Below are positions 1 to 64,000 of a stretch of DNA of 64,000 nt, in pieces. The notes beneath the pieces are model-generated. The model was not told the DNA's origin. It searched no databases and saw only the letters and a list, made by a program, of their open reading frames with translations. Position 1 is the first letter of the stretch. Every line of letters begins with the position of its first letter. Source of the stretch: an uncultured Phycisphaerales bacterium (GTDB taxonomy: Bacteria; Planctomycetota; Phycisphaerae; Tepidisphaerales; Tepidisphaeraceae); NCBI GenBank assembly GCA_963755915.1, contig CAVWLP010000002.1, forward strand, positions 3,968,001 through 4,032,000, written 5' to 3'. The position numbers and the translations under genes are program-made.

Positions 1-1
1 C

Positions 2-1012
2 TCATCCGGGACAACGGGGGAGAGCAAGGGCGTCATCATCTCGCACCGCTCTATCGCGGAGCGGACGGATGCGGCCAACAAGGGGCTGGGGATTTCGGAT
101 CAGGACATTATTCTCTGGGTCCTGGGGATGTCGCATCATTTTGTCGTTTCGATCCTCCTGTTTTTGCGCAAAGGGGCGGAGATCATTGTCGCCAACCGCG
201 GATTTCCCTTCTCGGTGCTGGAGGCGGTGGAGAAGGGGACGATCACGTTTATTTACGGGTCGCCCGTGCATTACTATCTGCTGGCCGTTTCGGATGCAGT
301 GTCGCCGACTTCAATGAAGAATGTTCGCCTCGCGATCAGCACGGCCATGAAGATGCCGGGGGATATTTTTGAGCAGTTTCAGCGGAAATTCTCGATCGCT
401 CCCGCGGAGGCGTATGGGATCATTGAGATCGGCCTGCCCTTCATCAATACCGAAGCGGGTGGGGCCGGAAAGCAGACGGTGGGGCGGATGTTACCGGATT
501 ATCAGCTTCGGATTGCCGATCCGGATGAGTCGGGCGTGGGGGAAGTGCTGATTCGCGGGCGAGGGATGTTCGATGCCTATTTTTCGCCCTGGCGGCTGCG
601 CGATGAAGTTCTGCGCGACGGGTGGTTTGATACGGGTGATCTTGGGCGCACGGATGACCAGGGCCGGCTCTCCCTGCTCGGCCGAAGCAAGACGGTGATT
701 GTCTGCGCCGGGATGAAGGTCTTTCCCGAGGAAGTGGAGGAAGTGATCAACACCATGCCGGGGGTAAAGGAATCGCGCGTCTTCGGCCAGCCCCATCCGC
801 AATATGGCCAGATGCCGGTGGCGGAAGTGGTGGCGAGTGACGCGGAAGTGATCGACAAACTGCGGCCTTATTGTTTTGAGCATCTTTCGAGCTATAAGGT
901 GCCGGTGGAGTTTCGGCTGGTGGCGTCGATTCCGAAGACAGTGAGTGGGAAGGTGGCGCGGAAACCCGAAACCAGAAACCAGAAACCAGAAATCCGAATC
1001 AAGCCCGAATGA
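2..1012 (+). CDS. AMP-dependent acyl-CoA synthetase / adenylate-forming enzyme (5'-truncated by window)
   Basis: Frame 2 is open from the window start and reads SSGTTGESKGV (AMP-binding motif). It also contains AYGIIE, GWFDTGDLG, GMKVFPEEVE and PKTVSGK. Confidence 0.92.
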   Translation, partial: SSGTTGESKGVIISHRSIAERTDAANKGLGISDQDIILWVLGMSHHFVVSILLFLRKGAEIIVANRGFPFSVLEAVEKGTITFIYGSPVHYYLLAVSDAVSPTSMKNVRLAISTAMKMPGDIFEQFQRKFSIAPAEAYGIIEIGLPFINTEAGGAGKQTVGRMLPDYQLRIADPDESGVGEVLIRGRGMFDAYFSPWRLRDEVLRDGWFDTGDLGRTDDQGRLSLLGRSKTVIVCAGMKVFPEEVEEVINTMPGVKESRVFGQPHPQYGQMPVAEVVASDAEVIDKLRPYCFEHLSSYKVPVEFRLVASIPKTVSGKVARKPETRNQKPEIRIKPE

Positions 1013-1066
1013 TCGAATGACGAATGAGTGATGGCCGTTCGTCATTCGGGCATTCGGATTTGATTC
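961..1066. repeat. Heptamer-based palindromic repeat (GAAACCA/GAATGAC units); left part, right arm continues at 2459-2486
   Basis: gaaacccgaaaccagaaaccagaaaccagaaatccgaatc...gtcattcgggcattcggatttgattc. The complementary arm tggtttctggtttc resumes after the IS481. Confidence 0.75.
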
Positions 1067-1083
1067 CCTTCGGCTCTGAGGCT

Positions 1084-2440
1084 TGTATAGACCGGAGACA
1101 TGGGTAACAGGTCTCTCAGGACATAGGTAACACATTTCATTTTGGGTATCACGGCCAAAAAGGAGGCCGATGCCCTGGAAGGAATGTGTGACGAACGAAG
1201 TTCGCGGTGAGTTTGTGCAACTGGCTATGCGGGCGGATGCTAACCTGGCAGCGCTTTGCCGACGGTTCGGAATCAGCCGGCGCTGTGGTTACAAATGGCT
1301 CCGGCGTTATCGTGCCGAGGGTCAGGCGGGATTGTTGGATCGTTCGCGTCGCCCGCACGCCAGTCCCGCACAGGTGGACGGCCGGATGAGGCAGGCGGTT
1401 GTGAGGCTTCGCATGAAGCATCCGGTGTGGGGAGGCCGCAAGCTGAGGAAGCTGCTGGAGAATCAGGGTCGGGATCCGGCGACGTTGCCTGCGGTGAGCA
1501 CGATCGGGCGTATTTTATTTCGCGGTGGACTGATCGATCCGGCTCGATCATCACAGCACCGGGCGTTTCAACGCTTTGAGCACGATCAGCCCAATGACCT
1601 TTGGCAGATGGACTTCAAGGGACATTTCGCCTTGGGCAACGGGCGGCGTTGCCATGCCCTGACGGTGCTGGATGATCACTCACGTTATTGTCTTTGCCTG
1701 CAGGCATGCACGGGTGAGACCGAGCAGGATGTGAAGCCCGCATTGGTGCGACTATTCCAGCAAAATGGCCTGCCGCTGAGGATTTTGTGCGACAACGGTC
1801 CTCCGTGGGGCACCTGGCATGGGCAGGAACGGCAAGGGTACACGCGTTTGGGTCTGTGGCTGTTGCGTCAGAACGTGGGAGTATGTCACGGCCGTCCGCG
1901 TCACCCGCAAACACAAGGCAAGGACGAGCGTCTGCATCGAACGCTTAAAGAGGAGCTGCTGATGCGTCAGCCGCTGGCCAATATGGCTGATGCCCAGAAG
2001 CATTTCGACCCCTGGCGTGAGCAGTACAATTGCGTGCGTCCCCACGAGGCGTTGGGTCTGGCGGTTCCGGCCAGCCGCTACGGCAAAAGTCCTCGGGCTT
2101 ACGAGCCTGATCTCAAGGTGGAGTACCTTGCCGGTGACCAGGTGAGAAAGGTGGATCGCAATGGGCTGTTCGCCTTCCGGAGCATCGAGTGGCGTTTGGG
2201 CATTGCCTTTGCGGGCGAGACGGTAGCGATTCGGTTGACCGCGGCGGATGGAATAATGGCCGTGGTCTATGCCAGACAAACAGTGGCGGGCGTCAATCTG
2301 AAGGAAATCAGCCGAGGCCGTCGGCGAGTTGTGTGCTGTGCCGAGCCTCCGGTCGCTGCGCTCCCTCCGGCTCGGCACAGCACACAAAAAGTGTTACCTA
2401 TGTCCTGAGAGAGGTGTTATCTATGTCCTGGAACAAAACA
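1084..2440 (+). mobile_element. IS481-family insertion sequence
   Basis: TGT...ACA ends, repeated subterminal inverted motifs (gacatrggtaaca / tgttayctatgtc), single transposase. Confidence 0.92.
1170..2408 (+). CDS. IS481-family transposase (HTH + rve integrase core)
   Basis: MPWKE start, LCRRFGISRRCGYKW HTH, WQMDFKG, DDHSR, CDNG, PQTQGKDERLHRT. Confidence 0.95.
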   Translation: MPWKECVTNEVRGEFVQLAMRADANLAALCRRFGISRRCGYKWLRRYRAEGQAGLLDRSRRPHASPAQVDGRMRQAVVRLRMKHPVWGGRKLRKLLENQGRDPATLPAVSTIGRILFRGGLIDPARSSQHRAFQRFEHDQPNDLWQMDFKGHFALGNGRRCHALTVLDDHSRYCLCLQACTGETEQDVKPALVRLFQQNGLPLRILCDNGPPWGTWHGQERQGYTRLGLWLLRQNVGVCHGRPRHPQTQGKDERLHRTLKEELLMRQPLANMADAQKHFDPWREQYNCVRPHEALGLAVPASRYGKSPRAYEPDLKVEYLAGDQVRKVDRNGLFAFRSIEWRLGIAFAGETVAIRLTAADGIMAVVYARQTVAGVNLKEISRGRRRVVCCAEPPVAALPPARHSTQKVLPMS

Positions 2441-2484
2441 AGCCTCAGGGTCGAAGACTGGTTTCTGGTTTCGGAATTCTGGTT

Positions 2485-3809
2485 TTAATGCAGCAGCGAT
2501 TTCTTGAATTCCAGCATCAGTCGCCTCGCATCGGCGTCAGTGAGCACGCCCTGCACGTAAGAAATCACCAGATTGAAATGCCCCGCGAACCAGGTCATGC
2601 AAATATTCAGGCCCGGGGGAGAGAAGGCGATGGGTTTGTGAGTCAGGTTTGACACGGGCATGCCCATGAACGAGTCGCCGGCGAACCCGGTTTCGCGCAG
2701 ACATGCGAAATAGAAGGTACAAAACCGGCCGCTGAACAGCGCATTCATCAACCGGCTGCCGATCCAGTGGGGGCAGATTCTTCCCAAAGCCCCCGCGTCC
2801 TCCATGACGAAAGGAATCTGGCTGCGCATCTGGTCAAACAATTGATCGCGCAAATCGACGGCGATTTCATTCGCGGGCCGGGAATCGTCCTGCGCGGTAG
2901 AGAAAGCCATCAGCGAGAAGTGGTTGAAGAGAAGCTTTTCCCATTCCTGTCCCGGCAGGCGATTGGTGGTGGAGGTGAAGATGAGACACTGCTCCCCGCT
3001 CTGCGGAAAACAGGGGACGACCTGCCGCATGGCGGCGATGGCCCGTGCAGCGGCCGATGGCAGGACGACCGGCACGCCGATCTCCTCCGCGGCGCGGCGG
3101 GCGAGCGCCGCCGATTCTTCTGCCGTCAACGAGTCGTGAACGAAATGGATTCGCCGGCGCAAGCCCGGCGCCGGGATATTCAAACCGCAAACGCTTTTTT
3201 CGTTAAGACCAAAGAGATACCGGTTCAGTGTCTGACCGGACTTAAGTCGCCGCGGCCAATGGTCCAGGTGCGCCGGCTCAGTGGTTTTGATTTTCGGGAG
3301 GACTTCCTCGAGCTGTTTTTTCCACGCGAGGTCCATCAGCCGGAACATCCCCTCGGCCCCAAAGGCGTCGAGAAGTCGATGATCGAAAACGAGCCCGATG
3401 CGAGAGCGACGGCTGCCGATTCGCACCAGCAGACAACGAAGATGCTGCCAGCGCGAATCGAAGGGAGCGTTGATGTGATCGTCGAAGAGGCGCTCGGAGT
3501 CGGCCCCCTTGTCTTCGGCAAGCTCGCAAATTCGCAGCGGAATTTCGGCCGATTTACCGGTCTTCCAGTAGGGGGCAAGATTGCTCCAGTCGCGGGCGAC
3601 CCGGCCGTCGATAAGCGGGATCCGCTGCGAAATCTGCTTCATCGCCGCCCGCAGATCGGTTTCATCGACTCGCCCCTCGACGTCGAGGATGGCCTGCGAA
3701 AAACCCCCCAGCCCGATCGTATTTTTGCGCTGTGATCCAGCGCCCCGACGATCCAGTCGATTCCCGTCAGATATCTTCGGTTTGCGGAATAGGAGAGGGA
3801 AAAGCTCAA
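2485..3809 (-). CDS. Stand-alone condensation-domain-like acyltransferase (one frameshift near 3705)
   Basis: LVFDHRLLDAFG resembles the HHxxxDG motif. The N-terminus (TTG at 3809 overlapping the ACP stop; LSFSLSYSANRRYLTGIDW) joins the 2485-3642 ORF if one G is added to a G6 run. Confidence 0.65.
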
Positions 3810-4066
3810 GAAGCGCGCCTCGCCAGGATCACCGCCGCCAGGTTGACGACCGATTTGGTGTCGTCCGGCTTGAGGCCCTGCTTCATGAGGTTCACGCCGA
3901 ACCTTTTCTCGATCGCCAGCAGCAGCGAAACGAACCGCAGGGAATCCATTCCCAGCGAAGGCAGGTGCGTTTGCGTGGTCACGCTGCCGGCCTTGAGCGA
4001 CATCAGCGTCTGAATCTCGGTGCAAAGCTGCTGCTGAACAGTCTCGGCGGAAAGGGCCTCTGGCAT
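3806..4066 (-). CDS. Acyl carrier protein
   Basis: 86 aa with LGMDSL phosphopantetheine motif, inside the KS operon. Confidence 0.88.
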   Translation of the reverse strand: MPEALSAETVQQQLCTEIQTLMSLKAGSVTTQTHLPSLGMDSLRFVSLLLAIEKRFGVNLMKQGLKPDDTKSVVNLAAVILARRAS

Positions 4067-4995
4067 TATTGGGTTCTCCCGGGTCGTTTAATCAGCATCG
4101 AAGCCGATGAATTGCATGATGTGCGGAAGGTGAGGGCGGTGTCAAATGTGGATTCGATGGATGCGAGGGTGAGCAGTGCGCCAAGGGTTTGGAAGGCGGA
4201 ATTTGAAGCCGTGTGGCCGAAATAGGGGGTGAATGTCGCTCTAGCCCCGGCGGGTGGAAACGGCTGAGGGAAGATCATGGGATGATCGGTGATCAGGAGA
4301 TCGGGGATGACCGCTTGCGGGTCCGCATTGATGGTCGCGAGGGCGGGAATGGTTTGGGGTCCCAGTGTCAGGAAGACTGCCCCTTCACCGAGACCAAAAC
4401 CCCCTCCCTGATTCTCCTGCGTAGAAGGGAGCAGTCGCGGCGCACATTCGATCAGGACTTTGCCCAATTCTTCAACCGCTCCAACAATCACGCGATCGCA
4501 AGTCTTTTCGCTCAACCACGACTGTGCCAGGAGAACAGCCTGTTCGAATCCAAAGCAGAAATCCGTGGTTGAGAGCGACGGCCCACGGAGGTCGAGCAGC
4601 CCGGCGATGTACGAGGCGGCCGCGCCGTGCACGGAATGCGAGAAATCGGTCGGCAGCGCCTCGGCATCGCCGCAATCGAGAATGCCGTCGAGGAATTTGA
4701 ACCCCCGTCCGTGCGGCCCCAGGCCCGAAGTGACGATCAGCCCGACCCGGTCCATCGCTTCGGGCGGCAAAACATTTTTCCACGCGTCAATGGCCGCGAG
4801 CGCCGCCATTTTTACGAACCGATCGGCGCGCCGCAAACTTTTGGAGGTCGCCGGGTCCGCAAGAAGTTGGTCATCCACCGCAAAGATTTCGGCAAATTGA
4901 GGAGGAGCGGAAAGACGCTGACCGATAGTGGTCAGATCGCGGCCCAGTGGCGTAATCGCCCCGATGCCCAGGATGCCGGCCGGTGCGACGCTCAC
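4066..4995 (-). CDS. Beta-ketoacyl synthase N-terminal / chain-length-factor-like protein
   Basis: GIGAITPLG, LRRADRFVKMA and FSHSVHGAAA; lacks the xACSS catalytic motif. GTG at 4995 overlaps the KS stop (GTGA). Confidence 0.8.
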   Translation of the reverse strand: MSVAPAGILGIGAITPLGRDLTTIGQRLSAPPQFAEIFAVDDQLLADPATSKSLRRADRFVKMAALAAIDAWKNVLPPEAMDRVGLIVTSGLGPHGRGFKFLDGILDCGDAEALPTDFSHSVHGAAASYIAGLLDLRGPSLSTTDFCFGFEQAVLLAQSWLSEKTCDRVIVGAVEELGKVLIECAPRLLPSTQENQGGGFGLGEGAVFLTLGPQTIPALATINADPQAVIPDLLITDHPMIFPQPFPPAGARATFTPYFGHTASNSAFQTLGALLTLASIESTFDTALTFRTSCNSSASMLIKRPGRTQ

Positions 4996-6172
4996 GCGTG
5001 CCTCCGGATCAGCACCGCCGAATTGTTCCCGCCAAAGGCCAGCGACGTCGACATCGCATATTCCCCCGAAATCGCGGTTCGGCGAGCCACCGGAGCAATC
5101 GCAATATCGTCGGCTTTGTTCGCGAATCCCGCGCTTTTGGGGATCCATTTTCGCGCAGACCTATCACCGTAAACCCAGCTTCCAGCCCGCCGGCGGCGCC
5201 AAGCGTGTGCCCGGTGTACCCCTTGGTGGAGAGAAACTGAACGCCGGACCCGAAGATTCTTTCCAGCACTTTTCCCTCGGCCCGATCATTGTCGGCGGTG
5301 GCGGTCCCGTGGGCGTTGATGAAAGAAACCTTATCGGGAGCAATTTCCCCTTGCCCGAGGGCCGTCTGAATGGCCGAAGCCAGCCCCCTCCCATCCGGAT
5401 GGGGAGCGGTGAGATGATGCGCATCGCACACAGCGCCAAAGCCGGCGAGCTGGAACGCCCGCTTTCCCCCGCGCCGGCGTGAATATTCATCCGATTCAAG
5501 GATCAGGATTCCCGCCCCTTCCCCGAGATTCAAACCCGCCCGGTCGCGGTCGAACGGGGCGCAGGGCTGCGCACTTGTGACGCCCAGCGACCAGAACCCC
5601 GCCACGGCCACGCGATTCAGCTCATCCGCGCCGCCGGCAATCACAACATCGCAAAGACCGGCGTCAATCCAGTGTTTCCCCGCCCCCAGCGCGTCCGTAC
5701 CCGACGAGCAGGCGTTGACGATCGTCAATCGGGGCCCGGAGACTTGAAGGAGATCCCCTATCGCGTGCGCGAGGTTGGCACTCAAATAGTCGAGGATCGG
5801 GTCCAAGGCGGGATTCTGGTTCCTTCGATAGGCGTCGTAGAAGGGGATGTTGTTCAACTGGCTCGCGACGGTGGTGCCAATGGCGACGCCCACTCGCATA
5901 TCACTCGAAAATGACTCAATACCAGCCTCCCCCAACGCCTCGCGCACAGCCTTCATCGCCAGACGCAGCGTCCGCGATTGATTGCACCGGCCGGGGAGGG
6001 CAGGCAAATCCGCCTTAACCTGAAACGTCGGGCAGGAAATCGCCGCTTCAAAGGGCAATTTTTCCGATGGGCTCCTGACACCCTCCGAAAACGAGGCGAG
6101 AGTTCGGTTAGCGTTTTCCCCGGCGGCACAGACAACGCCTATTCCCGCGATCCAGACGGGTGATCGCTTCAT
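4992..6172 (-). CDS. Beta-ketoacyl-ACP synthase (FabF-like KS; frameshift near 5148)
   Basis: NACSSG, AHGTAT and KGYTGHTLGAAG (Cys-His-His triad). Adding one A at gaaaatgg gives the typical end STSLAFGGNNSAVLIRRHA*. Confidence 0.9.
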
Positions 6173-6177
6173 GGTAG

Positions 6178-6454
6178 GAGCCTCTAACAAAGTGGCAATG
6201 GCCTCACGATGGGCCCGAAAAGGCCCGAATGCGAGGCGGAGACCCGACGGAGTATTCTAAATGGATACACGGAGGGTCGACAACGAAGCAGGCGGGCCTT
6301 TTCCGGCCCATCCCGGCGCGCGGGACACAGAATCGACTCCTCTGCGTCGGCGCAACGGCTCGAGGGGTCGCTTGGACCCGGTTCTCACCATTGCTTCTAG
6401 CATATAAGTCGATTCTGTGCCGTCGTGAGGCCATTGCCACTTTGTTAGAGGCTC
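6178..6454. mobile_element. MITE, 277 bp, perfect 32-bp terminal inverted repeats
   Basis: gagcctctaacaaagtggcaatggcctcacga (6178-6209) and its exact reverse complement (6423-6454); no transposase inside. Confidence 0.85.
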
Positions 6455-6459
6455 GAGAC

Positions 6460-6744
6460 TCATTTGGTGGCGTTGGCCAAAACGTAAGGGGCGAGCGTAT
6501 TGATAGACTGGAAGATGTCCCGCCCCTTTTGCATCGCCTTAACGTCGAGCCCGTATTGCCGGCGGAGCAGGACGACAATTTCGACTCCATCAAGGGAATC
6601 GAGCCCCACACCGCCGTCGCCGAAGAGGTTCATGTCGTCGCGGATGTCTTCGGGCTTAAGCTCTTCAAGTGATAGGTTTTCAACAAAGAGTTGTTTAAGT
6701 TCCTGCTTGATCTCGTCCAGCGATCGAATTTTAACAGGTTCCAA
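6460..6744 (-). CDS. Acyl carrier protein
   Basis: NLFGDGGVGLDSLDGVEIVV motif; aaagga upstream. Confidence 0.92.
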   Translation of the reverse strand: MEPVKIRSLDEIKQELKQLFVENLSLEELKPEDIRDDMNLFGDGGVGLDSLDGVEIVVLLRRQYGLDVKAMQKGRDIFQSINTLAPYVLANATK

Positions 6745-6806
6745 GGCGGCGATATTCCTTTCGATATGACGGGGGGGAGTTTAAAAGAGCGCACGGTGGG
6801 AAGCAA

Positions 6807-6884
6807 GAGTTGCGTGTTGCCAGTTGCGAGTTGCGAGCAAGGCAAAGATTCAACTCGCAACTCGCAACTCGAAACTCGCAACTC
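6807..6884. repeat. Heptamer palindromic repeat (GAGTTGC / GCAACTC); related half copy at about 14507-14545
   Basis: gagttgcgtgttgccagttgcgagttgcgag...caactcgcaactcgcaactcgaaactcgcaactc. Confidence 0.75.
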
Positions 6885-6920
6885 TACTGGCCTATAGTTT
6901 GCTGAAGGAGAAAAATACCT

Positions 6921-7889
6921 ATGAATAACCAGGCGACATTCGCGGCCGGCTGTTTCTGGGGGGTGGAGGCGACCTTTGCCAAGATTCCAGGGGTGACTGG
7001 CACCCAGGTAGGTTATGTCGGTGGCACCACGAAAAACCCCACCTACGAAGACGTCTGCATGCGCGAGACGGGGCACGCCGAGGCCGTGCAGGTGACGTTT
7101 GACCCAACCAAGGTCAGCTTTGCCGAATTGCTCGACGCCTTCTGGAGCCTGCACGATCCGACGACGCCAAACCGGCAGGGTCCGGACGTGGGGTCGCAAT
7201 ACCGCTCGGCGATTTTTTATCACGATGCCGAGCAGGAGCGGATCGCCCGCGAGTCGCTGAAGGAAGTCGAGCAGATGAAGGTCTTCCGGCGGCCGATCGT
7301 GACCGAGATCGTGCCGGCAGAGAAATTTTATCCCGCGGAAAAGTACCACCAGCAATATTTCCGCAAGCAGGGGAGAGAGGATAGCTGCCATATCGGCGTG
7401 GCGACGGTGCATACCAAACTCGCGGAGGAAGCAGCAAAGGAGCGTGGGGGGGCACACGGCGGACAGGCCCCCGCCGCCTGCGAGGACGCCTGCGGCGTCG
7501 ACCACTGGCAGGTGCCCGATGAGGAGCTGCGCAAGCGGCTCACGCCCGAGCAATATGCCATCGCCCGCCAGGCCGGGACCGAGCGGGCATTCAGCGGAAA
7601 ATATTGGAACGAGCATCGCACCGGCACCTACCGCTGCGCCGTCTGCGGGCAGGAGCTTTTCAATTCCGATACCAAGTTTGAATCGGGGACCGGGTGGCCG
7701 AGCTTTTATGCCCCGGTAACGGCGAAGGCCGTGGAGGAGCATGCGGATAATTCGCATGGGATGCGAAGGGTGGAAGTCCTCTGCTCGCGGTGTCACTCGC
7801 ACCTCGGCCATGTGTTTGATGATGGTCCGCGACCGACCGGTCAGAGGTTTTGCATGAATTCGGCGGTGTTGGATTTTCGGCCGAAGTGA
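6921..7889 (+). CDS. msrAB: Peptide methionine sulfoxide reductase MsrA-MsrB fusion
   Basis: GCFWGVE and YHQQY (MsrA); [23 protein letters not shown] (MsrB); gaaggag RBS. Confidence 0.96.
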
Positions 7890-8203
7890 TCGGAAAAAAT
7901 TTCTGCCCGAACCCTTCAATACAAAACTGGACAGTCGGTAGTGGCCTACTCTGACATAACCGAATCTTGGTCGGTTAGGGGTTTTTCACACCATGGCAGT
8001 AGAATAGGAATCGTGACCACAAAATATATCCTATATACCCTCGTTTGGTTCCTTTTCGCTTTGGGGGGGCTGGTATATGGGATAATGCTGTCATGGGGCG
8101 CAAAACCGGCCAATTGAGGGCGCGCCAAAACCGGCCATTTTGAGGCACAGGAGATTGGGTTATCGACCTTGGCTTTCGGCGGTTGCCGCAAGCCAATGGT
8201 GGG

Positions 8204-10005
8204 ATGGCCAATCAACTCAAGATGGCGGAAGTACAAGCAATTTTGGCACTTGCGCAGCGGCTGGTCCAATCGGAACATCGCCCGCCAACTCGGCGTTCAC
8301 CGGGAGACCGTTGGACGCCACATCCGGTTGTCGGGCGGCGATCCTGCGGCGCCCGGATCGGATTCAAAACCGGCCAGCGCGCCCCTCGGCTCGACGGTGC
8401 TCGCCGCAGGCGGCTCGACGGTGCTCGCCGCAGGCGGCTCGACGGTGCTCGCCGCAGGCGGCTCGACGGTGCTCGCCGCAGGCGGCTCGACGGTGCTCGC
8501 CGCAGGCGGCTCGACGGTGCTCGCCGCAGGCGGCTCGACGGTGCTCGCCGCAGGCGGCTCGACGGTGCTCGCCGCAGGCGGCTCGGAGAGCGCGCCCACC
8601 GGGTTATCCGGCGCGCCCATCGGGTCGGTCAGTACGGCATCGCCCTGGCGTGAGGTCATTGTTCAGAAGTTGGAAGCCGGGCTGACGGCCCAGCGGATTT
8701 ATCAAGACATCTCCAGCGATCACGGCTATGCCGGCAGCTATTACAGCGTGCGCCGGTTCATCAAGAAGCTCTCGGCTGCCGCGCCGGCGCCCTTTCGCCG
8801 GATGGAATGCGAGCCGGGAGCCGAGGCGCAGGTGGACTTCGGCCGGGGTGCGCCCTGGTCGGTCCTGACGGCAAACGCAAAGCAACCTGGGTCTTCCGCA
8901 TTGTGCTGAGCCACAGCCGCAAGGGGTACGCCGAGGCGGTGGAGCGGCAGACGACCGATGATTTTCTGCGTTGTCTGGAAAATGCCTTTACGCACTTCGG
9001 CGGGATGCCGTCAGCGCTGGTGATCGACAATCTTCGCGCGGCGGTGACGCGGGCGGACTGGTTCGAGGCGGAGTTGTGTCCCAAGGTCCGGTCGTTCGCC
9101 GAACATTATGGAATCGCCATTCTGCCCACCAAGCCGTACACGCCGCGGCACAAGGGGAAGATCGAGCGGGGCATCGGCTATGTGAAGAGCAATGCTCTCA
9201 AAGGCCGGCAATTCGCCTCGCTCTCGGATCAGAACGCGCATCTGCTGACGTGGGAGAAGAGCGTGGCCGACACGCGCATCCACGGCACGACGCGGCGGCA
9301 GGTGAAGGAAGTCTTCGAGCAGGTAGAGAAGCCGGCACTGTTGGCTCTGCCGCCGGTGCGATTCGATCTTTTCACCGAGGCGTTGCGCAGTGTTCACCGC
9401 GACGGGCACGTGGAGATCAAGGGGGCGTACTATTCGGTCCCGCCGGAGTTTTTGGGCCAGCGGGTCTGGGCGCGGTGGAACGGCGCACGGTCCGGCTGTT
9501 CGATCAGAAGATGCGTGCGATCGCTCTGCACGCGCAGCGTCCGCCGGGCAGGTTCTCGACGCAAGACGCCCATATCCTGCCGGAGAAGATCAGCGGCATC
9601 GAGCGTGGAACGACCTGGCTTCTCCAGCGGATCGAATGCATCGGGCCGCACGCCACGCAGTGGGCGCAGTCAATGCTTCAGCATCGCGGCATCGAAGGCG
9701 TGCGCGTGTTGATGGGGCTGCTGTCGCTGGCCAATCAGCAGCCGCGACCGGCCGTGGAACGAGCCTGCGAGATTGCTCTGGGGCATGGCGCGTATCACCT
9801 GCGCTCCCTGCGGCAGCTCATCGAACACCAAAACGGCGCGCCGGTTCAACAACACTTCGAGTTTGTTCAGGAACATCCAATCATCCGCGGACTGGCCGAT
9901 TACGGACAGTTCGTACGCGACGCAATCACCCAAGCGGAGGCTTTGCCTGCCGCACAACCTTTACAGGCCTGCCCTGAGCAGAGCCGAAGGGAGTCCACCC
10001 CATGA
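8204..10005 (+). CDS. istA: IS21 transposase IstA (frameshifts near 8260, 8855, 9485)
   Basis: MANQLKMAEVQAIL / WSNRNIARQLGVHRETV HTH, EAQVDFG, IDNLRAAV, PRHKGKIERGI; the pieces lie in successive frames. Confidence 0.9.
8388..8585 (+). repeat. Perfect 24-bp tandem repeat x8 (GGCTCGACGGTGCTCGCCGCAGGC) inside istA
   Basis: Eight identical units 8388-8579 plus 6 bp; encodes (GSTVLAAG)8. Confidence 0.97.
9967..9990 (-). repeat. 24-bp palindromic micro-element in the istA 3' end
   Basis: Reverse complement ccttcggctctgctcagggcaggc, related to the 1067/30001 and 8388 units. Confidence 0.65.
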
Positions 10006-10892
10006 GACCTTCGTTGATGCAGACGCTCAAGCAACTTCGGCTTTCAGGTCTGGCGAGCAGCCTTGAAGTTCGCCTGAGCGAGGCGGCCGGCAATCGGCTC
10101 GACCACAGTGAGTTTTTGGAACTGATCCTTCAGGATGAACTGAACGTCCGATCCAGCCGGCAGATCGGCCGGCGCGTCAAGGCGGCGATGTTCCGCGACA
10201 CCAAAAACCTCGACGAGTTCGACTTCTCCTTCAACACCTCCATCAAACGCAAACAGATTCACGATCTGGCCGCCGGCCAGTTCATTCGTGACAAACGTGA
10301 CGTGCTCTTGCTGGGTCCGCCCGGCGTGGGCAAATCGTTTTTGGCCCAGGCCATCGGACACCAGGCGATCAAGAGCGGCTTGGTGGTCCTGTACCGATCC
10401 ATCTTCGACCTGGCCCGCGACTTTTTAGGCGACGAGGATCTGGGAGCCCAGGACAAGACGCTGGCCCGGTATCTCAAGCCTGATCTGCTTATCATCGACG
10501 ACATGGGAATGAAGCAGCTTCCGCGGCGCAGCGGCGAATGCCTGCTGGAGATCGTCATGCGCCGGCACGAGAACCGCTCGACGATGATGACCAGCAACCG
10601 TCCACTGGAGGACTGGGCCAAGCTGATCGGCGACGTGCCGGCGGCCACGGCCATTCTGGATCGGTTCCTGCAGCACGCCACGATCATCAACATCACCGGC
10701 AAGAGCTACCGCCTTCGGCATGGGGGCCATTCGACTTCGCTCACGGCAGGCCAATCCGGGACACCGGAAAAGACAAATCCAAAAGGACGGCGGAGTACCG
10801 CCGGCGATGAAGGGTGCTCCCCCCCGGAAGACACCGTGACAGAGCCGCCGTTGTCTTCTGATGTGGGGGTATCCGCCGGCCAGACGGCGTGA
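10002..10892 (+). CDS. istB: IS21 helper ATPase IstB
   Basis: GPPGVGKS Walker A, LLIIDDMG Walker B, TSNRP, AILDRFL; ATGA overlap with istA. Confidence 0.95.
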   Translation: MRPSLMQTLKQLRLSGLASSLEVRLSEAAGNRLDHSEFLELILQDELNVRSSRQIGRRVKAAMFRDTKNLDEFDFSFNTSIKRKQIHDLAAGQFIRDKRDVLLLGPPGVGKSFLAQAIGHQAIKSGLVVLYRSIFDLARDFLGDEDLGAQDKTLARYLKPDLLIIDDMGMKQLPRRSGECLLEIVMRRHENRSTMMTSNRPLEDWAKLIGDVPAATAILDRFLQHATIINITGKSYRLRHGGHSTSLTAGQSGTPEKTNPKGRRSTAGDEGCSPPEDTVTEPPLSSDVGVSAGQTA

Positions 10893-11016
10893 ACGGGGAC
10901 CAATAACTCAAGGAACAGTTGCGTCGGATAGAACGGATGCGGTATAGAATACGTCAGCACATTGGCCGGTTTTGAAGCGCCCCGCCCTGGCTGGTTTTGG
11001 CGCACCCCGTGACATA

Positions 11017-11193
11017 ATGCCTCGCGGCGACGACAATCCCCAACTTGATGAATTTTATCGTTCTGGTAAGGGAAAGCGTCTCGGCCTGATTGCGATGACG
11101 GCAGGCATCGGTGGTATTACATACGGAATCCTGAAAATCGCTGGGACCAATGTTGATGGCTGGATTCAGTATCTATGCCGCCCCCATCCGTGA
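11017..11193 (+). CDS. Small membrane hypothetical protein (58 aa); IS21 inserted at its start
   Basis: The ATG lies within the TSD; MPRGDDNPQL... with one hydrophobic segment. Confidence 0.4.
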   Translation: MPRGDDNPQLDEFYRSGKGKRLGLIAMTAGIGGITYGILKIAGTNVDGWIQYLCRPHP

Positions 11194-11254
11194 AGCAGGA
11201 TGATATCACTTTTGGTTCATTCTCCCCGCTGCGCGAAATGCGCGGGATTCTGGG

Positions 11255-12199
11255 CTAGGGGCGGCCGAGAATGAACTGCTGAAGGTCCAGCGGCAAATCG
11301 ACACTCTGAATGCTTTTCCCACAGGCGGCAAGAAGCATTGAAATCGCGGTTCGAGCGCGATACTCCAAGAGCCGTTGCTCCATGAACGCTTGCTCGGCAA
11401 ATTGCTGTAGCTGACGTTCGCGCCCGGCCAGAAGCCACTTAAGATCCTCGATTGCCGATTTATCTTTGCCCGCCGCGGATTCCGCTGCAACGGCGCTTAA
11501 AAAGAGGTATACCCCGCTACCCCCAAATATGTGTGTGCGGGAAGCGATAGAATTTATTTGACCCTGTATGTTGGCGCGCTCATTCGCCAGCAGTTCCTGA
11601 GAGCGGGCGATGGCGCTGCTCACCTTGACGAACTCACTTAGGGCGCTCAACACGGTCGATACGAGCCGGTTGGCGTTAGGGAAGCTGTCATCGCTTTGAA
11701 AGTCCGCCGCGTCAATCGTGATTGCGGTGAGCAAATCGGCCCTGTTTAAACTTGCGTTGTCAAAGAATTGGATGGACTTGCCGCAGAGGGCCGCAAGTCG
11801 CCTGTTGCCAGAGAGTCCTTCCTCTACTTCCGTCGGCAAGTCGCCTATGGCCTTGAAAACGGCCATCAGTCGGTTTTCTTCGGCCTGCTGTGAAGCGATC
11901 GCCGCGGCCTGGCGCGTGCGCTGGACCTCATCCTCTTTCAATATTCGAGCAGTTCGGGCATTGTCCGCTTCGGCCTGGCGAATGCGCTGAATCGCTGCAT
12001 TAACTTGCGCTAGTGCGGCTGCATAGGTGGGGAGGTCGACAATTTCATCGGCCGTAGCCCCCGCGATGCGTTTAACTTTCCAGCCGTCTCGGACGATCTG
12101 GCGCTCAACATCCTTTTTTGAGCCTGCATTATAGACGATCATCTGCCAACACTGGCTTCCGCACTCTGGATATACTGCCTTAACCCGATATGCGTACAT
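11255..12199 (-). CDS. Hypothetical protein, helical/coiled-coil
   Basis: 314-aa ORF with gaggg RBS; no recognised motif. Confidence 0.7.
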   Translation of the reverse strand: MYAYRVKAVYPECGSQCWQMIVYNAGSKKDVERQIVRDGWKVKRIAGATADEIVDLPTYAAALAQVNAAIQRIRQAEADNARTARILKEDEVQRTRQAAAIASQQAEENRLMAVFKAIGDLPTEVEEGLSGNRRLAALCGKSIQFFDNASLNRADLLTAITIDAADFQSDDSFPNANRLVSTVLSALSEFVKVSSAIARSQELLANERANIQGQINSIASRTHIFGGSGVYLFLSAVAAESAAGKDKSAIEDLKWLLAGRERQLQQFAEQAFMEQRLLEYRARTAISMLLAACGKSIQSVDLPLDLQQFILGRP

Positions 12200-12353
12200 G
12201 GAAATGCCCTCACGTCTGCGCCAGTAGCATAACCGAGCATCATAGGCCCGTTCAATGTTGCGCGTTAGTTATGAGAATCGGCGGGCGACCGGCGGGTCTT
12301 CCGGGGGGATTGGCCCCCTTTGAGCGGCATTCCCGGTTATCATCGCAACGCCG

Positions 12354-13712
12354 GTGAAAGACCCTTTATATCGAGGCAGTGTTGTGGATCGAACTGATCA
12401 GGCGACCAACCAATCAGAGCAATTCGTATACGAGACTTGCCAGCGCTCATTTCTATCGTTGTGGGCCTGCGTAAATCCGCAGGGCCGAACTCCTCGCAAA
12501 GAGCTTTGCGATATTTTGGTAGTCTTTGATCCCCATGTGATCGTCATCAGTGTTAAGAATATCGCGCTGCGTAGTTTGGGAGATGAATCCGCGAATCGGA
12601 GCCGGTGGGAGCGGAGGGCAATAGACGAATCGGTAAGACAAATTGATGGGGCAATTCGCGCCCTAGGAGATGCCGATCACGTGACGCGGAAAGACGGCAA
12701 GGTGGGACTGCCACTTCCGCCGCCGGGTCGTCGGGTTTACCACCGCGTAGCTATCGCCTTCGGCGGTAGGAGAGAGGTGTCCATAGGGATACGAAGGAAA
12801 GGAGAAGGGCCTTTCGTGCACGTGTTTGACGAGCGGTCGTTTAGCTTACTCTTACGCCATTTAGACACGATCTCCGATTTCGTGGCTTACCTTGAAGATA
12901 AACAAAGGCTTCTTAGTCGCGCCAGCGTGTTGATGACGGGTGGCGAGGAGGATCTTCTCGCCCTTTACCTCCAAGGCGGCGGAAAATTTCCGGACGGCCC
13001 GGATTTTTTTATACTGGCCGACGACCTCTGGGACGAAATACGCGGGAATGCGCAGTTCCTGTCGAAGCTACGATTGGATGAGGATAGTTATGCGTGGGAT
13101 AATCTAATTGAGGCATATTGTGAAAAGGGTTTCGAGGGCGACCATTGGATTGGGCCTGGTATAACTGAGACGGAGCGCGCATTGCGCGTTCTTGCAGCAG
13201 AGAGCCGCTTTTCCAGAAGGTCGTTGGGTCGCTCATTAAAGGAATTTTTGCAGCTCAGTAAGGAAGGAAAGGTTCGAGCAAGGGCGGCGGCTGGATTATC
13301 AGGGGTGCTCTATGTCTTCTTTGCATATCCGTCGGACACTCCCCTTAAGCAAAGACGCGAAATGCTGCTCGTGAGATGTCTTGCCGCCTTAGCGAGGTCA
13401 CCGCGGGCTCGCGTTGTGGTGGGGATTGGATTGAATGTGCCCGGCGAGCCTGTCGTAGAGACCTACAGTCTCGAATTGACCATGGTGGAGCCGGGCGTAG
13501 GGGCCCTACGAAAGAAACTCATAAAGCACGGCGAAAAAATACAGCAGGAGCTCGGCTACTTTAGATATCCGAAAGAAACGCACCTTTTCGAGAACAAATA
13601 TCCTCTCGTAACCAGACACCGCGCAGAGCGCGAAAATCGCGTCGCGACTCAGGCCAAAGTCCCAAGGGAAAATAGGTTGGGGCCTGGTGGGGGACGCTTC
13701 GCGAGGGGTTAG
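12354..13712 (+). CDS. Hypothetical protein with N-terminal NERD/PD-(D/E)XK-like nuclease motif
   Basis: ELCDILVVFDPHVIVISVKN motif; 452 aa; lower GC than the neighbours. Confidence 0.6.
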   Translation: MKDPLYRGSVVDRTDQATNQSEQFVYETCQRSFLSLWACVNPQGRTPRKELCDILVVFDPHVIVISVKNIALRSLGDESANRSRWERRAIDESVRQIDGAIRALGDADHVTRKDGKVGLPLPPPGRRVYHRVAIAFGGRREVSIGIRRKGEGPFVHVFDERSFSLLLRHLDTISDFVAYLEDKQRLLSRASVLMTGGEEDLLALYLQGGGKFPDGPDFFILADDLWDEIRGNAQFLSKLRLDEDSYAWDNLIEAYCEKGFEGDHWIGPGITETERALRVLAAESRFSRRSLGRSLKEFLQLSKEGKVRARAAAGLSGVLYVFFAYPSDTPLKQRREMLLVRCLAALARSPRARVVVGIGLNVPGEPVVETYSLELTMVEPGVGALRKKLIKHGEKIQQELGYFRYPKETHLFENKYPLVTRHRAERENRVATQAKVPRENRLGPGGGRFARG

Positions 13713-13848
13713 AGGGCTGGAAAGCGGAAAGCAGCGCGGGCTAATTCCCATCCGCGAAATCCGTGATCCGGCGCTTTGCGAGAAAGTAGAAGGTGGCGGC
13801 TTTGAGTTGGAGGGCGAGGGAAGTGGAACAAATCGGTGCGCTCGGCTC

Positions 13849-14249
13849 TTAGAACAGCGTGTTAAAGCCAGCAGCCTTGAAATGGCGGTCGTTGGTGAAG
13901 ACGTCGGTGATGCCGAGGCGGCGCATGACGATGATCGAGACGTGATCAACAATGCCGGCATCGGCGGCATCGCCGCGTGTGTACGCCGCCCAAGCCTCCT
14001 CCCAGTCCTGCGGCGTCGGTACGATCAGTTGTCCTGCAGATTCCATCGCACTGCGGGTTTGAGCGACGAATTGGCGATACGGGCGTCGGGCTGCGGCGTT
14101 GCCGCATTCGGCGAAGACGAAAGTCGTACTCACCGTTCGATCTCCGCGCCGACAAACTTGCTATAGGCGGTATGGGCGGCCTCATGCCATTGATCGGTTT
14201 GGTCCCACTGGGCGAGCAACCCGACCGTGTCGAGAAAGACGGTGCTCAT
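13849..14249 (-). CDS. vapC: PIN-domain toxin (VapC family; frameshift near 14145)
   Basis: MSTVFLDTVGLLA N-terminus and VDHVSIIVMRRLGITDVFTNDRHFKAAGF C-terminus; ATGA overlap with the antitoxin. Confidence 0.88.
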
Positions 14250-14458
14250 GGCTGGTGCTCGTTATGGCGCCCAGCGACATCGGTTTGGCCGGACGGGGCC
14301 GATTGGCCGAGTAGCTCGTAAATGCGCTGCTGAGCCGCTGTATCCGTATCGTCGGGTCCGAGGATCTTAGGGTCGAACTCGACCCGGGATTTTTCGGGTA
14401 TTTTGACCGGCTCGATGGGCCGGAAGACGCCGTTCTCGTAGATTGCTCTTACCGTCAT
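14246..14458 (-). CDS. Antitoxin, DUF104/AF2212-like
   Basis: TVRAIYENGVFRPIEPVKIPE motif, directly upstream of the PIN toxin; ggagg RBS. Confidence 0.88.
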   Translation of the reverse strand: MTVRAIYENGVFRPIEPVKIPEKSRVEFDPKILGPDDTDTAAQQRIYELLGQSAPSGQTDVAGRHNEHQP

Positions 14459-14782
14459 ACTTTCGCCTCCGGGACATCGGTGGATGTCGTTAAGAAGTGT
14501 ACCCCCGCGAGTTGTCAGTTGCGAGTCGCCAGTTGCGAGTTGCCGCTGCGAGCGGGCTATCTCCTATTCGCGAAATCCGCGTAATCCGTGGTCCGGCACT
14601 TCGCGAGAAAGTAGAGGTGGAGAAAGTCGAAAGTAGACAGGGCTAATTCCCATCCAGGAAAATGTTACACCCCACGTTTATTGAAAACCAACCAAACCCC
14701 GCGCAACCACCTCCCGCACCCAGACTTAAATCAAAATGAGTTAGCATATACTCACTAATTCGCCGAAAACGTAACAAAACGT

Positions 14783-16273
14783 CATTGCCGTTCGGTACAC
14801 GATTCGCTTGTTGCCGATTCTTGCGCTTGCGCAACGCGCTATGGTATGTCAGCATAGGGGTTGGTGCTGGAACTTCAGATCAAGGATGTTCCGTTTGGGC
14901 TGCTCACTCGCGTGTTGCCGCTGCTGGATCGGCTCCATGAGGTTGGAACCGAGCGCGACACGGCCGGCAATCGACAACTCTTCTTCGACGACTACGTCAA
15001 GCTCGTTCTAGTCTACCTCATCACGCCGATGATCGAATCGATCAGCGGCCTGCAGCGCACCATGGAACTGCCGCGACTGGCCAAACAACTGGGCATCAAG
15101 GATTTTTCCAAAGCCAGTTTCTCAGAGGCGCCCGTGGTCTTCCAGCCGCGGGAGTTGATCCGGGTGATTGAAGAGCTGACCGGCGATTTACACCGGTTGC
15201 CTCGCGATCCGCGACTGGCCGATATCCACCACGCCATCACGCTCGTGGACGGGACGCTGATCAAGGCATTGCCCAGGCTCATCGAGACGCTCTACAACGC
15301 CAAACGGCGTTGTCTCACCCCAGCCCGCTGTACCGGGCAAGAAGCGCCCGACGCCGGGGCTTATCACGCCTGGCGCATTCACACCCTGCTGGACCTGGAC
15401 ACGATGGTTCCGCAACGGGTGCGTCTGACCGGTGGAAGCCCGCGCGGCTCGAACAACGAACGACGCGTGCTGGAGGCGATGCTGGAGCCGGGCCGGCTCT
15501 ACGTCGCCGACCGTGGCTACTTCGACAAGCCGCTGATAAACCGCATCGTCCAGGCCCACAGCCTTTATGTCTTTCGCGCCATCGACGACCTGAAGTACCA
15601 AGTGGTCGAGGAACGCAAGCTCAGTGCCCAGGCGATTGAGGAGGGCGTGATCCGCGACGCGGTGGTGCGGTTGGAAGGCCTGGATCACCCGACGCGGCTG
15701 GTGGTCGTGAAGGCCGAGGTTCATGCCAAACGCACCCGCAAAGGTTACGTCCCCAGCAGCGGACAGATGAGGTTCCTGTGTCCGGACCTGGTACTGGCGC
15801 CGGAGCTGATCTCGATCTTGTATCGCTACCGCTGGACCATCGAGACCTTTTTCAAATTCATGAAACAACTGCTGGGGTGCCGCCATTTACTGAGCCAGCG
15901 CAAGACCGGCGTGGAGATCCAGATCTACTGCGCGGTGATCGTGTGCATGCTGCTGAATCTGACCACCGGGTTGAAGCCGGCCAGGGCCGTCATGGAACGG
16001 ATCATGTGGTATCTGCTGGGCTTTGCCGATGTTCAGGACGTCCAGCGGCAGATTGAAAGAACGCGGCGGGAGCAGGAGGCCCGCGCCAAAAAACGAGGCC
16101 ATTAATTCCGGCTGCGTTCTCGAGTTCGCTGGCCGGCGGTTGATGCTGCGCGCTACTCAACCCCCCATTCGCCCCCGCATCGGTTCTCAAGCAGAATGAT
16201 CTGCCGCATCGCTCCCCCAGCCGAATGGTTGCCGATTTTCCCCTAGCCGCAAACAAAGTACCGAACGACAATG
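14783..16273 (+). mobile_element. IS4-family insertion sequence (element A)
   Basis: IRs cattgccgttcggtac (14783-14798) and gtaccgaacgacaatg (16258-16273), one mismatch; DDE transposase inside. Confidence 0.88.
14861..16105 (+). CDS. IS4-family DDE transposase
   Basis: LVDGT, VADRGY, YRYRWTIETFFKFMKQ (YREK-type motif). Confidence 0.93.
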   Translation: MVLELQIKDVPFGLLTRVLPLLDRLHEVGTERDTAGNRQLFFDDYVKLVLVYLITPMIESISGLQRTMELPRLAKQLGIKDFSKASFSEAPVVFQPRELIRVIEELTGDLHRLPRDPRLADIHHAITLVDGTLIKALPRLIETLYNAKRRCLTPARCTGQEAPDAGAYHAWRIHTLLDLDTMVPQRVRLTGGSPRGSNNERRVLEAMLEPGRLYVADRGYFDKPLINRIVQAHSLYVFRAIDDLKYQVVEERKLSAQAIEEGVIRDAVVRLEGLDHPTRLVVVKAEVHAKRTRKGYVPSSGQMRFLCPDLVLAPELISILYRYRWTIETFFKFMKQLLGCRHLLSQRKTGVEIQIYCAVIVCMLLNLTTGLKPARAVMERIMWYLLGFADVQDVQRQIERTRREQEARAKKRGH

Positions 16274-16296
16274 ACATTATGTAACATCCGCAATAC

Positions 16297-16368
16297 GTAG
16301 GGTGGGTGTACTCGCCCACCATTTTCGGCGATCGGCAGACCAAACGGTGGGCGAGTACGCCCACTTAC
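16297..16368. repeat. GTAG-type REP doublet (REPIN-like hairpin)
   Basis: gtagggtgggtgtactcgcccacc ... ggtgggcgagtacgcccacttac. Confidence 0.8.
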
Positions 16369-16408
16369 GACTAATCCGCCGAAAACGTAAAAAAACGTAA
16401 AATTATGT

Positions 16409-17898
16409 TAATCCCGTTCGGCACGGGGTTCGCGCAAGCAGCAAGATATTGAGATTGCGCCTTTGATCTTTTTATGGCATGCTGCCGGACGTGCAGGCAA
16501 GACTGAAGGAAAAAGAGATCCTGTGCCTCGGACATCTGCGGCGCAGTCTTCGCGCTGCTGCCCACGCTGCGGGATGTGGGCTGTGAGCGGGATCGAGCCG
16601 GGAACCGCCAGCTTCACTTCGACGATTATTGCAAGCTGGTTTTGCTTTACACCTGGAATCCGCTGATCCAATCCCTGCGGGATCTTCAGGAGGTTGCTGA
16701 ACTGCCCAAGGTGGCCAAGGCGCTGGGAATTAAGCGTTTTTCCGTGGGCAGTTTCTCTGAATCGGTTCGGGTGTTCGAGCCGGGGCGTTTGACGCCGCTG
16801 ATTGAGGAATTGGCGGGGGAACTGCCCCAGGCGCCCGATCCGCGTCTTGCGGACTTTGGGCAGGCGATCACGCTGGTCGACGGGACGGTGCTGACGGCGC
16901 TGAGTCGGCTGGCCAAATCCGCTTGCGGCATCGATGCGCACTACAACACCTCCCGGGACGGGAAAGCGGTCTATGGCTGGCGTTTGCACGTTCAATTCGA
17001 TCTGGAGACGTTCAAAGTCCATCGCCTCGACCGCACTGGCGCTCGCAACGCGGGGGCCAACCGTGAAAACAACGTCCTGCGGCGCAGCCTGGAAGCAGGA
17101 CGGTGCTATGTAGGAGACGGCGGCTACGCCGACCGGAGCCTCTTTGCGGACATCGCCGCGGCGCAAAGCTCCTTTGTGATGCGGGCCGCGGAAAACTCGG
17201 TGTTTGAGCTGTTTGAAGAACGATTGCTTTCACAGGAAGCATTGGACGGCGGCGTGGTGCGAGACGCGCTGGTGAAACTCGACGGCCTGGAGACGGCGGC
17301 GGATAGGGTGGTGCGACGGGTGGAAGTGCAGGTGAAACCCCATCCGCGCCGCACGCGCAGCGGCAACAAGCCGACGGACCTGATCATCCTGTACACGAAC
17401 CTGCTGGACCTGCCGGCGGAATTGATCGCCCTGATTTATCTGTACCGCTACACCGTTGAGTTGTTCTTCCGGATCTTCAAGCAACTGCTGGGCATGCGTC
17501 ACCTGCTGAGCCAACGCCAGGAGGGGATCGACATCCAAATCCACTGGCGCTGATCGTCTGCGTGCTGATTCAGCTGATCAGCGGCAGGAAGCCGAACAAG
17601 GCGATGCGGAACATGATCGGCTGGTATCTGCTGGGGCTGGCCGAGGAACAGGACGTGCTTCGATTCCTGAACAAGCCGGATAACACCGGGATTAAGCTGA
17701 GGGCAAGAGCGGAGGCCTTGAAAAAACTGGGAGTAAACTGAAGGGGAATCCGTCGCCGCGGAGACCTCGCGGTTGATGCTGCGCTCTTGCGGACGCCGGC
17801 GTGCAGCAGGGGAAAGTAAAAGTATCTAAGCTTCAATTGTTTCGCGTCCTCCACAGCTTTGGAATGCTCCGATGAAGCCTGCGTGCCGAACGGGATTA
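16409..17898 (+). mobile_element. IS4-family insertion sequence (element B) with 9-bp TSD AAATTATGT
   Basis: Perfect 17-bp IRs taatcccgttcggcacg / cgtgccgaacgggatta; AAATTATGT at 16400-16408 and 17899-17907. Confidence 0.92.
16479..17741 (+). CDS. IS4-family DDE transposase (frameshifts near 16545 and 17546)
   Basis: AGNRQLHFDDY, LVDGT, VGDGGY, YRYTVELFFRIFKQ; homologous to the element A transposase. Confidence 0.88.
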
Positions 17899-18048
17899 AA
17901 ATTATGTAACATCCGCAATACGCGGCAGCCGGAAGCTGCCGGGCGGTACCCCGCAAAACCCTAGGGAGGAAGCCATGCGGTGGCTGGACGCCACCGCGAG
18001 CGGTACCCCGCATGGGCCGGATGCCCGGACCTTATAGCAACCGGAGGA

Positions 18049-18819
18049 TCACAGTTGTGGCATGACAATGGGATGCGGCGCATCCCCATAGCGCACCAGC
18101 GGCAGCGCGTAAACGGGCGAAAGAACTTCCGCCCGCAGCACCTGATCCGGCGCCGCCGCGGCCGCGACGCGGCCTTCGTGCAGCAGGATCATTCGATCCG
18201 CAAACGCCCCCGCGATGTTGAGCTCATGGCTGGCGACCAGCACCCCCAGCGAGTTTTCCCTGGCCAATTTACGCAGGATTTGCCACAGGTCGATCTGGTG
18301 ACGCAAGTCCAGGAAAGTGTTCGGTTCATCCAGCAGCAGGGCAGCCGGCTGCTGGGTAAGGCAACGGCCGATGAAGACCCGTTGCCGCTGGCCGCCCGAC
18401 ATTTGGTCCATGGGGCGCTCCAGCACATCTTCCAATGCCAGCGTGCGGGCGACTTCAAGGGTGATCTTCTCATCCGCGCTGGATTCGAGTCCAAACGGCC
18501 CCCATCGCGCCGCCCGCCCCAGCCGCAGCACCTCGGCGACGGTCTGCCCCGCCTCGTGCCGCGGCGATTGGGGGAGATAAGCAACGATCCGGGCCAAGTC
18601 GCGCAGACGCCAATCGGCCAGAGGTTTTTCCTGCCAGAGAATCTGACCGCCCGCGGGGAGGTGGCCGAGGAGGGTTTTGATGAGCGTGCTTTTGCCGCTG
18701 CCGTTGGGACCGATGATGGCGACGATCTCGCCAGGCTCCAGGGTCACAGAAACATTGCGGAGGGCCGGGCGATCGCCGTAGGAGAAGCAAAGATCGGCAG
18801 CGAATAGAAGCTGTTTCAT
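18049..18819 (-). CDS. ABC transporter ATP-binding protein (iron-siderophore/cobalamin type)
   Basis: GPNGSGKST, MSGGQRQR, LLLDEPNTFLDLRHQ, VASHELN. Confidence 0.93.
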   Translation of the reverse strand: MKQLLFAADLCFSYGDRPALRNVSVTLEPGEIVAIIGPNGSGKSTLIKTLLGHLPAGGQILWQEKPLADWRLRDLARIVAYLPQSPRHEAGQTVAEVLRLGRAARWGPFGLESSADEKITLEVARTLALEDVLERPMDQMSGGQRQRVFIGRCLTQQPAALLLDEPNTFLDLRHQIDLWQILRKLARENSLGVLVASHELNIAGAFADRMILLHEGRVAAAAAPDQVLRAEVLSPVYALPLVRYGDAPHPIVMPQL

Positions 18820-18972
18820 AACCTCGCGCGGCCGCTGCTTGCGTCTGGCGAACGCTGGCGGCGTTGCTCCTCCTCCCCATATTTCCGGTCATCAATATTG
18901 GTCGTCGTCGCGCCTTGCCAGCCTTCGCCACCCGCGGCGCATCGGGTCGCGGGAGGTTATGAAAGAGCTTCT
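18807..18972. mobile_element. MITE, about 166 bp, 28-bp imperfect TIRs, probable TA duplication
   Basis: agaagctgtttcataacctcgcgcggcc versus the reverse complement of the right end agaagctctttcataacctcccgcgacc (3 mismatches). Confidence 0.8.
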
Positions 18973-18980
18973 TAGGAGCT

Positions 18981-20402
18981 TCATTCGCGCAGCTTTTTCA
19001 TCCGCGCCTGGACGTCCTTGTAATTGAAATCCCACTGCGCGACCTTGCTGTAATGCTGGATGGCTTCCGGCTTCATCGCCTTTTCTTCCAGGATCCGGCC
19101 GCGCTGGTAATACATTTCCTTCGATCGGTCGTCGCCGGTGGTCGGATAATCCTTGATCAGGCCCGAAAGGGTGTCATCCGCTTCATCGAGGAACTTGGCC
19201 TGGTAGAAGGACATTGCCAAAAGCAGACCGGCGTCGAAACGGAATTTGGGGTCCTGCCTGGCGTGCTGCAGGATGGGGATCGCCTCCTGAAACCGCTGAA
19301 GGCTATAGAGTCGCCGTCCGGCCTCGATGCGCCAGCGCATTTCGGTGGGATATGCGTCGGCGGCCATCTGGTATTCCTTCAGCTCAAAATCGAGCTGCTC
19401 GCGGCGGAAATCGGTGTAGTCCTTGCGCAGCTCTTCGTTGTCGCGGTCCTTGATCAGGGCTTCGCGCTTGCTGCGTTCCATCCGGTTGAGCTGCCTCATC
19501 TGGATCGTGCCGATGCGCTGGCGGTAGCGATATTGCTTGGTTTTGTCGTACCAGTCCTGGAGAACGTCGATGGCTTTTGATTCGAAATCGGAATGCTCGG
19601 TTTTTTCGTAGGCGTCGACCAGCCGCATCGCCTTGCCGGGGTCGTTGGGCTCCGCCTTGGCGTCCGATTCCGCCTGGTGGATGATAGCCTGCTGGGCGTC
19701 GAGGTCGGCAAAATCCTTGTCGCCGGTCATCAGCATCTGCTGTTTGTTCATGTCCCGGATCTGATCGCGGAAGCTGCCGCCCTTGGAGTAGCCGGCCGAT
19801 TCCATGGTGTCCATGGCGCCGAGGTTTTTCAGCTCGGTGGAGAGGTCCATATCGTGCGGCCGGAGCCTGAGGGCGTACTGGCAGGCATCCGCCGCCAGCT
19901 TCCATCGCTTCAGGCCCTTGTAGACGTCGCGGAGCACGATGAACTTGCTGAACTCCGGCTTTCGATCGTCGGCGTTGGCCTTCTGGAAGATGGGGCCAAC
20001 CCACAGCACCGTGTCCCAGTATCCCCCGCGGTAGGCGCTTTGCAGAAGCGACTGCATGTGATCCGTGTTGCCCGGATCAAACGAGAGGAGCTTCTCGGCG
20101 TTGAGCATGTTGGTCTGGTCGTCGCTGGTCGGGCGCTTCATCTTCATGGCTTCGAGGAAGCCCATCGCCTTTCCGCCGCTGGCTTTGCGTTTGAGGGAAA
20201 TATCGCGCAATTCCTGGTGCGCCCCGGTTTCGTCCGGGTCCAGCTCGAACCCGCTGATATACATGGAGATCGCGTATTCGTAATTGCCAGTGCCGGCGAC
20301 CGTTTTCCCCCGCTCGAAGAAAACTTTGGCCTTGTCGCGGTCTGCTTGTGGAACCTCTTTGTATTCTGCCACTTGATCTATCCTCAGGACCGACCGGTTC
20401 AA
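18981..20402 (-). CDS. Tetratricopeptide-repeat protein (start may be GTG near 20372)
   Basis: Helical TPR-like repeats (GNYEYAISMY..., EAIQHYSKVAQWDFNYKDV). Confidence 0.85.
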   Translation of the reverse strand: MNRSVLRIDQVAEYKEVPQADRDKAKVFFERGKTVAGTGNYEYAISMYISGFELDPDETGAHQELRDISLKRKASGGKAMGFLEAMKMKRPTSDDQTNMLNAEKLLSFDPGNTDHMQSLLQSAYRGGYWDTVLWVGPIFQKANADDRKPEFSKFIVLRDVYKGLKRWKLAADACQYALRLRPHDMDLSTELKNLGAMDTMESAGYSKGGSFRDQIRDMNKQQMLMTGDKDFADLDAQQAIIHQAESDAKAEPNDPGKAMRLVDAYEKTEHSDFESKAIDVLQDWYDKTKQYRYRQRIGTIQMRQLNRMERSKREALIKDRDNEELRKDYTDFRREQLDFELKEYQMAADAYPTEMRWRIEAGRRLYSLQRFQEAIPILQHARQDPKFRFDAGLLLAMSFYQAKFLDEADDTLSGLIKDYPTTGDDRSKEMYYQRGRILEEKAMKPEAIQHYSKVAQWDFNYKDVQARMKKLRE

Positions 20403-20528
20403 GACGGGTAACGTACTGCTGCTTCCCGACTTGAATCTATCCGAGTCTGGTTGAACCTGTCAATAAATTCATCTACTGTTTAGTCGGCAGGATATTATGC
20501 AATTGCGGCAAATGAATCGAGCGGGCCA

Positions 20529-21074
20529 ATGCCGGACGAACTGAAAATAATTTCCTACCCCGATCCCCGCCTGCGCAAGGTGAGCGTGCCGGTAAAGGCT
20601 TTTGATGAGAACCTTGGCAATCTGGCAAAGCGCATGCTGGAGCTGATGCGCGAGGCGCGTGGCGTCGGTCTTGCCGCGCCACAAGTTGGGAAAAATGTCC
20701 GGCTTTTCGTGACCAATCACACCGGTAAACCTGAAGATGATCGGATTTATGTCAATCCCGTCGTCTTCGACGCCGAGGGGGATGAAACGTCTTCGGAGGG
20801 GTGTCTGAGCCTGCCCACTATCAACGTCGACGTGGCGCGGGCCAAGTCGGCGAAGATCAAAGCCTTCGACCTGGAGGGAAAGCCGTTCGAGCAGACGGAA
20901 ACCGGCTATGTTGCCCGGATCTGGCAGCACGAGCTGGACCATCTCAACGGGGTGCTGATCATCGACCATGCCGGCCCGACTGCGAAGATGGAGAATCGCA
21001 AGGTTTTGAAGGAGTTGGAAGAGAAATTCGAGGCCCAGCGCGGGGAATTGCAAAATCGCAAGAGCAGCAAGTAA
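20529..21074 (+). CDS. def: Peptide deformylase
   Basis: GVGLAAPQVG, EGCLS, QHELDHLNG. Confidence 0.98.
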   Translation: MPDELKIISYPDPRLRKVSVPVKAFDENLGNLAKRMLELMREARGVGLAAPQVGKNVRLFVTNHTGKPEDDRIYVNPVVFDAEGDETSSEGCLSLPTINVDVARAKSAKIKAFDLEGKPFEQTETGYVARIWQHELDHLNGVLIIDHAGPTAKMENRKVLKELEEKFEAQRGELQNRKSSK

Positions 21075-21111
21075 AGGAGTTCGCGGTCAGGACTCTAAGC
21101 TGAAAAGATGA

Positions 21112-21150
21112 CCCCCTCCCTAGCCCTCCCCCGGATTACCGGGGGCGGGG
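21112..21150. repeat. CCCTC-type REP-like palindrome; other copies at 29980-30049, 32830-32858, 40769-40807, 59358-59397
   Basis: ccccctccctagccctcccccggattaccgggggcgggg; the related intergenic copies occur in both orientations. Confidence 0.75.
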
Positions 21151-21169
21151 ACACAGGAGCAGTGAATTA

Positions 21170-22095
21170 ATGCGAATCATTTTCACCGGGAGCGGGGAGT
21201 TTGGCTTGCCGACACTGTCAGCGCTCTTGCAGGCAGGGCACGAGATCGCGGCGGTTTATACGCAGCCTTCCCGCCCGGCAGGCAGGGGAAGAAAGCTGAC
21301 ACCCACCCCGGTGGGGGAGTATGCGGCTGGTAAGTCGCTGGCCGTTGTGGAGACGGCAGACATCAATTCCGAAAAACTTCCGCCGGCTGATGTGATGGTG
21401 GTCATCGCCTTCGGCCAAAAGCTGGCCGAGGGGATTGTGAATGATCCGAGACTGGGTAGCGTCAACCTGCACGCGTCGATTTTGCCGAAATATCGCGGGG
21501 CCGCGCCGATCAACTGGGCTATCGTGCGCGGCGAAACCGAGACGGGGAACAGCATTATCCGCATGGCCCAGAAAATGGACGCCGGGATGATCCTGGCCCA
21601 GTCGCGGATTTCAATCGGAGAAACAGAAACGGCCGGGGAATTGCATGACCGACTGGCGAAGGATGGCGCGGGCCTGATGGTCAAAACGCTGGGGGAGCTG
21701 GAGGCGGAGAAGATCAAAGAGCTTCCGCAAGACGAGGCGAAGGCGACGATCGCCCCAAAGCTTTGCGCGAGGCGGCGAAGATCGATTGGAATTCATCGGC
21801 CGCCGAAATTTCCCGGCGGATTCGAGGCTTTTATCCCTGGCCGGGGTGCAGGGTCGGGCTGGTGGATGCGCAGGGGAAGGAGTCTGCGCGGCTAACGCTG
21901 GTGCGGGCGTCGGTGGTAGAAAGCGAAGGCCCGCGATGGCACCCGGGGGAGATTACGATCTATGGAGATGTCGCGTGCGGAAGCGGGGGGGTGAGGATGA
22001 TTGAGCTTCAGCCGGATGGGAAGAGGGTCATGAGCCTGGAGGATTTTCAGCGGGGGCATTCGTGGATGCCGGGGATGAGATTGGAATCCATCTAA
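21170..22095 (+). CDS. fmt: Methionyl-tRNA formyltransferase (frameshift near 21765)
   Basis: VNLHASILPKYRGAAPINWAI, KMDAG; the C-terminal domain (IDWNSSAAEISRRIRGFYPWPG) is in the next frame; follows def. Confidence 0.95.
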
Positions 22096-22106
22096 GGGTG
22101 GGGCAC

Positions 22107-22331
22107 TTACGGCGTTTTGTGTTTCTTCGCGGCATTCCAGGCGAGGGCGAGCATGATGACGGAGAAGACGATGAGGGCCATTCCCCACCAGAGATTTATA
22201 TTGATGCCGAGGGAATGGGTGGCGTACATATCGTCGCCGAAAGTCACGGCGCCATAGCCGGTGAGGATGACGCCCACGATGCCAAACATCAGACCAATCG
22301 GTATTCGAATATCTAATCCGCCGCCGCCCAT
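22107..22331 (-). CDS. Small two-TM membrane protein associated with the SSS transporter
   Basis: LDIRIPIGLMF...NINLWWG; immediately downstream of the symporter with an aaaggag RBS. Confidence 0.85.
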   Translation of the reverse strand: MGGGGLDIRIPIGLMFGIVGVILTGYGAVTFGDDMYATHSLGININLWWGMALIVFSVIMLALAWNAAKKHKTP

Positions 22332-22343
22332 GTATGGGCTCCT

Positions 22344-24080
22344 TTATCTGAAGATCCAGTTGAGCGCGACCGTGACGATGAGGACGATGATACCGAGGGT
22401 CGCGGGCTGTTTGAACCAGGGGACGCCGTGCTCTTTGATTTTTGGGGTGAGGGAATAGACGAGGCCTTTGAGTTCTTCGTCGGTCTTGGTGCGCGGTGTA
22501 AGCAGCGAGATCACGACCGTGGCGATGAAGCATGACACGAACGCGTAGATCGCCTGCCAGAAATTCTGGGCCATGTCGGCGTAGTATTCGTGATCGTGTG
22601 CGATCCAGCCGCCGTGAATCCATCCGGTGCTGCCGCGTGCGGTGGTGAGCCCGTGATGGATCGCCGCGCCCAATGTGCCGGCGAGCAAGCCGAAAAACGC
22701 CCCGTGGCCGGTGGAGCGCTTCCAGAACATGCCCAGCATGAAGGTGGCGAAGAGGGGCGCGTTGACGAATCCGAACACCAACTGGAGCATGTCCATGATG
22801 TTGTTGAATCGCGTGGCCAGATAGGCGGCGGCAATACTGATGGCAATGCCGGCCACCGTCGTGACCCGGCCGACCCAGAGATAGTGCTGGTCGGTCTGAT
22901 TCTTGACGAGATAACTCTGATAGATGTCATAGGTGAATACGGTGTTAAAAGCCGTGACATTCCCGGCCATGCCCGACATGAATGAAGCCATGAGCGCGGT
23001 GAGCCCCAGGCCTAGGATTCCATGGGGGAAATAGCGTGCCAGGATCATCGGCGTGGCCATGCTGTAGTCCGGCCCGGATTTGTCTTCGGTGAGGGGAAGG
23101 AACGTCCCGCCGGATTTCTGCTGAATCACGATCGCGATAATTCCCGGAAGAATCACCAGCGCCGGGAAGAGCATCTTGGGAAATGCCGCGATAAGCGGCG
23201 TTCGGCGCGCCGCCGACATCGAATCGGCCGCCATGGCGCGCTGGACGACGAGGAAGTCAGTACACCAGTAACCGAAGGAAAGAACAAATCCCAGTCCGAA
23301 AACCATGGCAAACCAATCCACGCCCATGGGATTGTCCTGTGGCTGGGCCATGTGGCTCCAGGAGGAGGTATAGGTTCCAGGCGGAAATCCGTGACTGACG
23401 GCGACCGTGTTGAGCGCCTCGGTGATCGAATGCCAGCCGCCCATGTCGCGCAGCCCGAGATAAACAATCGGCAGAAATCCAAGCACGATCAGGAAGAACT
23501 GAAGGACTTCGTTGTATATGGCGGAAGTTAGTCCGCCCAGCGTGATGTAAACCAGAACGATGACAGCCGACCCGAGCAGCGCCATGTTGAAGTCCCAGTG
23601 GAGCAGAAGATTCATCAGCTTCGCCAGGGCATACATCGAAATGCCCGAAGAGAAGACCGTCATCACGGCGAAGCTGAAAGCGTTGAACCCACGGGTTTTT
23701 TCGTCGAAGCGCAGCTTGAGATACTCAGGGACCGACCGCGCCTTCGAGCCGTAATAGAACGGCATCATGAAGATGCCGATGAAGACCATCGCCGGGATCG
23801 CGCCAACCCAGTAGAAGTGGCTGGTCATGATGCCGTACTTCGCGCCGGAGGCGCCCATCCCGATGACTTCCTGCGCCCCCAGGTTCGCCGAGATAAACGC
23901 CAGCCCGGTGATCCAGGCGGGCACCGATCTTCCCGAGAGCAGAAAATCCCCGCTGGTTTTCATGAATCGGTTGATGACAAAACCGATTCCCAGCACGAAG
24001 ACGAAGTAGACGATGAGGATTACGTAATCGACATTGCCAAGATGGATTTGAATGTCAGCCGGAGAAATGCAATGAACCAT
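22344..24080 (-). CDS. Sodium:solute symporter (SSS family, sugar-type)
   Basis: DFLLSGRS, ISANLGA, PEYLKLRFD, YWCTDFLVVQR; many TM segments. Confidence 0.95.
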   Translation of the reverse strand: MVHCISPADIQIHLGNVDYVILIVYFVFVLGIGFVINRFMKTSGDFLLSGRSVPAWITGLAFISANLGAQEVIGMGASGAKYGIMTSHFYWVGAIPAMVFIGIFMMPFYYGSKARSVPEYLKLRFDEKTRGFNAFSFAVMTVFSSGISMYALAKLMNLLLHWDFNMALLGSAVIVLVYITLGGLTSAIYNEVLQFFLIVLGFLPIVYLGLRDMGGWHSITEALNTVAVSHGFPPGTYTSSWSHMAQPQDNPMGVDWFAMVFGLGFVLSFGYWCTDFLVVQRAMAADSMSAARRTPLIAAFPKMLFPALVILPGIIAIVIQQKSGGTFLPLTEDKSGPDYSMATPMILARYFPHGILGLGLTALMASFMSGMAGNVTAFNTVFTYDIYQSYLVKNQTDQHYLWVGRVTTVAGIAISIAAAYLATRFNNIMDMLQLVFGFVNAPLFATFMLGMFWKRSTGHGAFFGLLAGTLGAAIHHGLTTARGSTGWIHGGWIAHDHEYYADMAQNFWQAIYAFVSCFIATVVISLLTPRTKTDEELKGLVYSLTPKIKEHGVPWFKQPATLGIIVLIVTVALNWIFR

Positions 24081-24154
24081 TCCCGTTTTCCTCTCGAAGA
24101 GCCCAGACTTCCGCCGGCGAAGATTCTAGAGCATCGGAGCCTTGGTTCAAGTAT

Positions 24155-24892
24155 TCAGGCGGATTTCCACACAGCGCCCGAAGGTTTGATAATAAGGGTC
24201 TTGGTGTCGACCTTGCCGACGATCTTGAAAACGTCGAGCTGAGCACAGAAGTCGATATCAGCGTCCTGGCCAACCTTGATATTGTTCTTGCCTCCCTGGG
24301 TTTCGCGAAGAGCGCCGCGGAGGTTATCCCGGCAAGCCAGGAAAAGCCTGCGGGCCATGCGGGCGGTATCGTTTGCAAGGAAATAGCCGACGCCCTGGAG
24401 ATATTCGCAGACGGCCCCGGCGCCGATGGTATCTTCCATCGAGATTTGCCCCGCTGTCCCCGAGCCGAGGAGAATGACCGGCTGATTGTCGGCCGCCGCC
24501 GCTTCCGCGACGGCCGTGGCGTTCACCAGCGCCCCCAAAAGTAAATTACATGCCGATCGCGCCGCGTTCATCGCCTTGGTGCCGTTGGTCGTGGCCATAT
24601 AGATATCGCGGCCGGCATGCTCTTTCGTAAATTGCCGCGGGCTGTTGCCAAGATCGACGCCCGGTGCCGGCAGCGCGTTAAGCTCCCCCAAAAGCAGAGG
24701 CCGCGGATTGCACTTTGCCACGGCCGCCTTCGCATCATCCAGTTCCGCAAACGCGTGAATCGATCGGATGCCGGCCGCAAAGGCGGAGGTGATCGTCGTC
24801 GTGGCCCGCAGGACGTCGAACACCACAACCGTTTTTTCCCCCAGCGGCTCATTGCCCAGATAGGCCGGAAGCAGTACGACTTTCACATCCAT
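24155..24892 (-). CDS. comB: 2-phosphosulfolactate phosphatase family protein
   Basis: VVFDVLRATTTI, DLGNSP, TTNGT, SMEDTIGAG. Confidence 0.92.
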   Translation of the reverse strand: MDVKVVLLPAYLGNEPLGEKTVVVFDVLRATTTITSAFAAGIRSIHAFAELDDAKAAVAKCNPRPLLLGELNALPAPGVDLGNSPRQFTKEHAGRDIYMATTNGTKAMNAARSACNLLLGALVNATAVAEAAAADNQPVILLGSGTAGQISMEDTIGAGAVCEYLQGVGYFLANDTARMARRLFLACRDNLRGALRETQGGKNNIKVGQDADIDFCAQLDVFKIVGKVDTKTLIIKPSGAVWKSA

Positions 24893-24940
24893 GCACGCAA
24901 ATTTAGCGTTCGCATGGAAGAGGAGCAAAGAATCGCAGAT

Positions 24941-26326
24941 ATGCCAAACCGACTATGTGTTATCGACGTCCCCGGCTTGAGCCGGGAGCTCTTACCCGAA
25001 ATTCCCGCCGATTCGACCCTGGGAAAATGGATCGCCACCCAGCGCGTCGTCGGACTCACGCCAAGTTTCCCCGCCGTCACCTGCTCCGTGCAGGCAACCC
25101 TGACCACCGGAAAAAATCCCTCCGAGCACGGAATCATTTCCAACGGCATCCCCACGTTCCGCTCCGCCGATGATCAGAATCTCATCGACGCCAGCAACTT
25201 CGCCGCCAACCGTCGCGAGATCAGCTTCTGGGAGCAATCGAACCAGCTTCTCGACGTCCCCCGGTTCTGGCAGGACGAATCAGGCAAAAGCCGCTGGAAA
25301 ACCGCTCTGCTTTTCTTCCAGCAATCGATGCCCGGCTTCGCCGGAAAATTGAAGCCCGCCGCTGACATCGTCCTGACCCCCAAGCCCGACCACGGCCCAG
25401 ACGGAAAGCTCACCAGCCTCTGCTGGTCCGCGCCGCAAGATCTTGTGCCTCGGCTCTTCAAAGAACTCGGCCCATTTCCCCTGATGAATTACTGGGGCCC
25501 AATGGCCGGCATTGCCTCCAGCCAGTGGATTGCCAAGGCCGCCGCCATCGTTTGGCGCGAGCACGCTCCACAGCTCCAGTGGGTCTACATTCCCCACCTC
25601 GATTACGACCTCCAGCGTTTCGGTCCCAATTCCCCCCAGGCGAAAGCCGCGGTGAGAGATGCCGCCGGCGCCGTCGAGCCGCTCGTTATCGAGATTCTGA
25701 ATTCGCGCGGCAAATTGCTCCTCCTCAGCGAGTACGCCATGAGACAGGTAAATCGCGCCGTCCGGCCAAATCTGATTTTGAAAGAGGAGGGTCTGTTGCT
25801 GACGAAGCAGACGCCCGATGGATGGGTGGTTGATTTCGAGCGATCGTCGGCCTTCGTATTGGTGGATCACCAGATCGCCCACGTCTACGCGAAATCCGCC
25901 GAAGAATTGAACACCCTTGCGCAACTTTTAAAAGTCGAGGGCGTAAATTCGGTCGAGCCGCCGGACAAAGAATTGTACCACCGCCGCGCTGGCGACCTGA
26001 TTCTGACAGCCGGCCCCAACGCCTGGTTCGACTACCGCTGGTGGGACGACCCCGCAGAAGCTCCAAAATTTGCCAGGACCGTCGACATCCATCGCAAGCC
26101 CGGCTACGACCCGCTCGAATTATTCTGGGATCGCGCCGCCAATGCCGTCTCCCAGAACGCTGCCCTGGTCCACGGCAGTCACGGCGCAGTCCGAGAGGCC
26201 GAAGCCGTCTGCATCGGCGACGTGGAAGCCGATCTCACCGCCGCCGGCATCGCGCAAGATCCTCGAAATTCTGGAAGCATAAAAAAAGGCGGCCAACCCA
26301 ATGATCAGCCGCCAAAACCAAAGTAA
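24941..26326 (+). CDS. Alkaline phosphatase / nucleotide pyrophosphatase family protein (EboF-like)
   Basis: VIDVPGL, FPAVTCSVQAT, YIPHLDYDLQRFGP, VDIHRKPGYDPLELF, GSHG. Confidence 0.88.
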   Translation: MPNRLCVIDVPGLSRELLPEIPADSTLGKWIATQRVVGLTPSFPAVTCSVQATLTTGKNPSEHGIISNGIPTFRSADDQNLIDASNFAANRREISFWEQSNQLLDVPRFWQDESGKSRWKTALLFFQQSMPGFAGKLKPAADIVLTPKPDHGPDGKLTSLCWSAPQDLVPRLFKELGPFPLMNYWGPMAGIASSQWIAKAAAIVWREHAPQLQWVYIPHLDYDLQRFGPNSPQAKAAVRDAAGAVEPLVIEILNSRGKLLLLSEYAMRQVNRAVRPNLILKEEGLLLTKQTPDGWVVDFERSSAFVLVDHQIAHVYAKSAEELNTLAQLLKVEGVNSVEPPDKELYHRRAGDLILTAGPNAWFDYRWWDDPAEAPKFARTVDIHRKPGYDPLELFWDRAANAVSQNAALVHGSHGAVREAEAVCIGDVEADLTAAGIAQDPRNSGSIKKGGQPNDQPPKPK

Positions 26327-26350
26327 GGAGAGACTCAAAAGAAAGTAAGT

Positions 26351-26584
26351 TCAGGCCACAAACCGATCCGCGTTTTCCAGCGTCCCACCCGGCTTCGCAA
26401 AACGCGACCACGCCCGGCTATGGCACTTCGGGCAGATCACCGGCGGAACCACCGCCCCCTCCGGTTCAAATCCGCAGCATCTGCATTCAATCTTAACCAC
26501 CACCGCACGCGGCCGAACCGTGCCATGCGGGTCGTACTTGGCAAAATGGCCTTCCGCAGCGAATTGATCCATGCTTATAGACAT
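26351..26584 (-). CDS. Small zinc-ribbon protein
   Basis: CRCC...CPKC motifs; aaggag RBS. Confidence 0.7.
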   Translation of the reverse strand: MSISMDQFAAEGHFAKYDPHGTVRPRAVVVKIECRCCGFEPEGAVVPPVICPKCHSRAWSRFAKPGGTLENADRFVA

Positions 26585-26630
26585 ATTCGGGCTCCTTCGA
26601 TCTAAAAAGGACACTAACGCCCATGCCAAA

Positions 26631-26646
26631 AGCAACGACTATGCCG
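26631..26646 (-). promoter_or_regulatory. Putative sigma-54 -24/-12 promoter
   Basis: Minus strand reads CGGCAT-AGTCG-TTGCT (consensus TGGCAC-N5-TTGC), about 47 bp upstream of the zinc-ribbon gene and next to a bEBP gene. Confidence 0.6.
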
Positions 26647-26767
26647 ATCGATCCATGGAATCTGGGAATGTGAAGCTGGAGCCTCAGATCGCAGGAAATC
26701 AAGGGGATAGAACGCAAAATCTTCACGCTTGGCCCGCAGAAGGGGCAGGGGGGCATGCATCAGAATG

Positions 26768-28165
26768 TCATGCCTGCGTCAAAACGTCGCTTCCCTGGGA
26801 CTTATCGGAGCCCTCAAGGTCGTATTGACGGAGCTTTCGCTGCAGGGTCCGCACCGAGATCCCCAGCCTCCCCGCCGCGTGGGTACGGTTCCCGGCGCAT
26901 TGCTGCAGAGCCCGGGCGATCGCCAGCCGTTCCAGTTCATCCATCGTGAGGCCCGACGGAATCTCCGTGCTCGAAGTCGACGGCATCGCCCCCGCGAGTA
27001 CCCGATCCGGCATGTCCCGCTCCGTCATCACTTCCCCATCCGCCAGCACGAGCATGCTCTCCAGCGTATTCCGCAGCTCACGGACATTCCCAGGCCACCG
27101 ATAAGACTCCAGCCGCTGCATCGCCTCGTGCGAAATTCGCCGCGCCGCCGTGTGCTTCTGCTCGCAGATCTGTCTCAGAAAATGTTCCACCAGGATCGGG
27201 ATATCATCCGGCCGCTCGCGCAGCGGCGGCAGCGTGATCGACACAACATTAAGCCGATAGAACAAATCTTCCCGGAACTTCCCCTCTTCCACCATCTTCC
27301 GCAAATCCCGGCTCGTCGCCGCCAAAACCCGCACATCCACCTTGTGATCCTCATGCCCGCCCACCGGCGTCACCGTAAACGTCTCCAGAACGCGCAGCAG
27401 CTTGGCCTGAAGCCCCAGCTCAAAATCACCGATTTCATCGATAAATAGGGTACCCGCATCCGCCTGCTCGAACCGTCCCACGCGCCGATCCGTCGCCCCC
27501 GTGAAAGCGCCGCGCACATGCCCAAACAATTCGCTCTCCACCAGCGTCGCCGGCACCGCCGCGCAATTCACTGCGACAAAAGGTCCTTTCTTCCGCGGGC
27601 TGTTATGGTGCAGCGCCTGAGCCACCAATTCCTTGCCGGTACCGCTCTCCCCCAGAATCAAAACCGTGCTGTCCACTGGGGCGGCTCGCTGGATTTTGTC
27701 GAAGACGTCCTTCATCAACCGCGACTGCCCGATGATCTGATCCAGCCCGAATTTGTGGTCCAGCCGTCGGCGGAGATAATCGATCTCCCGGTCTTTGGTC
27801 ACCAGTTCAATCGCCCGCCGGATGATCACGATCAACTCATCCGTATTGATCGGCTTCGTCACATAATCAAACGCCCCGGCCTTGATCGCCTCCACAGCCG
27901 AGTTAACGCTTGAGTGCCCCGTAAGAAGGATAAACTGCGTCTCCGGCTTCCGCTTTTTCCACAGATTCAAAAGGTCAATCCCGCTCACATCCCCCATTTG
28001 CAAGTCCGTGAGCACGACATCGATATTCTCATCCACATACCCCAGTGCCTTGTCCGCGTTTTCGGCCGTCAGGACGCTTAAGCTTTCGGACTTGAGAATG
28101 GCGCTGAGGGCCTTCCGCTGGGCGTCTTCATCCTCGACAACCAATACTCTTCCGACGTTTGACAT
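26768..28165 (-). CDS. Sigma-54-dependent response regulator (NtrC/AtoC family)
   Basis: REC domain, GESGTGKE, ESELFGHVRGAFTGA, Fis-type HTH. Confidence 0.96.
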   Translation of the reverse strand: MSNVGRVLVVEDEDAQRKALSAILKSESLSVLTAENADKALGYVDENIDVVLTDLQMGDVSGIDLLNLWKKRKPETQFILLTGHSSVNSAVEAIKAGAFDYVTKPINTDELIVIIRRAIELVTKDREIDYLRRRLDHKFGLDQIIGQSRLMKDVFDKIQRAAPVDSTVLILGESGTGKELVAQALHHNSPRKKGPFVAVNCAAVPATLVESELFGHVRGAFTGATDRRVGRFEQADAGTLFIDEIGDFELGLQAKLLRVLETFTVTPVGGHEDHKVDVRVLAATSRDLRKMVEEGKFREDLFYRLNVVSITLPPLRERPDDIPILVEHFLRQICEQKHTAARRISHEAMQRLESYRWPGNVRELRNTLESMLVLADGEVMTERDMPDRVLAGAMPSTSSTEIPSGLTMDELERLAIARALQQCAGNRTHAAGRLGISVRTLQRKLRQYDLEGSDKSQGSDVLTQA

Positions 28166-28304
28166 AACCGATCCTCATCTCTGGCAGATGAACCGGACCC
28201 AAAAATATCGTACTTCGTAATGTAATAGCATACCGTACAATACGCGGACAACGGACGAAATGTCCGACAAAACGCCCGGCAGCCCAAATTGTTCAAACGC
28301 TGAT

Positions 28305-29957
28305 ATGCCCAAGCGCAAACGAAACCTTCGCATTCCGCTGGCGGCAAAATGTCAGATTCTTTTCGGCGCTGCCGTCATCCTCATCATCAGTGCCGCCCTC
28401 TATGTCCCCTGGCGTCGAATGGATGACTTGATTCTCGAAGTAAACCTCCACACCGCCGAAGGCCTCGCCGAACAGGCCAAATTGCAGCATATCGTCGCCG
28501 AAGCCCAAAAGGGTGGAGCACCGCAAAATAGAGGGACTTTTCCCGCTCCCACCACCCAGGATTCTGAACTTGCCGTCCCCGAACTGATTATGCCTCGCCT
28601 GATCCCCATTGACCCCCCCAAATCGATGGTCCTCTCCAAATACGACTGGGACGCCCTCGGCTACTTCTACACCCATCCCGCACAGGTTCACTACCCCCGA
28701 ACCTATAAATTGAACGAAACCGAACGCTATCGCCTCGCCATGCCCCTCTACGCCGGCGATGCCCCCGCCTGCATGAAATGCCATGCCGGCCAAGGCGTCC
28801 CCCCCCTAAAGATCCAGCCCGCCTCCGCTGCCATCGCCGCCGCCCTCCCCGACGCACGAAAATTCCTGGGCATCGTCGTCGTGGATATCCCCTCCCAAGT
28901 CAACGAAAACCAGCTCTTCCTCAACCGCGCCTTCATTCTCCTCGCCGGCGTCATCGCCGGAACCCTCGCCACCGGAGTCCTCTACGTCATCACCACCCGC
29001 CTCATCCTCCAGCCCGTCCGCGTCCTCCAGGAAACCGCCGAAAAGGTCAGTGAGGGCGACCTCAACATCCGCTCCGACATCAGCACCGGCGACGAATTCG
29101 AACAGCTCTCCGAAACCTTCAACACCATGCTGGCCAACCTCAAATCCAGCGACGAGCAGTTGCGCGACATCAACAAGGCCCTCGATTTGAAGCTCGTCCA
29201 GTTGGGCGAGACCAACGTCGCTCTCTACGAATCCAACCGTTTGAAGAGCGAATTCCTCGCCAACGTAAGCCATGAGCTGCGCACGCCCCTCAACTCCATC
29301 CTCGGCTTCGCCGACCTGCTTCGCGACACGGTTTCCACCAACCCCGACCCCAAGGCCGCCCGATATCTCCAAAACATTCTCGCCAGCGGCCGCAATCTGC
29401 TCGAGCTGATCAACGACCTGCTGGATCTGGCCAAGATCGAAGCCGGCCGCATGGACGTACGGTCGGTCCCCCTCTCCCTGAACGATCTTTTCGAAGGCCT
29501 CACCAACCTGATCAAGCCCCTGACGGAAGGCAAGAAGGTCGAGATTGAAACCGCCGTCGCCCCGGACGTTCCGATCATGGAAAGCGATCCTTCAAAGATT
29601 CAGCAGGTCCTCTACAATCTGCTGTCCAACGCGATCAAATTTTCCCCCGAGGCCGGCCGGATCGATCTCACCGCCGACTTACACGACGCCGAAAAAATTC
29701 GCATCGCCGTACGCGATCAGGGCCCCGGCATCGAGCTGGAAAAACACGAGGTGATTTTCGAAAAATTCCGCCAGATCGACGGCTCCGTCACCCGCGAACA
29801 CAGCGGCACCGGCCTGGGCCTCGCCATCTCCCGCGAGCTGATCTCAATGCTCGGGGGCACCATCGGCGTAGAAAGCGTCCCCGGCAAAGGCGCGACCTTC
29901 TGGATCCTTCTGCCGCTTAAGATCCAGCCCGGCCAACATGACGTGCGCACAAAATGA
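28305..29957 (+). CDS. Sensor histidine kinase (periplasmic CxxCH heme-c motif, HAMP, HisKA, HATPase)
   Basis: Two TM segments flank ACMKCHA; FLANVSHELRTPLN; NLLSNAIKF; GTGLGL. Confidence 0.93.
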   Translation: MPKRKRNLRIPLAAKCQILFGAAVILIISAALYVPWRRMDDLILEVNLHTAEGLAEQAKLQHIVAEAQKGGAPQNRGTFPAPTTQDSELAVPELIMPRLIPIDPPKSMVLSKYDWDALGYFYTHPAQVHYPRTYKLNETERYRLAMPLYAGDAPACMKCHAGQGVPPLKIQPASAAIAAALPDARKFLGIVVVDIPSQVNENQLFLNRAFILLAGVIAGTLATGVLYVITTRLILQPVRVLQETAEKVSEGDLNIRSDISTGDEFEQLSETFNTMLANLKSSDEQLRDINKALDLKLVQLGETNVALYESNRLKSEFLANVSHELRTPLNSILGFADLLRDTVSTNPDPKAARYLQNILASGRNLLELINDLLDLAKIEAGRMDVRSVPLSLNDLFEGLTNLIKPLTEGKKVEIETAVAPDVPIMESDPSKIQQVLYNLLSNAIKFSPEAGRIDLTADLHDAEKIRIAVRDQGPGIELEKHEVIFEKFRQIDGSVTREHSGTGLGLAISRELISMLGGTIGVESVPGKGATFWILLPLKIQPGQHDVRTK

Positions 29958-30000
29958 TTCTCTCATGACCACCGCTCTTCCCCCTCTCCCAGTAATCCGG

Positions 30001-30030
30001 CCTTCGGCTCTGAGGCTCAGGCTCGAAGAG
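30001..30030 (+). repeat. 30-bp palindromic micro-element nested in a CCCTC-type REP
   Basis: ccttcggctctgaggctcaggctcgaagag; removing it restores ccctctccc...gggagaggg. Confidence 0.75.
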
Positions 30031-30183
30031 GAGAGGGTCGGGGTGAGGGCCTGAAAACCATTCTCCAATCCCACTCGCCGCCATACCTGAACTGCCACGC
30101 AACAGTCCCTCACCCCCAGACTTATTTCTCTTCCACATCATCCCCGACCGTTCGCGAATTCTCCCCTTCCCGAAACGCCCACG

Positions 30184-30207
30184 GACTTCGGTGAGCTCAG
30201 TCGAACC
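30184..30207 (-). repeat. 24-bp palindromic micro-element; near-identical copies at 59124-59147 and 63122-63145
   Basis: Reverse complement ggttcgactgagctcaccgaagtc versus ggttcgactgcgctcaccgaagtc and ggttcgacacagctcaccgaagtc. Confidence 0.85.
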
Positions 30208-30292
30208 GCGCCGCCGGGGGGGATCCTGACGCCGGTTTCGTAAATGAGCCAACTGTGTACATTGATGTGCAACTCCCCCTAAAATCCCCCCA

Positions 30293-31582
30293 ATGATCAA
30301 GCGCCGCCCCTGGCAAGAAGGATTGCAGATCATCGACCAGACGATGAAGGCCATCTCCGGCATCACCGATCCCGAAACACTTGTCGAAGAGTATTGGGGG
30401 GGAATCGGAAAACTCATCTCGTCGAACGACTACGTGGCTCTCTCGCGGCGCGGCATGGAAGCGCCCTATTATCTGATCACGCGCTCCTCCAGGTTTACCG
30501 AGTACATCAATCCCTGGACCCAGAAGGAACTGCTCCCAAAAATGTCCGGCGGAATTCTCGGCGAACTGATCTACGCGAATCGCCCGGTAATTATGGACGA
30601 CCTCGCCGCCCGCCTCTCCCCGGACGATCCGGGATTTTTCTACCTCCAGGGATTCGATCGGCTGGTGAGCCTTCCCCAATACGACAACGGCGAAGGAATC
30701 AACGCCACCGCCATGCTTCTATCCCCCGGCGAGGAAATGGATCTGTCGATGATCCCGATTCTCCACTGGCAGACGGGCCTCTTTGGACGCGGCACCATGA
30801 ACCTGGTCCTCCGCAATCAACTCACCGAGGCCCTTGGCGCCCTCGAAGATGAGCTTCAGGTGGTCGGCGACATCCAGCGCTCGCTCTTGCCAGCGAAACT
30901 CCCGTCGATTCCAAATTGCGAGATCGCCACCCATTATCAAACCAGCGCCCGCGCCGGCGGCGACTATTATGATTTTTTCCCCTTGCCAAGTGGCGAATGG
31001 GGCATCTTCATCGCCGACGTTTCCGGCCATGGCACCCCCGCCGCCGTCCTGATGGCCATTACCCACGCGATCGCCCACTCCCAGCCCGGTTCCCACACCC
31101 CGCCCGACAAGCTCAATCGTTATTTGAATGACTGCCTCGCCCGCGCCTACACCCGTGCCGGCACCTTCGTCACGGCGTTCTATGCGGTCCTCGATCCCCA
31201 GACCCGAACCCTGACCTATTCCCGCGCCGGCCACAACCCCCCGCGCCTCCTCCGCGCCGGCCGCATCCTCTCCCTCGACGCACCCGGTGGCCTCCCCCTG
31301 GGAATCCTCGAATCGCAGCCATACGAACAGGCAACCCTCACCCTCCAGCGCGGCGACATGCTCCTCCTCTACACCGACGGAATCACCGAGGCGATTGCCC
31401 CCCCAATCAGCGGCGAAAATCGCCAGCTCTTCGAAACCGATCGGCTCGACAAACTGCTCATCGATATGGGGGCGTGCAGTGCCCAGGAATGCATTGACCG
31501 CATTCGGGCCGAGCTGGCCGCCTTCAGCGCCAATCGCCCCCCGGTGGACGATCAAACGCTGATCGCGATTCGGTGTTTGTGA
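30293..31582 (+). CDS. PP2C/SpoIIE (RsbU-like) Ser/Thr phosphatase with N-terminal GAF-like region
   Basis: IQRSLLP, GGDYYD, IADVSGHG, YTDGITE, DDQT. Confidence 0.93.
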   Translation: MIKRRPWQEGLQIIDQTMKAISGITDPETLVEEYWGGIGKLISSNDYVALSRRGMEAPYYLITRSSRFTEYINPWTQKELLPKMSGGILGELIYANRPVIMDDLAARLSPDDPGFFYLQGFDRLVSLPQYDNGEGINATAMLLSPGEEMDLSMIPILHWQTGLFGRGTMNLVLRNQLTEALGALEDELQVVGDIQRSLLPAKLPSIPNCEIATHYQTSARAGGDYYDFFPLPSGEWGIFIADVSGHGTPAAVLMAITHAIAHSQPGSHTPPDKLNRYLNDCLARAYTRAGTFVTAFYAVLDPQTRTLTYSRAGHNPPRLLRAGRILSLDAPGGLPLGILESQPYEQATLTLQRGDMLLLYTDGITEAIAPPISGENRQLFETDRLDKLLIDMGACSAQECIDRIRAELAAFSANRPPVDDQTLIAIRCL

Positions 31583-31699
31583 GGGAGGTGGGAAAAAAGC
31601 GAGGGCACATCGGTACTATTACGTGGGAAATGGGAAGTGGCGGGACCGATTAAAATTAGGCGGCTCGTCATCGTTGATACGATAGACGGTGAAACGGAA

Positions 31700-32053
31700 A
31701 TGAACGATCCTACGAAAATTGAGTACGCTTCTTCGCAATCGGAGAAACAACCGGTCATCGGTCCACGTGGTATGTTCTTTTTGCTTTTGCCCGTGGCTAT
31801 CTTTGGCATGGAGGTGATCGCCGATTCTGCCATATCCAACATCCGCCAAGATGACCGTGATTACGCAGGGATGGCCCTGATTTTGCTCACCGCTCCCTTT
31901 GCCATTGGCTGTGGGATCGCGAGCGCCGTGCTCGCCTGTCGGCAGGGTGGTGGGCCCGCGCTCAAATATGCCGCGAAATGGCTTGTTGGCTCGATGATGT
32001 TGTTTTGGGTGGTATTTCGCGCCGTGATATCTATTTATTTTTCACGCAACTGA
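31700..32053 (+). CDS. Hypothetical membrane protein (3 TM)
   Basis: Three hydrophobic segments in the ORF. Confidence 0.55.
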   Translation: MNDPTKIEYASSQSEKQPVIGPRGMFFLLLPVAIFGMEVIADSAISNIRQDDRDYAGMALILLTAPFAIGCGIASAVLACRQGGGPALKYAAKWLVGSMMLFWVVFRAVISIYFSRN

Positions 32054-32163
32054 CAAAAGCATTTGGGTGACTTAGCGAACGTCTAGGCCCTATGCGACAA
32101 TGTCTAACAAGAGATAGGTGACTGTCCAGGATAGCTCAATTTGGATCGAAGGATGGACCCCTC

Positions 32164-32604
32164 ATGGCGATCGATACGTCCGGTGATTGGTGGGTCGGAA
32201 GCGACGCTGAGGACATTGCCGGCTTCCTGGAAAACTATTCTGCCGACACCTACAAGATAGACGAATTCCGTCTTGCCAGGTGCCGATGTTGCTCGGTGAA
32301 CTTTCGTCTTGAGGCGGATGACAACGAAGGTGTGGCCCGGCGAACCTGCTTGCAGTGCGGCCGACAGAATTTTATCTGCGATAGCGGCGAGTATTGGGAA
32401 GACGCTGAGCCAGAGGTCTGCCGTTGTGTGAAGTGTGATTCCGATCGGTTCAACATCGGAATTGGCTTTTCGCTTTACGAAAATAAGCAGGCGATCAAAT
32501 GGCTATACGTCGGAGTTCGCTGCGCGATGTGCGGTGTTTTGGGCTGCTTTGCTGGCTGGAAAATAGGTTACGAGCCATCGCTGCAACTGATGGATCAGGT
32601 TTAG
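32164..32604 (+). CDS. Cys-rich hypothetical protein (probable Zn-binding)
   Basis: CRCC, CLQC, CVKC and CAMC motifs, WLYVGVRC; gaagga RBS. Confidence 0.75.
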   Translation: MAIDTSGDWWVGSDAEDIAGFLENYSADTYKIDEFRLARCRCCSVNFRLEADDNEGVARRTCLQCGRQNFICDSGEYWEDAEPEVCRCVKCDSDRFNIGIGFSLYENKQAIKWLYVGVRCAMCGVLGCFAGWKIGYEPSLQLMDQV

Positions 32605-33000
32605 CGGCTTTCAAGCACAAAACAGCGTGAAAATCCACAGAAATGGGTCAGTTCGGTGCCTTTGGCCTTGGACGGTTAGGGGAAAAGGAGAGGGAGTGGG
32701 GGTGCGGGGGCGAGGGAGAAACTGTTGGGGCATTATCTGGTTCTCCCTCGCCCCCGCATTGCATTTGCGTTTTGCATTCAAAAAAAGCGGCCATTTTGTC
32801 CACGAAAACAAAAAGTGTCGGGTGGTCATGTATTCCGGCGGGGGGTTGGGGGAGGGGGTTTTCGTCTTAGGGTAACAGAAAATCCCGTTGCTTTGTATGT
32901 GTGCCCCAACTCTGTAAACACCAGCGCACTCGAGGCTATGTAGTCTACTACGCCATTTCCATCCACTGTTTCCCAGAGACACAATTGGATGCAAAATGCT

Positions 33001-34857
33001 CTAATGCTTCTCGCGTGGCCCCTCGGCGGTGACATGCTGGAGCAGAAATGTCGTGACCGACTGAGCCGGAACCGTTGAAATGAATTGCCGGCCAGTCACG
33101 TCGATCGGGCTGATCTGCTTCAGACTCTCGCTCGCAGACGTGCGATAACATTGCACGGTATCCCCCACGGCCGAAAATCCACGCAGGTCAAAGGTTACTG
33201 TGAAATCGGCCACATTGTCGTTGACAGTGACGATCGCCAGACTACCCGTTAGAGGGTCATACCCCGCGATGGAGTTGGCATCGCCACAATCAACGATTTC
33301 ACACCCCGGACGAAGGAACCTGGTGAACTGGCCAATTGCGTAAAACTTCCGGTTGATCGTGTAACTGAAGTCCCCTTTTTCGTCCAATGGGTTATAGAGC
33401 ATTCCCCAACCGCCGGCGTAGTCCACCACCTGCCAATAGCACCACGCGAGGGGACGCAACCACCTCAGATCGTCGCGAATGCGGCGGGCGGTTCGCATGC
33501 CGGTCGCGTCGTCGTCCCCGTATTCCGTGTGCCAAAGCGGCTTGCCAAGCGAGCCCGCAAGGGTGTTCAGTTCGACCCCATCATTGGCCCAGTAAGTGTG
33601 GGTTGAGATTTGTCCGACATTGTTGCGTGTGCCCTGCGCAAACGAGTTAAGAGTATTGACTCCCGATCGCTCGTCCCAATCTTCCGGGGCATCGATGGCA
33701 AGCTTGAGACCGCGGCGATCCAATTCAGTCCGAAGCAGGTTAATCACCCGCTCCTGCTGATCCACGCTCATATGGCACCCCTCCGAAATCCGCCCGAAAT
33801 TCCACCACCCTCCGGCCGGCTCGTTCATCGGGGCAATCGAATGAAATGTGACACCATCCAATCGGCCGATATTGCTGACTGCCTCCGCAAGATAGATCGC
33901 GTAGTCTTTTTCGCAATCGACTAGCAGGTTGTTACCACCGCCCTTCGCCCCCGTCACGCTGCCGCTCACCGTCATCCAGTAGGGCGGCGAATTGGCAAAA
34001 GCTTCTACCCGGTTAACGCCGCGGGCGATCGCGGCTTTGAGCATCCAGCGCTGATTTAGGTCCGCATCCCATGTCCACATGCCGCGACGCGGCTCAAATC
34101 CCGGCATTCTCGCTCTGAACTCCAGCGTACCTGGGCCTTGCGGATTCTCGCCGCCACCTATGTTGTAGCGAACGATGTTCAATTTCAGAAAGTTAAACGC
34201 GAGATTCGCATAGGCGTCTCGGTTGGGGTACCTCGCCACAACATTCGCCCACCAGCAAAGCGATGTACCCCAGCCTTGAAAACCCTCCACCAGAATATCC
34301 GTGGGATCAACACGGGCAACATAATCCAGCGGCGTTAAGAAGTTGCCAACCCAGGCACTTCCATTCCAACGGCCGCCGTAGGCATTGAGGGCAATCGCCA
34401 CATTTTTCGAAAACTCCGCAACATTGTAATCCACCACGCATAGTGCGCCGCTTATCGTGAATCGCAGGGTGATTTGTAAATTCCGAATCGGCCGCGAGCC
34501 GGATTTCCTTATGACCAAAATCGCCGGCCCCTCCTTACGCTCCCCCATCTGGACGAGCCTTGCTCGCCTCACCGGACCATCTCCGCTGGCATCGGAGATA
34601 GTCAGAACGTCTGTCATCGATGCGTCAAATGTGCCGTGATTTATCGAAGCAGCGTAGGGCGCATCGTTAACCATGAAATTCAGGGCGACCTGAAAATCTG
34701 ATATGGTCCGGTTGTCAGTATCAACGATAGTGAGGCTCTGGGCCGGGAGGCTGGACACGCGCGAGGCAAAGCAGAGGATCGCCAAAACTCCACTGACCCA
34801 TGACAATCCAAGCACATTGCTTGATCTTGTCGCTTGGGGTTGAACCTTCAGATTCAA
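33001..34857 (-). CDS. Glycoside hydrolase family 30 (endo-beta-1,6-galactanase-like) with N-terminal extension
   Basis: EGFQGWGTSLCWWAN, RYNIGGG, FANSPPYWMT, NEP acid/base, WHTEYG nucleophile; signal-like N-terminus. Confidence 0.85.
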   Translation of the reverse strand: MNLKVQPQATRSSNVLGLSWVSGVLAILCFASRVSSLPAQSLTIVDTDNRTISDFQVALNFMVNDAPYAASINHGTFDASMTDVLTISDASGDGPVRRARLVQMGERKEGPAILVIRKSGSRPIRNLQITLRFTISGALCVVDYNVAEFSKNVAIALNAYGGRWNGSAWVGNFLTPLDYVARVDPTDILVEGFQGWGTSLCWWANVVARYPNRDAYANLAFNFLKLNIVRYNIGGGENPQGPGTLEFRARMPGFEPRRGMWTWDADLNQRWMLKAAIARGVNRVEAFANSPPYWMTVSGSVTGAKGGGNNLLVDCEKDYAIYLAEAVSNIGRLDGVTFHSIAPMNEPAGGWWNFGRISEGCHMSVDQQERVINLLRTELDRRGLKLAIDAPEDWDERSGVNTLNSFAQGTRNNVGQISTHTYWANDGVELNTLAGSLGKPLWHTEYGDDDATGMRTARRIRDDLRWLRPLAWCYWQVVDYAGGWGMLYNPLDEKGDFSYTINRKFYAIGQFTRFLRPGCEIVDCGDANSIAGYDPLTGSLAIVTVNDNVADFTVTFDLRGFSAVGDTVQCYRTSASESLKQISPIDVTGRQFISTVPAQSVTTFLLQHVTAEGPREKH

Positions 34858-35010
34858 TTGAGATTCCCCGTCTTAGTTCTTGTCATCGACCAGTGTGCGC
34901 CGCGTAGCTATTTTTCTTCTTGCTTCATAGCTTTGCAAGTGTGTTCCAGATCGGGGAGCAAATAAACTTGAAGGGGATCAGCCCAAAATGTCTTCCCCCG
35001 CACAAAAATC

Positions 35011-36060
35011 TCACGCCACCAGCACCGATCCAATTTCTCCGGATGCACCGCATGCCCCATCGCCGTCTCCCGGCTGATATACCCATTGCGGCAAAGCTGC
35101 TGAATCGAAAAATCCAGCGACTGCATCCCAATCGCCCGGCTCGTCTCAATCACATTCGGAATCTCAAAGAGCCGATTCTCCCGAATGCAGCTCTTCACCG
35201 GCTGATTGCAGATCATGATCTCCGCCGCCGGGATCATCCCCGGCTCGTCACACCGAGGCAGCAGCGATTGGCTCACCACCGCCTGAAGCGTGCTGGCCAG
35301 CATCGAGCGAATCTGGTTCTGCTGCGTCGTCGGATAAATATCGATGATCCGCTCAATCGTCTGCGGCGCATTGTTGGTGTGCAGCGTGCTTAAAACCAGG
35401 TGCCCCGTTTCCGCGGCCGTGATCGCTGCGCTGGTCGTCTCCAGGTCGCGCATTTCTCCGAGCAGGATCACATCCGGATCCTGCCGCAGAACGTGCCGCA
35501 ATCCCGACGCAAAATCGAGCACATCCGACCCCACTTCCCGCTGCTCGATCGCGCAGTTGTTGCTCGCAAGGACATACTCGATTGGGTCTTCAAGCGTCAC
35601 GATATGCCCGCGCTCCGCCGATTGATCTCGTCGATCATCGCCGCCAGCGTTGTGCTCTTCCCGCTCCCCGTCGGCCCGGTCACCAGCACCAGCCCCCGCG
35701 GCAGCGTCGTCAGCTTGGTCACAATCTCCGGAAGGAACAGCTCCGACAATGGCCGAAGCCGATTCGAAATCGTCCGGATCGACAGGGCAATCGTCTGCCG
35801 TTGAAAGTGGGCGTTAATGCGAAACCGCGCCAGCCCCGGAATCTCATACGAAAAATCCGCGTCCCGCTTTTCGGTGAAATCGCACCACCGCTTCTGCACG
35901 AGCAGGGTCTTGGCGATGTCAAAGCAATCCTGCGCACTCAGCGACGGAAAATCCGCCGCCTGCATGACCGTGTTGATCCGCAGCATCGGCGGCGCCCCGG
36001 CATTCAGATGCACATCCAAAGCGCCGCGCTCACGGCCTGGTGAAGAATTTGATCGAGCAT
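35011..36060 (-). CDS. pilT: Type IV pilus retraction ATPase PilT/PilU family (about 3 frameshifts)
   Basis: [53 protein letters not shown]. Confidence 0.9.
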
Positions 36061-36132
36061 GGAACTATTGCACCAGTGGCGATACGGCGTACTGTAATTA
36101 TCGGCGCAAACCCGCCGCCTGCTGAGCGCCGA

Positions 36133-37227
36133 TCATTCTTCCGTTTCCTCCCGCCCCATGCTCAGCCCGATCGCCGCCGCCCAAGCCGGCTGTGGATAGC
36201 GCCGGTCGATCGCCGACTCAATGTCGATCCGGCTTCTCCGCGCCATCCGGCAGAGCGAATCCCCCGTTTGGCCCGGTAATTTCAGCGTCTGCGCGATGTA
36301 TTTGCACAGCGATTCCTGCCGCGCCTCCCCCCCGATAAAAATCACCCGGTGCACCGCAAGATGCGGAAAAGCAAGTTCATGCTCTCGGCGGCAGGCGTCG
36401 AGCTGTTTGATCAGTTCATCCGCCGCGCCGCGGCAGGCGTTATTCACCTGGCTCCCATCCGAAGCCGAGCCCGCCGCCAGCTTGATCCGCAGCGTGCGCG
36501 CATCGTGCAGGCTGATCGACAGTGCATCGGCGACCGCGCGCGTCATGTCATCCCCCCCGATGGTCAGATTTCGCGCGAAAAGCAGATGGGTGTTTTGCGC
36601 GATAAACGCCCGGCTGCCGCTGCTGCCGATGTCCACGTACATCCGCACCGACTGCTGCTCGGCCGTCCGCCGATAAACATTCGAAAAACAGTCCAGCAGC
36701 GCCGGCGGCTGCATGTTGAGCCCCACGATATAAAGCCCCGCCTTGCCCGCCGCGGTGATGTACCGGTTGACCCAGCGCGTGTCCGCCGACATGACGATCA
36801 CATGCAGTCGCGGGTCTTCGCTCTCGCGCGTCTGCCCCGCAACCGTGTGGCGAAAGAGCGCATGCTCGGCATCGAACGGAATCTTCTGCTTGGCGCATTC
36901 GATGACCGCGTCCTTCAGCAGCTTTTGATCCATGGGGTCGAGCGTCAGATGCTGCGTATGCACGACTGACGGCGGAAGCCCCAAAACCGCGCGATCGGGC
37001 GCGGAACTTTCCGGTGTGAAGAAGATGCGGAATCGCATGGGAAAAAAATTCGAAGCGGGCTTCGGCGTCGTCGCGGACGTTATCGGGAATTTCCGCGCTG
37101 GCGGCGGCGAAAAGCTTGTAATCGCCGTCTTCCGTCTGCACCTGCGCAAGGCGCAGCGCGTGGGTCCCGAAATCGACGCCGATTGGATGCGCCCGGGCGC
37201 GAATAAATTCTGGATCAGTCCGAACAT
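36133..37227 (-). CDS. pilM: PilM-like actin-fold pilus assembly protein (two frameshifts)
   Basis: HPIGVDFGTHALRLAQV in an alternate frame, YVDIGSSGS, IGGDDMTRAVA, IFIGGEA, WAAAIGLSM. Confidence 0.78.
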   Translation of the reverse strand: MFGLIQNLFAPGRIQSASISGPTRCALRRCRRKTAITSFSPPPARKFPITSATTPKPASNFFPMRFRIFFTPESSAPDRAVLGLPPSVVHTQHLTLDPMDQKLLKDAVIECAKQKIPFDAEHALFRHTVAGQTRESEDPRLHVIVMSADTRWVNRYITAAGKAGLYIVGLNMQPPALLDCFSNVYRRTAEQQSVRMYVDIGSSGSRAFIAQNTHLLFARNLTIGGDDMTRAVADALSISLHDARTLRIKLAAGSASDGSQVNNACRGAADELIKQLDACRREHELAFPHLAVHRVIFIGGEARQESLCKYIAQTLKLPGQTGDSLCRMARRSRIDIESAIDRRYPQPAWAAAIGLSMGREETEE

Positions 37228-37314
37228 CTTTTGGGGAGCGGCGGGTAAACGCAATTCGCCACAACTCCCACGCAACTGCTATCGACGGTTGCTCGGCGGG
37301 CGGTAAGTCGCTAA

Positions 37315-38510
37315 CTAGTCGCCCGCGACGGCGAGAAACTCCGCGGCCACGGAATCGGCGACGGATAACCCACGATCCGATAATCGAATCGAGGTTTCCG
37401 TGACGTTTACAAGGCCCAGGGGGGCAAGCCGATCGATCGCCTCGGCAAAGAGCGCAGGCGCCGCATGGCCCACACGCCCGGCAAAGGCCGCGCAATCGAT
37501 ACCGTTTGACAAACGCAGCATCAGCATCGCCAGCTCCCCGGCGGCTGGCGGGGGGTGAGGGTTTCAATGTCGGTTGCGGGAAGTTGTTCGGCGTCAACCG
37601 CGGTTTCCCATTCGCCCAGGTGGGGGCGGTTTCGCCAGCGCGTGCCCTGGACGTGAGAGGCGCCGGAAGGCCCCAGGGCCAGGTAATCGCCGCCCATCCA
37701 GTAATGGAGATTGTGCCGGCACTCCTGCCCCGGCCGGGAATAGTTGCTGATCTCGTAAGCCTGCAATCCGGCGGCGGCAAGTCGCGATCGCGTATTTTGC
37801 AGCATCTCAATTTCCAGATCGGGATCGATGGCGGATACGAGCCCGAGCCGGCGGCGAACGCCCAGCGGAGTGTTCGGCTCGAACGTGAGGCCGTAGCAGG
37901 AGAGATGATCGGTCCCCAGGGCGATCGCCGATTCAAGCGATTTCAGCCAGCGCGGAAGGGTCTGGCCGGGAATCGCGTAAATGAGATCCAGATTGATCCG
38001 GCGAAAGCCGGCGGATCTCAGCAGCTCCAGCGAGCGCGGGACATCATCGGGATCGTGATGGCGCTCCAGCAGAGAAAGCTCGGCTGGGTCGAAGCTTTGC
38101 GCACCCAGGCTCGTTCGATTCACGCCCTCATCCAGCAACATTCGGCAGAATTCATCCGAAAGGGTTGCGGGGTTGGCTTCGACAGTCCATTCGGCGCACT
38201 GCGAAAAATCGAAACGCGTTCGCAGTCCGCGGATCAGGCGGCGCATTTCGTTGGTCGGCAAAAGCGAAGGCGTGCCACCGCCGAAAAATACGGTACGCGG
38301 CTGGAGTTTGGGAGGAGCGAGTGTCCAGAAATTGGACTCTCGAAGGATCAGATCGACGAATCGGGACATTCGCTGCGGGGTCTGCCGCGTGATGGAATAG
38401 AAATCGCAATAGTGGCACTTGTGGAAACAGAAGGGGATATGCACATAAAGGGCGGGGATGGTGATCGGCGGGAAGGATGAGGGTTGCAGGTCTGGGGGCA
38501 TTCTATTCAA
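37315..38510 (-). CDS. hemW: Radical SAM heme chaperone HemW (HemN-like; frameshift near 37540)
   Basis: LYVHIPFCFHKCHYCDF, GGGTPS, YEISNY, HNLHYW; C-terminal LMLRLSNGID segment in the next frame. Confidence 0.92.
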
Positions 38511-38596
38511 GAATAATTACTCAAAAGTCGGGCTTGCGGCGCGGCCTTGAACCACTGGATGGCGATGCTATCATCGAAGGTGCGGTCTCGATATAC

Positions 38597-38670
38597 GGTG
38601 GTCGTAGCTCAGTTGGCAGAGCACAAGGTTGTGGTCCTTGGGGTCGCGGGTTCGAGCCCCGTCGATCACC
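38597..38670 (+). tRNA. tRNA-His (GTG), with G-1 encoded and no CCA
   Basis: Acceptor GTGGTCG/CGATCAC, D-arm gctcagttggcagagc, anticodon arm caagg-ttGTGgt-ccttg, T-loop ttcgagc. Confidence 0.96.
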
Positions 38671-38889
38671 CGTTTTAAATAACGCCAGACGTTGAAGTAA
38701 CAAAGCTGGCACGCGTGGCATAGAGCTTCCTAAGACGCCAGGAAAAACGGAATCTCCCGTTTTTGCACTTTTCGGAGGCTTGGCCATGCCCAAACTCGTC
38801 TGAAACGCAATTCCTTCTTATCGCCTCCACAAATTAAGTGGGAGAATCCAAACGACATTTGGTAGAAGGTGACGCGGCGGAAATCAATT

Positions 38890-39600
38890 ATGAAACAGAA
38901 GAAATCACCGAAAGGTGGTGCCAGTCGAATTTCATCGCAGCTTTGGCGCGATGACGTCGAGCTATTTCAGCTCGTCGGCAGAGAATTATATACGCCGGTG
39001 GTGGGGGACATTCTCGACGGGCTGAAATATTACCATCAATTCCTGCCACAGCCGGTGCAGCCGATTCGTGAGGGGATGGTTGTGGTGGGGCGGGCGATGC
39101 CGGTGTTAATGATCGACGTTCATGGCCCGCAGAAAAAGCCCTTTGGTCTGATGACGCAAGCACTTGACGATCTGAAACCGGGCGAAGTCTACATCGCGGG
39201 GGGTGGCGACATGCGTTGTGCCTACTGGGGCGAATTGCTGACGGCGACGGCACGCACGCGCGGCGCAGTGGGCGCCGTGTTGGATGGTTTTCATCGGGAT
39301 ACGCCCCAGGTGCTTGGACAAAAATGGCCGGTGTTCAGCCGGGGACGGTATGCCCAGGATTCGTCGGTTCGGACGGCGGTGGCGGATTTTCGCTGTTCGA
39401 TCGAGATCGGCGGCGTCTGGATCGAGCCGGGGGATCTGGTGTTCGGCGATCTGGATGGGGTGGTGACGATTCCACGAGCGGTTGAAAAGGAGGTCATCAC
39501 CAGGGCGCTGGAAAAAGCGCGGGGCGAAAAAGTTGTCCGCAAAGCGATCGAAGGTGGGATGACCGCCACCGCGGCATTCAGGAAGTTTGGGATTCTTTGA
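38890..39600 (+). CDS. RraA-family protein (HMG/CHA aldolase-like)
   Basis: [37 protein letters not shown]. Confidence 0.9.
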
Positions 39601-39612
39601 ACGGAAGGGCCG

Positions 39613-40740
39613 ATGAAAATCACCCGCTTTGAAACCTGGCGATGTCAGCGTAAGGAATCGTTGTTTGATTCAGCGCGGACGGGACGAAGCCCAATGAATT
39701 GGGACGTGGTGGTTTTGCAATTGAAAACGGATACGGGACTGATCGGCCACGCGACGGCGCTGGGGGCGCGCTCGAGCGTGGTAACGCAGGCATATCTTCA
39801 CGAGACGATCGCGCCGGTGGTGATGGGGCGTTCGCCGACAGAGCGCGAGGCGATTTGGCACGAGCTGTGGACGATCGACCGGCATCTGACCTTCTTCCCG
39901 GTTTATCTGCCGGGACCGGTCGATGTGGCATTGTGGGATATCGCGGCCAAGGATGCGGGATTGCCGCTCTATCAGTTCATCGGGGAATGCCGGACGAGCC
40001 TGCCGACGTACGCCAGCAGTTTGTTCATGCCTAGGACCGAGGATTATGTGAAGGAGATGCGAGCTTATCGGGAGCGTGGTTTCCCGGCATACAAGACGCA
40101 TCCCCCGGGTCCGTGGCGGAAAGACATGGAGATTCATCGCGCGCTGCGTGAAGCCTCGGGCGCCGATTATGTGCTGATGTCTGATCCGGTGGGGGAGTAT
40201 TCGCTGGAGGAAGCGATCCGCGTGGGGCGCGATCTGGAGAAGCTCGATTATCTCTGGTTTGAAGAACCCTTTCGCGATTTCGAATTGGCGAAATATGCCA
40301 AGCTTTGCGCGGCGCTCGATATTCCGATCGCGGGAACGGAAACGACGCGCGGGGGGCCGTGGGGCGTCGCGCAGGCCATTGCTTTCAACGCGGTCGATAT
40401 CGTTCGCGCGGATGTTTCGTGGAAGCCGGGCGTGACCGGCGCTTTGAAGATCGCCCATCTGGCCGAGGCAAACGGGATGCGCTGCGAGATCCATTGCACG
40501 ACGATGGGTTTCATGGACATGGCGAATTTGCACGTCAGTTGCGCGATCAAGAATTGCGAATATTTCGAGTTGCTGGTGCCGGAAGAACCGTTTCGGTTTC
40601 CGATGAAGGACAAATATCCGATTGACGCCGCCGGGATGGCGCATGTCCCGCAAAAACCTGGAATTGGCGTAGAACTGGACTGGGATGCGATCGATAAGAC
40701 CTGTGTTGAACATAAGGTCACTGAGCTGAAGTCAGTGTAA
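39613..40740 (+). CDS. Mandelate racemase/enolase superfamily enzyme (probable acid-sugar dehydratase)
   Basis: VDVALWDIAAK, YKTH, LMSD, WFEEP, GTE, PGIGVELDWD. Confidence 0.9.
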   Translation: MKITRFETWRCQRKESLFDSARTGRSPMNWDVVVLQLKTDTGLIGHATALGARSSVVTQAYLHETIAPVVMGRSPTEREAIWHELWTIDRHLTFFPVYLPGPVDVALWDIAAKDAGLPLYQFIGECRTSLPTYASSLFMPRTEDYVKEMRAYRERGFPAYKTHPPGPWRKDMEIHRALREASGADYVLMSDPVGEYSLEEAIRVGRDLEKLDYLWFEEPFRDFELAKYAKLCAALDIPIAGTETTRGGPWGVAQAIAFNAVDIVRADVSWKPGVTGALKIAHLAEANGMRCEIHCTTMGFMDMANLHVSCAIKNCEYFELLVPEEPFRFPMKDKYPIDAAGMAHVPQKPGIGVELDWDAIDKTCVEHKVTELKSV

Positions 40741-40841
40741 TCGCATATAGCCTGAAAAATGCGGAAGACCCCCACCCTAACCCTCCCCCGGAGTACCAGG
40801 GGAGGGGAAAAAGGGTGAGACGCGATTGACTTGGAGATGAA

Positions 40842-41168
40842 ATGAAGCCGCGCTGTTTTCAAATCCATGAGCGGGACAATGTTGCTACAATGATTGGGGA
40901 TGCCATGAATGGCGCGATCGAAGTGATTGGCAAAGACGCCGGAGAGATTGTTGCGGTGGAAAGAATTGCATCCGGGCAGAAGATCGCGCTGCGCGACATC
41001 GCCAAGGACGAGGCGATCGTGAAATTCGGCGTGCGCATCGGTCATGCGACAGCGCCCATCCGCCGTGGGGCATGGGTGCATTTGCACAACCTGGCCAGCG
41101 ATATTGACGAACGTTCCGGGACGCTGGATCTGCATTCCGGAGCGCCAACAGACACGCGATATGAATGA
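40842..41168 (+). CDS. UxaA-family SAF domain subunit
   Basis: [30 protein letters not shown]. Confidence 0.88.
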
Positions 41169-42367
41169 AGCGGTTTCAGTCTGGGAGGGATATGCACGGG
41201 CCGACGGCCGCAAGGGCATTCGCAACCTCGTGCTGATCGTTTACACGGTGGAGTGCGCAGTTTGTGGCCCATGCGATCGCGCAGGGGGAGAGCGACGTGC
41301 ACGTGATCGGGTTTTCGGGTTGCTACGACAATCAGTATGCGATTCGTCTGCTGCTTGCACTGGCGCGGCATCCAAATGTGGGGGCGGTTCTGTCGGTGGG
41401 GCTGGGATGTGAATACACGCAGCCGGAAAAGATCGCCGGGACGGTTCTCGAATCCGGCCGGCCAGCGGAGTGGTTCTTTATTCAAGAGGCGGGGGGGACG
41501 ACGAAGAGCATTGAGCGCGGAAAACAGGCGCTGGCGCGGTTGCGAAATCAGATTGCCACTGTGAAACGCGTGCCGATGACGCTAAGCGATTTAACGGTGG
41601 GATGTGAATGCGGCGGATCGGATGCCACTTCGGGATTGGCCGGTAATCCGGTGGTCGGCGTGTTTTTTGACAAGCTCGTTGATGCGGGTGGACGGGCGGT
41701 GTTCGAAGAGATTGTGGAGATGATCGGATTACGCGATATCCTCGCGGTCCGCGCGGCCAGCGAAGAGGCCCGGGCGCAGTTGACGGCGGCGTATGACAAG
41801 GCGGTGGCCTATTGCCAATCGGTGCGGCAGTTTTCCGCGTCGCCGGGCAATTTCGCGGGGGGGCTGACGACCATCGAGGAAAAGAGCATGGGTGCGTTCG
41901 CCAAGAGCGGCAGCCGGCCGATCCAGGGGGTGATAAAGGTCGGCGAACCTCCGCGAGGGCCGGGTCTTTGGATTATGGACAGCGTGCCCGATCCGCATTT
42001 CATGCAGTTTGGATATACCAATCCGAATGACACGGAAGGGATCATGGACCTGATCTCGTCGGGGGCGCAGATTGTTTTGTTCGTTACCGGGCGGGGGAGC
42101 GTTATCGGGAGCCCGATTGCGCCGTTGATCAAAATTACCGGCAACGACCAAACCTATCGGCGGATGATCGAGGACATGGATTTCAACGCCGGGCCTGTGC
42201 TGAATGGCGAATCTTCGCTGGAGAAAGCGGGTGCGGATTTGCTGTCGTTGGTTACGCGGGTGGCCGCAGGGCAGCCGACCAAACCGGAATCGTTGGGGCA
42301 TCGTGAATATTTTGTGATGTATAAGCATCAGGACACGCCGTCTCTTTTGGCGGGTTGTCGCGCGTAG
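41161..42367 (+). CDS. UxaA/GarD-family dehydratase large subunit (frameshift near 41260)
   Basis: [52 protein letters not shown]. Confidence 0.9.
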
Positions 42368-42386
42368 GGAGATCAACCATTTCCAT

Positions 42387-43155
42387 ATGAATCCAAGCAA
42401 AAGCAGCTTTCGACTGGACGGACAGACAGCGCTGATTACCGGCGGCGGGACGGGATTGGGACTGGGCATCGCGCCTGCCTTGCGGCGCGGGCGCCAAAGT
42501 CGTATTGGTGGGGCGCAGGGAAAAGGAATTAACGCAGGCGGCGTCGAGCATCGGGTCGCAGGCGGCGTTCGTGGCACATGACATCACGCAACTGAATCGT
42601 GCGGGTGAATTGATTTCAGCGGCTGAAGAGGCCGCGGGCGCACCCGTGAACATCCTCATCAACAATGCGGGCATTCATCTGAAGAAATCGGCGACTGAAA
42701 CCAAGCCCGACGAATTCCAGGCGATATTGACCACGCACGTATGTGCCGCCCAGGCGCTGGTGGCGGCGGCATTGCCGGGCATGCTGGAGCGCGGGGAGGG
42801 AAACATCCTGTTTACCGCTTCGATGTCGGCGCTGATCGGCATGCCTTTGCTGGTGGCCTATTCGGCGGCCAAGAGTGCGTACCTTGGGATGGTTCGGGCC
42901 CTGTCGACGGAAGTGGCGGGGCGGGGCGTGCGCGTGAACGCGATCGCACCCGGCTGGATTGAATCGGCGATGCTGCGGCAGGCGCTCAGCGGGGATGCGG
43001 CGCGGATGAATCGGATCCTGCAACGCACGCCGATGGGGCGATTCGGCGAGCCGGAAGATATCGGGAACGCCGCCGTTTTTCTCTGCTCTCCCGCGGCGAA
43101 GTTCATCACGGGGGTGCTGCTTCCGGTGGATGGGGGCGCTAGCGTCGGATTTTGA
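42387..43155 (+). CDS. SDR oxidoreductase (gluconate 5-dehydrogenase-like; frameshift near 42480)
   Basis: [33 protein letters not shown]. Confidence 0.9.
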
Positions 43156-44022
43156 CCGAATGAAGCGCCGTTTCCATGCACTCGCCGGCGATCCGAGCAT
43201 AGATAATTGCTTCGGCGTAGCGGTCGGATTCTTCGACGAGATCTCCGTCGGCAGCAGGAAATTGGCGGGCGTAATAGTGGGTGCTGGGGAGTAATTCCGG
43301 GGCGAAAATCAGGACGTCGCCGGGGGAAGCGTTTTTGAGGAATCCCTGAATTGATCGAGTCCAGAGTGTGCGGAAATGCTGGACGTAATCGACGGCTCCG
43401 CAGGCGCCGACGGCGACCTGTATCGAGCCTGGGTTTGCGATCCGGCCATGGATGAAACCGATGCGATCGAAAATGGGTTGCATAAATGCGAGCTTGCTTT
43501 CCCAATCGCCGTAGACCAATTCCTGTCCGCAATAGTAATGGCTGAAATCGCCGTTGAAGCGAATATCGAGAAATCGGCGGGTTATTTGGACAGTGCGCCA
43601 GAGGTCTTGGGTGATGGTGGCCCGGTGGGTTTCGATGAAGATGGGAAGCCGATGGCGATCAGAGCGCGCAAGACGGCGTCGATAAGGCGATCGACTTCGT
43701 CATCGTTCTCGAGGCCCCAGCCGACGTGGAGCGTGAGGCATTTATCGCCGCGGTCGGCGTGCTTGGCGGCGATGATATCGGCCTGGGCGGGTGTGCTGAC
43801 GCGATCTAAGCCGCAATACGGCAACGACAGCCCGCCGGCGGGAAGGGCGTCGCTGATCAGTTGCACGCCTTCAAATCCGTCGGCGGTGAGGCGCTGGTCC
43901 CGCTGGGGCCCCTCCAGACCGGGCCAGGTCGAATCCTCGCACAGGTCGACGAGGGTGCCGAGATTCAGATAGATGCGCAGCTTGGGCGGGTCATTTGAGC
44001 CGTCGTTCATGAGGCGAGACAT
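43139..44022 (-). CDS. Sugar phosphate isomerase/epimerase-like TIM barrel (frameshifted)
   Basis: Pieces [33 protein letters not shown] across frames. Confidence 0.7.
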
Positions 44023-44030
44023 CGATTCTC

Positions 44031-44850
44031 CTAATCGCGAAGCCCGACCTGGCGCATCAAGCGATCGGTGGATTGATACGCCTCCTCGACCCATTCCACG
44101 ATCTTCTTTGGATCGGGCGAATATTCCAGTTCGATGGAGACCGAACCTTTAATTCCCAGTTCTTTGATTGCCTGGAGGTAGGGGGCGAATTTCACGACCC
44201 CTCGTCCGGGCGGAAGATCGCCGTGGACCTTGCCGTTGCAGTCGCTGATGTGAACGTGAATCGCCTTGCCTTTGAGTTTAACCAGTTCTTCCGGGCCGGC
44301 GTCGGCGAGCACGAGATGGCTTACGTCGATGTTGGCGCAGGCGCGGATGGTTGCACTCATTGACGAACCGCTCCATCTCGCCCACGCTGTTGAGAAGGCT
44401 GAGGCGGAAGGGTTCGAGTTCCAGGGCGATATCGATTCCTTTCCCGTCGGCGTAATCGCCGATGCGGCGGCAAGTCTCGATCGCCCAGCCCCATTGCGCT
44501 TCCGGGGGGATTACTTCGCGCTGCCAGATGTATTCTCCCAATACGAGCAGCACATTCCGGGCTTGCAGATCGGCGGCGAGATCGACGTGGCGCTTGACGC
44601 GATCGACGTGATACGCGCGCACCGGATCGTTGAAATCCACCAGTCCCGTGGAGACGACGACGCAGGAAACGATGGGGAGACCGGCTTTGCCGCACGTGTC
44701 GGCGATCAGCCGTTTTTCTTCCGGCGAAATCGTGGTCGCTTCGGCGAAAATATCGACGGTGTCGAACCCGATGCGGGCAATGTGCCGCAGCCCCGTCGCG
44801 GTGTCGACGCCGGCCTGGCCGAATGCGCTATTGATGATTCCAAGTTTCAC
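44031..44850 (-). CDS. Sugar phosphate isomerase/epimerase (xylose-isomerase-like TIM barrel; frameshift near 44345)
   Basis: IALELEP, ANIDVSH, HVHISDC, SIELE. Confidence 0.85.
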
Positions 44851-44873
44851 GGAATGCCTCCTGAAGAAAGGGG

Positions 44874-45956
44874 TTAAACGTCGAACTCGCTGAGCACGAC
44901 GAGGCGTCCCTCGGCGGCGCTGCGGTAGGCGGCTTCGACCAGGGCCATGGTTTGCAAGTTGTCGCGTCCGCTGACGGCCGGCTCGTCTTTGGTCTCCAGC
45001 GCGATGAGCAATTGGGCCATGGTGCCGGCGAAGGCGTCGGGAAACCAACTTCCGTGCAGGTTGGCCGTGGTGAAGGCGGTGTCGCCTCGCTTGGCGTAAC
45101 GAAGCGTGCTCGGCGAGGTGTAGGGGTCTTTGCACCAGCCGATGTCACCCATGGCCAGGCCGTCGGTTCCTTCGACGCGGTATCGAATGCCGATGTCGGC
45201 GGGACATCCTTCGCGTGCGGGACCGGTCCAGATGTCGTCGATGCCGATGCAGCGCATGCCGTCTTGATACTCGAGCGTGTAGACGCAGAGGCCGTCGCTA
45301 TGCGGGAATTTTGTTCGCGGATCGGGCCGGGTGCTGCAGAAAATCCGCGCGGGGTCGCCGAACCAGTAGCGCAGGCAATCGAGATGGTGTATGGACATGA
45401 TTCGCAGCGTCACCCAGCCCAGCTCCCTTTGCCAGTCCTGAAAGTGGGGAATGGCCCGCATGTCGATGGATGCGAAAACCGGCTTGCCGAGCACACCGGA
45501 CTTGATGAGCCGATTGGTTTCGCGCACGGACGGGTCGTAGCGCATGTTCTGGTTGACGGCCAGGACAATTCCCGCATCGCGGCAAAGATCGACGGCGCGT
45601 TGCGCTTCATCAAAATTCACGCCGAGCGGCTTCTGGGCGAGAATTCCTTTGGCAGTCCGTTTCTGGCAGGCCGTGCGGATCAAGGCAAATTGGGCCTGGG
45701 GCGGCACGGCGATGTCCAGCACTTCGATGGAAGCGTCGTTCAGCAATTGCTCATAGGTGTCGTGGACGGTGGCAATCTGGTGGCGCTGGGCGGCGCGAGT
45801 GGCGTTGGCCCGCGTGCGCGAGGCGATGACCACGGGATTCAGCCCCGCCTTCCGATAGGAACTGAGGTGACACTCGTTGACGATAAACCCGCTGCCGAGA
45901 ACGCCGATTCGGAAATCGCGTCGGTTCGGCATCGGCCAGTGAGTTGCGTCTTGCAT
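44874..45956 (-). CDS. Gfo/Idh/MocA-family oxidoreductase
   Basis: IGVLGSGFI, LAQKPL, NQNMRY, MSIHHLD. Confidence 0.93.
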   Translation of the reverse strand: MQDATHWPMPNRRDFRIGVLGSGFIVNECHLSSYRKAGLNPVVIASRTRANATRAAQRHQIATVHDTYEQLLNDASIEVLDIAVPPQAQFALIRTACQKRTAKGILAQKPLGVNFDEAQRAVDLCRDAGIVLAVNQNMRYDPSVRETNRLIKSGVLGKPVFASIDMRAIPHFQDWQRELGWVTLRIMSIHHLDCLRYWFGDPARIFCSTRPDPRTKFPHSDGLCVYTLEYQDGMRCIGIDDIWTGPAREGCPADIGIRYRVEGTDGLAMGDIGWCKDPYTSPSTLRYAKRGDTAFTTANLHGSWFPDAFAGTMAQLLIALETKDEPAVSGRDNLQTMALVEAAYRSAAEGRLVVLSEFDV

Positions 45957-45964
45957 TGGGTCGC

Positions 45965-48267
45965 TCAGAATTCGTCAAACGCGATGCGACTGTCGGGCAC
46001 GCCCAGTCCTGCGAGCATCCGCATGCAGGCCTTGACCATCATGGGAGGGCCGCACAAGTAATATTCGATCCGGGTTGGATCAGCGTGTTGCTTCAGATAT
46101 TCGGTCTCCACAACCTCGTGAATGAAGCCGGCGTGGCCTGTCCAACGATCTTCGGGCAGCGGCGACGACAGGGCGAGATGGAATGTGAAGTTCGAGTGTG
46201 CCGCGGCGAGGGCCGCAAAGTAGTCATCGTAAAAGATTTCCTGGCGAGAGCGGGCTCCATACCAGAAGCCGATCCGACGCGCGGTGCCCTCGGTTTCGAG
46301 GTGATGGGAAAGATGTGCCCGCAGGGCGCCATGCCGGAGCCGCCGCCGATATAGATCATTTCGCGCTGCGTGGGCTTCACGTGGAAGTCGCCGAACGGAC
46401 CGATGGCAGTCACGATATCGCCGGGCTGAAGGCTGAACATATAGGCGGAACCGATGCCGGGCGGACAGTCCTGCCCAGGCGGAGGCGTGGCGATGCGGAC
46501 GTTGAATCGGAGGAGATTCGGCTCTGTCCTTGCGTTGCTGGCCAGCGAGTAGTTGTTGCGGCGCGGCGCACCGCCGGGATTGCGGGCGACGAGATCAAAT
46601 ACGTGCTGGCGTTCCCATACGTCCGCGTAGGGCTGCGGAATATCGAAACTTCGGAAAGGGATTTGTTCATACCCTGGAATATCGAACTGAAGATAATCGC
46701 CGGGCTGAAAATCGAGGGCATCGCAACCTGGAGCGGGCTCGAGGACCAGCTCGCGGATGAAAGTGGAGACGCTGCGGGTGCTGACGACCCGGAGGTTAAG
46801 AGTTTGTGACTGCCGGGCGGCGGCCGCGCCACCAGCACGAATAAGATTGATCCACACACGGCCGCCGCGTTCTTCGACCGGATAAGTGGCCAGTCCGCGG
46901 CAAACAGGCGGGCGGGCAGGCGAGCCGTCGGCAAGATTGAATCGCCCGTTATGCTTGGCGCATTCGATCTGAGTGCCTTTGACCAGCCCGGCGGACAGAT
47001 GCGTATTGCCGTGCGTGCACATGCCGTCCGTCGCATAGAGCTTGCCCTCGGCGTCGCGATAGAGGGCGTAGGTCTTTCGGGCATGGTCGAAGCGGATGAC
47101 ATCGGCGCGGTTCAGTTGGAGGGCGGGACAGACTTCCAACCATCCATCAGCGTCGGCCTGCTGCTCGGACGCCAAGCCGGGTTCGGCCGACCTTGACTTG
47201 GGTTCAGCCAGCTTGCGCTTGACGTAATAGGCGGGATCCCTGGTCTGCCGAAGCACCGCGGAAATGATTTCCCGCCAGGCCTGCAGGAGACCGTTGTATG
47301 GAGTCGGCATGTCGTCCTTTACGGCCTCGTGCAGTGCGGGCAGCGCATGGTAGGGGACCAGCGGGAACATGTGGTGCTCAACATGGTAGTTCATGTTCCA
47401 GTACAGATACCGGTGAATCGGGTTCATGTAGACGGTTCGACAGTTCAGCCGATGGTCGAGCACGTTTTCGGCCAGCCCGGCGTGCTGGGTAAGACCGTAG
47501 GTCATCAGGAGCCAAGTGCCGAACAGGGTGGGCAGGCCGATGAACATCAAGGGCAAAATGCTGCGCGTAACAACTGCAAGCACGATTACCGAAATGTAAA
47601 TTGCCAGATAAAGGCGTGCCCGCCAGAAAACCTTGTGGAACTCGCTGGCGGGGATGAAAGTTTTTTCAGCCGGGGACATCCTGCCGAACGTGTGCCGAAA
47701 GATGGCCGTGAAGTAGGGCGGGTAAAGCTTGACGCCGAGAAAGGTGAGAATAATTCCGCGCAAATTCGGCGGGCGTGGGACCGCGATCTCCGGGTCGCGC
47801 CCGACGATGATCGTATCGCTGTGGTGACGGGTATGACTCCAGCGCCAGACCGTCGATTCGCGAAGCACCATGAACGACGCGATCTCGTAGAGCGTGTTGT
47901 TCATCCAATCGGTCTTGAAAGCGGTGCCGTGACCGGATTCGTGCCATCGCGAATCGCTGGTCGATGCGTAGAGCACCGCGTACACCAGGTAGGGGAGCGC
48001 CGCCCAGGGTCTTGGCCAAAGCCGATACGTTAGCCAGCCGAAGCCGAAGATCAGCGCGAACCAGATGATCGTGTCGCGGATGGCGGGCCCGTCGCGGCGC
48101 TGGAGCAGCTTGCGCATGGTCGCGCGCGGTACGGGAGTTTGATACCAGTCTGCCTCTGCGAGTCCGCGCTCGATGGCGTGGGCCGTGGTCTCGCCGGTGA
48201 GGCTGTAGTCGAGTTTTTCCGGCGGACGAGTCAGTACGGCGACGCCGTGTTCCTGGTCAAGATCCAT
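45965..48267 (-). CDS. MocD-like di-iron desaturase/hydroxylase + MocE-like Rieske ferredoxin + NqrF-like FAD/NAD reductase fusion (frameshift near 46325)
   Basis: His boxes HESGH, HTRHH, HVEHH; Rieske CTH...CAKH; RNNYSLAS, NVRIATPP, GPFGDF, IGGGSGMAP. After adding one C the frame reads FWYGARS...YLCGPP...FDEF*. Confidence 0.88.
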
Positions 48268-48282
48268 TACGCACTCCCGCGC

Positions 48283-49338
48283 TCAGAAAGTGGTAAACGC
48301 GTATTCGGTAACCTGCCTGCGGTTTTGGCCGGGGCGGAGAATAATGTTCCCAAGCTCGGGCACGTTTGCGCCGTCGGGATACCCCTCGCATTCCAGGCAT
48401 AGCCCGGCGAATTGTCCATAAGGCCGGCCCGATTTTCCAATCAACGTGCCGTCCAGGCGCACGCCGGTATAAAACTGGAGGCAATCCTCGGTGGTGCTTA
48501 CGGTCAATCTCCGGCCGCTAAGCGGCTCGGAGAGCCGGGCGCAGGTTCTTAATCTTGAATTGGGTGAAGGCTCGACGAAATAGAGGTCGCCGTGCCGGTC
48601 ATATAAGCTCGGAACGACATCGCCAAGCCGCCTGGGCTGGCGCAGGTCGGCGGGCCGGCCCGCGACCGATGTTTTGTCTCCAAGCAGCGTAAAGGCCGAG
48701 TCCACCGCGGCGGTATGGCTGGAGAATATCTGCAGCTCATGTCCGTCGATTGTGCCGGATCCCTCGCCGGCGAGATTGAAATAAGAATGCTGCGTAAGGC
48801 TGAAAGGGGTGGCGCGGTCGGCCGTGGCTTCGACTTCGACGACCAGGCGATTGCCCGGGGTGACGGTATACGTCACGGACACGGAGAGGTTGCCGGGATA
48901 GCCGGCCTCGCCATCGGGGCTGACGCGGAAAAGACGGAGGGAGGCGGCGCCGTCCGTCCGACGGACCGGGGCTGCGTTCCAGACTTGTTTGTCGAATCCC
49001 CTGCTTCCGCCATGCAAATGATTCGGGGGATCGTTGCGCTCAAGGTTGTAGGTGGTACCGTCGATCTCGAATCGTGCCCGCGAAATCCTGCCGGCGACGC
49101 GCCCCGCCATGGCGCCGAAAAACGGGTGCGGCTCGAGGTAACTGCTCAACCGCTCGAACCCCAGCACGACGTCATCCAACTGGCCATGGCGATCGGGCGC
49201 GAACAGGTGCGTGATGATGCCCCCCAGGGTGATTACTCGCGCACGGAGGCCGCCCGCACTCTGCAAGGTGAAAGAATCAATTTGCTCTCCCGTGGGCAAA
49301 GACCCCAACTCACATTTGTCGAGCAATTCCGCGGGCAT
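48283..49338 (-). CDS. galM: Aldose 1-epimerase (mutarotase)
   Basis: GRVAGRI, NHLHGG, GYPGNL, TQHSYFNL, GLCLE. Confidence 0.93.
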   Translation of the reverse strand: MPAELLDKCELGSLPTGEQIDSFTLQSAGGLRARVITLGGIITHLFAPDRHGQLDDVVLGFERLSSYLEPHPFFGAMAGRVAGRISRARFEIDGTTYNLERNDPPNHLHGGSRGFDKQVWNAAPVRRTDGAASLRLFRVSPDGEAGYPGNLSVSVTYTVTPGNRLVVEVEATADRATPFSLTQHSYFNLAGEGSGTIDGHELQIFSSHTAAVDSAFTLLGDKTSVAGRPADLRQPRRLGDVVPSLYDRHGDLYFVEPSPNSRLRTCARLSEPLSGRRLTVSTTEDCLQFYTGVRLDGTLIGKSGRPYGQFAGLCLECEGYPDGANVPELGNIILRPGQNRRQVTEYAFTTF

Positions 49339-49429
49339 CTTGTCGTTTTCGCGCCGCCGGCGCGGGCCGCCTGCGCGACCGCCTCGGTCGCCGGGGCGCT
49401 AAGTAATGAATCTCCCAACCAGAAACAAC

Positions 49430-52400
49430 TCACCGGCAATTCGTCGAGTGTTTCCTGCGCTGCCGGCGTGACAACGCGGTGACAGTGCCCAGAGCGAGCA
49501 GTCCGATGGATGCCGGTTCCGGCACCGCGGCGATCGTCGGCGCTGGCAGGCCGTTGGCCGCCGCGAAGGCATCCAGCGCGGCCACGTCTGCGGGCGTAAC
49601 CGTCACGGCAGCGCCGCTATCGCCCTGGCCGAAGTTCGCCGCCAAGGCGCTGAAGTCGGAGCCGTTGACCGAACTGCCATACAGGAAGTTCCCCTGGTCC
49701 CAGTTGGTGACGCCGAGGCCGAAGTTGGCGGCCAGGATCGAGAAGTCGGAGCCGTTGACGGTGCCGTCGAGATTGGCGTCGCCGACCAGCGTGTACTTCA
49801 ATTCGATTTCGCCACTGGTGAGGTTTTTCACGGCCCCGGTTTTGTCGTTTCCGTCGGCCCAGCCGATGCTGTAGGTCAAGCCGTTGGTTTTGGTCTGGGC
49901 GGCGGACGAGATGATTCCAGAGGTCCCGTTCCAGGCGCCGTTGTTGAAGCCGGATTTGAGGTAACCCAGGATGGTGGAGACCGGGTCGGTGGCGCCGTAG
50001 TCGATGATCACGTGGTTATTGGAGATGTCCAGAACGCTGTTGGCGGCAATGGTCAGCGAGGAGACGTTGATATTGCTGACGGGATTGGTGGCGGTCCAGC
50101 CGCTGCTGGCAGTCGTGTTGCTCGCAAGCACGACGTTTCCACCGTTGATGGCCAGGCTGCTGGCGGTCAGACCGACGCCGAGGGTCAGGGTGCTGGTGCC
50201 GGTCTTGGTGAATCCGCCGGTGGCGACGATGAGCCCGCCGCCGGTGATGGAGTAATTGCCCGAGCTGTTCACCAGCACTGAGGCGGGGCTGACGGTGCTG
50301 CTGAGGGTCACAAAGTAGTGACCGGCGTTGGTGTCGTTGAAGGTGACGGCATCGCCGTTTGCATAGGTTGTGGCGGCGGAGCCGCTGTTCCAGTTCTTAT
50401 TGTTGTTGATGTCCCAGGTTTGGCCATCATCCGGCGTGCTGGAACCGAGGTTGTCCCAGTAGACCGAGGCCGGTCCGGTGGCGACAACCACCAAGTCGAT
50501 GAATCCGATCTGGGCGGTGGTGCTGAGGGAGTAAGTATCGCCGGCCTGGGTGGGGAGGACGAAATTGGCGAGGGTGGGCGTTCCAAAGGAACCTTCGAAG
50601 AGCTCGTAGTCGCCGGAGGCAGTGGGATTGGTTCCGAAGGCGAGGTGGGTGCCGGAGGCGACGGAGAGGGTTCCACCGCCAAGGATGTCGATGAGATCGC
50701 CGGTGTAAGAGTTGGAGACGACGGGAGCGCCGAGGTCGAAGTCGAAAGTGGTGTTGCTGGTGGTGGTGATGGCGCCGGCGTTGAGGAGGCCGATGGATCC
50801 AACCCCGCCGGGGGCGATGGCGTTAGCGCCGGAGCCGGCGACGACAGTGCCCGTGACGGTTCCGGCCGCGGTGCTGGCGAGCGTTCCGCCGTTGAGGGCG
50901 ACGTTGCCGGTTCCGGTGGCGGAGCCGACGGAGCCATTGCCGGCGGAGAGGGTGCCAGCGTTGACAGTGGTGCCGCCGGAATAGGTGTTGTTACCAGCGA
51001 GGACCCAGGTTCCCGGTCCGGTTTTGTTGACGCTGAGCTTTCCGGTGGCGGAGTCGGTGAGTTGGGCGGAGAGGGTGTTCAGGCCGGTGTTGGTGCCGGT
51101 GAGGGTGAGGGTGCGGTTTTGATTGGTGAAGGTGAGGTTGTCGCCAATGCTGGTGGTGCTGATGTTGTTGTTGATGTAGAAGCCGTTGCTGGAGACGCCG
51201 ACGATCGTTGAATTTGCGGGGAAGGCGCCTAGGGAATCGTTGACGGTCATGCCGATCGCCAGAAGATTCGAGTTGAAACCCGAGGGCAGCGGGATGAAGT
51301 TGAATGGAGGGCCGTTGTCGGGATCCTCCGCGATCGTATCGTTGGTCATCTGCCCCTGCTCGACCTGAGCGATCGCGCCGGTGTTGGTGAAATCAACAGC
51401 GCCGGTGCCGGAGGCGTCGAGCGTGGCGCCAACGGGAGTCATGGTGAAAAGGCGATCGGTGGTAGATCCGGCGCCGGTGTATTGGAGGACACCCCCGCTG
51501 ATGACGAGGTTGGCGGCGGAGTTTGAGGCGGAGCCGATTCCGCTGCCGGTCATGGCGCCGCCGTTGGCCAGTTGGTTGACGGAGAGGGTCGTGGTTTCAA
51601 AAGCGCCCTGGGGCGCGGTGAAATCGTTGTTGGCGGCGCGGGTTTGATCGGTGAGGACGTAAACACCCTGGATGGTGGTGACGCCGCCGTAATTGTTGGA
51701 GCCCTCAAGCTGGACGGCTCCGCCGTTGGTGACGACCAGTGCGTTGCCGGCGCCCGCGATCGCATTGCCACCGGAATTGGGGATCGTGAGTGTGCCACCG
51801 CCGCCAAGGCGATAGGTGCTGTTGGCGGGGGTAATGGTTCCGGTGTAAGTGACGCCGGCATTGTCGGAGCCGACGCTCATGCTGGCGAGATTGGCAAGGG
51901 TGCCGGCGGTGAAATTGAGAGTCGCGGCGGCGTCGAGAGTTCCCAGAGCGAGGGCGCCGGTGTTGGCGGTGCTGGAGGCGGCTATGAGTCCGAGGAAGGT
52001 GGAGTCGGTGGTGCCCGCGGTTGCAGCCGCATTTGAGTCGAGTGCGACGGCGCCGCCGGCGTTGACGGTGATAGAGGAGGTTCCCGCGCTGCCGCCGGTC
52101 TGTTTGCCATAGGAGCCGGGGGCGGCGAATTCGAGCAAACCACCGTCGACGGTGGTCGCGCCGTTGAAGGTGCTGGTGGTTCCGTCTAGGAGAACGACGC
52201 CGGTGCCGTTTTTGGTTAACGGCGCGCTGACGGAAGTATCATCGCTGTAGCTGTTGAAGATGCCCCCGTTGACGACGGTCATGCCGGAACCGTCAAACAC
52301 CCACGTTCTGCTGGGACTGTTAGTGGTAGGTTGGGCATAGATATTTCCGTTGATGGTGAGGGTCTTGCCAGCGGGAAGGAGATTGACGATCTCGCGGTTG

Positions 52401-53539
52401 GTGGTTTGATACACGTACCCGTTGATGGCGAGGGAGTGCTGCCCCTCGATGGTAAGGAACTGTGTGACATCGATGCCGTTGTTGATTTCGATGGAATCGT
52501 TGGCGGATTCGAGGTTATAGCCGAATTCATTGGCCGAGCCACCGAGGCGGACTTCGCCCTGTGATTGGACGGCGGAGCCCGCGGGCTGGATTCCGAAGGC
52601 CTGGTCGTTACCGACGATGACGGTGGCCATGTTGAGCGTGGTGATTCCGGTGTAGGTGCTGGCGCCGTTGAGCTCGATGGTCGGGGTGATGGCCGGATAG
52701 ACGCTGGTCTTGGTGGGGTTGCTGTAACCAAGAGAGACATCGCTGTCGCCGACGGCGCCGTCGGCGATGGCGCCGTTGATGATGGTGGTGCTGCCGGTTA
52801 CGCCGTCGATCGTGAAGGACTGAGCGGTTGCAGAGGCGGCATTGGTAATGGTGATGGGGCCGTTGATCGTCAACGTATTGCTGCCGGACATGAGGTTGGC
52901 GATGGCGGCCGAGATGCCGCTGGCTTGCGAGATGGGGCCATTGAGAATGACGCTGTTGGTGCTGGAGGGGTCGATGGCGAGGCTGGTGAATATTGCGGTT
53001 TGCACAGGGCCGATAGGAGGAACGCTGTTGACAACGCCGGTGGAGTTGAGGTCGTAGTTGCCATCGGACCCGCTACGGCTGTTCAGAGTTTGAGTCGAAA
53101 AGCTGTTTTGATCGAGTTCGATGGGAGCGCTGACGATGTTGGTGCTGCCTGGCGCGCCAAGACTAAAGATGTCGGCATAGGCGCCGGCGGCTGGAGTACC
53201 GCCGTCGAAGACGATTAATCCCCCGCCGCTGTTGCTGTTGCCCACGTCGGTGGTGACCGGACTGCTGGTGGAACCCAGTTTCATGTCGTTCACGTAGTAC
53301 GTGCCGGTGGGGATATCAATCGAAAGATTGGAAGAGAGCGCGACGTTGAGATTGGCGGAATCTCCAGCTCCGACGGCGCCGCTTGGGGAGCCTGTAGGGC
53401 TCCAATCGGCCGTGTTGGTCCAAGTCTGAACTCCACCGCTGAGATCCGTCCAGGTATAGCTGGTGGCAGCGTGAACGGCAGGACCGACAAAAGAGACAGC
53501 CGCGGCGGCGGCTAATACGACTCGCTTCGACTTCCGCAT
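49430..53539 (-). CDS. Large secreted PEP-CTERM protein with autotransporter-associated beta-strand repeats and a dockerin-like domain
   Basis: Signal peptide, repeats like KTGPGTWVLAGNNTYSGGTTVNAGTL, GDANLDGTVNGSDF, VPEP-hydrophobic-RRQRR. Confidence 0.92.
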   Translation of the reverse strand: MRKSKRVVLAAAAAVSFVGPAVHAATSYTWTDLSGGVQTWTNTADWSPTGSPSGAVGAGDSANLNVALSSNLSIDIPTGTYYVNDMKLGSTSSPVTTDVGNSNSGGGLIVFDGGTPAAGAYADIFSLGAPGSTNIVSAPIELDQNSFSTQTLNSRSGSDGNYDLNSTGVVNSVPPIGPVQTAIFTSLAIDPSSTNSVILNGPISQASGISAAIANLMSGSNTLTINGPITITNAASATAQSFTIDGVTGSTTIINGAIADGAVGDSDVSLGYSNPTKTSVYPAITPTIELNGASTYTGITTLNMATVIVGNDQAFGIQPAGSAVQSQGEVRLGGSANEFGYNLESANDSIEINNGIDVTQFLTIEGQHSLAINGYVYQTTNREIVNLLPAGKTLTINGNIYAQPTTNSPSRTWVFDGSGMTVVNGGIFNSYSDDTSVSAPLTKNGTGVVLLDGTTSTFNGATTVDGGLLEFAAPGSYGKQTGGSAGTSSITVNAGGAVALDSNAAATAGTTDSTFLGLIAASSTANTGALALGTLDAAATLNFTAGTLANLASMSVGSDNAGVTYTGTITPANSTYRLGGGGTLTIPNSGGNAIAGAGNALVVTNGGAVQLEGSNNYGGVTTIQGVYVLTDQTRAANNDFTAPQGAFETTTLSVNQLANGGAMTGSGIGSASNSAANLVISGGVLQYTGAGSTTDRLFTMTPVGATLDASGTGAVDFTNTGAIAQVEQGQMTNDTIAEDPDNGPPFNFIPLPSGFNSNLLAIGMTVNDSLGAFPANSTIVGVSSNGFYINNNISTTSIGDNLTFTNQNRTLTLTGTNTGLNTLSAQLTDSATGKLSVNKTGPGTWVLAGNNTYSGGTTVNAGTLSAGNGSVGSATGTGNVALNGGTLASTAAGTVTGTVVAGSGANAIAPGGVGSIGLLNAGAITTTSNTTFDFDLGAPVVSNSYTGDLIDILGGGTLSVASGTHLAFGTNPTASGDYELFEGSFGTPTLANFVLPTQAGDTYSLSTTAQIGFIDLVVVATGPASVYWDNLGSSTPDDGQTWDINNNKNWNSGSAATTYANGDAVTFNDTNAGHYFVTLSSTVSPASVLVNSSGNYSITGGGLIVATGGFTKTGTSTLTLGVGLTASSLAINGGNVVLASNTTASSGWTATNPVSNINVSSLTIAANSVLDISNNHVIIDYGATDPVSTILGYLKSGFNNGAWNGTSGIISSAAQTKTNGLTYSIGWADGNDKTGAVKNLTSGEIELKYTLVGDANLDGTVNGSDFSILAANFGLGVTNWDQGNFLYGSSVNGSDFSALAANFGQGDSGAAVTVTPADVAALDAFAAANGLPAPTIAAVPEPASIGLLALGTVTALSRRQRRKHSTNCR

Positions 53540-53880
53540 GAGAACACCCTCCGGTGAGAAATATTAAATTGGTACAGACTCGATTTAATGGAAACGACAA
53601 CTTTGAATCTCGATTGGAACGCGCAAACGCGAGATGACTGGCACCCCACGTGGTTTGGCAGCGCCCTGAGATGAGAACAAATTGCCCTCTCCACCATCTC
53701 CCGCCTCTCGGATCGATATGCCACACAACTGGCGAACCTGACTCAGTCTGAGTCAAATTGCACGTCGCGTGCACGCCTGTAAATTACCAGATAAACTGAC
53801 GCAGGCGCAATGCGTTTTTGCGTCATACTTTTGCAATTATGCGCAGGGTGGGGAATTGGGTCGTGCTAAACTGTTGATCC

Positions 53881-55861
53881 ATGGACTTATCGGACAATAA
53901 TTCAGGCAAAAATGGGGCACTTAGGCAAAGTGTTCGGGATCTCGCCGGTCACGTTCAAGCGGGGCGGCTGAGCGAGGCGGAGGCGCTTTGCCGCAAGATT
54001 CTTCGCGACTCGCCCCGCGAGGCCGGAATTCATCATCTGCTGGGCGTGCTCAATCACCAGTTGGGCAAAAACGAGGAGGCCCGCAAAGAGTTCGAGAGTG
54101 CGATCGCGCTCAACCCGAATGACGCGGAATACCACAATAATCTGGGCGTGGTGCTGCTGGGGATGGGGAAGGCCCCGCAGGCATTGGCGGCGTGCGCGGG
54201 CGGTAGAGCTTCGAGCGCAGTACCCGGAGGCGTGGAACAACCTTGGCAATGCGATGGCGGCTGCGGGACAGTTGAACGAGGCGATCAGCGCATATGACCG
54301 CGCGATCGAGCAGAGTCCGAAACTGGTGCAGGCGTTCAACAACCGGGGCAACGCGCTCAAGCAAATCGGAAGGCTGGATGATGCGATCGCGGCGTATGGG
54401 CGAGCGACCGCTCAGCAACCGAATTATGCCGAGGCGCACGCGAATCTTGGGATCGCGCTGCAAATGGCGGGACGGCGCGAGGAGGCGATCGCAAGTTATC
54501 GCGCGGCCGTTGCCCTGCGGCCCGGCGATGGGCGCGGGTGGATCCGGCTGGGCAGCGTTTTTTTTGACGCCGGAAAGTTTGCGGACGCGCTGGAGTGCTA
54601 CGGCAAGGCGACTGCGGTTCCCGAAGTGCAGGCGGAAGCTTTTAACGACATCGGACTTGCTCTGCAGAAGATGGGCCGGTTCGCGGAGGCGGTCGAAAGA
54701 CATCGGCATGCTTTGTCGCTGAAGGCGGATTTTCCTGAAGCGCTGACTGGGCTGGGCGCGGCGCTGAGACAGACTGGGCAACTGGATGAAGCCATCGCGT
54801 GTTTTGAGCGGGCCGTGTCGTCGCAGCCACGGAATGCGGACGCGCTGGCTTTCCTTGGGGCGGCAATGCAGGAAAAAGGGAAGCTGGAAGAAGCGACGGC
54901 GCTGCAGCGCCGGGCGATTGCGATACGGCCGGACCATCCGGAGGCGCATCTCAATCTCGCTTTCGTGCTGCTGGCGCAGGGGAAATTCACGGAAGGCTGG
55001 CGGGAATACGAATGGCGCCGGCGGCAAGAGCCCGGCGAGCGGAAATTTCCGTGCCCACAGTGGCAGGGCGAGGACCTGGCGGGGAAGCGAATCCTGATCC
55101 ATGCGGAGCAGGGATTGGGAGATGCGTTGCAGTTTGTGCGATATGTGCCGAGGGTGCGCGAACGTGGCGGGAAGGTAATCCTGGAATGCTACGGGGAATT
55201 AGAGAGATTGTTCGTGCAGGTTCCGGGAGTGGAGGAACGGGTGAAGGCGGGGAGTGCGCTGCCGGAGTTCGATTTGCATTGTCCGATGCTCAGTTTGCCG
55301 CTGGCATTCGGGACAACGGCTGAATCGATTCCATCTGACGTGCCCTATTTGAAAGCGGATCCGGAGTTGTCGCGGCAATGGGCGGCGAAATTGCCGGCGA
55401 TGAAGTCGGTGAAGGTAGGGTTGGCCTGGGCGGGGAGGCGATCGCATTTCAACGACCGGAATCGATCCATTCCAGGGGCGCTTTTCAATCGGCTGGCTGA
55501 CGTCGAGGGGGCGACGTATTTCAGTCTGCAAAAGCGGGAATCAGCGGCAAGCTTTTCGAGCCCGGATTTGCCGATGACCGATTGGACAGGGGAGTTGAAC
55601 GACATGGCTGATACAGCGGCGCTGATGGCGAACCTGGACCTGGTGATCTGCGTGGATACGGCGGTGGCGCACTTGGCGGGGGCGATGGGAAAGCCGTGCT
55701 GGGTGCTCTTGCCGCATCCGGCGGATTTTCGGTGGCTGCTGGATCGGGAAGACAGCCCATGGTATCCGACGCTGCGGCTGTTTCGACAAAGGCGGGCGCG
55801 GGATTGGGAAGAGCCGTTGGGTCGGGTGGTGGAGGAGCTTAGGCTATTTGCGAAGAAATAG
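53881..55861 (+). CDS. TPR-repeat protein with C-terminal glycosyltransferase (GT9-like) domain (frameshift near 54195)
   Basis: Many TPRs; AEQGLGDALQFVRY, VGLAWAG, DLVICVDTAVAHLAGAMG, SPWYP. Confidence 0.9.
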
Positions 55862-57175
55862 AGAGTCGCGCCGGATTGTCAGCAGGGGGATGAGCAGAAG
55901 CAGAATGGCGCTGAGAATATAGACGATTCCGGTGGCGGCGATGGCGTGGCTCATGTTCTGGACGTCGGTGCCGCGGCCGTACTTGGCGATGTAGCCGACG
56001 ACGATGGGGCCTAGGGCGCCGCCGGTCCATCCGATGGTGTTCATGAGGCCCGCGGCCGTGGCGCGGGCGCGGGGGTCTACGACATCGTAGATCGAGGCGA
56101 AGATGTTGGAATCGTACATTCCCTTGCCGAATCCGAAGCAGATCATTGACGTGAGAAGGGTGGCGACATGGGTGGTGATGCCGATGCGGAAGACGAAGAT
56201 GGAGCCGAAGAGCAAACCCAGGGCCTGGACGATCATTCGGCCGGCGAGGAATCGGTGTGAAAGTCGATCGGCGAGGATTCCGCCGATGGGGCAGCCGACG
56301 GCGCAGGCGACGAGGATGAATGCGGTGCCGGAGAGTCCGGCGCTGGCGAGAGTGAAATGGAATTTTTCGACGAGGAAGGTGGGGGTCCAGGCGGCGAAGG
56401 TAGTAGAGACGAAATTGGCGCCGAGGAACGCCAACATCAGCAGGATTGCGGTGGGCTTGGAGAAGATGGTGGCGGCGATTTCGCGGGCCTCGAAGCGAGT
56501 AAGTTCTTTTTCGGCCGGATGGGAGCGGTCCATCTGCCCGCGCTTCGGCTCGCGGAGCCAGGCAAAGAGGACGAAGGAGAGGACGATGCCGGCTCCGCCG
56601 AAGAGGTAGAAGCCCAGTTGCCAGCGATGGTGCTCGGCGATGAGGGCGGTGATCCAGCTTCCCATGATGCTGCCGGCGTAGACGCTGGATTGGTGAAACG
56701 ACATCGCCCGGGAGCGGGTTTTGGCGCCGTGATAGTCGCTGATCATGGACATCGAGGCGGGGAAATAGAACATTTCGCCGAATCCGACGAGGGCGCGGAC
56801 GGTGATGAATTGCCACAGGCGGGAACAAAGCCCGGTGGTCATGGTGACAACGCTCCAGAAGAAGCATCCGCCGAGGATGAGATTTTTTCGCTTGAGCCTG
56901 TCGCCGACAAACCCGGCGACGGGGGAACCTATCGCGTAAACCCACATGAATGCCGAGCCGATGAGGCCGAGCTGGACTTTATCGAAGCCGTAGATCGAGC
57001 TGAGTTTCGGGAAGATCGAAAAAATGGCCTGGCGATCGCCGTTGTTGAGGAAACAGACGAACCAGAGCATGAAGACGACGAGCCATTTGAAGTAACCGGC
57101 GTCGGCGCGGTCGGGCCCAGCGCCGGAAGGTGCTGGGCTGGTGGTTGGGATTGCATCGAGACCTTGAGAAGCCAT
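55844..57175 (-). CDS. MFS transporter (spinster/acid-sugar type)
   Basis: DRQAIFS, GFVGDRLKRK, RALVGFGE; about 12 TM. Confidence 0.93.
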   Translation of the reverse strand: MASQGLDAIPTTSPAPSGAGPDRADAGYFKWLVVFMLWFVCFLNNGDRQAIFSIFPKLSSIYGFDKVQLGLIGSAFMWVYAIGSPVAGFVGDRLKRKNLILGGCFFWSVVTMTTGLCSRLWQFITVRALVGFGEMFYFPASMSMISDYHGAKTRSRAMSFHQSSVYAGSIMGSWITALIAEHHRWQLGFYLFGGAGIVLSFVLFAWLREPKRGQMDRSHPAEKELTRFEAREIAATIFSKPTAILLMLAFLGANFVSTTFAAWTPTFLVEKFHFTLASAGLSGTAFILVACAVGCPIGGILADRLSHRFLAGRMIVQALGLLFGSIFVFRIGITTHVATLLTSMICFGFGKGMYDSNIFASIYDVVDPRARATAAGLMNTIGWTGGALGPIVVGYIAKYGRGTDVQNMSHAIAATGIVYILSAILLLLIPLLTIRRDSLFLRK

Positions 57176-57183
57176 GGGATCTC

Positions 57184-58274
57184 TCAGTTGATGCGCGTCG
57201 GATCAATGACGACGTGGGCGATGCTTTTGCGTTTCCAGGTGTAGGTGATGTGGACGAGGCCATCGGAGGTTTGGATGACGGCGGGATAGGAAAACTGGGC
57301 ATCTTCATTTTCGAGAACGATGACGGGCTTCCAGGTTTTGCCGTCGGGGGAGATGGCGATGTTGAGAGGGGAGCGTTTTGATGAGGAATGGTTGTAGACG
57401 AGGAGGGATCGGCCATCTTTGAGCTGAACGGCGTCGATGCCGCTGTTGGGGTTTGGGAGATCGGTGGGGCTGGGGTCGTCCCAGGTTTTGCCGTTGTCGG
57501 TGGACCAGCCCTGGTAGATGTTTCCCTCGCGGTTTCGGCAGAGGTATTGGATGACGCCCTTGCCGTGATCGAGAAGGGTGGGCTGAATGAGGCGGACGTC
57601 TTTTCCATCGTTGAGGGAATCGGTTTTTGTCCAGGATTGGCCGTTGTCGGTGGAGGTTTCGAAGTGGATTTGAGCGCCGTTGTCTTCGGTGCTGGAGGGG
57701 GAGAGGATTGAGCCGTCGGAGAGGAGGATGGGTTTGTCCTTGGCGGGGCCGATGATTCCATCGGGGAGACGCTTCGGCGCAGACCAGGTGACGCCGTCAT
57801 CGGCGGAGGTGGTCAACATTCCCCACCATTTTCCGGGCTGGGGCCGACTTTGTAGAAAAGGAGGAGGAGGCCGTCTTTGGGCTGGAAGAGGACGGGGTTC
57901 CAGCAGGGAAGGCGGGGAGCGTCTGGTTGAATGCCGGTGGCGACTTCGACGAGGGGGGACCAATGCGAGCCGACAAGGCGGGAGACCCAGATGCCGACAT
58001 CGGGCGCGCGTTCGTGAGTGCCGCCGAAAAATGCGGCGACGAGTTCAGATTTTGGACCGGATTTTGTTTCGACGATCGTGGAGGCGTGGCAGGAGGGGAA
58101 GGGGGCGGTCTTGAAAATGAACTCGGAGAGAAGAACCGCGCTGGACGGCTGCGGAGAAATGCCTGGAGCATCGGGCAGGGTTGTGGGCGGTATTGCTGGC
58201 TTGGTTGTTTGCGCAAAGGCGCAGACTGCGGCCAAGAGTGAAAGAGAGGCGAAGGTAATCAGCAGGTATTTCAT
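57184..58274 (-). CDS. Sialidase-like BNR-repeat protein (frameshift near 57832)
   Basis: Signal peptide, CHASTIVE, WNPVLF, Asp boxes SADDGVTWS / STDNGQSWT / STDNGKTWD, PNPNSG, FSYPAVI. Confidence 0.88.
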
Positions 58275-58485
58275 GTGCGATCCGCGGTGGTTAATGATCG
58301 GGGAGGATGATGTCGGACTCAACTCATTGGGGGGGAGGCGAAATCCTGGTCGAGATTGTCGGCGCGGAGGGTGATCGCTGAAAAGAGAAGAAGGGCGAGT
58401 GCGATAAATCCGGCGTATCTCACGTTTGCCATCCGCCACACTTGAGGGGCCAAGCTGGCTGCAGTGTAACGGGCGGCAAAGGGGG

Positions 58486-58526
58486 ATTCGTTGGCGTTTA
58501 GCGTAATAGTGTTGCGATGTGGCGCA
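58486..58526. promoter_or_regulatory. Conserved 41-bp intergenic motif, three copies (also 61766-61806, 63055-63095)
   Basis: attcgttggcgtttagcgtaatagtgttgcgatgtggcgca; the other copies match 38/41 and 37/41. Function inferred only. Confidence 0.6.
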
Positions 58527-58571
58527 AGCGGGGCATCCCCACGGCAGCGCCGTGGGCGTTCAGGGAGCAAA

Positions 58572-59093
58572 CTAACGGACTGGGTCTGGGATTAGATCGA
58601 GCCAGCGGAGTGCGAGGTCCTGGTCGTGATGATCGGGTTTGGGAGGCTGGTTCGGGACGAAGCGGGCGGCGGCTTGGAGGAGAAGCTGGGCGGCGCGCAT
58701 GCGGTTTTTGTCGGCGGGGTCCTGGAGGAAATCGGCGAGGACGGAGGCGGCCCTGGTGGCGATGGTCTGGCAGCGTTCGACGGCGAAGTCATGGCGATCG
58801 GCGCGGGCGTCGGCGAGAGCCTTCTGGAAAGCGTCGTCCTGAGTTTTCCATCGCCAAAGGGTTTTGCGGTTGAGATCGAGGGCTTTGGCGATCTGCGACC
58901 AACGGGCGCCGGAAAGGGCGAGCTCGATGGCGCGGCACTGGGTGTTGGAGAGCTGGTAATTGGGGTCGATGTCCCCGAATGTCCCGTTTTCCCCCGATTC
59001 TGCGAAATTTTTCGTCTCTTCCGGGGCGGGCTCCCGGGGGGCAGAAGGAATGGGATCATGATCGGGCGAGGTGGGTGCGGGATCCGGGGTCAT
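58572..59093 (-). CDS. HTH-containing hypothetical protein (phBC6A51/terminase-small-subunit-like HTH)
   Basis: LSNTQCRAIELALSG...IAKALDLNRKTLWRWK...DAFQKAL. Confidence 0.65.
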   Translation of the reverse strand: MTPDPAPTSPDHDPIPSAPREPAPEETKNFAESGENGTFGDIDPNYQLSNTQCRAIELALSGARWSQIAKALDLNRKTLWRWKTQDDAFQKALADARADRHDFAVERCQTIATRAASVLADFLQDPADKNRMRAAQLLLQAAARFVPNQPPKPDHHDQDLALRWLDLIPDPVR

Positions 59094-59432
59094 GGGAACT
59101 CCGTGGGGAAGATTGCCGATTGCGGTTCGACTGCGCTCACCGAAGTCCGATTTCCAATTGCCGAATTGGAAGAGGCGCGGGGAAAAAATAGTACGCGTCT
59201 ATATACAGGTCCAAAGGGTGTACGTTTTGTACCTATTTTTGGGAAATCTGGAGATTTTTGGGTTGAGATTTTTGAAGTTCGAAAGAATTTGTAAGGCAGT
59301 GTGGTGGGAGATGACGCGCCGGGCATATCGGGGGTTATGTTATCGCGCGCAGGCCTTCCCCTCTCCCGGCGGAGCGGGGGAGGGGAAGAGGTGAGGGTGC
59401 GGGTGCCCTGGTGGGTGGTTCCGGAGGTTGTT

Positions 59433-61436
59433 TCAAACGGTTGACGTAACCGCCAGTTTATGCCGCCTCCGTCGCAGGATCGTGATAGAGCCGGTTGCGA
59501 GCAAAGTTGCCGTGCCGGGTTCTGGTACGGCAGCGATCGTGGGCAACGGGAGGTTGTTCGCGACGGCGAAGGCGTTGAGGGCGGCGATGTCGGCTGATGT
59601 GACGACCACGTCGGCGCCACTGTCGCTGTAGCCGTAGTTTGCTGAAAGGGCGCTCCAGTCGCTGCCGTTGACGGAGGAGGTGTAAAGGAAATTGCCCTGG
59701 TCCCAGTTGGTATCGCCCAAGCCGAAGTCGGCGGCGAGGATGGAGAAGTCGGATCCGTTGACGGTGCCGTCGAGGTTGGCGTCACCAAGCAGCGTGTATT
59801 TTAATTCGATTTGACCGGAGGTCAGGCCGGAGACAATGCCGTCGGTGCCGTCGGAGAAGCCGATGCCGTAGTAGTGGCCGCTGGTGGGGGACTGGGCGGC
59901 GGAGGAGATGATGCCTGGGCCGTTCCATTGGCCGTTGTTATAGCCGTTCTTGAGGTAGGTATAGATTGTAGACATCGGGTCGCTGCCGGAACCGTAATCA
60001 ATGAAGACGTGATTGTTGGCGATGTCGAACGTGGAATTGGCTTCGACAGTCAGGGAGTTGACTGTGCTGGCACCGCTGTTTGTGGAAAGGGCGAGAGTCG
60101 TGGCGTGGGTGCCGTCGCCGACGACAAGCGTGCCGCTGGTGATAGCGCCGCCACTTGAGATGGTGGCCGAGCTTGAGCTGGAGATGGTGAGGGTTCCGTT
60201 GGGATCCGTGGAAGAATAGGAGATTGAGCTTCCACCGGGGCCGGCGCTCGCGCTGGCCGTGGCGGTCCCACTGCCGCCGGCGGAGTCTTCGACGCTTATG
60301 CCGTTGGCAGTTGCCAGGGCGTCGGCCCCTCCACCGGGGGCTTCCGTGCCAGAGCCGCCTGTCGCTGAGGCGGAGGCGTAGGCGGTTCCGGTCGCGCTGG
60401 TTGCGGTTGCGGTTGCGGTTGCGCCTCCGGCAAAACCACCAACCCCGCCGGTGGCGGTGGCGCTCGCCGAAGCGTTGCCGGAATTCGCGACTGCGGTCGC
60501 GTCGGATGTCGCATTGCCCCCGGTGCCCGCGCTGGGGCCGCCGGTTAAACCACCGTAGGAAGTGGCGTTGGCGCTTGCGCTCCCAGTGCCATTTGTTTCC
60601 GCGTCGGCCGAAGCGGTCCCAGAGCCCGCCTCACCGGAGTCGGCATTTGCGGGCAATTCATACCCGTCAACATCCGTATCATTCGCGATGGCATTCGCCG
60701 TTACGTTGGTGGACGAGGCGTTCGTCGAAATGACCTGCGTGGAGGCTGATCCGTTGCCGGCGTTGTAGGTATCTACGCCATAACCCCCGTAGCCGTAGGT
60801 TGTTGCCGTAAAGCCTGACTCCCCGTCATTTGCCGTCACCTCGAGGCTTGCGCTTCCACTGCTCCCCGGGGAAAGGTCCCAATCGTCTCCGTTATTTCCG
60901 CCGACCGCGGTTTCGACGAGGGTTACGCTTCCGCCATCGGACGAGCCGCTGACGCAGTTCGACAGGGTGATGTCAGCGTTTACGCTGCTTGAAGCGCTTG
61001 CCACCGCCCCAAAGTCTGCAGTGGCGCTTCCGCTACCATAGGCCGTTGCGGTTGCCGACCCACCAGCGTTGCCACCCGTAGCGCCAGATCCGCCCTGAGC
61101 ATATCCCGTTGCAGTTGCATTTGGGGAATCGGGCTGACCGGAGGCAGTTGCATTGGCTGTCGCGTTCCCGCCGTTTCCACCGTTCAGGCCTTCTCCACCA
61201 AAAGCGTTCGCCGATTGGGCCATGTCAGACCCGGAAGCAATCGCCGTTGCGCTTCCGCCGTTTCCGGAGGCCCCCGAAGCGTTACCGCCATAGGCATAAA
61301 CGCTTCCGTCGCCCGTTTCCGTGTCGTCCGTTCCGTCGGTCGCCTGAGCAGAACGGACCGCTAAATGGGAAAAAGCTGCGAGGTATCCAATTGCGGCGGC
61401 TGCGGTGACGATTGCAACTCGATTCTGTTTAGGCAT
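59433..61436 (-). CDS. Gly/Ala/Ser/Thr-rich secreted PEP-CTERM protein with a dockerin-like domain
   Basis: Signal peptide, low-complexity GG-A-A-A repeats, GDANLDGTVNGSDF, VPEP-hydrophobic-RRRR; aaggag RBS. Confidence 0.9.
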   Translation of the reverse strand: MPKQNRVAIVTAAAAIGYLAAFSHLAVRSAQATDGTDDTETGDGSVYAYGGNASGASGNGGSATAIASGSDMAQSANAFGGEGLNGGNGGNATANATASGQPDSPNATATGYAQGGSGATGGNAGGSATATAYGSGSATADFGAVASASSSVNADITLSNCVSGSSDGGSVTLVETAVGGNNGDDWDLSPGSSGSASLEVTANDGESGFTATTYGYGGYGVDTYNAGNGSASTQVISTNASSTNVTANAIANDTDVDGYELPANADSGEAGSGTASADAETNGTGSASANATSYGGLTGGPSAGTGGNATSDATAVANSGNASASATATGGVGGFAGGATATATATSATGTAYASASATGGSGTEAPGGGADALATANGISVEDSAGGSGTATASASAGPGGSSISYSSTDPNGTLTISSSSSATISSGGAITSGTLVVGDGTHATTLALSTNSGASTVNSLTVEANSTFDIANNHVFIDYGSGSDPMSTIYTYLKNGYNNGQWNGPGIISSAAQSPTSGHYYGIGFSDGTDGIVSGLTSGQIELKYTLLGDANLDGTVNGSDFSILAADFGLGDTNWDQGNFLYTSSVNGSDWSALSANYGYSDSGADVVVTSADIAALNAFAVANNLPLPTIAAVPEPGTATLLATGSITILRRRRHKLAVTSTV

Positions 61437-61910
61437 TTGAGTCTCCTTCCAGGATAAAATTTGGGGCGGTGCAATTATCTAGCGTATTGTGGCCACAACT
61501 GGGAATAATAAGTGCCAATTGTAATCAAACGAATAGAAGTGTAATAAAAAATCGATAGTTTTGAACAAGCCCTAAAAATTGCAAAGTTCTGCGAGCATGT
61601 CTGGTGTCGGTGCGGCATATTGGCGTTTGGGGGGGCGATATGGGGCGCGTGGCCGTGTTAGAACTGGGCGCAGCTAGAGGGCGGGAGAGGAAAATTTGGA
61701 TTGAGGGTACTCGTTCGGTGGGTGATCGCTGGGAAAGGAGGGAGCAAAACGAATCCGAGACGGGCATTCGTTGGCGTCTAGCGTAATAGTGTTGCGATGG
61801 AGCGCATGGCGGGTGAAGACGCGCCCGAATGACGCGCCCCGCAAGCGGGGCCGCTAAATCTGGCGATGGATGCCTGCTTGAGATATCCGCAAGCTTATTC
61901 GGGATGGAGG

Positions 61911-62927
61911 TCAGAATCCTGCTGGGTCGGGGTAGGGGTTGCCTGAATGGACCTGGCGGAGCACATCCTTGCGTGTAGTGAGTTCGGCGTGTCCGTCACA
62001 GAAGGATGCGTTTCCATACCCGTCCTGATTGACGGCTTTTATGGCAGTCGAATTGGAAGTTGCATTGGAGGAGTGGCGGGGGGAAACGGTGTTTACGCTG
62101 CCAAGGAGCCACTTAGTGGGATCAAATTTCGCGGCGGCGTCGTCGAGGGTTTGGGAGTCCTCGCAAATGAACAACACAATGTTGCTGCTGTTCTTGATGG
62201 AGGAAATTTTGCCGTTGTAGATCCATCCATTTCGAAGGCCCTGCGGGAAATTTGAGAAATTAGTTACCTGGATTGTGGGCGGATTGCTAACAAAATCGTT
62301 CATGCTGTAGCTATACCGAAATGGATTGGTGGGATCGCCGTTGGGTCGTTGGAGCCGGTCATCGCCGGGACAGATAAAAACATGGTCGTAGTTGGCGGAG
62401 ACGACGTTGGAAACAGGCAGGCCGCCGGCGCCGGTACTACTGCTCAGGATAAATGGAATGCCCAGATATTTCGCAAGGCCGGAATAGGTAATATTCTGAT
62501 CGATGACCTTGTTGCTGGTATCTGCAAGGCCTGTCATCGGATCGACGGATCGTTCCCAGGCGATCCAGTTTGCGGTGGCGGTGGGATCCACCGTTCCCGA
62601 GCCGTAGGGAGTAAATCCGCCGCCGGTCCCTTGCGGTTCTCCGTTATTCCATATCGTCTGGCTCGTGCCGGCACCGCAAGGCATCCAGAGTTGGTTTTCA
62701 TCAGTGTACATCAGCACCGCGTTGCTGAGTTGGCGCAAATTGCTGAGACACGCAGCACCCTGGGCAGAACGGCGCGCTTTTGTGAGGGCGGGCAGAAGTA
62801 CAGCAACCAGAATGGCAATGATGCCGATGACAACCAGCAATTCGACGAGGGTGAATGCGACGCTGCGGGGACGGAGGAGTGAGCTATCGTTGGAATTGAA
62901 TTGGCGATGGTTTGAAGAAGTGGTCAT
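61911..62927 (-). CDS. DUF1559 prepilin-type N-terminal methylation protein
   Basis: [50 protein letters not shown]; gaggtg RBS. Confidence 0.93.
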
Positions 62928-63380
62928 TCTCACCTCGTATTGGCGCAGCGGATGTGGAATGGTGATACCGAGCGGCTTCCGCACACTTGAAGTGGCAAGG
63001 TATCGGGTAGGCCGCCTTTTGAACCTCCGATAGGATAACGAGCCGCTAATCGGTATTCGTTCCCGTTTAGCGAAATAGTCTTGCGATGTGGCGCACAGGG
63101 GAGGGTGAAGAGGCGCACTGCGGTTCGACACAGCTCACCGAAGTCGAGCGGGGCGGCTATACGAGAAGAGAGGATGACTTTGAGTCTTGGTCTGGGGTGG
63201 GGCGGGATCTTAGCGGAAAATCGCAAAAGTATTGCGCAATTTTGCAACTCTCTTCTGAGCGGACGTAAGTTAGAATCCCGCCCGTGGAGCGAAAGTGCGA
63301 CTTTGACTCATTTCCGTAAAGCGTTGAAGTGTAAAGCGAAGCACGACTCCATTGCCCGGTCTTTGTAAAAGGAGGCAGTT

Positions 63381-64000
63381 ACGAGGCTCACATCTGAAAG
63401 AATCGTCGCCGGCGACTTAAATTACGTCTCCCGCAGGGGTTTCACGCTGGTCGAACTGCTAGTGGTTATTGGTATTATTGCGATACTTATAGGCATTCTC
63501 CTGCCAGCACTCACCAAGGCGCGGAGGCAGGCGCAGGCGACTCAGTGTATGAGTAATCTGCGGCAGCTCGCGACCGCGGTTGTGAGTTACACAGAGGACA
63601 ACGACAGTTGGATGCCTTGCCGTGCGGGAGACACTAATACGGGATGGAGTAATGGCATAGCGACTACATCTGATCCTACCACCATCAATGGTGTGGGAGC
63701 GCCGGATAACACGGGGATGTGGATCGCTTGGCACTATATCAACGATCCTTATACAGGACTTACAAGCCAATTCGGAATACCGAGCGGCACATCGGACAAC
63801 GACCAGAATCTGAGCTATTCGTCGTTGGCGAAATATCTTGGAATTCCGTATACCAAAAGTGTCTATGCGGCAAGCGCCGGCACTCCCGGTGTTCCCCTCT
63901 CGAATGACGTTAACGCTCAGTTTGCCAATGTTTTTCGCTGTCCGGGCGATGATGTCCAGTCCCGGCCGAAAACGCAGGCTAACGCGGCAAATAACCAGGA
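63381..64000 (+). CDS. DUF1559 prepilin-type protein (3'-truncated by window; apparent ACG start)
   Basis: [44 protein letters not shown]...FRCPGDD is open to the window end; not in the ORF track. Confidence 0.9.

Follow-up and report, generated by a model that had tools for sequence, protein, structure and literature searches.

We report that the minus strand of the window (the whole 64,000-nucleotide stretch that was analysed, from an uncultured Phycisphaerales bacterium of the Tepidisphaeraceae) carries between positions 48267 and 45965 one gene in which a His-box di-iron domain is fused to a Rieske ferredoxin and to a FAD/NAD(P)H domain of the NqrF type (Table 1). The reading frame starts with ATG at 48267 and ends with TGA at 45967-45965 after a terminal FDEF, and its translation, compared with the Pfam and TIGRFAM profiles, has no stop across the FA_desaturase (PF00487, aa 88-323, E 2e-32), Rieske (PF00355, aa 376-463, E 6e-16) and NqrF-like FAD parts (TIGR01941, aa 492-654). 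Specifically, a polar DSR directly precedes the first His box, the motif positions give C417, H419, C436 and H439 as putative Rieske ligands, and the first frame continues with RNNYS, NVRIATPP (aa 589), GPFGDF (aa 623) and GGGSGMAP, while a second frame holds FWYGARS, GFIHEV, YLCGPP and the FDEF before the stop. In a tblastn comparison with the window, an intact homologue of 767 aa (P0001) matches at 93% over aa 1-648 and, in the next frame, at 97% over aa 649-767. An earlier note, based on the letters of the window, had proposed one gene with di-iron, Rieske and reductase parts, and the Pfam and TIGR01941 matches together with the intact homologues confirm this.

Table 1. Features of the fusion gene and its neighbours (window coordinates)
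Feature	Position	Strand	Remarks
Membrane di-iron (His-box) oxygenase domain, MocD-like	47212..48267	-	aa 1-352; PF00487
His boxes of the di-iron domain			WHESGH (H109, H113), HTRHH (H145, H148, H149), TQHAG (H262), NYHVEHH (H295, H298, H299)
Rieske [2Fe-2S] ferredoxin domain, MocE-like	46846..47142	-	aa 376-474; PF00355
NqrF-type FAD-binding domain and beginning of NAD(P)-binding domain	46324..46794	-	aa 492-648; TIGR01941
One-base shortfall shifting the frame inside the reductase	46323..46326	-	directly after GGGSGMAP
Remaining NAD(P)-binding domain, next frame	45965..46323	-	PF00175, E 2e-10
Aldose 1-epimerase (GalM-like mutarotase)	48283..49338	-	15 nt upstream of fusion; PF01263, E 8e-71
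Gfo/Idh/MocA dehydrogenase	44874..45956	-	8 nt downstream of fusion; below IolG cut-off
AP_endonuc_2 TIM barrel resembling ketose 3-epimerases	44031..44850	-	PF01261; frame break ~44334
Pfam-less TIM-barrel protein	43139..44022	-	motifs E-x-H-R, D-x-S-H, H-x-R, P-E; frame break ~43663

That both domain junctions are in frame and that the frameshift lies inside the reductase had also been noticed before, and both observations hold: contigs from the runs X1 (46583-47140) and X2 (47099-47296) bridge the Rieske/reductase and the di-iron/Rieske junction, respectively, without an indel, and the break maps to about 46324. Here X1 gives a 653-nt contig over 652 window bases (45924-46575) with no substitutions and one gap, i.e. 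it is one base longer than the window, and X1 may be a sample of the window's own origin. Relatives in X5 and X6, which come from other studies and are about 91% alike to the window, have one additional base behind 46324. Judged from these sequences, an error in the reads or in the assembly is the most likely cause of the frameshift. The identical shortfall at the same site in G001, another species of the genus (90.7% nucleotide identity), would fit a genuine pseudogene or a copy read by programmed frameshifting. However, G001 has the breaks at 43663 and 44334 in two neighbour genes in common with the window as well (no indel between the two there), the X1, X5 and X6 contigs fill both, and 7 of the 12 small indel sites lie near a GCGC compared to a background of 9.5% (46324 is two bases from a GCGC, just outside the scoring window of this count). 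We read the shared breaks as probable systematic long-read error and, with the substitution-free longer X1 contig and the intact P0001, regard a pseudogene or programmed frameshifting as very improbable.

The genes flanking the fusion gene may be co-transcribed with it; a sigma-70 promoter scan returned 0 sites (2.0 expected) and terminators were at chance level. Among the loci compared, the aldose 1-epimerase is the commonest neighbour of the fusion family (within 10 kb in 31/81 and adjacent in 28/81), and the Gfo cluster of the window is present in 7/81, the cluster of the AP_endonuc_2 barrel in 6/81 and the Pfam-less barrel in 29/81 (34 counting a related cluster). An intact relative of the former barrel in locus L066 matches D-tagatose/psicose 3-epimerases (E 1e-10) and the latter has a weak match to the AsbF dehydratase (E 4e-6); PDB and Atlas searches with the Gfo and TIM-barrel neighbours gave only distant, non-specific matches.

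The fusion family occurs in hundreds of genomes from at least six phyla, with the cultured Oleiharenicola lentus (L066) and Sunxiuqinia indica (L049) among its carriers. The distribution of the architecture had been raised as a question in the earlier note, and in 79 of the 80 best-scoring GTDB loci (of 596), covering six phyla, the fusion is a single ORF; this sample is enriched in related Acidobacteriaceae and Opitutaceae, and its gene calls come from a custom ORF scorer by which genes can be missed. All 120 homologues among the matches listed are intact chains of 757-799 aa that carry His1, His2, DSRWH and the Rieske pattern CxH-x16-CxxH, and 113 of them have the QH and His3 patterns; the His-box residues, including H262, are invariant in 40 aligned members. 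As to fusion versus fission, a quick di-iron tree, in which the outgroup consists of two long branches, nested unfused proteins among the fusions, but a tree that keeps the fusions as one group had the higher likelihood and could not be rejected (p-AU 0.62). The earlier note had allowed for the architecture being already characterised; a search of open full texts found no paper on this three-domain protein. Self-sufficiency itself has a precedent in AlkB fusions (PMC8918992).

The reductase part superposes on NqrF (7qty) with Z 39.9, rmsd 1.2 Å and 48% identity and matches PDB NqrF with E 1e-33. The fusion covers TIGR01941 at positions 131-403 of 405 only, and the first 130 positions we take to be the membrane anchor and 2Fe-2S domain of NqrF; the predicted NqrF-type FAD/NAD module without the N-terminal part of NqrF is thereby recovered. 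Moreover, the fusion reductases fall together with NqrF, apart from the other FNR-type reductases (SH-aLRT 98), and form a clade of their own in this quick tree, which has long branches (L145, L141, L090, L096). Of the earlier proposal that an NqrF-like module was recruited, the kinship stands, but the phylogeny gives neither the direction (fusion or fission, recruited from NqrF or sister to it) nor a position inside or beside NqrF. NADH is no more than a candidate for the donor: the residue after "ALS", acidic in NqrF, is mostly Ser in the fusion family. When relatives of the reductase outside a fusion were sought, the best 120 matches contained only fragments of the same fusion family.

Because the reductase is NqrF-like, intact fusion copies pass the TIGR01941 cut-off (310 vs 295 bits, and 302-348 bits in 5/5 genomes tested) and are mislabelled, many source database names of homologues saying NqrF. 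Taken literally, these labels would make the fusion an atypical F subunit of the sodium-pumping NADH:quinone reductase. This we consider close to impossible given the restriction of the match to positions 131-403, the separate clade and the genomic context: no nqr cluster is found among the recurring or adjacent neighbours of the fusion loci, a separate full-length NqrF is encoded in 3/5 tested genomes and none in 2/5, and the own genome is without a full NqrF, its sole NqrB/RnfD-family match being on another contig. A systematic annotation error is corrected here, since the NqrF equivalog label can give genomes an apparent sodium pump subunit.

For the di-iron domain an AF2 model (pLDDT 82, pTM 0.81) had as top three VIA matches 8xks_K (Z 16.7, rmsd 3.6, 282 aligned), AlkB 8sbb (Z 9.7, 4.9, 260) and SCD1 4ymk (Z 5.5, 5.7, 201), followed by a fourth at Z 3.5. 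The domain has three His boxes with eight or more His, as in the desaturase/AlkB superfamily, and the model predicts the fold and the membrane helices of desaturases and AlkB. As hydropathy flags aa 172-190 and 212-256 only, the location in the membrane is deduced from family and fold. Docking of the domains is unsupported by the full-length AF2 model because its pTM is 0.56. Pfam and the ESM Atlas label the domain FA_desaturase, which together with the likeness to desaturase-like proteins, AlkB and SCD1 would suit a lipid desaturase or hydroxylase with a built-in electron supply. Yet among desaturase models only the general PF00487 passes (DesB 40.5 bits vs a cut-off of 500), the DSR at the first His box, conserved in 120/120 homologues among the matches listed, is polar, no lipid-synthesis cluster recurs among the neighbours, and a distant member of the desaturase family is encoded separately in the genome (C3:1361180, 22% identity); we hold a role in lipid modification to be highly unlikely. 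No AlkB model is among the 16 NCBIfam matches at E ≤ 0.001, and the fold kinship to AlkB comes with 15% identity.

The closest relatives with a functional proposal are MocD and MocE of a rhizopine-type locus (L098), to which the di-iron and Rieske domains are 54% and 51% identical, and which thus substantiate the suspected MocD/MocE kinship. The gene order of this locus fits mocC, mocA, mocB, mocR, mocDEF (PMC10107442), and DSRWHE at the first His box is common to the fusion and MocD; the Rieske domain scores 109.7-112.5 bits against TIGR02377, under the cut-off of 136 set for the free protein. The fusion reductase has no similarity to MocF (best E 0.44), as expected from the earlier view that an NqrF-like reductase stands in the place of MocF. 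MocDEF is described as an oxygenase demethylating 3-O-methyl-scyllo-inosamine (PMC13434037, citing Bahar 1998), and this kinship is one reason for considering the fusion to be a candidate O-demethylase.

The same chemistry might act on an O-methyl inositol or inosamine, e.g. pinitol or 3-O-methyl-scyllo-inosamine, as proposed for rhizobial MocD. Such a substrate would agree with the identity and motifs shared with MocD, with iolG/iolC adjoining unfused homologues, with the rise of mocDEF homologues in pinitol-rich root exudate (PMC5789663) and with the Gfo dehydrogenase and TIM barrels after the fusion, as MocA and MocC accompany mocDEF. Against it, MocA of L098 and the Gfo dehydrogenase of the window share only 28% identity, and neither in the ORFs of the 80 fusion loci nor in the own genome (81% complete) did IolE/MocC or IolC give a match or IolD reach its cut-off. 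Moreover, mutarotases (GalM or RhaM) are the commonest neighbours, being present in 37/81 loci, and these enzymes act on aldoses, not cyclitols. On balance an inositol-type substrate appears unlikely.

The wider neighbourhood of the fusion loci includes sugar porters (15/81), rha-type genes (13/81) and, among adjacent singletons, glycoside hydrolases. In 2/80 loci a formaldehyde dehydrogenase gene that exceeds the TIGR02819 cut-off is close to the fusion, immediately downstream of it in L011 and at a distance of two genes in L029. A set of MtaB-like, corrinoid, RACo, DUF1638 and URO-D/MtaA-like genes is present in differing orders in 5/80 loci, which belong to Verrucomicrobiota and Acidobacteriota, and in L064 and L079 this set encloses the fusion; URO-D/MtaA-like genes occur in 13/80. 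In 6 of 7 hand-chosen annotated loci, unfused mocDE(F) is followed by a gene for a PanB-like hydroxymethyltransferase, for PurU or for both; neither gene was found in the fusion loci. The own genome carries, away from the fusion, the glutathione-independent formaldehyde dehydrogenase fdhA (751 bits), which is also present in 3/4 fusion-bearing relatives vs 6/57 other relatives (kin that are not independent) and absent from the fusion-bearing G019 (89% complete). In the own genome, 81% complete, none of the H4MPT (Fae, Mch), RuMP (HxlA) and glutathione-dependent (FrmA) formaldehyde routes, nor MtaB or RhaA, is over threshold, and the substrate reading is for this reason weaker for the own copy.

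Since mutarotases recur, MtaB-corrinoid sets are present in five loci and formaldehyde dehydrogenase in two, and IolE/IolC matches are lacking, the neighbours suggest, without proving it, O2-dependent sugar O-demethylation with release of formaldehyde. We favour, with some reservation, the fusion as an O2-dependent O-demethylase of a methylated aldose; as far as gene context can tell, a reducing aldose set free from glycans of plants, mosses or algae is the most likely substrate. Of the O-demethylase/hydroxylase foreseen in the earlier note, demethylation thus gains support from the formaldehyde dehydrogenase, corrinoid methyltransferase and PanB-like/PurU neighbours, but the inositol substrates do not, the neighbours favouring an aldose. 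A different oxidation of a sugar-like substrate (C-hydroxylation, N-demethylation, or cleavage of another ether or an alkyl glycoside) would be compatible with a sugar context that is strong but varies between loci, with a superfamily that includes hydroxylases of polar substrates (the di-iron domain matches GntB weakly, E 1e-5) and with Pseudomonas mocDEF, adjoining xylose isomerase, whose role is left open in PMC5132102; the three C1-related neighbour types (fdhA, PanB-like/PurU and corrinoid methyltransferases) best fit methyl loss, and we give such an oxidation a small chance.

For O-demethylation of an aldose, NAD(P)H would reduce FAD in the NqrF-type domain, and electrons would travel singly via the tethered Rieske cluster to the His-ligated di-iron centre in the membrane domain. 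The di-iron centre could then activate O2 and hydroxylate the O-CH3 group, and the hemiacetal would break down to free sugar and formaldehyde. Of the neighbouring enzymes, the mutarotase may deliver the correct anomer or take it away, and the dehydrogenase and both TIM-barrel proteins probably act on the product; the distant formaldehyde dehydrogenase could remove the formaldehyde.

We also put forward, as a tentative idea that is rather less than probable, that in soil and peat bacteria the aerobic O-demethylation of deoxy-sugars, e.g. 3-O-methyl-L-rhamnose, runs mainly through this family, and that some lineages combine it in a single operon with an MtaB-like corrinoid methyltransferase set by which the same methyl would be taken off or captured without oxygen, as a redox-switchable module. 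The idea builds on L079 (rhaA, rhaT, rhaM, rhaB-like, AraC, URO-D, fusion, TIM barrel, DUF1638, RACo, corrinoid, MtaB), L068, L172 and L201, on the rha-type genes, on RhaT-like genes beside the window-type cassette in L001 and L046, and on a GH78 rhamnosidase beside 5/80 MtaB-like loci. In the reverse test the fusion was present in only 2/80 MtaB-like metagenome loci (2/40 of those ≥10 kb). In an arabinogalactan-protein fraction from Sphagnum, 11.9% of the neutral sugars are acofriose (3-O-methyl-L-rhamnose; PMC6918356). For Bacteroides BT0340-0343 the literature gave only a label as corrinoid methyltransferase proteins (PMC8941943).

Methylated sugars resist microbial breakdown, and the sole sugar O-demethylase found in the literature searched is a marine P450 (PMC6292453). 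If our reading is true, a one-gene enzyme would fill this gap in soil and peat bacteria, MocD-type chemistry could be assayed on one protein in place of a reconstituted chain of three, and selective sugar demethylation would gain a self-sufficient biocatalyst.

Compared with known systems, MocDEF (Rhizobium leguminosarum, Sinorhizobium meliloti L5-30, and unfused operons in rhizobia, Burkholderia, Paenibacillus and Pseudomonas syringae) has the same His boxes, DSRWHE and order, D then E, but consists of three chains instead of one, with MocF unrelated to the FNR/NqrF-type reductase of the fusion; rhizopine loci have mocCABR and the inositol pathway, and the fusion loci have no mocA or mocC orthologue or iol gene nearby but aldose mutarotases and sugar porters. 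NqrF, despite its closely superposing FAD/NAD domains, has RAYS and the acidic residue after ALS where the fusion has RNNYS and mostly Ser, and both its 130 N-terminal profile positions and the nqr operon are missing from the fusion. For the self-sufficient single-chain oxygenase put forward earlier, the architecture stands, and self-sufficiency as such has a forerunner: in PMC8918992, the ferredoxin-reductase/ferredoxin/AlkB three-domain fusion (ferr_ferrR_AlkB) is a natural, active, self-sufficient membrane di-iron monooxygenase with both electron partners fused, likewise mis-annotated in databases, although there the partners are N-terminal and the substrate is an alkane, whereas here they are C-terminal and include a Rieske cluster. 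Finally, the P450 of marine Bacteroidota that demethylates 6-O-methyl-D-galactose and yields formaldehyde (PMC6292453) represents the reaction type we propose, O2-dependent sugar O-demethylation, but is a soluble heme protein whose ferredoxin and reductase are separate and whose fold is unrelated to that of the fusion.

From an ATG at 48267, the FA_desaturase domain, the Rieske domain and the FAD portion of a reductase resembling NqrF are read in one frame on the minus strand; the frame changes after GGGSGMAP, and the NAD-binding remainder continues in the next frame to a TGA at 45965. ORF and domain searches thus confirmed the earlier note, which had described three domains in one gene with a break inside the reductase, and its five reductase motifs were all found in the window.

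Features discussed in the text; positions refer to the window unless prefixed by G000, the host's own genome (C2 and C3, contigs)
Feature	Position	Strand	Basis
Fusion gene	48267-45965	-	
FA_desaturase domain	aa 88-323	-	domain search
Rieske domain	aa 376-463	-	domain search
Pfam-less TIM-barrel gene	43139-44022	-	
Sugar-acid cluster	38869-43155	+	
PEP-CTERM protein gene (1369 aa)	49430-53539	-	
Isolated Rieske fragment	G000:C2:94502-94663		
Distant MocD-like gene	G000:C3:1509478-1510257		
L146, corrinoid locus	G000:C2:2654000-2672000 (3392-18001 within)		

Intact homologues are common. E 0.001 was passed by 3709 of 8000 scored candidates, and the best 120 of these 3709 are all 757-799 aa with three domains; the top homologue, P0001 (767 aa), is intact and 93% identical to the window protein, and some close homologues come from Tepidisphaeraceae and Phycisphaerae. 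At least 596 GTDB loci encode a relative (596 of 600 pattern matches). The best 80 of the 596 belong to Verrucomicrobiota, Acidobacteriota, Bacteroidota, Chloroflexota, Planctomycetota and one betaproteobacterium, and 79 of them encode the fusion as a single ORF, the exception (L005) being broken in the reductase; selection by score biases this set towards intact copies. Among relatives the gene is patchy, being full-length in four of 61 (G000, G001, G019 and G030; G014, marked unpublished, enters only the denominators of this survey and of the fdhA comparison below). A set of 201 genomes from the phylum gave the pattern of the fusion in G190 and G000 only. The isolated Rieske fragment in G000 (62-65% identity to the fusion's Rieske domain) adjoins what we take by eye to be a PhyH-like ORF, and may be what is left of a second copy.

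Contigs from four sequencing runs were compared over window 43000-49400. A 653-nt contig from X1, possibly the source sample, matches 652 window bases with no substitutions and one extra base somewhere within, and X5 and X6, from other studies (≈91% alike), place one extra base behind 46324; one X5 contig spans the whole fusion gene. Substitution-free X1 and X2 contigs bridge both domain junctions with no indel, in agreement with the in-frame junctions read earlier. G001, of the same genus, has the same shortfall plus two more in downstream genes, the latter two being filled by X1, X5 and X6; two long-read assemblies of different species thus share frame breaks at 43663, 44334 and 46324 that other contigs fill. 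Small indels between assemblies lie near GCGC in 7 of 12 cases (9.5% background; 46324 falls just outside the counting window), which fits systematic long-read error. The break is therefore probably a sequencing error, and a true pseudogene, which would take the shared break at face value, is very improbable. Frameshifts elsewhere in G000 (6.6 Mb, 3 contigs, 81% complete, 8% contaminated) deserve suspicion; L149 is also listed among such sites.

The reductase superimposes on Klebsiella NqrF with an rmsd of 1.2 Å (Z 39.9, 48% identity; next family Z 27.7). In a quick tree (28 fusions, 34 NqrF and 8 other reductases), the phylogeny suggested earlier, fusions form one clade (97) that groups with NqrF (98), a position inside or beside NqrF being compatible with it. 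Intact fusions exceed the NqrF model cut-off, hence the database naming of homologues as NqrF; the fusion protein is not NqrF, and an NQR subunit is practically out of the question. The residue after 'ALS' is D/E in 18 of 19 NqrF with a pattern match (14 of 33 gave no match) and S in 96 of the best 120 listed fusions, which, by FNR-family rules, does not single out NADH or NADPH.

The His boxes are invariant across an alignment of 40 members, and the three top structural matches of the di-iron domain model are 8xks_K (Z 16.7), AlkB (Z 9.7) and SCD1 (Z 5.5). A lipid desaturase, which the domain name and SCD1 would recall, is highly unlikely. The MocD/MocE kinship proposed earlier is borne out here: P0001 is 54% identical to MocD and 51% to MocE of L098 (R. 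leguminosarum A1 pRLa11). Stand-alone di-iron relatives (~55% identity) are found in 289 records of plasmids or chromids, most of them from rhizobia. A distant, unfused MocD-like subfamily (one G000 gene, L087 and L088; 30-36% identity) has INGFHE in place of DSRWHE; the G000 member is followed by an ORF that we take by eye to be aldolase-like.

In the window, a GalM mutarotase, the fusion, a Gfo dehydrogenase, a ketose-3-epimerase-like barrel and a Pfam-less barrel form a tight same-strand run, and the identical set recurs in L001 and L046, each with an adjoining RhaT-like transporter. Across 81 loci (the window and the best 80 of 596), neighbours include a GalM mutarotase (31; any mutarotase, 37), the Pfam-less barrel (29), AraC regulators (23), a sugar porter (15), rha-type genes (13), URO-D/MtaA-like genes (13), the full MtaB, corrinoid, RACo and DUF1638 set (5) and glutathione-independent formaldehyde dehydrogenase, fdhA (2); IolE, IolC, PanB-like and PurU queries had no match in these loci. 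The Pfam-less TIM-barrel family has a conserved metal-type motif set and weak AsbF/IolE resemblance. A PEP-CTERM protein that carries a passenger-associated transport repeat is encoded immediately before the mutarotase, on its upstream side and its strand. The convergent sugar-acid cluster (RraA/HMG-aldolase-like, mandelate-racemase-family dehydratase, SAF plus UxaA/GarD-like dehydratase, SDR) is syntenic in G001, its dehydratase shares 37.5% identity with one next to unfused Paenibacillus mocDEF, and it may receive what the oxygenase operon produces.

Electrons would pass from NAD(P)H through FAD and Rieske to the di-iron centre, where O2 would be activated; an O-methyl group of a monosaccharide would be hydroxylated and formaldehyde released. 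The earlier interpretation thus stands as to MocD/MocE kinship and the NqrF-type reductase, while for O-demethylation, the relationship to MocD and C1-related neighbours of three kinds make single-chain NAD(P)H/O2-dependent action on a monosaccharide the likeliest reading, one we consider reasonably probable. Another oxidation of a sugar-like substrate would suit the same sugar genes and is rather unlikely given those C1-related neighbours. Methyl-inositol demethylation, which iolG or iolC near unfused mocDE(F) in two of seven hand-picked loci would recall, is unlikely, an aldose being favoured by the mutarotases and by the lack of iol genes in the loci surveyed. Rhamnose-type neighbours point to 3-O-methyl-rhamnose for a subset of fusions; no RhaA was seen in the host genome (81% complete), so the window copy may act on a different sugar or belong to a non-phosphorylative pathway.

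After unfused mocDE(F), a PanB-like hydroxymethyltransferase and/or PurU follows in six of the seven hand-picked annotated loci; in an unannotated Paenibacillus mocDEF locus, the gene immediately upstream encodes an aldose epimerase. The PanB-like protein is divergent in L081, L098, L101, L102 and L103 (below the panB cut-off in L098) and possibly captures formaldehyde. G000 carries fdhA far from the fusion gene, and fdhA occurs in 3/4 fusion-bearing and 6/57 other relatives, which is weak evidence, since these kin are not independent. Conversely, a fusion was present in 2 of 80 MtaB-like metagenome loci (2/40 at ≥10 kb), both with RhaM; GH78 rhamnosidase occurred in 5 of the 80 and PurU in 7. 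The fusion-MtaB link is real, though not obligatory. Metagenome contigs related to a Verrucomicrobiota copy (L150-L229) conserve MtaB-like, corrinoid, RACo, DUF1638, AraC and URO-D genes, often adjoining sugar porters, TonB receptors, GH78 and PurU, a pattern suggesting that corrinoid systems demethylate sugars in organisms other than methanogens and acetogens. L146 carries URO-D-like, corrinoid, RACo and homocysteine S-methyltransferase-like genes downstream of one for a GH115 alpha-glucuronidase, which makes it a candidate locus for corrinoid-dependent O-demethylation of xylan-derived 4-O-methyl-glucuronate.

L098 encodes iolE, a Gfo dehydrogenase, a sugar-binding protein, a PLP-dependent regulator, a desaturase, a Rieske protein and a FAD oxidoreductase, an order that is the rhizopine layout mocC, mocA, mocB, mocR, mocDEF given in PMC10107442; its moc names were assigned here. 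The fusion would resemble MocDEF in the way it works but lies outside the rhizopine system, with no iol link and another reductase, L098 MocF being unrelated to that of P0001. The full-text literature searched (main articles) yielded no description of di-iron, Rieske and NqrF-type reductase domains in this order. Self-sufficiency as a principle is known, since ferr_ferrR_AlkB is a self-sufficient three-domain membrane di-iron monooxygenase (PMC8918992); the fusion differs from it in domain set and order, its iron-sulfur carrier being a Rieske domain and its reductase of the NqrF type.
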